DNA of 62,566 bases from Aplysia californica (taxonomy: Eukaryota): contig NW_004798009.1 of the NCBI RefSeq assembly GCF_000002075.1, positions 11,403 to 73,968 of the forward strand, read 5' to 3'. The notes beneath the pieces are model-generated. The model was not told where the DNA came from, did not search any database, and worked only from the letters and a program-made list of their open reading frames with translations. The number at the start of each line of letters is the position of its first letter. Position 1 is the stretch's first letter. The translations under genes and the position numbers were made by a program. Of the stretch, positions 1 to 62,566 are shown piece by piece.

Positions 1-267
1 GGGCAGAAGGCCTCGTACTCGTACTCCCGAGCAGAATATACCCCCCTCTATTATTGCGAAATGCATGAGTTCTGAATTTAGCTTCACGAAGAGGTCGGCT
101 GCCGGTGCTTAAGCAGACTTCAATTACCATACGACGAAGGGAAGACTTTGAAAGCGACTCAAAGGGAAACAGAGGGAGAAGAGGAAAGTGCGTATGTGTG
201 GCTAATTAAGGTTCCAAATGTTTTTATTTTCGCCCTCATGTACAATGTGTGGGGGTGCCAACGCGTT

Positions 268-335
<68 letters not shown>

Positions 336-347
336 TGTGTGTGTGTG
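268..347. repeat. Compound (GT)n(GA)n(GT)n microsatellite
   Basis: Directly visible. Confidence 0.95.
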
Positions 348-544
348 GGGTGGGGGGGGTGCGTATGTGTGTGTCTGCGTCTGTCTGTCACTATGTGTGT
401 GTGTTCTTTTATTTTCCTTTTGTCAAAATCACTTCCCTTTTCTTGTTACCTACAACTAACTGAACTGATCAATCATTTCACATCATCTTTATTTATTATA
501 CACACACATGTGTAGTTTTTTTTTCTTTTTTCTGGGAAGTGTTT

Positions 545-1035
545 TACGGCGCACGCATATATATGAGCGCGAGGGACACATTAAACTTTTTCAGTGGGTA
601 GGAAATTTTGAATTTTGCCCTGGTGGCGGCCGAAGCCTACTCTTATCGATTTTAGACCACCAAGGGATCTTTAACGTGCGCAGCTTGTACACGGGACCTC
701 CGAGACTTTTCGCCCTTGTCCGAGAAGTCTAGGTGTAGATCTTTCCTATCAGAAAATCAGGGGTATGGCTGAAAGACAGCCGTAAGAAAGAGCCAAGGAG
801 TAGCGGTAGAAAGGCTGCAGAAAGAGTCAGGAGCCCAGAGGAGGTGGCAAAGGGGGTGAGGGGTAGGAAGAGGATACGAAAGCAGACGACAGAACATTGC
901 AAGAGAGCAGAAAAGGAGGTGAAAGGAGATCATTTTAAAGAAGAATGTTTTTTTTCGATTGCTACCCGGATTCGAACCCTGGACCTTTGAATGAGAGGCA
1001 ACCACCTTAACCTCTAGGCCATGAGAGCCTCCTAC
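545..1035 (-). mobile_element. Probable tRNA-derived SINE
   Basis: On the - strand, A-box-like TGGCCTAGAGG and B-box GGTTCGAATCC at ~965-1022; body contains the GGGATCTTTAACGTGC..ACACGGGACCTC core I recall from invertebrate SINEs. Boundaries approximate. Confidence 0.55.
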
Positions 1036-2286
1036 AGACATGTTTACTAATACACATATATGTACCCCCCACCCTCACACACACATAAACACACACGTTA
1101 ATCCCTCACCACCACCCTCCTCCCGTGAGCAGAAAGCACAGCCTAAAAAATCAACAAGAATTTTTTTTAAACATCAAACCAAAAATCTAAGGATTTGGAT
1201 TCCTGGAACGAAGACTGGCGTCGGGTGGGAAGTAATTAGAAATAATGATTATGACCATGAATATAATCATTAATCACCCCCCCAATCGAAACTTTCACAA
1301 TGTTCATCCATTTATACAAAAACCTGCTCCAAAATTCAAAACCTCAACACCATCAGAGATGAATTTGTAGGAGTGAAAATCACTGAGTGGCCGCAATATG
1401 TGAATATGACACCACGCAATTCAAGCGGCAGAGAGTCGATTAATTCCTTGCTCAAACTCTAATCACCTCCAAACTGACTGTAACCACCTCCTAAGTCTCC
1501 TGATCCGATCTGACCCTTGCAAAAGGACCATCTGTTACAACTTACACAGTGCAGACTATTCTAGATAATTAATATGAATGAGTAGCTGAGACTCTAGAGG
1601 AGGTCTAGTTGACTTGGAAAATCATGAATAGTTATTGGAATCTCCAAACTAACAAGACAAATTTTGTAATATAAACTCAATAATAAACTAGGCAACCCCT
1701 CCTCCAGAAACTTTTTGTGGAGCCGGAATCTTTAGTGTGTCTATTCAAGAAGGGTTATCTGCGCGACACATGAGTGCGCATTTTTCTCAAGCAGTGTATG
1801 GGGCTTTAAAAAAATAATTTTAAAAAAATTACGGATTTTTATATTTCCCAAGTGGTTCTCAAAAATTTATTAGTATGACTAGAAGATAACAGCATGTTAA
1901 CAAAGCAATGGCAACATTTCATCATGAGCAGATCAAGACAACAGTAACACTTCTGAAAAGAAGTAGGAGGAGCAGACTACACCACATTGTCCACCACAAC
2001 CAGGGTGATTCTAAGAAAAGGACATAGAAGAGGAACAGAGAGAGAAAGAGGGAGAGGAAGAGAGAGAGATGGAGAGAAAGAGAGAAGAAACACAGACAGA
2101 TAGACAGCCAGNNNNNNNNNNNNNNNNNNNNNNNNNNNNNNNNNNNNNNNNNNNNNNNNNNNNNNNNNNNNNNNNNNNNNNNNNNNNNNNNNNNNNNNNN
2201 NNNNNNNNNNNNNNNNNNNNNNNNNNNNNNNNNNNNNNNNNNNNNNNNNNNNNNNNNNNNTAAAAGATGAAATACTTTGTACTCAC

Positions 2287-5200
2287 TGAATAGCAGAGTG
2301 TGAAACACAATCTTTCCAATGATTAGTCCAACTAGCGTGCCGGTGATCCACAGCAGAACTTTGAGCAGACTCCATGCATTGGGTAACCACTTCATACACA
2401 CAAAAGAAAAGTCGTTTCCAATAACAGGGATGTTGCACTCCTGCCTACTGTGGGCTACTGGATCCTCAGCATAGATAAGAAAGTTGCAAAATGTCACAAA
2501 GTACGCAGTGAAAATCCGAAAATATGGGTGCTGAAAATGATAACGAAAATCCTTCTCCATGAACAAAGAATAGACACTGCCAGCATCTACGTCATCTTTT
2601 GTGGCAATCTCAGAACTGTCTGTTCTTCCTGCCCCATTGGAGATGTAAAAAGGCACAGGTTTCGGTCTTGTCTCCCCTCCGCTTTCTGCTCTATCTCCTC
2701 CCCCTTCATCCTGAGGTTTGTTACGGTCTGGCTTCCCATTTTTCCCATTGCGACTCACAAAAGCTTCCACGGCACTCTCAAAGGCAGGGGTAACATTCTT
2801 CCTGCCACCGCTCTCTAATTTGTCGAAGGCATCCCCATCTTCGTTTGAAGCTGCAGCTGCCGTCTCAACATCTCCATCATCGTCTCGGAGGTTGATATCC
2901 TCCATACGTGTGTCATCCTCCATGCTTTCTCCTCTGCCTTTCCTCACTCGTTGCACAGAGATTTTCAGTGGCTTGTTTTCCTCTAAGCTCTGCTCGTCCG
3001 TTACTTTCTTGCGACTGAGTTTCTTCATCTCAGTCCCCCCAACACTCTGATCTGCATTGTTGTTTCTGTCACTCGTCTGAGTGACCGGCAGATCTGACTC
3101 CACAATGCAAAGTCCTTCAACTTTGGTGATCTTGGGCAATGGGGTCGCTGTCCTCCCTACAGCATAGCAGTCCTGAGAGATAAAAAATGTAATATACAGG
3201 GTCTGTGACAATTTACATATTATAAATATGATATATGGAATTGTTGCTTATCATAAATGGTATGGGTTCAGTCCCCCTTCTATCACTGTAAAGTTATCTC
3301 AATGGTATGGGTTCAGTCCCCCTTCTATCACTGTAAAGTTATCTCAAAGAGACGAGACTTTCAACGTTGACATTCATCTCCAATAGGACCATACCAAATG
3401 GTTGGAGAGCCTTGAACACTCCCCCTAACAATCAACCTTCATGAATGCCCTGATGTGAACTCCAACCAGGACAATCCATTTCATTGCCCAGCATGGAACA
3501 ATTTGACCCGAAATTCCACACGCAAAAAAAAAATCTGACTCTACAAAGCGTTATACTCTTGTGATTGACTGTTTTAATCTGGCATATCAGATTAATGGCC
3601 AGGAAAAGCAAACATGAAAATTTTTTTTTATTTTGAAAAATCTAATCAAATTGTGCCAAAATGGTAGCTTTTGCCCTTCCATGAAGGAAAACCTGGCCAC
3701 CCCTGACTATCAACGAGCAATGTGCACTATCTGAACAGCACAACTAAAATGAAGACTCATCCCCCATCTCTTTTCCTTCCACCACGTATTGCATCTTCAC
3801 CCATGACATACCAGACGAAAATACCACAACTGACATGACATACAAACACCACTAATTAACACACACAGAGCTACTCTTCACACATGTATCCTCATCTCTA
3901 TATATATATAAAATGCATAAACCTCAACCGCATAGTGCAAGTGGAAGACAACTGGAGACCTGTGGACAGCTATCCCAGGGAAAGCGCATCGAGGCAAGCC
4001 ACACTCATTTAAGCATGACGCGTCAATGCAACTCATTGTTCTTACTGCATTATATCCCTTCCTTTTACTTTTAGCCTAAAAACCCTTAGTCAACACTGCC
4101 ATTTCATGAATCTAGCAAACACCTAAAACATGCTGCAAGCACTCCCACATTGATGGTATTTTTTTGGTAGTGTATGGTCACGGGAATCTAGGTGCTTGGG
4201 CTTTGGGTTTGTTATATTTATTCAAGAAGAGTGGTATTGGGATCATCAAACATTTTTTTTCTAGCATTACCACTGATTTATAAAGCTACACTAAATACAA
4301 GTTGACATAAGTGGCCCTATCATTTATCAAAGTAGGCCACTTCCAGTCTAAATGTCTAGCAAGATATGTCAATAGAAGAAAACAAGCTGTTTTTCAAAAT
4401 TTAAGTAAAAACAGTAGCAGGATAGGCCTTCATAGCAAACCATATATTACGATCATACTATTGCTTGCTATAACTTGTAACATGTGACCCCCCCCCCCCC
4501 CCACCCCCAGCTTCATATTTATCCTTTAACTGTAGTTTTCGCGGCCCAGATTCTGCATTCCTTCTATCCAAAAACTTGACCCATACAAATCTCATCTTCC
4601 ATACAATATGAAAGCCTTAGCCTACCGAAGAAAGACAGAAAACCAGGACAGGCTGTTAAATTCAAAGAATTAGCCTATAAATTCATTATTTCCTATATTT
4701 TCTTCATTCTATCTCCTGACTAGGCCTAGTAGTAGATTCCCATTGCCCCATTAAAAAACAGACCCATAGATCTATATACAGTGGAACCTGTGTAAGACGG
4801 CCACCCATTGTCAAGGAGAAAAGGATTTTTTTTTACTCATGCACCCGTCTCACATACATGTTTTAAATATTTTTTTCAAGTAGTATTTTGCATGTTGAAC
4901 ACGAAAATGGCCTTCATTTTTTAAGCAAATCAATAATTATTGAGTCATTGATGTTTGAAAATAGAACCAGACTATGTAGGCCTACTATATTACAGTAGGA
5001 CCAATGGCGTAGTAATATTCGACTTGTCTTTAACAATATTGGGGGTTACAGGGGGGGGGGGGGCATGCCCCCCTGACCTAAAAAGAATCTGGGTCTGGGA
5101 GGTTTCAGAGGGATTATATGCCCCACTGCATTTAACCATGATTGGATCTTTTGGCAATAATTAGGATTGATATTTACTGGGGGGGGGGGGGCTTACTCCC

Positions 5201-7931
5201 CTGCATTTGCCCATTATTTTTGTTGCAATATTACGTAGATCTAACATTTTTCTTGTAAACCACTGATTTGCGGCAATTTTCATGGCCATATTTGTTTTCA
5301 GCATCCCAAAAAACATTAGCCAGGTAACCAAAAAGAGTGCTTTTGAGTGCGGGTGCATTGACAGTTAAGATTTACCGAATATAATATATATCATCTAATA
5401 TAAAATATTTTAATTAATTAATGTAATGGACCAAAGAATAGGGGCGGGCACGAGACGAGCCGAGTACTCGTTTCTCGCTAGAAACGCCCTTCTCGTCGCT
5501 GCCCGAGCACTAAACTACTGCTCAGCACCGAGACATGACATTGCTCGTTGGCTTGACATAACGAGTAACAGTAATGAGAGTAAGAGAGTGAGAGGCGAGA
5601 AATGACAACGCAGAGAGTGCCACCCATCACCGTGCCATCCTGTGTGTGAAACTGAAAGGGAGGGGAGAGGGTGGCGAGACGAGGCGAGTGGGGAGTTGAT
5701 CAGGGCCTAAGCCTAGGTCGTCTCCCTACCGTCCTTCACCGCCTGCGCCTGCACACCAGGGCAAGCCTAGTTTCTAAGTTTAGATCCGTTGGCCTTCCCA
5801 CTAAACAAGTTGCTCGTTCTGTGGGGCGGGAAGAGAAATCTCGGCCACGGCCGGCCTTCTCGCTGAACGAGCGGCTCGAACTGCGGGGCGAGAAGAGAAA
5901 TTGGTCACGAGACGAGAAACATTGCTTGAGACACGAGACGAGAAGTATTTCTCGTTCCCGGGACTGGTCCCGGCGAGAAGTAAGTCAGCTTCTCGGTCTT
6001 CTCGCTCGGGAAGGAAAAATCTAAGCACTTCCCGCCCGTCTCTACCAAAGAGTCTACATAACAAGAGGGTCTACTCCTCTCTTTGAGCCAATTAAAAAAG
6101 TGTCCTCAAAATTCGGTGGCGCCCTCTTTGCAAATGCGCACCCTTTGCAAACAGAGTTACCCTACTTTTGTTTTAAAAATCAAAGTGAAACTAACGAGTT
6201 TTTTATTAAATAAAAATTCAAATTTCGGAAGAACGCTTTTTTAAAATGGTGACGTTGACAAAAAACCTCTTCCGGAGGAAAGGGCGACTGTTTTCTTCGT
6301 TTAATTTGACTTTAGAATGAGAGGCGAGAGGTCATTAAAAAAAAAAAAAAAACTAAAACTCCGCACTGAAAACCCCCGAACAGCTGATTAACAGCAGTCG
6401 ATCTGCGCACGCAAGGAGATGCTATTCCTATTCTTCTTCTGGAGAAACGAAAGAGAGCTTCAAAACAGACTGTAGCGCCATCTGAAACCAAGAGCGGACT
6501 TCCGGCGGACACTTTTTTTAGCAGAGGGGACCATCTTGTTATGTACTATCTTGGAATAGACGGCAAATAAGAGCGTATAGAAATCTAGCCTAGTATAATT
6601 CATTAGTAGAGTCTAGATCTACATCTAGATTTACATTCTAAATTCTGTAAGATTGAAGAATACCGGACCAGCAGACTGAGTTTGCCTATGTCTCAACTTT
6701 AGGAATTCATAATTTTCCTGTTTTTAATATCTCTCAATGGAGAATCTCGGACCGGTAGATCTATTCATTAAAATTTTGTCAGGGGGGAGACCCCCCTGAA
6801 CCCCCTCCCTCCCCCCTCCTCCTCCCCAACCACCCGCCCCACCTACCCCCACATTCTCGCGAAATGATGTACGAGTGGTCCGGTATTCTTCAATCTTTCC
6901 CTAAATTCTATTATTTACTTAGTAAACTGACTGCTTGGACAGGGGTGTGACTATATCTAGATCTAGATCTAGATCTAGACAGAGTCTAGGCTAGGCTAGG
7001 GTAGCCTCTAGGGGGCTTTTTCGGTAGTTCCCACCCCGCAATTGTTATTCACGGGTTTTGGCCACAAGAGTAGAGGGGTTTCAGGAGGGCTTGCCGCCCT
7101 GATCTAATAAAAATAGGAAGGGGGGTTTCTGGGGGGCATGCCCCCCTGATTTTTACCATAATTTAATGTTTTGCAGTTGTTAGGTTTGATATCTTAGCTC
7201 ACCGCGAATCAAACGTATAGATCTAGATCTAGATGTAGGTCAGGCTCAAATAAGGGGGGTGGGAACTACCGAAAAAGCACCGAATCGAGGACTAATCTAG
7301 ATTCTAGATCTAGATCTAGATCTAGATCTAGGTGTAGATCTAGATTTTCTAGATTCTACTATTTAGTTAAAGGCTAAAGGAACCGACTCTATCTCAATAT
7401 TTTAACACAACAATTAAAGACTAGAGTCTAGATCTAGATCTAGATCTAGATCTAGATCTAGATCTAGATATATGCATTTTTTTACCAGATCTACATCTAT
7501 CTCTATATCTATACTCTAGATATAGATTCTAGATCTAGACTCTAGATATAGATCTAGATATAGATTAGATCTACGAAAAGTAATACGAAACGGATAATGA
7601 AAGTAGACTGAAATCGTCTGCTGTTTGTGAATCGTCGTGTGTATGGCATGGCAACGCGGAAAAAAAAGAGAGAAAGAGAAAAACGATATCACTTAGTTAC
7701 GCTTAGTGTAACAGGTGGCATGTAATATAATCTAAATATTTACATACAGTACTGTGGTTACTATGCCAAGGCACAGCTAGAGGCCGATGCTTTGTTATTT
7801 ACACCTACCTCCTCTTCTTCTAAAGCACTGTTGTTGTAACTTCCTGATTCCTGTCCTCCATCTTGTGCATCGTTGACGCTCGACTTCGCCGATTTGGGGC
7901 TCAGCACGATTTTATCTTCAATTTTTGTCAT
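2287..7931 (-). CDS. TMEM117: Transmembrane protein 117 homolog, 5' part (coding exons 7809-7931 and 2287-3172; remaining exons not found, probably left of the window)
   Basis: Exon 2 encodes MEKDFRYHFQHPYFRIFTAYFVTFCNFLIYAEDPVAHSRQECNIPVIGNDFSFV...LLKVLLWITGTLVGLIIGKIVFH, which I recognise as the TMEM117 N-terminal signature (KDFRYYFQHP...FNFLIFAEDPVSHS). Acceptor tctcag|GAC at 3172, donor TTCA|gtgagt at 2287. Exon 1 runs ATG 7931 to GAG|gtaggt at 7809 (41 codons, phase 0) and joins exon 2 in frame; exon 1 is less certain than exon 2. Confidence 0.88.
5432..6553. mobile_element. P-element-like MITE ('element X' copy 1), left terminus interrupted by the hAT element
   Basis: Imperfect TIR CAAAGAGTCTACATAACAAGAG / CAAGATAGTACATAACAAGAT(rc); degenerate 8-bp flanks taatggac/gaatagac; second inverted copy at 9422-11790. 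Superfamily inferred from CA..TG ends and the 8-bp flanks. Confidence 0.6.
5439..6044. mobile_element. Non-autonomous hAT-type element
   Basis: TIRs TAGGGGCGGGC / TAGAGACGGGC(rc); 8-bp TSD ccaaagaa (5431-5438) / ccaaagag (6045-6052); subterminal CGAG-rich repeats. Confidence 0.75.
6647..6900. mobile_element. Mutator-like MITE
   Basis: TIR AAGATTGAAGAATACCGGACCA at both ends; perfect 9-bp TSD ctaaattct (6638-6646, 6901-6909). Confidence 0.8.
7012..7281. mobile_element. MITE with 26-bp TIRs
   Basis: GGGGCTTTTTCGGTAGTTCCCACCCC at left, near-perfect inverse at 7256-7281; no clear TSD. Confidence 0.7.
7296..7573. repeat. Palindromic (TAGATC)n arrays with variant units
   Basis: At least six consecutive TAGATC units from 7429, plus TAGATTC, TAGAGTC, TAGACTC and TAGATA variants. 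Confidence 0.9.
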
Positions 7932-8120
7932 CTTGACGTCTCGTCAGCTTTGCCCCGCCTCCGACAGACACTGGCACTCTCTCGAGGTGAAATAAGCCAC
8001 GCCTTCATGCATAAGTAATGATTGTGAGGGTCATTTCCGGTTTCATATTTGCTGAACAGCTGGCTTTCTAATTTTGCTTTGTTTTCTGTTATTACGTGGT
8101 ATTCTTTCTGGTATCATAAA
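7932..8120. promoter_or_regulatory. TMEM117 promoter region, possibly shared with RFWD3
   Basis: Upstream of the TMEM117 ATG; contains CRE-like TGACGTC, GC-box GCCCCGCC and ETS-like ATTTCCGG in a repeat-free stretch between transposon clusters. Confidence 0.45.
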
Positions 8121-8987
8121 ATAATTTCATAATCTTTATTTTGGCAAGGAATATTATATGATGGTAAAAACAGAAAATTGAAAACTATTGTAGAGGGAAA
8201 TATATCTTTTGTTCCGTAAATCGTTTATTTTTATCTGATTTTTCCCGCTAATTCAGTGAATTGTAATTTGCCAGATTAGTATTTAGTTTCATACAAAGTA
8301 GCAAAACACTAGGCCTCCTTATAACACGTGAGAAGCGTAAAAATAAGCACCAGTTGAAAACCTCTTAGAGATTTAAGAAATTTGTTCAACATTTTATGAG
8401 TTTCACAATAGAATCCATAGATCTGTTTAATTGTAAGAAAGGAAATTATGAATGTATTTTCTTTTTCAAATTATTTAAGACATTAATTTTAGTCTCTACA
8501 TTTGACATTTATGTCTACCAAACACAAGAGAGTACCGCAGTCCGGAATATCTGGCATATTTTGCTTTTGTTCATCAATGTTCAAGTGGAAGTCTTGAGTC
8601 TTGAGGCTCATGATGGCATCAAATTCAATGACTTTTCAACGTGACAAAGTTTGAGCATGAAAGACTGAAATAAATAGTTTTATAACGAAGGGAACGGAAT
8701 AGATCTAGATTCTAGATCTAAATCTAGTAAGAAAAAACAATGAATCGTCCTAGTTAAGTAGGCCCTCCTCATTTCTCATACACTCACCTGATAGGCTACT
8801 CATTCAATTTCAACTCATTTTTTTAGTAACCGGTGGGTATACAATACATTCTTTCACTTCATTTCACGCTCTGGTTTTATGCCCTTTCTTGTTCATTTTT
8901 ATCCGCTTTACCAGAACATTGACTTCATATAGATCTATATATTCATTACAAAGGTAAATTTTTACTTTCACTCCCACACTCTGATGA

Positions 8988-9172
8988 GGGAGGACTTCGT
9001 AACGAGCGACCACCCCATCAAACACAATAAAGAAGAGGCCTAACCCTACCCCTACCCCAAACTCAAACCCTAACCCTACCCCTACCACTAACCCTACCCC
9101 TAACCCTAACCCTACCCCTAGCCCTCAGTTCTGCTCTGTCTCATAGTGGTCGCTCGTTACAGAAGTCCTCCC
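8988..9172. mobile_element. MITE with internal degenerate (TAACCC)n repeats
   Basis: TIR GGGAGGACTTC(T)GTAACGAGCGACCAC at both ends; CCTAAC/CCTACC array ~9039-9123; relatives at ~12060-12143 and 58792-59199. Confidence 0.7.
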
Positions 9173-9281
9173 ATCATATTACTATGCCTACGAGACAGAG
9201 TAGTTAGTACAGAGGGGCAAGAGTTCATTATTAATATTAGGAATTAGAAAGGCACTCCTGTACAATTGCGGTCCCGTGATA

Positions 9282-9397
9282 CGGGGTGCCCACAACGGCT
9301 GGATCGGGCCAATCGCCTGAAACTGAAAACAAACACGTTCGTTTTTTAGGCGATCGAGTCAGGCGATCGGCCGATCACATCAGTAGTGGGCACCCTG
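9282..9397. mobile_element. Tiny Tc1/mariner-type MITE
   Basis: TA|CGGGGTGCCCAC...GTGGGCACCCTG|TA; relatives at 54847-54946 and ~35070-35250. Confidence 0.7.
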
Positions 9398-9706
9398 TAT
9401 AATTAGATCTAGATCTAGCACTGTCTGCCGAAAGTCCGCTCTTTGCTTCAGATGGCGCTGCTGTGCCAAGCTGCTGTCTGTTTTGAAGCTCTCTTTCGTT
9501 TCTCCAGAAGAAGAATAGGAATAGCTCCTCCTTGCGTGCGCTGATCGACTACTGTTCATCAGCTGTTCAGGTTCGTTCAGTGCGGAGTTTTAGGGTTTTT
9601 TTAAATTTTAATGACCTCTGCCTCTCATTCTAAAGTCAAATTAAACAAAGAAAATAGTCGCCTCTACCAGGAAGAAGTTTTTCGTCAGTGTAACCATTTT
9701 AAAAAA

Positions 9707-10788
9707 GGAGTGTATACAGACCCGGTAACCGGGAATAAAGTCACAAAGTATACAGACCCGGTAGGGGAACTCTTTTGTAAGAAAGTGGTTATTCTCACCC
9801 GCCCGGAAGTTCTCGCAAGATCAACTCCTCCCCTCTTCTCTCTCTCTCCGTCTCTTTCTGAATACTGTTTATCGGTGTGGACGATCAAATTGACCAAAAC
9901 AAAGTTAAAAAATGATATTAAAACACAAAAGTAAATAAATTTGGTTGTCTACAAAGATGCTACGGCTATTTAACTTTTCGAATCAAGCCGAACTACGCGG
10001 GTCGCCATTTTGTTTTGTCCGGAAATTCTCGCGCTACTCCTCTCTCTCTTTCTCTCTCTCTCTCCACTGCCCACAGACAAAATTGTACGCTTTTAGTAGG
10101 CTACAATTGTAATGGAACGTTTGTTCACGGCACAGAATTCTACAATTTTTCTGTTATCACAGTGTAGAATTCTGTGGTTTAGGGTGAACGCAAAATTCGG
10201 TGAACGCACACCGGGTGAGAATAGCCACAAGACTCGCCTGCACTATTCTCACTCCCGGTGAGAATAGAGGTGGCCCTTTTGTAATTTCGGAAAGTTTCAG
10301 CACCCTCTTGGCTCAGGGTAGAACTAGGTTCTTCTAGACCTATGGCCTAGGTCTAGATCTAGACAGACAGATATAAATCATTGATCTAGTTTCGAGGCTA
10401 GCCTAGATCTAGATTTAAAACTAAATGAAAATTGCGGATGTCTTTTCGATGAATGATTGTTTTTCCCCTGTTTTGGAGTTGGAGGAATCACAATTTGAAG
10501 AAAAGAACAATCACACAATGTCATAATNNNNNNNNNNNNNNNNNNNNNNNNNNNNNNNNNNNNNNNNNNNNNNNNNNNNNNNNNNNNNNNNNNNNNNNNN
10601 NNNNNNNNNNNNNNNNNNNNNNNNNNNNNNNNNNNNNNNNNNNNNNNNNNNNNNNNNNNNNNNNNNNNNNNNNNNNNNNNNNNNNNNNNNNNNNNNNNNN
10701 AAACTTTCCGAAATCACAAAAGAGTTCCCCTACCGGGTCTGTATACTTCGTGACTTTGTTCCCGGTTACCGGGTCTGTATACACTTCG
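9707..10788. mobile_element. Mutator-like element with long TIRs (contains an assembly gap)
   Basis: TIR >70 bp (AGTGTATACAGACCCGGTAACCGGGAA...); 9-10-bp TSD ttttaaaaa(a); the empty site is visible in the paralog at ~6232-6250. Confidence 0.85.
9781..10275. mobile_element. Mutator-like MITE (family B, copy 1) inserted in the left TIR of the previous element
   Basis: 9-bp TSD cttttgtaa (9772-9780, 10276-10284); the uninterrupted sequence is present in the host's right TIR; inverted paralog at 56474-57206. Confidence 0.85.
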
Positions 10789-10833
10789 TTTTAAAAAAGC
10801 GTTCTTCCGAAATTTGAATTCTTATTTATTCAA

Positions 10834-11626
10834 GGGTCAGCTCTACTCGGACTCGAGTCCGAATATGGGTTTTATCTATTCGGACTAGGGTCCGAAAAAA
10901 ATGTTTTATTCATTCGGACTTCACTTCTAAGTGAGTTATGTGAGTGTAAGGAGGTTACATGATTAAACTGTCGTCGGGGGATTTTACGTAAATCCAGAAT
11001 AAGAAGTAGAATTGCAGACACCGACAAGGACTGTGTAATTGTGTCAAAAGTAAAAAGACTGCACTCTCATTAGATCTACCCAATGGCAGTACACGGTACA
11101 ACCGACAACTCATGGTCTTTCCACCACCACTCACTACAGCATCATCATTACATCCACCACCATTTGTCTTTCCTCGTGTTTAAATAAAATTTCATTTTGT
11201 TGTGTGTTGTAATTTTTCTGTAATTATTTTTTTTAAATCACATCGCACAAAACCGATTTTCTGTAATTATTTTTTTTAAATCACATCGCACAAAACAGAC
11301 AGCCAATACCTCTTCCCACAGCAAGCCGGGAGTGCGATATCGCTTCGCACAATCTCATTGGTCGACTTAATTTACTTTGCCCCGGGCAAGGTCAACTCAT
11401 CTTAGTTGTTCTGTTCAAACTAATGATTCAAGGAGGGCCAGTTTAGATAGATCTAGTAACTGGATATTAAAGCTCACATTACGATTGTTATCATAATCAA
11501 CAACAAAAATTCATGAATGCTGGAAATATTTAGGAACAAGGGTCGGAAGTCGGAAGGGATGTCATGCTAGACTCATTTCAGAGTCCTCCGAATATAATTT
11601 TTGTCTATATTCGAATAGTCACTTCG
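10834..11626. mobile_element. Mutator-like insertion (family C) in element X copy 2
   Basis: TSD ttattcaa (10826-10833, 11627-11634); subterminal TCGGA/TCCGAA repeats; absent from X copy 1. Confidence 0.7.
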
Positions 11627-12353
11627 TTATTCAAAAACTTGTTAGTTTCATTTTGATTTTTTTAACACAAGTAGGGTAACTCTGTTCACAAAGGGTGCGC
11701 ATTTGCGAAGAGGATGCTACCAAATTTTGAGGACACTTTTTTAATTGGCTCAAAGAGAGGAGTGGACCCTCTTGTTATGTAGACTCCTTGATATCGATAC
11801 TGATGTAAATATTCGGTATCGATGATTGATCAGTAAATCTAGAGAACAAAATGAGCAGTGAAATTTCACTTGTATTTAACAAGGCAAGGGGGGGTTTCAG
11901 GGCATGCCCCCCTGAATTTGACCATAATTTGATGTTTTGCAATTAGGTTTGATTGGCTATCTCTCCATATGCTTATCGGCACGAGCATTAAAAAGTATAT
12001 CTTGGTGGGGTCAAAACGAGTATCCCTAAACGGGACCGCAATTGTACAGGAGTGCTATTTATTAGGTTTGGGTTGGGGTTAGGTCTCTGTCTTTTTTTAT
12101 TGTGTTTGTTGGGGTGGTCACTCATTATATGGAAGTCCTTCCCACTGATTCACTGCTTACTTTGGGGGTCAAACTGCAGTATTTTTTGCTGCAGATCACA
12201 CATAAAGTATAAAGCCATTAAAATTGTTGCAAATCAATTAATTTCAAGAAAATTTCAAGCCTATCTGCAAAATATCAAATTATTGGTTTTTTAAAATTAG
12301 GCCGCGGCTCTATTTCTCCGAACGCTCGGCAAAATAAACTTGAACTCTATTTC

Positions 12354-15300
12354 TCAGAATACTTGGTAAAATGTCTGAAGCTTCTGCCAAAAACAATCTG
12401 AATGAAACACTGTGCCGTTATCCATTAAGATCTTGCGCACTGGTCCTCTCTCAAACATGAATTCTTCAACTACTTCCGTCACAAACCCTGCTGTCTCTCT
12501 CTTCAGTTTCTTCCATATTGCAAATCGCCCTGGGCTACAATCAACAATTGACAGGTATGGCACTTGATGATGGTGAGTTTATATCTATTGCCAGTCTTGT
12601 CCAGTCTGTCACGACATCTAGGTTGCCCGCCTCATGGACAACTGGTGCAGGATCGATAGACTGACATTGCTCACAAGCTTGTACGACTTTTTAAATCTCA
12701 GCATGGCTCGTTTCTGGTAGCACCTTCCGAGCCAAGTACAGAGTACAGTCTACCCCCATCTGGTGCATGTCATGCAGGTCTTTCAAATCAAGATGACCAG
12801 TAGCACACACGCATGGCTCTGGTTCTCCTTCCTCCATTCCATGCCCACCAGAGCTTAACCACTCCTTTTTCACTCGTGTCAGAATGTCTGCTTTGTTCTT
12901 TCTGGTCGGAACCAAGGTTATCGACATAACCTGACCAAACTCATTAAGGCTTTTCAATATCCCTCAGCGTCTCTTCACAATCAACTCAGCTGTCTCTTTG
13001 GTGTGCACTCTCCTACCTTCCGATAAAACAGTTTTGATCCAACCAGCCACCATTGCTGAGTCAGTGATAACTTTGATTTCAAAGATGTTCCACTTGATGG
13101 CCATGTTTACACCTTTCATCACAGCCTCCAGCTCTGCTTCGTTGATATGATATGGTCAAAATCTGAAGGTTTCCGAAGCCAGGCAGCGTCCTCTACCCCG
13201 TTGCCATTGATCTCCAGTAACACACCATATCCGATACTGCTGGCATCACCCCATATGGTTTCTTTGGTTGCTTTAGCCACGTACCATTTTCCTTTGACAG
13301 GATCCTCATTAGTCAAGCGGCTCAACATTTCCTTCAACATTTTCTCCACTTCATCTTCTGCAATCTTCTCCCAATCGGTACTATTAGTCCTTCTCTTTAT
13401 GTAGCTGCATGCTATTCTTCCGCAGATCGAGAACAACTCCCGTTTGGTGACATTAGACACTACATGGGGAATCCTTTTGGCTCTGGAAAATATGAGATCT
13501 CCTGCGGAATCAGATTTCAACTTCAAACCCAATGCAGCGCCACCATCCAATGGCTCTGGTTCTTTCGTTTTCAACCCTTAGTTGCCCAGGTGCTTCACCA
13601 GTGTAGCAGATGTTACCTTGCTCTCATCCAGCAGAATGTCATCAATGTAGGACTGCGTGCCAAAGTCTATCTTCTCATCCGTACTCAATACCGTTTTCAA
13701 GGTCTTCTTCATGATGCGGTGTGCCGATGTAAGACCGAATCCAAGTCTTGTCAGGCAATATGTTTTACCTTTGTAATTCACAAGTTGATATTTTCATAGA
13801 TCTCGTGACACCCAAATTTGAAGGTAAGCACCTTTCAGGTTGACAATCATTGCTGCATCTGTCGCCTGTCTCCACTCTCGCAATGTCTCGCTGCATACAT
13901 CCGTGAATTCACTCACCCCCCGTGTGACTACTTACATATTTATGGAGCTCTCTGTAGTCAAGGACAGGGTTTACCTTGTTCTTACTTGGTTGAACAACAG
14001 CCATAAGCGGAATTATGCCTATTTCTACTTTCTCATTCCATCGTAAAAGTATCCCTTCCTCTATCCAAATTTGTATCTCTTTCTCAAACCCTTCCGTAGT
14101 CTCCATATCCATCTGTTTACCATAACATCTGATCTTATTCTTTAACTGGGGAGGATCCCTTTTCCATTACCACTCTACTGTCCATGTATTGCCATCAAAA
14201 ACTGCCTTAAAATCACTGTCGTCAATAACTTCAACCTCACTGTGTTCGTAAACAGCGCTCTCTGCTCGCTTTACATTCCTCCCTGCCTGGTCTGGGGGAT
14301 CAGATTCAGTTTCCATTTCCGCTACCCCACACCATTTGACACCAAACTCAACTGTACCACAGTTGACTGAAACTCCTCCCAGGCTAGTTATAGCATCCAT
14401 TCCCTGCACCACATCAATATCAGACAGAATAGAATCTGAGACAATTGCATTTACGGAGACCGAGACACCTCGCACGTCAATGATTAGCTCTTTCTTCCCC
14501 TGACACTTCACTCGTGAATGATCAAAAGCTACCACATAGTTCTGGCCCACTCTGTTTCCAACTGCCTGTGAACTGACCACTGTGACCATACAACCTGTAT
14601 CTACCTATGCTTTGACCTTACCTCCCTTCACGCCAAGACAGGCACCGTTTCCCCTCTGACTGCATCGACTGGCTGTGTGCCCAACTTCCTTTCAGTGTTA
14701 CCAAACAATGTCAGCACGATGACTACAAAACTTACCCATATGTGGTCCACCACATCGATAACAAGAGCCTTTAAATGCCCTCACACGTTGACTGTGGCTT
14801 CCCACTTTGTTTGCCATCGCTCAGCCTACCGCCGCAACACGGACCATTCCTGTCTTGCTTGCTGTAAGGATTCTAGCTCTTGTTATTACCTCTGACAGTT
14901 CAACTTCGAAGACCCGGCTTATCTGTTGGAGCTCACACGATATCAGGTCAGGGAATCCATTTACAAAGGATAACCTAACCAGCCTATCCAGTTCGCTGCC
15001 TGAAAATCCAGCCAACCCTCCCAGTCTCTTTAGTTCGTTCGCGAAGATATCAACATGCTCACCGTCCCACCTCCTCTGTGTCAACTTACGCAACAAATGA
15101 GCTGTCTGTGAATGCCTCTAGAAGACGCTTCTCAATTGTCTGATATTGTGATCTTTCGAGCTCACTAAGCTGTAAGTACAACGCCAATGCATTACCCTCC
15201 AAGATCAGCAGTACAAATTTCGCAAGATCCTGAATGTTCTTCAAACCCACGCCGAGTTTAACCTTAGCCAACCATGCCACAACATCACTATTGCCACTGA

Positions 15301-15758
15301 AAGGCTTGATCATGTCCGTCGTTATTTTCGATGCCATAACTAGCACTTAATATCTGACTCTAGATAGAGAACATCGCCGAAATAGCTTGTGGTTTAACTA
15401 TACACACCCACCTCTTGTGGCTATCCAACTTGCACTGACTGGTGACAAATCTTTTTCGCCTCGACTGCGACTAACGCTCATGAGTTCTGTCTTTCACAGT
15501 CTGGCTCACGCCTCAGCCTGCCCTTGTTCTCGTCTTCAATGTCAAATAGGTACTTGATTACTTTCCCGAAATAAACCAATAAACCACATGTATATAATAC
15601 CTAATGATAAAAGTCAAATACAGTTTAGTGTCCACTTAACAGCAATCCAGATAAGAGCAATGTCTGCCTAACAGCAACCTTAGCTTGCGTAACAGAATTT
15701 TCCTTATATAAATAACTCCCTTTAACAGCAACATTTCCCTCTAACTGTAACAGCAACA
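12354..15758 (-). mobile_element. Degenerate, 3'-truncated Ty3/Gypsy LTR retrotransposon (gag-PR-RT-RH-IN)
   Basis: Gag start MASKITTDMIKPFSG (ATG 15337), knuckle CYRCGGPHMGKFC, protease VDTGC, RT PVLDYREL / LGFGL / SYIDDILL, RNase H WGDASSIGYG / NEAELEA / TDS, integrase HDMHQMG...CEQC, LAID, MDNG. The RT-RH-IN order is Gypsy-type. Many stops and frameshifts. Candidate 5' LTR TG..CA at ~15431-15758 followed by a TGG PBS-like motif (low confidence). Confidence 0.9.
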
Positions 15759-16402
15759 TTCATTGGTACAAATTGTCTGACAAATTTCTCTTTTGACTCA
15801 AAAACAGTACCTCTTCTCTTGTTGGGGCCAAAAATACACTATGCTGATTACAGGAGCCCAGTTCACACCCTTCAAGAGTCTCCCAGATGGGGGGGGGGGG
15901 GGGATATCTCTGCCACTTTGATTATGTGTGACAATACCGCCCTGCAATCAGCCATGGGCTTACTTCAAAGAAGCTGTGGTCAAACCTCGGCACTGACGCT
16001 GCCAATGTTCTCACCTGCTGATGTAACAGCATCACAACACGCTGCTATTACCTTTTCATGCATAGTGGTCTGCCAGATGAACTGAGCTCAAAGGCTGGGT
16101 CTGGTCCATGAGCCAAACAGTCCAGTCCATTTATAACAGCCTCTGTTATTACAGGAACTTGGATGTAACAGTGATAAATCAAATTCTCGTTTGTTTGTTT
16201 TTTCTCTATAAGTGTAGGTAATATGAACCTGGCTATAACAGGATTCAATTTGTGCAGACTTGGATATAACAGTGATCTTACAGCGCATGAACTTGCTTTC
16301 GATCCGTTAAATTATTAAAATTTGTCTCAACCAGGACGTTTCACCTGTTTGTATGATCGCTTGAAACACATGTATATTTTTTCCCTCTCCAGAAATCACA
16401 TC

Positions 16403-17625
16403 ATGCATCGAATGAGGCTTGATTTTCTTCCAACCGGACACAGAAGGGGTGCTAGTTCTGATGGCACTTCTGACATCCAAGATCCTTCTCCGACTGAAGA
16501 AAATGATGAAGATGTGATATTAGTAGGTCCATCTTCGTCAGAGGATGAGTTGGAACCTGAGCCTCCTAATGAGGCATCAGAACAGCATAGTATTCAGGGT
16601 GCGCACACTCAAAGCATAAAACATTTTCTATTAGAAGCTAAGAGACTGCTCAGGTGTGCAGATGATCAGTCTAGATCAGAAGAAAGACAAAACAGTGTTT
16701 CTGGACACCTCTATGATTTCTCTCGTCATGTGACTGCCGAAGATCTTTTGAGGGAAAGGGAATTCACTGATATGTTAAGCCTTGTTGCTCGTCTGAAGGG
16801 CAGGTTAAGTGCTGAACGTGTGTTTTCTCTTGGATGCCCACATCTACGTAGAGAGCGTGATATTTTTGACGAGCTTTTGTTACTGCATTCAGCCGAGTTG
16901 TTAGAAGGAAGTGAGAGGACAGCTCACGTTAGTTCAGATGTGGCTAGTGCCTCAAACACTGATTTGTCCTTGCCTGGACCTTCAAACAGTGTCGTTGAAA
17001 CAACTGAATCAAATCGCAACATTAGCAGTGAGGTCTTAAATCCAAATGTATCCGACCAGAGAACACTAACTGTGTCTGAAGGCATAACAAATGTTCCCTC
17101 TGGTATTTCAACAATGCCGTCTGCTCATTCTCGAGAAGAATTGACAGAGAATTCAGAGACTAGTGCTTCCTCTTTCATTTCTGCAGCAGGATCAGTTCTT
17201 TCAGAAGATTCTTCTGGAAGTCGGGTGAATTTCAATGGCTTGGAAAACCAAATGCAACATGTGAGGGAGTCTTTAAAGCAGTTTCTTCTTTCTGGAACCA
17301 TGGACTTGTCACCAACTGTCAATGTTCAGAATGTGTTACGATACTTGGAGATGTCGTCTGCATTAATTCCATCGTGTTCATCCGCCAGTACCATGGAGGT
17401 TTGTATTGCTGACTGAATAGTTAATAATTGGAGGATAGTTTACATATATATTACGTTAATAAAACTATTGTTTGCTCCAATATATAATAATAATAATAAT
17501 AATAATATATAACATTTATATAGCTCATTTCCAAAAAAAGTAGTTCAATGCGCTTTACATTGGAATACCCATTTTTCAAAAACCTTTCTTACTACTTCCT
17601 TTCTTCTCATGCAATATACATTAAT

Positions 17626-17703
<78 letters not shown>

Positions 17704-20700
17704 ACTATTTTCATCCAGACATAGAACAGAACAACTATAATGAAAGATAACGTTAAAAGCTTATGATATGGGTTTTTAATGTTTAAGTTTTGACTTGAGT
17801 TCCGTCAGGTTGTATGCGACTTATAATTTTGGTAAATGACGTGGAAATGCGCGTTTTTATTTGTGTGTATATGAGTTGTGTGCAATACATTTTTATTAGC
17901 CACTGCCAGTTTGTTTCATTTAATCTTCTCTTTAAATGGGGTTTTGGAGACTCCATTTTTTTGTTTTTTTACCGAACTCTCGACTTTTTGGGGATGATTA
18001 TGAGGAAGACTCCTCATTTTGGTCCTGGAGTAGTTGGCTGGTTTGCCTTCAGTCATTCCATAAAAACTCATTCATATGAATCTTTAATTTCTTCAGTGAA
18101 CTGCTTAAAAGGGGGAAATCATTTACATAAATTTGTACTAATAAGCTGTAGACTTTTAAGCCAGACAGGAGTCGAGTCGACACAATCTCAATATTATGTC
18201 GTAAGTATCAAATCTGATGAACAAGCTATCTTGAAAAAGATTTTAACACAAAACATTTAATGATTTAGTGAATGTAGAGACCGAGATAGCCAGTTGTGTG
18301 AGTAATGATGCCTATTTTTACCGATAATGTTATGGGATGGGTCCCACTTTCTTTTACAAAAGGTGTTGTTCAGTGATACGTACCTGCAACTTTTTCTTGA
18401 AGTCTCTCTGCCTTCAATTGCAACTGTATTTCTTCAGAATTTGGTCCAGTCCCCAAGAAGCAGAAAAAGGAAAAAGCCTGAAGATGAAGTTGCAGCTAAT
18501 GACTCAAAAGAGGAAGAAAAAATGGATTCTAATGATAAAAAAACGAAGGTGGAAGAGGAGGATGAAGAGGAAGAAGTGAGTATTACAAGAATGTTAATAT
18601 ATTAATATATATTTTCGTTTCTTTCATGGGAAATCAATAGAATAGAAGTAATGGACAAAATAATGATTTTAAAAATATCTGACCCTCTGTTCTTTACATT
18701 TTGCACAATATTACCGCCATTGGCACTATCTCCTCATAGTTTTTTTAAAGATAGTTTACCGTTATCAGTTCAGTAGGATTTACTTTTACTCAGTGTTTTC
18801 ATCCTCCCCACTTTGTTTTGAGAAAGGTCGTTTGGACAGAAAGTTTGCCCTTGAACAATTTGCTTTCTTGAAATGTAGGAATCAGTTAAGTCTGCTGGTA
18901 AGATTGTTTTGGGTGAAAATATGTTTATGAAGCTATTGTATAGTATTTAAATAGATCTCAGTAACATGTGTTTAGCAGTAGAAGTGGTCTGGCTCATTTT
19001 CAGTTCTTCTTCTTTGTAGTTTTTTAAAATCAAATTTTAATCTTTGATAGGAACCCTTCTCTTAGATATGGAAAAAGGAGGTGAAATGCAAATTTTAAAG
19101 AGCATGAAAACTTAAATGACCATTATTGGCATATATTGACATGTTCTCTCACAGAGTTGCCCAATCTGTCTGGAGCCGTGGTCAACTGGAGGAGAGCACA
19201 GGATCACATGTCTCAAATGTGGACATTTGTTTGGCCTGAGGTCAGTAGTTGGGTAGTTACCAGGGAGTTCCAGAAATTTTAAGCATGCCAGAACATTCAT
19301 AAACTGATTGCCTCTAATATACAAGCAAAATTGTCCCAGACGACCACCCATTGTTGAGGAGAAAAGTGGTCACCTTAGACATGTGCTCCTCTTGAATAGT
19401 GTCATTTCGATGTATAGAAAAAACACAAGGGGGAAATAGGGAAATGATTTTTTGTACAGGTGGTTGTCTTGGACAGGTGGTCGTTAGTGCAGGTTCAGTT
19501 GTCTTAATCATAAAGAAAATGAAAACTGCAAGTGCTTTTTTTTTGCTAGTCCTGGGTTAACATTCTCACGTCCTGAAAAAGAGGAGAGGAGATATGTCTG
19601 GAAAGAGTCCCTTTGCAGCAGTTGTATAAGATAGCTTGATGTACTCAAATATCCAAGTTGGTATTGTTTCACACTTTATCTTGCACATGATGTATATTCA
19701 AATATGCGGGTTGATAACACTTTTTTTTCACTTAAGCTGAGATCCCTGACTTTCAGTTTTTGTGGGGGGGGTTTCACATATTTGCTAGCATAGATGTTTT
19801 AAAAATTATACTTTTAATTCGCTGCTGAGCTATATGTAAGGGTTGGATGTTTCAGAAATGGGACAATTTCATCTTTACTAATAAAGAAAGTATTAATCAC
19901 CGGAAAGAAGTGTAGAAAGAAATCAGTGCACTCAAATTTATTCTATATTTCCACCAGAGATAATTCCACGAATGCAAGTAAAAAAAATAGGTGGATTCTA
20001 TTGTTTTGTTTTGTTTTGTTACATTTCAGCTGCATTGAGAAATGGGTGGATCAGGCTCGTTGCTGTCCTCACTGCAAAGCCCCCGCCAAGAAGTCGGACA
20101 TACGACCTATCTTTGTTAAGAAAGTCACCGTAAGTTTTCCCTCTTTTATTTCAAATCTACTATTTTTCGTTTGGACGCGTCTTAAGCGCCTGCTGTAAAT
20201 GTACATAGAGGTTTGAGTCAAAGAAGTTGATGTAAGCCTTCTGTTAATTTTTTCCCATGGAAGATCCAGTAAGCATATCCTATTTGTTCTTCTTTTTTTT
20301 CCTCATTATACACTGAGTAAAAGGTGCAAGGGGTTGTTACTTTGTAAATTGTCCGTAAACAGTTTATTCCAGGCTGATCTTACAAATGATGAGTCATCAT
20401 GTTTTTAACTAGGCGGAAGACACTTCACAAAGAGACAGAGCTCTTCGGCTTCTAGAGGAAGAGAAATTTTCTCGGCGACAGATGGAGCAAAAAGAAGCTT
20501 CGACAAGGAAGGAGCTCAGTGGCAAAATCGCCAGCATGGAGGCTGAGATGGTGTTGCTTCAAGCTCGGCTGCAGAGAGGAGAGTGAGTGGCCCCCTTCTG
20601 ATAAAGTGATGTACTGACATCTTCCTTTGTTTTGCCTTCACCTGCCAAAATAATCAACAACAAAAAAAACCCAGTTTCATTTCTATTGTTGCAAGGCTTT

Positions 20701-23700
20701 ATTTTTACATTTTTTATCCATCTTGTATCAAGTAATTTTACTGTGGGTGGTTTTTAGTGCTTAAGCATATTGGGGAACTTTCATTGCTAAAAGTTGTTTA
20801 CTCTTATCAAATGTGCATTCTTTCACTCTCCTTTCACATTATGTGTACCCACAAATCAAGGAGCCGACTGGAACAACTGGTCTACATGTGTACCCACAAA
20901 TCAAGGAGCCGACTGGAACAACTGGTCTACAGCATCATCTTACCCTAGTGCATGCAACATTTTCCACTGCCGTGATTGTTTTATATTGATAGTTTTTTTT
21001 AACTTTTTTTCCAGGGTTGTTGGTGCGGTATCCAGTGGTTCTTCCTCAGTTATATCTTCCACTCCTGGCTCCGTACGGTATGGGTCCAGTCGATTTGCCT
21101 TCCAAGAAAAGATCAATTTATCTCAGGTAACAGCGAGACTTGTTTAGGCCTATGCTGTTCACATCCTTTGCCAACAGTGGCTACCCATTTGTTCAGCTCC
21201 CTGTGTTCTTAATCTTGGCCATCTTTTATTGTTCAAATTCTCATGTCATTTGCTGGAGAGAAAGTAAATTATGACTGCTGACATTGGCGCCGTCACACTT
21301 TCCTCACTAAAAATGAAAACGAGGCGGCAAACTTATCATTGAAAATGTGTCGTGTTAGAAACAAGTGGCATGGCTGGATTGAACAGGAAAATGTGAAAAG
21401 ATATAGCGAAAGACTATTTTGGAAAGATAATCACCTTCCCAGAAAAGTGTTCGTCTTTTGTTATGACTTTGAAATGTGGGGTTTGCTGCAAAACCTTTTT
21501 GTAAGGCAGTTGTAAAAGTATAACAACAATAGATATGAGGCATGCACACAAAATGAGTATTTCTCATAACTCATGAACGAAGATGTGGGCAAAAAATCGA
21601 CTCTAAAAGTTTTGATTTATCTAGGTCTATAGGACTGAAATTGGAGAGGTAATTCATTTTGATAGCTCTTTTATTGATCCTTTTGGGAAATTTGAGTACT
21701 GTGACAACAATACAATAAGAAAATAATTCATCAATATCTCATATTGTCATAATTCTCAATATCACACCCATATAAACAATTTAACAAGCCTGCCATTGCT
21801 GGTCCCCAACGTGCAATGCCTGTTTCTGAGCTAGACTTATGATATCTTGCTCCAAGACACATCTCAGTGACCACTTGCAGAAACATTTTGATTGGGGGTT
21901 TTTTGGCTGGAAAGAGCTAAAGAATGTCTTTGTTTTTATTTTGATATTTCAGGAGCCCAGCTGCCGAGTGTTTGACGTTTGTCCAACTTTAGGCATGACC
22001 GTTGTGTCTTTGAAATCGCCAAATACTCTGTTTAGGGGCTTTGGAATCAAGGTGAAGTGCTTCTTTAGAGACGGTTTTTTTTGGTCATAGTTAGTCTTAC
22101 TTAACCAATTACCACTAGTGTTTGCTTTTAATAGAGACGTAGTAAAAACAGAAACTTTCAAACATCTCCTTTGTTTCCACCCTTAACTCCACACATCAGT
22201 GTAACAAGCTCAGTCCACCAATGCCACCCCTCACTGCCATGTAACAAGGATTCGAGGAACTCTTTTATCGGCTAGCCGTACAATCAGGGAAGTAGGCATT
22301 GGTTGAACCAGTCTCTCACCTCTGGCTTCTGGCTACCCAGGACAGTTTCTGTGGTGGCTCGCTACTCAAGCACTTTCACTGGCACTCGTGAGATTTGACA
22401 CCCACACTACCCTGACCATCTGCATCGCTCTGGGCTCACATAGATGGGGCAACATCTACCCCCAATTGCACCCTTACTCCCCTTTCTTGCCCGGCAGCAT
22501 GGTGTAAGTTTAGAGCCGGCGGAACCAAACCTGCGAGTTTTGTTTCAAATAAATCAGGGCTGAGTGGTCAAATCATTTTCTGTCTTAGACAGGTAACACC
22601 ATTGGATGGGAGCGGATTTTTCTTTCCGTTTCTGCGCTGGGCAGGTTTCCGTTTTATACAGGTAATTAAAGAGGAATATGTCAAGGGGGGAGCAGGGAGA
22701 TTCTGTTAAGGCAGGTTCGACTGTATATATTTCGATGTTGCTGGTGGAATCTCCTTCTAAAACAAAAAATTCAATCTGACAAACCTCCTAAGAGGCAGCC
22801 ATTTTTGTGTGACGTCATTCAACTGTATTATTATAGTCCTCAAATTTATCATCTGAATTTGTCTGTCCTCCTCAGATCCTGTCTCGAGACTTCCGCCATC
22901 TGTCCTACCAGCCACTCCACGCCAACATGATTCGTGACCTGTGCTTCCAGCCAGGATCATTGGATGGCATGCTGCTGTCCGGAGGCATGGACAAGTGTGT
23001 GCAGCTCACCAGTCTCACCAGCAAGACAGTCGTTCAAAAGTGCGTTTGTTGTTTCCTTAGTTTGGTTTTGGTTTTAGTAAGAGTTTTACGGCACTTGCTA
23101 GGCAAATAGGTCGTATAAGTGCAGAAGATTAGAGGTGTTACTAGAGAGTAACATATGAAAAAAAGGAGGGGAGATCAGGATGATAGATGTTTGATAGCTG
23201 TTTATTTCCTTTTTTAGAATGGTTATGTTATCCCTTTCAGTCCTTGTGTTGTTTCTGTCTGTCTGTCTTGCTTTCTCTGTGCACTTGTTACTGTGTCGAT
23301 GCGCTTCTTTTAAACCATAAACCTTTTGAAATTTATGTAACCCAATGAACCTGTGACGCCGATTTATCGCTTTGCAAGTTATTTGCCCCTGCCCCGATAT
23401 ATCGGTGTGTGATAGTCTACCATAGAATAGTATTTCATACGCGCATAAAAAGGGGGAAAATGAAGTCAAAAGGACTTGTAGGTTTCTGGTAACTATTGTA
23501 ATAGTCAAGGCTGCTCAAAGAAGAGGGAATTGATTTGAATAAACTTTTGTGTTTCTTGTGTGTAGCCACGGAAGCATTTTTTACCCAGGAAGCCAGGGGA
23601 TGGGATATTTTGGGCTCAAGAGGTCAGGGTTCATTTAGTTAATTTCAGTGAAATGGCGTTGTCTGTGTAACATGTCGAAGCTGTTTTGTTATATTTCAGG

Positions 23701-37300: not shown

Positions 37301-40300
37301 TACACACAACATGCCACTCACCAAAGAGTCTATATTGACCACCGCCACCTTGTCATCCACTGTGACTGTGACACGGTCTCGCTGCACCAGCTTGCTGGTA
37401 CTCTCTGACCCAAACATCTCAGCCAGCATTTCCAGCAGACATTCTTGGAAGTGGGCACGGTCGATCTTCATGGGAGGGGGGATGTCTGTGGGAACAAGAG
37501 AAAGATCAGAAAAACGCTAATGAAATAATAGCATAAGCAGCAGCAGCAGCAGCAACAGCAGCGCAATACATCAAATTTTCCCATTTACTCCCCCTATTAC
37601 GAAATGTCTGGATGACTATTGTAAAGTTCGGTCTTTAAGCCGGCGACATTTTTTTCCTCAGCTTTAAACCCAGCGGCTTAATTTGTCGATTTTCCCAATT
37701 GCAGTACCGTCACGGCCTCATCTATTCTTAGCTCTAGGGTTAACTAGTGTTTATGTTCATACTCCATGTTAAAGAGTTGGCCGCAAAGTGTTAACTGTTC
37801 ACATTGTTAAGCTAGGGACACGGTGACACAGACAGGGTCAGTCAGTTGCTGTCACAGCAGCACATCAAAAAGTGTGCACGCCAAAACCGCTCATGATTTC
37901 TATTAAAACACACCAACCCCGCTATGTTGAACACGGACAGGCACAGACAGCAACAGCCAGCAACAGCCAGCGACAGTCAGGAAAATTCGAAAAGTGCGTG
38001 CACTACTTCTCCTGTCTGTCTGTTTCAAGGGAGTTAAATAAAGATACGATCACAGTGATTGTTCTTGTCAAGATGGAGGATTTTGAAGAGAAACTGATCA
38101 TTGCGGTGCAAGAAAGGCCAGCAATTTATGACAAGAGCGAAAAACATCACGCTAATCGTGATTATATATTGAAGCAGTGGGATACCATTGGCCATGAATT
38201 GGGATCGGATGGTAAGTGTTAAAAAAATAATAGATTCATGATCAATTTTATGCAGATTCTAGATATATCATCACCAACATCAATACCATCATCATCATCC
38301 TCATGAACACAATTGAACGTCTTAATTTCCTTCGTAACCACAATAATAATAAGAGTTTCTTCTTCTTTGTCAGCGCCATGATTGACAATGTTGCTGTCTC
38401 TTGCTGCCTGTTTGAATGTGACCACATTTCCCTGTGCCTGTCCGTCCCTGTGCGACAGCAAGTCTGTCTGTGTCACCGCGTTTGTACCCTTACAGTGCTA
38501 ACTGCTCACATTCAAATCAAGGCAAGGCTCAATCTGTTCAACTCTAACGCCAAAAAAGAAGATTTCAGCCGACAGGACAATGATGACACAGAATAAATGT
38601 GACGTACATATCTGTGTTGTTTAATCTGCTGTGGCTTATAAACCAGCATATCTCATTTGTGTAAAAAAAGTTTAGATTTTTTTTTTTTTTAATTTAGTTG
38701 GAGCGGCTTATAGACAGGTGCCGTCATAAGATCCAACTTCACAGTAAATATGGTGGGTCATGCATTTCCCTCAACATCCTAAGAACAAGCTATCTTGTGG
38801 CTAGCGAATCGGTAGCCCCTCCCCCTCCCCGGCATCAGCTAGATTGTACCTTTACCTTCAGGTCATACGTCAGAGAAAGGGGAAGAAGAAAAATAGGAAC
38901 AGCTAGGTAATTATGAAGATATTTTATGCATGCGTGCTGATATTTCACTCATGGCACATAAAGAATTAATTTTCTCACTTTTGACTGGGATGGGGTCACG
39001 TTCTGCCTTCAACAGGACAGCAATGACGGCATCAGCATACATGTCCGTCACAGGATTGGCTGTCCACTCGACATATGCCACACCAGAGTCCAGCGTGACC
39101 TTGACGGAGGCAAAGGCTTGGATAACGGTGTGGGGAGAGCTGGAGACAAACTCTATGTCGCCCGCCAGCTGGTTGAGGTAGTAGGTGAGCAGCGCAGGAC
39201 CCCCAGAGAACGACACGCTCATGCGCTGGGCCACCGTGCTCATCGCCAGGTCTGTGTAGCCTGGAAAACGAGGAACATCGATAAGTCAAGTCAGGACAAG
39301 ACAAGGCAAGACAAGGCAAGACAGGACAAGACAAGACAAGGCAAGGCAAGACAAGGCAAGGCAAGGCAAGGCAAGACAAGACAGGACAAGACAAGACAAG
39401 GCAGACAAGGCAAGGCAAGACAAGACAAGACAAGTCAGGACAAGACAAGACAAGGCAAGGCAAGACAAGACAAGGCAGACAAGGCAAGACAAGACAAGAC
39501 AAGGCAAGGCAAGGCAAGACAAGGCAAGACAAGGCAGACAAGACAAGGCANNNNNNNNNNNNNNNNNNNNNNNNNNNNNNNNNNNNNNNNNNNNNNNNNN
39601 NNNNNNNNNNNNNNNNNNNNNNNNNNNNNNNNNNNNNNNNNNNNNNNNNNNNNNNNNNNNNNNNNNNNNNNNNNNNNNNNNNNNNNNNNNNNNNNNNNNN
39701 NNNNNNGGCAAGACAAAACAAGTTATACAATCGAAATTGTCCAAGACAGCCACTCATTGTCGAGGAGAAAAATAGTCGACTCGGACAGGTGGACATCTTA
39801 CCGTGCCACTATAATGTAAAGAATACACAAGGGAAGAAAAAGGAAGTGGCCGTTTGTACAGGTGATTGTCTTATTCATGTGGCCGTTAAAGGAGGTTCCA
39901 CTGTACTTTAAAGATCCGTCACTGGAAGAAACTGACTGAGTATAAGTTAAGTTGGATCCTTCCCCCATGTCTTTGAGCATCGTGAAAGTCACATCATGTA
40001 TGCATATATATGTTGTGTTGTGTACCCATGTGTTGTGTCATGTAAGCATGTGTTGTGTCATGTACATTCATGTTGTGTTATGTTAGTATGTGTTGTGTCA
40101 TGAACAGTAATGTTGTGTCATGTACAGTAGTGTTGTGTCATGAACAGTAGTGTTGTGTCATGTACAGTAGTGTTGTGTCATGAACAGTAGTGTTGTGTCA
40201 TGAACAGTAGTGTTGTGTCATGTACAGTAGTGTTGTGTCATGTACAGTAGTGTTGTGTCATGTACAGTTATGTTGTGTCATGTAAGTATGTGTTGTGTCA

Positions 40301-43300
40301 TGTACAGTAGTGTTGTGTCATGTACAGTAGTGTTGTGCCATGCACAGTTGTGTCACGTAAACATGTGTTGTCTTTTGTACAGTCGTGCTGTGTCATGTAA
40401 GCATGTGTTGTCTATGTACAATCATGTTGTGTCATGAAGTATTTTGCACTAAAATAGTCATAACACTGATACCACAATCTAGAATATTTTAGGATTAAGA
40501 AATGCAAAACCATCTTGCTACATTGATTGTAATTTGATTTGGGGGGGGAGGGGGGGGGGAAGACACACCTGCATCTGTGATAGGCAGTTATGGGTTTTGC
40601 TGTTCTTCAATACAGAAGACAAGAGTTCAATTCCTGTGTGGGGACAATTTCTATTGAGTATCTTGGTCTTTCTGCTGAGACATTGTATCCCTCTAAGACC
40701 AGGTTGGCATAAATGGTTTATATTATGCCGACTGGGGTGTAGAACACCTACATTTTTTTTAAAAACATTTTAAAAACCCAAACAAATATGCAGACTGGGG
40801 CGTAAAACACCTATATATTTTTTAAAAACATTTTAAAAACCCCAACAACATTTCCAAAGTCATTAGGGAATTGGAGAACTCACTTTGCAGATCTTTGGGT
40901 GCAACAATGTGATAGTTGAAGTTTCTCTTCACCAGAATCCCAGACACCTTGTGACCTTGGGTGGGCGGTTCCGAGGCCAAGTCTCCGACAACCTGAAAGT
41001 TTCATTTTCACAAGAGTTTTACAGCACTTTAAACACATAATATATACGTCATATAACTGCCGAAGATTAGAGGTGTTACAGGAGAGTAACAAACACCAAA
41101 ATAGAAGGAGGAGAGATAAGGACAATAGATGTTTGAAGGGAAAGAAGGAGCAAACCGCATGCCTGGGTTAGCCCTGACAGGCAGCAATACAGCCCGCCTC
41201 CTAAATGATCTAAATTGTGTTGATGGAGGTGTAAAACACCTGCACTTAAACTTAGAACCACATAAAAAAATAAACAGTCCTTTAGTGCAAAGTTAGACAG
41301 ACAGAGACAACAGTGGAAAGAAAAGAAGTAGGACCTATCACTTCCACTTTCCAACCACCCCCTCTGTGGGATGAAAATTTGAAGTTGTTGAGACAAAACC
41401 ATAAGATCATGTAGTTGTAACTGTAGGTGTGTTACATAATTTAGATCATTTAGGAGATGCACCCTTAACTCTCGTCCTACGGGAGCCGGGTTTATGTCGC
41501 CCGATAAGCCTATTTCGGCACCTCGCCTACGTTCTGGTCCCAAATCAGTGTAGCCCCCGGCTCAGCGCACGCGCAGCGCGCATCCTCTTACATGTCATTC
41601 GGGTCCCGAGTCGGATCCCCATTCACGCAGGTCAAGTGTGTGTGTGCGTCAGTCTGCTTGAGTTTGTGTGCGTTTGTGGCCTTCTTCTAGAATTGCCTGC
41701 GTTGGTTCGTAATCGAGGCATACGTCTCATTCAAAACATACCAAGTTGGTAGCTCTAGATGTTCGTCTAATGAAATTATAGAAGAAATTGACCCACTTAG
41801 ACATGAGGAGCTCGAAAGGGTAGTCAGGAAACAAGACTTCCATTTTTCTATACAAAATCTTTCAAATGAGCTTGATTTTGTATGAAATGAACTACCTGAT
41901 AAAAAATAAGCTTGTTTAATAGTTTTGAATACCGTTGTGCAGGTACAAAGAACAATTTGAGTGTAAAACATTCGGAAATTGACCTATATTATCCCCTTTC
42001 GAACCTCAGGTCATTCATAACAACAAGAGCGCCTAGAAAGGTTATTCGAACGGGCTTGACTACTCGTAATGTCTTATCAGCTCGTGAGAGGGGGTTATTC
42101 ATGGGCTTGTAACACTTTATAAATAAAAAGCTATGAAAGATAGAGCGTTATTTTCATCATCGGTTAACACACTCCCACGGTATTCATGGCGAAAACACAC
42201 GTTTCCCGGCGCGCTCGCTGTTCACCAACAGTACACACTGAGTGACCCTGGCGGCCTGCCCGGCGCGTCCGACGTAATCGGTTGCTGATAAGATTCGCAT
42301 CTCGGCACAGACGCAGGACAAGAGTCAAGATCATTTACATGCTTCTCTTCACTTAAACAAAATCTTTCTCTCTCCCACTCCTCCAGTAGTATTTACCATT
42401 CCTCAGCCAACTTCTCTTTGTGCAGATCAATAAAATCCTATCTCTATGTTTTGACCCGAACAATTTCCCATCACAAACACAAGTGCATGGACCCACCTTC
42501 GCCATCTTCTCTCCACGGAAATGCAGCTCTATGGGGACGGTGTTGCGAGGGTTGTGGACCTCCATCTTGTATTCGGTGTCGTCCTCGTACTCCCGCATCA
42601 GAGCAGACTTGAGCCGAGCCATCTCGTTGACCTCACCATGTACCAACACCTGGACAACACAGACAAAGTAGAGGGAACAAAATATATATTATCAACTGGA
42701 TCTTAAATGCACTTAGTGCTAAATATTGAACATTTAAAAAAAATAAATTGCAGTTTCTTAATCTATGTTATTGGCTGTATGTGCTTGAGAAACATTTTGT
42801 TGAAATTCAAATTCTAAATGTTGAAAAAAGGACAAAAAATACACAGTATAGATACATTTGCTAAAAGAAAGAGACAGTTTTTTCTCCCTCTTGTAAAATT
42901 TCACTTTCTGGGCTTAGTACATTTTAGCAGCTTTCCGACGCGAAATTACTTTTTAAATCGCTCTTTGTTGGGGCACCCCATAGTGGCAACCAGCAATGGC
43001 GTAAGTGCAAGACTTCCAAAAGCAGTTTGCCACAAACATACAAGAAGGGGAGGGAGAAAGTGGGAGGAGGGGATGTAGCCAACTTGGCATTCTAAGAGAA
43101 CATTTTCTTGAAGAACAAAAATATTTATTAAGGTGGCCTTCTAATGCTGAGACAGGTATACTGCAAGCAAATTTTACCAAAAGTGTAGAAGAGAATTGAA
43201 AAGAAAAAAAATATTTGCATAATTTGAGAGTTTTAGACCAGGTGTGGTCAGTGCAAAATTGGCAGTATTGTTTTTTAAAAAAGGAAGTCATAGGGGAAAC

Positions 43301-46300
43301 AATTCTAGACAGGGAAGACAACTTCAGCAGAAATCATACATTGCCATCACAACAAAAGGGGGAACCTGGAAGAGACTCCAGCAAAACTCTACCTTCCTCT
43401 TCACCAAATGGGGGAAACAACTCAAGCAAATATCTCTTACCATTACATAGCGTAAAGCCTCCCCCCCCCCCCCCCCATCTAGACATATGAGTTACTCACC
43501 ACATGAGCAGGTTTAAGTTCCCTCAAAAACTCTGATGTCTGTTTGTAGTCTGCATGAGCAGAGAAGGAAATATAGTCCACCGAGCACTTCAGCGGCAGTT
43601 TCTGGCCGCCCATCGTGACAATCTCGTTAGGCTCCGATAGGACATGCTAGAAAAAAGAGAAAAAGATAACTTAGATTAGTAGGACAAGAAATCATTGTAA
43701 TTAATCATTATAATTAGCGCAAGTAAACCCAAATCTCTTTCTATACAACTGCAGAAAAGAATTTTACAGCGAAATTGCTATCAATTTCTTCCTGCAGAGG
43801 ACTAGCTAAGTGTAAGATATTTTACCATATCAAAACTGACTACGCTGCACAGGCAAAGGTGAAGTAGATCAACTTTGCCGATTGATAAAGAGGTTACAAA
43901 AAAATTCTTAAAGGGAAAAGAAACACAGATTCTTATGTGAAGTTACTTTTCAAGGCGACTATAACAAGTTCAGTGAATTTTGCATAAATACTCATCAGTA
44001 AAACTCCACTGTATAGAGTGTCCCGGGCCAAGATAAAAGAAAAACCATAAATAAACGATTGAGACCATTTCAGCCGATGAACAGCTAAATTATATCAACC
44101 CATGCAGCGTATCTCACATAGAGATTCCTTCATGTAAATCTCCGGTGGTGTTTCCCGTATTCATCTAAAAGAAGGGAGGAGGAAAAACGTACATATGAGG
44201 AGAATTATATCCCTTCTTCATTTAAAATGGTTCCTGAAGACCTCAATAGATAAAGTTTCATCAGCATCACATCACAATTGCCAAAATAAAATTCGGGGGG
44301 AGGGGTTCCAGAAAAAGTAATTATTAAAACAAAGACATCAAGGGGCCACTTAAAATATAGATTCATTTTGTTTCCTTATTTCCTTCTTAGGTTCTGATTA
44401 AAAAATCACAAATGCCCAAGTCGTGGTTCTGATTTGGACACCTTTTTATCTATGATTTTTTCAAAACTTAGGGAAAAAAAAGGAAAAAAAATGAAAGCGC
44501 TAGTGGAATGACACTGATGATTTTCTCATAGCACCACCAACAACCTCCAACATGTCCAGCCCTCGTTACCCAGACATATCATCCCTTCATGACTGAAACT
44601 AGGAGTTTTTCTCAGAGTTCTCCCTACAAATCAGAGTTTGGGGGAAAAGAAAGGAGTCTCCCGAACCCCAGTAGATGAAGATAGCATTACAAACTGACTG
44701 TGGCAAATAAAATGTGTGCATAAAAAAAAACTGCCAACAATTAATGTACATTATTTTCACGTCATTCACGATAAGTCATGTAAATATAGAAAATAAACCT
44801 GTGTATTTTCAAGTCATTTATAATGCTGCATACTACCGATGAACACAGAACTCGAGAGAAAAAAAAACAGAACTTTTTGCACATCCCATAGGGGCTCTTC
44901 GATAGGCAAAAAAAAATCTGGGCACTCCAATCTTATCAGAGTAAGTTGCAGGTCCACATACCTTCGCCAGCGTTCCCTCCACACAATATCCAGCAATGAT
45001 GCAGCCATTCCGCTTGTCTGTGCACCAGTTCTCAAACAGCTCCCGGGACAGGCCGCTCTGCATCATACCGGGACTGGCCAGCACAACCGAGGGACCGATG
45101 TCGTCAAATTGTTCCATATTCTGTCAACAAAAGTCACGGAGGTGAAACAAAAACCTAAATTGAACTTGTTCATGTTTACCGTAGAAAAATAATCACACTG
45201 CTCTATATTTCATCGAGAAAGGTAAAGCAGGTGAAACAAAAAACTGAAGAATTAGATTAGCTCAATTTACCATAGCAAACTGCTTTCGTCTGAAAAGATT
45301 GCTTGGAATCCCTCGTATATTTTAAAATACAGCAAGTTTATCTAGCGAAAATTACCAATACAACGTGGTGAAAAATGTGTATATCCGCTAAGTAGCATAT
45401 TTGTACCATACCTTTAAGTTAATGATATGCTTGTAACATACCTCTCTCTAAGTTCATGATATGCTCGTAACATACCTCTCTCTAAGTTCATGATATGCTC
45501 GTAACTAGGGCTGGGTCACGAGCGCGAGAACGGAACTGAATCGCCACTCTTTCCTGCGGAACGTGATTCACGATTCACTTTAGCGGAACGCGGAACAGTA
45601 TCGCCAAACGATTCCCGATTCACTCCCCTGTCGCTGTCACCACCTTGTGGCTTGTTTAACCAACTGCTGAGTCAAGTCACGAGCGCAAGAACGGAACGGA
45701 ACACTTAGTATGGCTCCCCTTATTTTACAAAAGATGGTATAGTCCAACCCCCCTATTAAAACAAAATGAACGGGGTCCAACCAATAGACAGAAGGAATTT
45801 TATGGAGCCATTGTTTTAGCGAATCATGGGGTTGGGGGGATTTATGGGAGTCACTAATTGAGGTCAGTTGATAGAGCAGCGCAACAAAGGGTGTGGGGCG
45901 GAGAGGATGGCGGAACAACAAGAGTGGGACTCGCGCTCGCCAAGTGGCGTTGATATGACACTGTTCCGTTTCAGTCAGTGTTCCGTCACAGCTCCACGAG
46001 CGCTCACGTACTCGCTATTCATTGAAGCCGACTGAATCGCGAATCGCCACTCTCAAATTTGACAAGCAGGATCCAGCCCTACTCGTAACATACCTCTCTC
46101 TAAGTTCATGATATGCTTGTACCGTACCTTTAAGTTAATGATGTGCTTGAACACAAAGGGGTTGCTCATAGTGATCTGTCTGCGGATCTTTTCATTCATG
46201 GCGTTGATGTATGTCTGGTATACGCTCATGCATTTCTTTGCCAACTGTGAGGCGTAGTAGATGGGGATATCGTGCAGTTCTGGGTGGTTGCTCCAGTACT

Positions 46301-49300
46301 CATCTGATAGAAAGGAAGAGGAAAAACGTCCAAGAGGACAAATTATACCCCTTTTTCATTCAATTCAGTTCCTCGAGACCCCAACAGAATACCTTTCCTC
46401 ATGCAATAGCAATATAAATAAACAACTTTTCAATAGAGCATATTCCTGCTAGAAAGTAGACGAGCAAGAATAAAAACATCTTAGATTTGTAATCAGACAA
46501 TTTTGTACGTTCAAGATTTCTCCTGATGGTCCAATGATAGTATTGTAAAGGCAGGTAATAGAACAGAGTTTGTCTTTCAAAAAACAACATTATCACGTTA
46601 ACATCAGCACGGAACAAAACATTTCATAGAAATTAATTGGTCCAACACAGGACAAAGTAAATCACAAGCAAAAAAAATTGTAGTTATAGATGTTTTACGC
46701 CCCTATCGATACAAATACAATTTATATCATTTAGGAAGCAGGCTGCTTTGACCCTGCCTATCAGAGCCAAAGATAAAAAAGTCCTTGCAGACAGACAGAC
46801 AGAGATACTCGATAAGAAAGATAAATTTTATAAATAAATATCCCCACATAGGAATCGAACTCACGTCTCTTACGAGTGACAGCAAGACACCTAACCACTA
46901 CACCACAAATGCCAGTCACCAAAGGCAAGTGGACCGACTAAAACGGCAATGAAATAGAGCAGCGAACTCTATGTTTGAGATTATACATGTTTTACTCCCT
47001 TATCAATGCCATTTACATCAATTAGGAGGACAAACCCAGGTTGAGTGGGGATGTAACATCCCAGCGGACAAACGGAGATACTTGGTGAATTAACTTCCCC
47101 TCAAGGAAATCAAGCTTGAGTCTTCTGATCGTAATGCCGAAACCCTAACCATTACGCCACAAACAAGATGCATTGAGCGCTGGCTTACCTAAAATGAGTA
47201 ACAGCTCCTGAGCTCTCCCCAGAGCGAAGGCAGGGATGAGACAGCGCCCGCCGCGGTTCACGATATCGTGGACCAAACTGGTAAAGCGGTGTTCTCGCTC
47301 ATCTCTGTTCTCATGAATGTGAGTGCCGTATGTAGATTCCTAGGAGAAATCAAATACATCATAAAAGAGACAGATACTAGAAAAGAAATTTAACAGAGGT
47401 AACAGTTTAAATATTTTCTTTTAAAAATTTGAGACAAAACAAAGATGTTAAACAATAGCTTTTAAATGTATTCTGTGTGCAACAGCAAGGGGCCTAACTA
47501 CAACACAAGACGCCCATGTCCTGTACAAGAAGACTACAGCAAATCGTCAGCCAGCTGTTCAGATATATTATGCCCAAAGATCAAAGTTTCTTAATCTATG
47601 GTATAGGTTGCATGTGCTCCAGAATTATATTGTCGAAATTCAAGTTCTAAATATTTTTTTACAAAGCAAGAAGAGATGCATTATATTCGTGCAGTTGTTT
47701 TTTAAAATATGAAGTTTTTTAAATTTCTCCGGAAATATTTTGCTCTATTGGCTTAGAGCAGTCGAACAGCTCTTTGATGAAATGCAGCAACAAACTCACA
47801 ATGATGACGATATCTGGGTGTACGCTCGGCGTCTCTGCACACATCAAATGTCTGTCTTCCTGGCGGGAATAGTCACCTGTGTACAAAATCTGGAGAAAGA
47901 GGTTGAAGACACATGAATAAAACATAATTTTGTTTAGTGTGAAGAAAGAGAAGCACATCTCTCTCCCTCCCTCCCTCTCTCTCTCCATAATCATACAGTG
48001 CTGAGAAACAGAAACACAGACCAATATAAAAAAAAGATCAGCAGACAGACAGATAGAAATAGATAGATAGCAAATTTTAAAAAAGAAAAAGAAATGAAGT
48101 TTGAGAAACAATAAAGGTCATTTAGTGCTGGGGAAAAAAGCAAGAAGGACAGACAGGTAAAACAAACGAATTGTTGTGAAGTAGAACCTACTTAACTAGA
48201 GGCACCCTTAAAACACATGTGTAAAATTCCAATGTACGATCACTTGCCGGGTAAACTAAAGAATAAAGCAACCATTCACCATCTTGTCAAATTAATAATA
48301 ATAATAATATCTTTACGAAGGCTTTACTGTCAAAGCATATCTTTTTCCGTCAGTTATTTTGATGGAAGGATCGGGCTGTGATTAACTTATTTACAGTCCG
48401 ATCCTCTCATAGAAAAGATATGTGACAAGTAAAGATTTGCAGCCATGGAAAAGCACAAAAAGTCGATTTTAGCAAAAACGTAACAAATGGGTTTCTTGAA
48501 CTGAACCATCGACGTATATATAAAATTTTAAACATGTAAAATGACAAGTACAACTATCGTAATATATGATGTGATAAAAAAAATTCACAAGTAATACTTA
48601 CTTTAACTCCAGCAATTTCAATCATGAACATGGCAGCCCCCAGCACGTGGCCCGCGGAATAGCACCAGAACCTCACGCCATTCACGTCTGTTTCCTAACA
48701 AAAAGAAAAAGAGCTATTACAAGTGACTGTAAACGTTTAACACCCCCCCCCCTCCTCCACTGACAATATTTACATCATTTAAGACAAGCACATTTCATGA
48801 GACAGGCATACCATGATATGCTAAACAAAACAAATTCCCCAAGCAGGAATCAAACTCGCATCTTCTGGATACGATGGCAAAGAGCCTTACCGTTACACCC
48901 TTGATGCCGGTAAAGTGAATGAGTAAAAACATGTCAATCTTCATTTTCATTACAACAAACTCCTCATCTTTTTAAATTCTTTAAACGTAGGTGTTTTATT
49001 CCCCAATTAACACAATATTGATCATTCAAGAGGTTGGCATCAACCTGGACTTAGAGGGACACAGCGTCCTAGCAGAAAGACCTGGACACTCTGTAGAAAT
49101 TCTTCTTTTACATTTTTTTTTAAACTCGCAAAAAAGGAATAGCAAAAGCAAATCTCTTCCAACAAAATATATCTCCTCCTTAATGTAAGAAAAAATATTG
49201 TTTCAGGAAAGAGCGTCTTCCTCTTTAACATAAAAACAAAAAACATTACTTTCTTTGGACCATCAGCAGCCAAACCACCACCACCTGCGCCCACTCCTAA

Positions 49301-49866
49301 CCTTCCTTCCCCACTCAAAACAAACATTTTTGGACAAATTATATTTCTTTCTTAACCCTATGAGCCCAAAATATGTTTTTCAAATAGGTTTTTTTTACTT
49401 GGCAGCTATACCATAATATGCATGCATTCAATGCGCACAAGTGTAAAGGTACTGACTCTCGGACTAACCAAATGAGTAATTAGTAACACATTGCATAACG
49501 GCAAACTGATTGTAACAAATATTGCAAAGAATAACAGAGCTTTTCCACACCTGATGGAAGTTGATTGTCTCTATTTTCTCCATGCTTTTTTCAATGTCAC
49601 TGTCAGTGTAGAGCTGATCATCTGATGCAATGTTGCTGAAAAAGAAATGCAACAAAATAGCATACCATGACACCATAACACAAAGAGTGTATCCTCTAAC
49701 ATAACTAAAAAGTGGATAATAAAATATGACAAAAGGCTTTCATACAAGGTATCATAATAATGTATCAAAAACATAACAAAACTGTAAAAGTGTATTAAAC
49801 AATGTAACAAAAACTATTGTATCATTTGATGTAAAACAAGTTTCAAGCAAATGTTTTACTGCATTA

Positions 49867-49909
<43 letters not shown>

Positions 49910-52900
49910 TCTATCTCTCTCCTTCCCTTCCCCCCCCCTCCTCCTCCCCCTGCCCCTCCCCCTCTCTCTCTCTCTCTCTCTATGGCCTATACACTGATAC
50001 AGGATGAGAAGGCAATGATGATAATGAAGATGATAAAAAAACAGAGCTGAACAAAGGCACCAGCATTGTAAGCCATACCTAACTTTGACGTAATCCGAGA
50101 GCAACCATCTGTAGATAGCTTTGGTAGCGTGCGTCATGAAACATCGGCCTTTGAAAGCTGTCTTCTGAAGCCAGTATGGAAGACCTCCACAGTGATCGAG
50201 ATGAAAGCTGATGGGAGAACAATGAAAGACATGTACACTTGAACCTGCTCTAACAGCCACCTGTATAAGACAATCACTTGTGCAAACGGCCACATCCCAT
50301 TACCCCATTGCATTTTTTTTTAACACTATAGTGACAGTGTATAAGACGGCCAACCGTCTAGGAGTGAGTCCCACTTTTCTCCATGAAAATATGTGGCTCT
50401 CTTAGACAAATTCAACTGTATGTAATTTGAAGATGTCTTACATCCCTATCGACACAATTCACATCATTTAGGAGGTGAGCTGCTTTGAACTTGCCTGTCA
50501 TGGCCAACTCGGTCTGAGCGGGATACAACATTCCAGCAGAAAGATGAAATACTCTTTTTTTTTTTATAACTTCCCAACAAAGAAATCGAACTTTTGATTT
50601 CTGATTGAAAGATGGTTTCCATTACACAACCTCAGAAAATGTCAGAATATGACCACTTCTGAGAAATATTCCATATTTTTTAACTCACCCTGTAAAGAAA
50701 AAGACAACCGGAGCTATGTGACCAATTTTTCTTGCAACATTGACAATTTATTGGTGGTCAGTAACTATGCTTAAATGAAGAGGAAAAATATGTAACATTA
50801 AAATAATAAATTAGAAGCTACTCATCTTGTCTATAAAGTACTCTCATCCCTACTGTATGTACAGTCGAACCTGTGTAAGACGGAATCACAAGGGAGCCAG
50901 AAAAAAATTCCATCTTTATCAATCAATATCTCCGGTGTTTTTCGGTTACAAGCTACAGGAAGTGGCGGGCCAACAGTTGTTTTGTTAAAAATTTGGTGAA
51001 GTTATGTGTGATACTTTTTTAGCTGTAACGGACTAAGTAAGTCACCCCTGCATAGCCGCATAGCGATAGATGATTTTATTATAAATAGGGTGCAAAAAAA
51101 AATTGTATAACCCCCAGACATTGCCATTTCAAAATAATGATAAAATAAAAACTATTCGGACAAATTAGATGCAGGTTGTTTTTTTTCTGTGAGAGCATTC
51201 TTTCTTTCTCTTGTTGCATTTTCAAAATTATGATAGCTGTCAGTCTTTTTGTGGTTGATGCTTTAATATACCCCAAAAGTGTCAGGCTCCAATAGTTTTA
51301 CTGGAAGTAAAGCTTGACAGCCAAAAAACAACCTTAAAACTGAAGCAGTCAGTTAGAGTTCACGTCACTCAGACAAACTTTGCTAAGTTATGACAACTTC
51401 TACTCACTGACTGACGAGCATGAGATCGATTTCCTCTGGGTCAATAATATCCAGGAAAGGGAGAGAAGCCATTCCAGTCAAACCAGGGTGAATGCCACAA
51501 TCCAGCTGCATAAAAGAATAGCATATATGTCAAAAAAGTTTACATCTTGCTTTCCCTGTTAATGGAAGTGCATTGACAACAGTAGTACATTATGATATCA
51601 ATTTCAAGAGCTGCAAATATTTGATCCTAAAAATACTCATACTAGTGAAATCTTATCAAGCATTCACTGACAAATTAATGTCAGTTTCATTCATTAAACT
51701 TTGGTAAGTTTGGTAATATTACAAATTAGCATTACATCAGAATCAGATTGTTAATTATACACACCCACGTAATGTATAAATTGTATTTATTTTTAAATAA
51801 ACACATATACAAATAATAACATCATTACAGTACATACAGATGTAAAACTGCATGTATATATGTGAGAGTAGGGTTCTGTCTTTACCCTGTTTAGGTAAGC
51901 AACATCAAAATCACTCCATAAATAAGAGGTGTCGGTAGCCTAGTGGTTACGCTACCGGACCATAATTGTGAGATTGCGGATTCGGGGGTTCAAGCCTCAG
52001 CATTGTCCGACGCTTTGTCCCTTGGAAAGACACTTTACATGAACTTCCCATTTGGCTCGGTCCTTTCAGAGATGGCCGATAAACTCGAAGATCCCGCCTC
52101 TTGAATAACCCAATATAAAATGTTGATAATGGTGTTAAACTTAAACTACCATTTCACCATTTTTTCACTCCTTAAAAAAGAAACAGCAAATCAGAAAACA
52201 AAAAGCATGTTCATCACTAAGTAGACAACACTAAAATTAAATCCTCATGACACAACCATACATATATAGAATCAGAAGATTTTTTCGTATTAAGCAGATT
52301 TCGTGTTAAAGGAAGTTGCAATGACAGAATAAAGAGAGGTCAAAAATAAACAGGGATTTGAAATCCTGTCAAGGTAACAGAAATTACATGTTAAACAATA
52401 CTGTGTTCAACAAATATCTAACTAAATCCTAACAGTTAAAATTTCGTGTATGTACACTAGGCGGAGCAAACATGACACACACACACATGCATACATAGTC
52501 AGAGTGGTCTCAATCTAAGAACTCCCGTCATATCAAAAGACAAAAAAAAGTCAGGCCTTTGGCTGACTGGGTTTGTACACAACCTATGATCTTAGATGAG
52601 AGCCATACTCGGTTGCACAAAAGATACATCAGCTGCTGCAATGCGATATGTGCTAGGCCAATCCGGCATGAACGAAAGACACACGCTTGCACAGGTCTGC
52701 TTGAAAGTCTGCGCAGTTCCACAGAATCCTCTTCATGACAAAGTAGGTCGTCAGACTAACCCACGGCTTAAATGGGGCACGAAGTGGATGACCCAGGCAG
52801 TGCAAACCATTGAAAAGTGTTGGGGCAATTAGATGAAGGGAGACATGGGTACAGCTTGCGGACAAGGTGAAAGACAGATTTACTCAAGTGATTGCTACAT

Positions 52901-55728
52901 TGGGGCATGAATGTCGTGAATGGCCTGAAGGAGCAACACATGCTGAAACCCAGACTCTAACTGAAGAGAACTGCAGAGAGGATGAAACCATTATCTTCAC
53001 TGATGGCTCTGTTCAGCGTGGGAACAAATCAGGCGGGCTTACACGGCTTCTACTTCTTGCCAAGGAGTAACAGTCCAGGAGGCATCTGGGGCAACGGGCC
53101 TCACTACATCAAACATGTGCATTGAGATCAATGCCATCACTGAGGCTCTGAAATGGCTTTGCACTGATGGATACCAGCAGGCTACCTTTGTTACAGACTC
53201 AATGAGTACTCGGGGTAAGATCTTGACCGGCAGCCTCTATATATATGCAGATTGGTTTAAGACAATCCAAGACAGCAAAATCAGACTTGCAGTGGATCTT
53301 CTGCCCAGGACATGCAGGAGTCAAGGGAAATGAAAGAGCAGATAAGCTAGCAGGCTCCGCAAACATAGAGGGAGTGCTTACCCTTGACCCTCCAACTGTA
53401 GTAGCTCTCTTGTCCGAGAAAACCTAGCCAGCAGCCGTGACGAGGACTCCTTCACGAAGGAGGTTGTGATTGCGAAAGGAGTGCAGTTTGGTGAAGGTAG
53501 GAAGAGCAGGCTGTGTGACCCCATCAGACGCTACAACAACCAGCTCATGGTGGAGACAATCAGCCTGCCCACACTGAAATGGACCCTCATGAAGAGGGGC
53601 AAGGAAGCATGGAGCATCCTGTCTTCCTAAGACCCCAGTTCTAGATTCAAGTACAGTAGTCTCCGCCTAAGATCCCGGTGCTCGGGAGCAAGGAAATGTG
53701 GGATCTTAGGCGAACTGGGATCATAACTGATGAACCCAGGGAAGAATCTATGGTGACCCATGTTAAGGCTCACAATCGGTAAAATGGTCTCCCTCCTCTC
53801 TACAATGAACTGACGTGCTCCCTTGGTGGGTTTATGGCATATGACGAGCAAAGAGTGGTTAAACTTGATGACCTATCACGCTGCATAGTGGCATGAGGCG
53901 TGCCATTTTCACTTATAATCCTATCATGAGTCTCAAGATCTACGCTTATCCAGTTGCCCCTCCTCTTTACCTGTCAAAAATTTATAGCTTTCCATCTCTG
54001 ACCGAGTCCCCCCCCCCACCCTCCAAATCGCCTTTGTCGTTACACACCATTACGTTGTGAACCCACCAATTAAAATTCAGTCTGTCTCGCAAATTTGGGA
54101 GTACAGACAACTGCTGCAATGGTCAAGTTCACAGTTCGATGTGATCCTGCCTGGAGCGAACATGTAGGCCCTACCCACCCAGCGAGTGATGCAAGTTTAG
54201 GTGGCGAGCTCAGATGTGAGTGCGATGCGTGGGGAAAACAAACGCATCGGTCAGTTCACACCCCGGTGTGATCCCGTCTGGGGGCAAACATTGTATCACT
54301 TCATCGAGTTTTACAACGTGTATGTGATCACATTCACGATAGTGGTTGATCTTTGACGCGACGGACAGTTTATTGATCTCAACTTATCACTCTAGGTTGA
54401 TCGGCTGTGCCCTCCCGGGTTTTTGTTTAGCAAATTATGATCTGAAATGCGGGATCTTAGCCGAATGTAGACCATCAGAGCGGGATCTTAGGGGTGACTT
54501 TTGTATAGTAAAAATTCTGTTTTCCTAAAACAACGGGATCTTAAGCGAACCGGGATCGTAAGTGGTGGGATCTTAGGCGGAGACTACTGTACTATGTTCT
54601 TAGATGGAGATGATATAACAATAATCTCACCAATATCTTTTTTCCTTTGAACTCCAGAAGATGACATGATCGACCAACTTCCTGTCCCGCTCCTCTGTAG
54701 AGACATTAAAATTATAATATTTGTAAGATTGCTTGTTTGTTGAGTATGCACACATAGACACTATAACCAATAATGGTCATTTCGCAAGTCTAAAAAAGTA
54801 GGACTGACAAACAGAAACATTTTTTGTTAAAGAAGTAGATCTAATACAGGGTGCCCATTACGGCGGGTCTTGTGCCATACATAAGCGTTTGTTTTTGAGT
54901 CAGTAAGTCGGGCCGAACCGCTGATCCTATCCCAATGGGCACCCAGTATAAGATCTACTAAAGGTGCCCTCAAAAGACCCGACTGAGTATTCTTTATGAG
55001 GAAATGTAAATTTAAACTTGAACTTATTTTTTGGAAGGACTTCCTCCCATTTTCTTTTTAAATTCAAAAACACAGACAAGAATTGAGAATACCCTCATGC
55101 CATGCCATGTGTAAAAGTTTAAAGATGACTATGACATTAATCTGATCTAGATCTAGATCTAGTGTCAGAAACAAGACTGAATCAATAGTCAATACTCCAT
55201 AGTTTAATTATTATTGTGAAGTGTAAAGGGGGCTGTCAAAAGAAGTTGGGGGTGGGGGGACAGCCCTGAGTCATTGTAGGCCTATTTGTGTTGGGGTAGG
55301 CCTTTATCTAAGAGAGTAAGGCACCTTGCCGTAAGGTAAAGCGTAAGGTAAAGCGCTAAGGCCTAGCCTTTATATTATCTTTTGTCGTAAATCCTGACTG
55401 AAAGGGCATCCAATACTTAACCCGTGCGTAACGCGGGAATCTATACCAAAGTTACAAACAGATAGATAGGCTCCATTTCTACTGTCAAGACCAAGACTGA
55501 CTGTAAGTGTAATTCATTTCGAGTTAAACGCACGCAAGCGCATCAGAAAAATCTCTAGAATATAGATCTAGATCTAAATCTATATAGAATCTATAGAGAC
55601 AATACACTTGATACTATTTCTATCAGTATATGTTCAGGAAACGAAAGAACATACAAAGGTCTTATTTGAAGGATATCGCTTTCTTCAGCCGGTAACTGTG
55701 TTGTTTCTGTCTTTCGTTTCGCAGCCAT
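34326..55728 (-). CDS. CPSF3: Cleavage and polyadenylation specificity factor subunit 3 (CPSF73; metallo-beta-lactamase/beta-CASP endonuclease), 687 aa. Coding exons: 55655-55728, 54631-54694, 51408-51505, 50079-50207, 49551-49635, 48602-48694, 47800-47889, 47189-47339, 46128-46303, 44962-45120, 43500-43646, 42497-42649, 40884-40992, 38979-39260, 37322-37485, 34326-34415
   Basis: Spliced protein has [39 protein letters not shown] (HxHxDH), [71 protein letters not shown] and the CPSF73 C-terminal [15 protein letters not shown]. 16 GT-AG exons sum to 2064 nt with no internal stop. Confidence 0.97.
34848..36372. mobile_element. Composite non-autonomous TIR element with 6-bp TSD
   Basis: TIR CTGTCCTCA(G/C)AGAAA(T/G)TTGC; TSD atttgt (34842-34847, 36373-36378); subterminal GCAACTTTT repeats at both ends; contains nested MITEs. 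Confidence 0.75.
35507..36043. mobile_element. Harbinger-like MITE nested in the composite element
   Basis: TIR GGGGTCGTTTAAATATAAT / GGGGCTGTTCAAATATAAT(rc); 3-bp aaa flanks. Confidence 0.6.
37811..38489. mobile_element. Internally deleted PIF/Harbinger element with a MADF-domain exon
   Basis: TIR core CGGTGACACAGACAG at both ends; TAA/TTA flanks; 38073-38211 encodes [44 protein letters not shown] (MADF/Myb-SANT-like) ending in G|gtaagt. Confidence 0.8.
39285..39716. repeat. Pentamer satellite (ACAAG/GCAAG)n spanning an assembly gap
   Basis: Directly visible; N-run 39551-39706. Confidence 0.95.
40010..40436. repeat. 20-bp minisatellite (TGTTGTGTCATGTACAGTAG)n
   Basis: About 20 units, homogeneous in the centre and degenerate at the edges. 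Confidence 0.95.
45397..46151 (-). repeat. 30-34-bp minisatellite derived from the CPSF3 exon 9/intron junction, split by a hAT insertion
   Basis: The exon end AAGCACATCATTAACTTAAAG|gtacg is reiterated as AAGCATATCATGAACTTAGAGAGAG-gtatg-like units (x3) and AAGCATATCATTAACTTAAAG-gtatg (x1). Confidence 0.9.
45506..46081. mobile_element. Non-autonomous hAT element
   Basis: TIR TAGGGCTGG(G/A)TC; perfect 8-bp TSD ctcgtaac (45498-45505, 46082-46089). Confidence 0.9.
51928..52140 (+). mobile_element. tRNA-derived SINE
   Basis: GGTAGCCTAGTGGTTA (A box), GGTTCAAGCC (B box), TGTCCCTTGGAAAGACACTTTAC core. Confidence 0.65.
52590..53625 (+). mobile_element. Degenerate RNase H-containing LINE 3' fragment
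   Basis: Frameshifted pieces [58 protein letters not shown]. Confidence 0.85.
53654..54589. mobile_element. pogo/Tigger-type MITE
   Basis: Perfect 23-bp TIR CAGTAGTCTCCGCCTAAGATCCC with TA TSD; subterminal GGGATCTTA repeats. Confidence 0.9.
54847..54946. mobile_element. Tiny Tc1/mariner-type MITE
   Basis: TA|CAGGGTGCCCATT...AATGGGCACCCAG|TA; related to 9282-9397. Confidence 0.7.
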
Positions 55729-55957
55729 TTTGAACTTGTGGCTTGATTACGATCACTGCACAATCATTGTTCCGTTCCCTCTTCCGGATATAGCGTATGT
55801 TTTTAATGTAATCGATAAAGCTCAACTTTAGCCTATGTCGACCCATATCACTGCGTATCTCTCGCCTCTCTTTCCTCAACACGACTGTTACTCAACCCAA
55901 ATGTGGAAGTAAAATAAGAAAATTGTGTCCGTGTTCAGTTTTGTTAGCAAAACTAGT
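55729..55957. promoter_or_regulatory. CPSF3 promoter/5'UTR region, probably bidirectional
   Basis: Directly upstream of the CPSF3 ATG; repeat-free and CpG-containing; ETS-like CTTCCGG/GGAAGT, ATCGATA core, and YY1-like AAAATGGC overlapping the CPSF3 start codon. Confidence 0.55.
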
Positions 55958-55992
55958 ATGGAGGCAGATTTTGACCATGAGGACAAGTACAG
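55958..55992 (+). CDS. Probable first exon (MEADFDHEDKY-R/S) of an unidentified gene or uORF divergent from CPSF3
   Basis: AGTATGG start context and donor CAG|gtaatt, 229 bp from the CPSF3 ATG on the opposite strand. No homology recognised. Confidence 0.4.
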
Positions 55993-56473
55993 GTAATTAT
56001 ATTTTTATATCAGAACTGTGTGCCATATTATGACGAATGATACGCGGAAGGTGTTGGGGATTTTTTAGAAAGTGGTAGACCCAAAGAGAATGTAATGACT
56101 GTGACACAACACCCACTGTCCACTGTCACCTTCCACACACTTACAGTTATAGAAGCTTTTCGTTTCTTACAATAATCTCTTGTAGCCGTTGTCTGTGAAC
56201 TAGATCTATAGGCTCGTGAACTATAACATCAGTTTTGTCTGACATGACAAACAAGTAACAAGGCCAAGACCTGTCTCTCCTACTTCTACTCTACTTCTTT
56301 AATCTTGGACTGATGTGAAATTTTTTAGTTTTTGTTTTAGAAGAGATTTTTAGGCTAGATCTAGATTCAGAAGTCTGACTGAGAAGTAGACTAGATCTAG
56401 ATCTAGATATCTAGAGTCTAGATTCTAATTGAGTCTTGAGTTTCATCTGATCATGTCTGATGTATTGTCACTA

Positions 56474-57206
56474 GGCCACCTCTATTCTCACCCCGGGTGA
56501 GAATAGCGCAGGCGAGTCTTTTGGCTATTCTCACCCGGTGTCCGTTCACAGTTATAGCCTAGATCTAGGCTAACCAATTTGGCGTTCCCCCTAAACCACA
56601 GAATTCTACACTGTGATAACAGAAAAATTGTAGAATTCTGTGCCAGTAACAAACGTTCTATTACTACTGTTAGCCTACTAAAAGCGTACAATTTTGTCTG
56701 TGGGCAGTGGAGAGAGAGAGAGAGAGATAGAGGAGTAGCGCGAGAACTTCCGGGCAAAACAAAACGGCTTGATTCGAAAAGTTAAATAGCCGTAGCATCT
56801 TTGTAGACGACCAAATTAATTATCATTTTTTTTACTTTGTTTTGGTCAATTTGATCGTCCACACCAATAGACAGTATTCAGAAAGAGACAAGAGAGAGAG
56901 AAGAGGGGAGGAGTAGATCTTGCGAGAACTTCCAGGCAAAACAAAATGGCGGCCCCCGTAGTTCGGCTCGATTCGAAAAGTGAAATAGCCATAGCATCTT
57001 TGTAGACGATCAAATTAGCTTACTTTTGTGCTATAATATAACGTAATCTTTTCTTTGCCTTTATCCATTTGATCACCCACATCGATAGAAAGTATTCCGA
57101 AATTAGGAAAAACAGGTCTTGTTTCACACCTACGGTGGCAAGTCTCACCCGGGGTGAGAGGTCGATCGTATTTCTATTCTCACCCCGGGTGATAATAGCC
57201 ACTTCC
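56474..57206. mobile_element. Mutator-like MITE (family B, copy 2)
   Basis: Perfect 9-bp TSD ttgtcacta (56465-56473, 57207-57215); inverted paralog of 9781-10275; internal tandemly repeated module. Confidence 0.85.
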
Positions 57207-57744
57207 TTGTCACTATTGCAATTGCAGATATCATACTTTAAAATCTAGATCGAAAGTCAAGATTTTGTGACAGATCATCCAGATCTTGTCCCTCTTTGAG
57301 AACTATTGTCATCAGCGTGTCTAAGACTGAGAGATCTCTATCTATCTATTGGAACTTTACCGAGAGATTGGAACTTGGAACTTTTTGAGTAGTGTGAGTT
57401 TAAGATGTAATGGCTAGACCTCTGCTGGTGGACATGACGGTGATCTTGTATTTCCATTGGTTAAAGTCCATGATCCATTTGTTTTTACATCCAGAGAAGA
57501 AATCCAGAAGTGTTGATGACCAAATACTATTTGAAATAGGCTACACAAAGAGTAGGGATGCAACCTAACTGCAAAACATCAAAATAGGATAAAAACATGC
57601 CCCCCTGAACCCCCACCTCCATTATTTTTATTAGGTCAGGGGGGGTCAAGCCGCCCTACTCTTGACTTTAACGAACGAAACTACAAAATCGCTGACATGA
57701 CAACACTGAAACTACTTTCACTGCATAATTAAGCAAGCTTGATA

Positions 57745-58376
57745 CAGTGGAGTCCACTTATAACGAGTCCTGAAATAACGAGAAGTTGAGAAACTTGTTG
57801 GTAATCTAGCGAAACAAAGAATGGGAGAGCCCATGTGTGTCAACAGTGAAGGCCGGAGCGACTGAGTAGGGAGGATGTGGCATTCGCAGACAAGGAGAAC
57901 GCATCGCGTGATAGGCCAGCGTAGGCCTAGTCTAGATTATATATCTAAGCCTACCATGCCTCTCAGTTCACCGATGTGGGGATGGAGAGGTCACAGCAAT
58001 ATGATGGATGGAGCGAATGTGTGACGTGCGCAAGCAGACGGAATGCACCACAGGGTGTGGTGGGGTGGGAGAAAACCCAGCGGGCGAGTTAGCCCAGAGC
58101 CCTTTCTTTCTGATGGCCAACGAGCTGTCAGTCAACATCACTAGCACTAGAGAAAGGAACCTGATTCAATTTTTAAACTGGTAAGACCTAGAGGTCATGT
58201 TGAAACAATATAATTATCAAAAAGAAATAAACAGTTCACACCAAACTCGTAGATTACGCCTACTTGTACCGTTTTCCTTGAATTTATTACGGGATCCCTT
58301 ATAGTGAAAATCCTGCTATAACGGACATTTTGCACCGGTCCCCTTGCCTCCCTCTCGTTATAACAGGACTCCATTG
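57745..58376. mobile_element. pogo/Tigger-type MITE
   Basis: TA|CAGTGGAGTCCACTTATAACGAG...CTCGTTATAACAGGACTCCATTG|TA; partial inverted relative at ~32563-32700. Confidence 0.8.
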
Positions 58377-58791
58377 TACATGAATGTTCATTATACTGAG
58401 TGGGAAGGTCGGTTGTTTTTTAATCATGCAACCGTCTCATGTAGCCTACACGTTTTATACACTTTTTTTCTAGTTGTATTTTGCATGCTGAACACGAATA
58501 TAATATTTATATATGGCCTTCATTTTTGCCGCAAACCAATAGTTATTGAGTTATCGGTGTCTGAAAATAGTAATATTTGACTTGATTTTAACAACATGGG
58601 GGGTTTCAGGGGGGCATGCCCCCCCTGCTTTTCACTATGATTGATGTTTTGGCAATTAGGGTTGGTATTTACTTGAAAACGATTAATTTGCAAGGATATT
58701 AGTGACCATACGTGTGTTCTACAGCAAAAATTTTAAGCAGTTTACGTCAAATCTATGCATCTGTGTGTGGGTGCATAAGTAAACATTTACC

Positions 58792-59199
58792 GGAAGGTCT
58801 TCCGTAACGGGCTACCATTACCACCCCAACAAACACAATAATAAAAAATGTAACCTAACCCTCTAACCATGACCATGGGTTTTTGGCAGATGCTCTGGTG
58901 TGGTTTGCTTCTTCTTTTTATTAAAAACTATTGTCCTTGTCTCTCCTCCTTTTTTGTGTTTGTTACTCTTTTGTAACACCTCTAATCTTCGGCACTTTGA
59001 ATATGATCTTATTATGTTGCAACTGCTGTAAAACTTTTGCTAGAACTAAAAAAAACAGCCCTGACCCAACCCCTAACCCTGCGCCTACTCTAAAAGTCCT
59101 ACCCCTACCACTGACCCTACCTATACCCCAAATCCTTCCTAACCCTAACCCTGTTCATTACTTTGTTTCAAAGTGGTCACTCATTACGGAATTCCTTCC
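58792..59199. mobile_element. MITE with internal telomere-like repeats, interrupted by another short repeat
   Basis: Imperfect TIR GGAAGG..TTCCGTAA..G..ACCA; CCTAAC-rich interior; similar to 8988-9172. Confidence 0.6.
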
Positions 59200-60710
59200 T
59201 ACTGAGTGCACTTTTGCGGAAAGTTGAGAAAGTTTTGCCATATCTTCACTTCCGAAATGGATACATTTGATTTGAGAGAACCAGGCTAGCCTATTGTTTT
59301 CTAGAGGTCATGACTTGATGTAATTAATGAAAGCAATCAGAAGACTAACTAACTTTATCTACTGTGCATTGGAGGATCAGTCTTTTTGTTTGTTTAGAGA
59401 ATGTGATGGGCTGGCATGAACTTTCAAATTAAATTTGATAAAGCAAAGCAGAGCCCAATTTGATATAGGCAAGTGTGCTTTTGCCTGTACCGATCCTCAA
59501 ATGTGCGCGAATGTATCAAACCATAATATTCATGGATCTGACAAAGCTTTCTTCAAATAACACAGGACATTATAGTCCATTTACTTTAACCATTCTCTCA
59601 GTTTCTTTCATTTTCCTGAGAAAAAAAACTGACTGTTGCATTGGCCTGTTCTTTTGCATGCATGTGGTCTTTTATATTTTGACGCTCCTTAAGATTTTTA
59701 TGTTGTTTAGTCTGCATATAAAACAGTTTATTCAGAGCGGCGAATTCCTCTGATGTCTTTGTAATATCTTAAGATTTCTGTTCTTAAAATTTAGTTTAAT
59801 AGTAATGACGGCATTTCCATTCAAAGATGCTGTTTTTCTGATATTGTCCCCCATTATTTTCAGTTATTTTAACCAGAAAACAGCTGATTCTAAGCACTGG
59901 TTTTATGTTTAACCATATAATAGAACGTTGTCTATCAACTGTCTTTATGTTTGCTAATGTCGCTTAGTAAATTTTCAGATTTTTTCCATGTAATTCCAAT
60001 GGCTTCCCTAGCCATAAATTTTTAAAAACAAATTTTTGGGAATATGACAGAATCGGAAAAATGTCGAGCACAGAGAAAAATATGAACACAAGTGTGACAT
60101 TGTCATTTTGTTGTTGAACGCTGTGACCTGGGTAAGTTTACAAACTAAATTCTAAATTGTGTGCGTTCAAGCAAGGTTGTTTCTTATGTCTAGAATAAAG
60201 AGACGGAATCAATTATGCTTCAATTTTCGCAGGGCAAAAATTATTCTTGATGGTCAGTAGCATTTCAAACCCATGTGCAAAGCTTCAGTGCATTAAGTCA
60301 AGAGACAGTTGAGATAGCAGTGCAAACGTTGGCACGAAAAAGTGGAAAGACTATAGTTTATTCATTGTAGGCCTTGAATCACTTACTTGATATTTCACAC
60401 TCGTAGTCTGTTCTTATTTCCTCCACCAAAGGCAAAAGGGAGTTCTGGTTCCAATGGTGCACAAATTTTCTCCAAAGTTGTAAGGCCAAGGCCTATGTAG
60501 TGACAACTGAGGCCCGTCCCAGAGTGACTTTGTTGGTCTGAGGCTTCCTTCCACAAGCAGATGCACATGGAGTGAAAGGGACTTTGAGTTCAGAATGGGT
60601 TAAAACGTTAAGTCTGTCTAGGTCTCTATGTCAGCTAGCTACACATTCGTATATTATGTTCATAAAGACTAATTTATCAAGTTGATCATAGTTTGTAGTT
60701 TTGAAGTTTT

Positions 60711-61400
60711 TCATCCTCTGTTGCCTTTAAATGTCAAGGGGAGATGCAGTTTTCTGTGGTAGGCCAGCTCCACAGCTTTTTCAGTTGTGATATTATGTTT
60801 TCTCTGGTTTTCTTTGGACACCCTCGATCCACCTTTTGTATGGCCTTCTTCTTCCTTTATAGCCTGAGTGCTTGGTGTTGTAGGCTCTCGAGGCTGGCTG
60901 GGCCGGTGACTTACATAACAAGTGGCCAAACCATTTTATTCTGTCTTTCTATGTAATGAAGGCAGGACTCAATGCTGATAGCTGCTCTTACTTCTTCATT
61001 TCTCTGCCTGTCTCGTCTTGTGATGCAACGGGTTTTGCGGAGACATTTAATTTCGCATGCAGTGATTTTGCTTTCATGGACATTACTTATGTCCAGGTCT
61101 GGCACTGGTAGCATAATGTTAGTTTGAATATTGAGGTGATAAGCTGTCTCTTTATGTCCAAGGAGATGTTTGAATGAGATAGGATGGGTGCGAGCTGGTA
61201 GGTGACAGCACTGGCTTTTTTAGTTCGAATTTCTATTTCTCTCTGTCTAAGTTTTCAGAAAAAGGGCTGCCAAGATATTTAAACTCCTTCACCTGTTTCA
61301 GTTGTTTAGTATTGACATGGATGTTCAGGGGACTAATGGTTTCGGCTCCCTTTCATAACTTCTGCTTTTGATGTGCTTATTTTCGTGTTAAGCGTTTTTG
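60711..61400 (-). mobile_element. Degenerate LINE (RTE-like) RT C-terminal fragment
   Basis: LKQVKEFKYLGS near 61270-61310 and ACEIKCLRKTRCITRRDRQRNEEVR, typical of post-RT regions of RTE-type LINEs; broken frames. Confidence 0.7.
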
Positions 61401-62513
61401 AAGTTGATCATAATATGTTGTATAAAATTTGTTCCAGGTGCCATCAGTAGGCTTATGAAATTGTAATTTTGATGGTAAAATCGTTTTCCTAGAGCCTCAA
61501 ATATTAGAGAGGGATTGTGTTTACTCCAATAATCTGAACTCACCGCACCAAGAGGTTCAAGATTATTCAACTCGCAAATTGTATTTCATTAGTAAAAGAG
61601 GGTATACTCTTTAGCTTCTCTGCTTATCTGTTGTGCATTGCATCAGTAACCTCTAACTCAAAACCCCCTTCTCACCCAATTGTCTTTCATTTTAAATTAT
61701 TTACGGAGATCTCTGAAGGATTTTTTATGATGCTTGGCTTTTTTTCCAGCACCGGGAATTGAAACCGCAAATTCTTCTGTTAAAATTATGTTAAAATTTG
61801 AAATGCATAGTGAAAGTGTTTGTAACGCTGTCTACTTACAATTCAACAGCTTTAGGGGAATAAGCTAGTTACTAAGAGAACCAATTCTAAATGGGTTGGA
61901 GGGGGGGGGGGGGTGCAAACATCATGTGTGTTTGCTCGCTTTACAGTTTTCATGGAAGCAAACAAATAAGAAACCTGGAAGATTGTATGCTCACCATGGG
62001 TGTGTGCAATTCTGCATTCTTTCCCTATAGAGAAGTGATTTAATAGGTTTGAAATGTAACATATTCATATTGCCTCATTGCCAATAGTGCTCCATGCATT
62101 TCCGATGTGCACTTTCAAATTCACACTTCACATCCCCTCTTGCTCAGTACAGTAACACGGTACTGTAAGTTCTGTAAACAAAATATGTAAGTAAATGAAG
62201 GGGGAGGTATTTGAGTGATTGTTTGTCATGTGAATGGGTTTTACATAGCCTTGTAACTTTAATTTCAGTAATATTGTTTTTTTAAATTGAAGATTGTCAC
62301 ATGATTCACACCAGCACAAATACAATTAAATCATTTAGGAGTCCAGCTGCTTTGACGTAGTTAACTTGAGCTGAGTGGGATACAGCATCCCAGCTAACAG
62401 ACGGAGACACAATTAAAAACTTCCACACGTAGAAAATTGAATTTGGGACTTCTGCATTCAGCCATTAGGCCTACCCTGCACACTTTCAACGCAGAGGAAC
62501 TGGCAAGATCAGG

Positions 62514-62516
<3 letters not shown>

Positions 62517-62566
<50 letters not shown>
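62517..62566. repeat. (CT)n microsatellite at the window end
   Basis: Directly visible. Confidence 0.95.

Follow-up and report, generated by a model that had tools for sequence, protein, structure and literature searches.

What kind of process fills the DNA around a gene start with short palindromes bounded by TA? In the window, the whole stretch of 62,566 nt that was analysed, TAGATCTA occurs 48 times, compared with 0.90 ± 1.04 expected from 100 dinucleotide-preserving shuffles, and a scan of the entire window places all 48 copies within three zones. The initial annotation had listed dense runs of such units around the start of TMEM117, reading them as scars of transposon excision, and the runs themselves are there (6607-6621, 6958-7004, 7218-7231, 7298-7358, 7422-7466, 7523-7573, 8700-8720, 9404-9417, 10335-10361, and 10395-10411). 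Its view of 12.3-32.9 kb and 36.4-54.8 kb as sparse was right, with zero copies of TAGATCTA there. We see an even chance that the locus comprises the TMEM117 promoter together with intron 1, and that the palindromes in it constitute a repeat specific to this lineage, one that is seeded at TA, grows, and is spread by transposons. The parts of 6580-10420 are as follows, with the strand given where one applies.

6607-6621: short array with cores GAGTC and GATC in putative intron 1, beside a MITE; no repeat copy examined spans the array.
6647-6900: MITE with the 9-bp target duplication CTAAATTCT at 6638-6646 and 6901-6909; it holds one TAGATCTA, at 6756, common to two other copies.
6958-7004: array of three GATC units followed by GGC, GGC, GGG, and GCC units, adjoining the next MITE.
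7011-7279: MITE with inverted ends; the 2-unit array inside it (7218-7231) has another length in copy L044.
7298-7358: array in single-copy intron DNA (from read depth), about 450-510 bp downstream of the donor site of exon 1.
7422-7466: purest array by unit parsing, one GAGTC and then six perfect GATC units.
7523-7573: array with a 13-base higher-order period and block duplication (tandem repeat finder).
7808-7931, minus strand: putative first coding exon of TMEM117, 41 codons, with a GT donor at about 7808 and RNA reads over 7780-7917.
8700-8720: upstream array of GATC, GATTC, and GATC units in single-copy DNA; an independent sample has exactly the same sequence here.
9263-9400: TA-flanked MITE fragment beginning TA|CAATTGCGG, its right end cut, followed by a 2-unit array at 9404-9417.
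9422-9778, plus strand: repeat copy that is inverted relative to the copy at 6202-6511 and resumes at 10276-10420 past a nested MITE.
9779-10275, plus strand: Mutator-like MITE of 495 bp, a young element flanked by a 9-bp target duplication, with more than 5000 candidates genome-wide at 96-98% identity.
10335-10411: units GACC, GGTC, GATC ... GGC, GCC, GATC, which belong to the repeat end; other copies carry 1-4 units.

The inverted ends TA|CAGACCCGG, one at 9717 and the other at 10777, could belong together as a Tc1/mariner-type pair or stem from two copies in opposite orientation. Two public contig sets, probably of DNA, break at the arrays over 6400-10520, and repeat copies cross-map there; a public run labelled as another organism contains pieces identical to the same interval.

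The first zone of TAGATCTA coincides with putative exon 1 of TMEM117 and the second with the start of CPSF3 together with a divergent gene; the third, at 35 kb, is not a promoter and lies in the last intron of CPSF3, inside a 1.5-kb transposon. The unit runs do flank the start of TMEM117 on both sides, as had been proposed, given a putative exon 1 on the minus strand with its ATG at 7931. A Pfam match to TMEM117 is found at about 2279-2551, also on the minus strand, and we infer that exon 7808-7931 is joined to this domain exon, the gene pieces having been searched ORF by ORF. An Rfam search of the window gave no match. A contig from the independent sample covers 7549-9025 with zero differences, which excludes an assembly artefact as the source of the arrays. 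Array-rich DNA has the higher CpG observed/expected ratio, 0.74 versus 0.55 within the window (p = 0.0014) and 0.80 versus 0.71 across 61 other loci (p = 0.011); since the DNA around putative exon 1 keeps its CpGs, it is suggested to be unmethylated in the germline.

Relative to the remainder of the window, the two promoter zones hold GATC units at 114-fold density (binomial p = 8e-32), and GAWTC, GASTC, and GGC/GCC units are likewise enriched there, the promoter link being based on two promoter regions in one window plus proxies. Elsewhere in the genome, units were seen at a Ras-family gene, a single anecdotal case. In 217 kb modeled with an order-2 Markov chain, TAGATCTA was counted 298 times versus 5.2 expected, TAGGCCTA 52 times versus 2.2, and TAGAWTCTA 72 times versus 3.3, and the palindromic cores GCGC, CCGG, GTAC, AATT, TCGA, and CTAG showed no enrichment, leaving GATC and GGCC as the only enriched cores among those tested. 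Centring on promoters is confined to the GATC series; the bias of TAGGCCTA toward the promoter zones over the rest of the window is weak and statistically not significant. The CAG/CTG scar series is enriched 1.6-fold in the same 217 kb, and TACAGTA/TACTGTA is only 0.8 times as dense in the promoter zones as elsewhere in the window, so that the TA-CAG-TA at 7745 loses its place as a member of the halo. In a second megabase (C1:0-1 Mb) the units are again clustered, with a dispersion index of 2.5 and 12 clusters of up to 12 kb.

It had been claimed that every unit parses as TA, a few letters of a left or a complementary right transposon end, and TA. This holds for 47 of the 61 cores of 2-6 nt (77%, versus 11% in background) and fails for the rest, such as CATC, GATT, GATG, AATC, and GGTG, which look like point-mutated units. 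Variation in unit length is centred on GA|TC, with a spectrum of GATC > GAWTC > GATATC. Among 73 five-letter cores, GA-N-TC accounts for 49, as against 3 with the added letter at another point of the unit, which is the pattern expected of a joint.

The origin of new units is visible where copies of the same repeat are compared. After removal of duplicate events, the exact change from TA to TA-GATC-TA made up 8 of 82 distinct six-base insertions and near variants another 5, the expectation for any one given hexamer being about 0.02, and TA-GGC/GCC-TA made up 3 of the 68 five-base insertions. The gains were located at the following sites.

GATC gains at a lone TA: L043:1762, L062:2347, L054:1832, L056/L060, L045/L063, L030:2773, and window position 56559.
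GGC/GCC gains at a lone TA: L004:199, window position 29879, and L059:2795.

In each gain the unit-bearing state is the minority, with 13 copies lacking the unit at L043:1762, 4 at L062:2347, and 3 at L054:1832, and the flanks are free of GATC (for example, GAAG-TA-TACA at L062:2347). The proposed acquisition of whole units in a single step at lone TA sites is thus borne out by about 8 independent events, and the repeat-copy comparison reveals the same conversion that defines a Tc1/mariner footprint, from a single TA to TA, a few letters, and TA. Templated copying from nearby arrays was rejected, since the gains lie no closer to existing units than random positions do. An apparent 24-bp palindromic insertion at 56548-56572 was also set aside, as the segment is present in an older subfamily and absent from a young one, and the gain consists of the 6-bp TAGATC alone.

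Among the alternatives, the one that survives best is a plain hexanucleotide microsatellite, (TCTAGA)n, that expands by slippage, decays by point mutation, and is carried about by transposons without any scars, its promoter position reflecting where transposons prefer to land; we consider it unlikely. It is well served by the perfect tandem units, by the point-mutated ones, and by a 13-base higher-order period of 4.1 copies at 7515-7566; tandem repeat finder arrays have periods of 6, 13, and 39. Among repeat copies, moreover, one site may hold 1-4 units, and the variant unit GGTC is duplicated in another copy. The duplication of multi-unit blocks and variant units indicates slippage, and the suggestion that it may extend the pure runs was well founded: the units stand head to tail and change in number by whole units or blocks, as in slippage microsatellites.

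Transposon carriage, also part of this explanation, is equally evident. At least 39 copies of equal length match the segment 35190-35500 over its full extent, so the cluster at 35 kb was inherited as an inner portion of the 1.5-kb element (34861-36374). The units at 6756, 7218, 10354, 10404, 11071, and 11448 likewise recur in further genomic copies of their repeats, and both the cluster and these units keep a fixed position from copy to copy of their element. The cluster, as well as a portion of the TMEM117 halo, is therefore transposon-borne and was not written in place. Of the units listed for the halo, those at 6756, 7218, 10354, and 10404 are repeat-borne; the main arrays at 7298-7573 and 8700 lie in single-copy DNA. 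Perfect 3-unit arrays are 15 times as frequent in the flanks of the Mutator-like MITE as in the genome overall, which also suits a microsatellite. In contrast, making GATC at a lone TA is beyond the reach of slippage and has nevertheless happened repeatedly at unrelated sites, without the proto-repeat from which new microsatellite tracts start; the main arrays are in single-copy DNA, and nearly every one-letter length variant falls on the GA|TC centre instead of somewhere else in the unit.

Seeding, growth, and spread by transposons, the reading that we prefer, would take place in CpG-keeping DNA where DNA transposons land often. A single TA becomes TA-GATC-TA in one step, or less often TA-GGC/GCC-TA, as the gains between repeat copies show, and the simplest reading of the agent would be a cut-and-paste scar that doubles the TA and retains 2-3 letters from both transposon ends. 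Units then multiply by replication slippage or unequal exchange, one or several at once, as the varying copy numbers show, and breaking and joining at the GA|TC centre may provide an extra route that adds 6, 7, or 8 letters. Units or small arrays born inside transposons travel with them to new sites, as the shared positions in repeat copies show. The concentration beside promoters, judging from two promoter regions and indirect marks, would mirror where breaks occur or are tolerated. Four results count against this reading: the donor search described below, the missing promoter enrichment of the CAG/CTG series, the weak promoter bias of TAGGCCTA, and the gains at TA lying at no less than chance distance from existing arrays. 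Tc1/mariner elements leave scars of 2-4 bp, and one member of the superfamily prefers active starts and open chromatin (PMC7913693). A more specific version, which we regard as distinctly unlikely, is that a putative TA-cutting, fill-in activity, either a transposase with G-starting ends or a domesticated nuclease, writes GATC palindromes preferentially in germline-open promoters; since each product offers new TA targets, the outcome would be a self-reinforcing, heritable record, at promoters, of their germline activity.

It is quite improbable that arrays owe most of their growth to breaks rejoined at the centre of the palindrome, through hAT/Buster-like cycles of insertion and excision with the 8-bp duplication NTCTAGAN or through cruciform cutting at GA|TC. 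With nnnTAnnn as the target, an array that retained both duplicates and lost 0-2 letters at the junction would gain 8, 7, or 6 letters, and each round would make a new target. The mechanism predicts the observed length spectrum with variation only at the centre, and the arrays are self-complementary, as it would have them; in addition, the locus has active elements of the kind whose excision involves hairpinned flanks, the Mutator-like MITE having landed in the promoter zones, and hAT-like steps in MULE transposition have been reported (PMC5499845). The 6-, 7-, and 8-letter steps inside arrays fit a copied 8-bp target, whereas the gains at lone TA do not, because GATC cannot be produced there unless the flanks hold those letters, and GAAG-TA-TACA does not. 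None of the 45 segments between array blocks resembles an element bounded by inverted ends, and the GASTC variants are not predicted.

The original model in full, that essentially all units are excision scars of putative TA-targeting transposons with GA(G/A)..(C/T)TC and GG(C)..(G)CC ends and that the arrays record promoter activity, we find very doubtful. It draws on the gains at lone TA, the fit of the cores to the grammar, and the promoter-type setting; it is weakened by block duplication, by transposon carriage of some clusters, and by the search for a donor. TA-flanked inverted-repeat elements with GA..TC or GG..CC ends, which the model calls for, were not found in 266 kb; scans of this sample for TA-anchored inverted repeats with GA-type ends returned the arrays themselves as sole matches, and the retained letters thus correspond to the ends of no TA-flanked element in it. 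The chimeric cores GGTC and GACC would need the ends of two families at one site, and CAG and GGCC scars are not promoter-centred. As TA|CAG elements matching the CAG/CTG scars do exist inside the halos and this series has no promoter enrichment, the general idea that TA transposons scar promoters fails.

Several candidates were discarded. TA|GCCGTACTT, considered as a GCC..GGC donor, always follows a conserved TCTA or GCTA and turned out to be a 26-bp palindrome in the interior of a larger repeat; for the MITE at 54845-54951, GA..TC ends would result from the reading TA|GATCTAATAC, but this GATCT-ended junction occurs only 15 times in the genome; and in the PHIS superfamily the targets of ISL2EU (A|AT|T) and NuwaII (C|TNA|G) misfit the gains at TA (PMC4482050). 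A literature search returned no description of the TAGATC-array pattern.

That the arrays are clustered sites for a dimeric protein recognising TCTAGA or AGATCT, kept near promoters by selection with the TA gains incidental, is highly improbable: palindromic hexamers do cluster on both sides of two promoter regions and resemble palindromic promoter motifs such as the Drosophila DRE, but the same arrays also occur in an intron, within transposons and a long way from any start, they show no constancy of number, spacing, or position, and point mutation erodes their units.

Among known systems, the footprints of Sleeping Beauty (TAC(A/T)GTA) and Tc1 (TA-CATG-TA) are alike in duplicating TA around 2-5 symmetric letters in one step, whereas the letters GA..TC and GG..CC match no element found here, and the classic CAG/CTG scars are barely enriched and not promoter-centred. 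We know of no report that such scars build tandem arrays. The size of the putative TAGATC scar agrees with that of the Tc1/mariner superfamily, 2-4 bp (PMC7913693). Slippage hexanucleotide microsatellites share the perfect head-to-tail units, the higher-order periods, and the copy number that varies between related copies; in contrast, the TAGATC unit is a perfect palindrome seeded de novo at a lone TA, has centre-specific length variants, and forms kilobase-scale zones of many small blocks, not one tract. Mutator-type elements prefer the 5' ends of genes, as maize Mu does, and here the young MITE with a 9-bp duplication is present in both promoter zones of the window, beside arrays. Since 9-bp duplications cannot make 6-bp units, this MITE marks the same compartment and is not the cause of the arrays. 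Excising maize Helitrons, which are said to leave (TA)n footprints, are comparable in that excision leaves a short TA-based repeat and differ in element type and unit. With microsatellite-bearing transposons such as microsatellite-associated MITEs (PMC8449440), the window shares arrays that lie within transposon copies and move with them (34861-36374 and 10335-10411 here), unlike the densest arrays of this locus, which lie in single-copy promoter and intron DNA.

If these units are only a slippage-prone palindromic microsatellite spread by transposons, they would be a lineage curiosity, relevant mainly to annotation and to assembly, because contigs break at TAGATC arrays. If, on the other hand, seeding is a transposon scar or a site-specific break, the locus would exhibit a mutational process that creates a new repeat class concentrated at gene starts, would add a documented route of microsatellite birth, and would let germline-accessible promoters be recognised from sequence alone in an animal with little chromatin data.

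Our results indicate that the palindromic, TA-bracketed units at 6580-10420 are a real and unusual feature of the Aplysia californica genome (927 Mb, 4332 contigs; the window is G000:C739:11403-73968), and no description of the pattern was found in the literature that we searched. The stretch holds variant units and many short tandem blocks of TAGATC, a unit that can equally be read as TCTAGA or AGATCT. The window contains 48 copies of TAGATCTA against 0.90 +/- 1.04 in dinucleotide-preserving shuffles; all 48 lie within 4.7-11.5, 32.9-35.5 or 54.8-56.6 kb, and the two long stretches described as unit-poor in the initial annotation indeed hold none. Across 217 kb, made up of the window and the flanks of other loci, with expectations from an order-2 Markov model, TAGATCTA occurs 298 times against 5.2 expected, TAGGCCTA 52 times against 2.2, TAGAWTCTA 72 times against 3.3 and TAGSCTA 81 times against 18.5, and six other palindromic cores stand at expectation with no excess; the unit excess is sequence specific. 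The genome as a whole holds 7478 copies of the three-unit, 20-letter form, as well as 52,342 units that are isolated or stand at an array edge. Within the initial megabase of C1, another contig, the latter fall into 12 clusters, the largest reaching 12 kb (dispersion index, 2.5; gaps below 2 kb, 42% versus 18% at random); zones of this sort thus occur generally in the genome and are not peculiar to the TMEM117 locus.

The gene pieces that locate these zones were searched individually by reference, with exons left unjoined:

2261-3211, minus strand: TMEM117 open reading frame, matching positions 1-92 of the TMEM117 Pfam profile
ATG at 7931, minus strand: putative TMEM117 exon 1, 41 codons to a GT donor, with poly-A RNA reads on 7780-7917
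About 50, 45 and 39 kb, minus strand: CPSF3 pieces, matching Lactamase_B (weakly, under Pfam's cut-off), Beta-Casp and the CPSF73 C-terminal domain, respectively
Start at 55958, plus strand: divergent gene

The reading frame at 7931 is taken as a putative TMEM117 exon 1, with a presumed splice to the domain exon. The domain pieces imply that CPSF3 begins at an ATG at 54667 and ends in a terminal exon at about 34.3-34.4 kb, which was read by eye and which we take to resemble the human C terminus. Two of the three unit zones thus lie at gene starts. In these two promoter zones the density of GATC units is 114 times that in the rest of the window, compared with 6 times for GGC/GCC, a nonsignificant 3.3 times for TAGGCCTA and 0.8 times for TACAGTA/TACTGTA, so that the halo consists essentially of the GATC series. 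A single anecdote from C1 is an array that lies 6 kb upstream of the most 5' of the Ras-family exons located there. Elsewhere in the window, minus-strand reading frames at 24541-25374 and 13122-13574 match RNase H and DUF7047, so that the unit-free stretch at 12-33 kb, where CpG observed/expected is low, resembles intergenic DNA rich in retroelements. The CPSF3 introns carry a long (AAGAC)n microsatellite (39283-39547, 53 copies) and a 20/40-base minisatellite (40011-40436, about 21 copies), with a run of N between them.

The initial annotation had interpreted the units as excision scars that TA-targeting transposons with GA..TC or GG..CC ends leave around promoters, and its prediction of single-step gains at lone TA sites is borne out. 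Repeat copies were compared across 266 kb, keeping insertions with clean flanks, left-shifting them and merging duplicates. Eight of the 82 distinct six-base insertions are exactly TA to TA-GATC-TA, and 5 more are near variants, where about 0.02 would be expected for any one given hexamer; TA-GGC/GCC-TA accounts for 3 of 68 five-base insertions. The unit is the minority state at every gain site (13 unit-free copies at locus L043:1762, 4 at L062:2347 and 3 at L054:1832), and some flanks lack any part of GATC. At 56548-56572, a gain of all 24 bases at once is ruled out, as the segment belongs to an old subfamily and is absent from the young one; only the central TAGATC was gained there (CCTAGG to CCTAGATCTAGG), a state also present in a second copy.

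How the arrays then grow is less uniform, as two signals point in different ways. A 13-base period runs for 4.1 copies at 7515-7566 by tandem repeat finder, and the site at 10354 has 1-4 units among different repeat copies, including a duplicated GGTC variant; slippage or unequal exchange is indicated, because a fresh scar would not reproduce that variant unit. On the other side, five-letter cores adjoining a canonical unit are GA-N-TC in 49 of 73 cases (N being A/T in 40 and C/G in 9), and only 3 carry the extra letter elsewhere, a centre-focused length variation that plain slippage does not predict. These length variants fit breakage and joining at the GA|TC centre, where the joined pieces could be two remnants of transposon ends or the two halves of an 8-bp NTCTAGAN target duplication, the second of which would add 6, 7 or 8 letters.

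Two mobile elements bear on how units are distributed:

34861-36374: 1.5-kb element with inverted ends in the last CPSF3 intron, with thousands of candidate copies
9779-10275: young 495-bp Mutator-like MITE with 9-bp target duplications, with more than 5000 candidates at 96-98% identity

All palindromic units of the 1.5-kb element, which also contains a nested MITE-like piece, lie within one 311-bp piece; at least 39 other copies equal it in length and align to it end to end at 84-92% identity. The third zone, at about 35 kb, thus consists of TCTAGA-type units inherited as an internal part of a transposon. Units at 6756, 7218, 10354 and 10404, and two more slightly beyond the stretch (11071 and 11448), are likewise repeat-borne and present in other copies. 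The densest arrays (7298-7573 and 8700-8720) have single-copy read depth and are spanned by none of the repeat copies compared, and a contig from an independent sample matches 7549-9025 exactly. Runs X12, X17 and X18, labelled as a second organism, contain pieces identical to the TMEM117 locus and, despite that label, probably do not represent a diverged species.

Scans for TA-anchored inverted repeats with GA-type ends returned only the arrays themselves and none of the predicted transposons, which is weak evidence because the sample is small. A GATCT-ended junction occurs 15 times genome-wide, and a GCC..GGC-ended donor candidate was rejected as an internal palindrome. Actual TA-flanked elements have CAG, CAA or CAC ends (for example, 53654-54589 and L028:2240-2465), and for the TA|CAGACCCGG ends at 9717 and 10777 a third case and a pair of inverted copies of a single repeat are both possible. 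The CAG/CTG series, the sole one with plausible donors, has no halo, which argues against a general account in which TA transposons scar promoters. The element at 53654-54589 is 936 bp long and pogo/Tigger-like; its 14-bp inverted ends (CAGTAGTCTCCGCC) are perfect, and it lies about 80 bp away from the start codon of CPSF3. A 26-bp perfect palindrome, TCTAGCCGTAC-TTAA-GTACGGCTAGA, recurs in one repeat family (L022:880-1440, L002, L007, L012 and L036) and looks like two element ends joined over TTAA.

CpG observed/expected is higher in kilobase bins of the window with at least 3 units (0.74 versus 0.55 elsewhere, p = 0.0014) and, at 61 other loci, in bins with at least 2 (0.80 versus 0.71, p = 0.011). 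The 495-bp MITE is present in both promoter zones, and the flanks of 29 other insertions hold 12 three-unit arrays against 0.82, or 15 times the genome rate, compared with only a 3-fold excess beside an older repeat. Both results fit a shared, accessible compartment, short of proof of a promoter link. The MITE (L002-L030 among its loci) often sits within one palindromic spot (GGGGAACTCTTTTG...) of another repeat, beside TAGATC arrays. An inverted-repeat element at 8975-9190 has a degenerate telomere-like (CCTAAC)n centre of about 87 bp and no Rfam match, and at 9160-9435 an approximately 95-fold pile of minus-strand poly-A RNA reads, 572 of which share a loose end at 9275, lies on a MITE fragment and probably comes from transcripts of other family copies.

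Of the footprint interpretation, the seeding step and the joint-like GA|TC grammar hold, and the claim that all units and clusters are scars formed in place gives way to slippage and transposon carriage; a transposon as the agent of seeding is unproven. We consider the chances evenly balanced for a joint account in which units would start at TA sites, slippage would multiply them, perhaps with a contribution from centre breaks, and transposons would spread them as internal cargo, with seeding, growth and spread all concentrated in promoter-type DNA.
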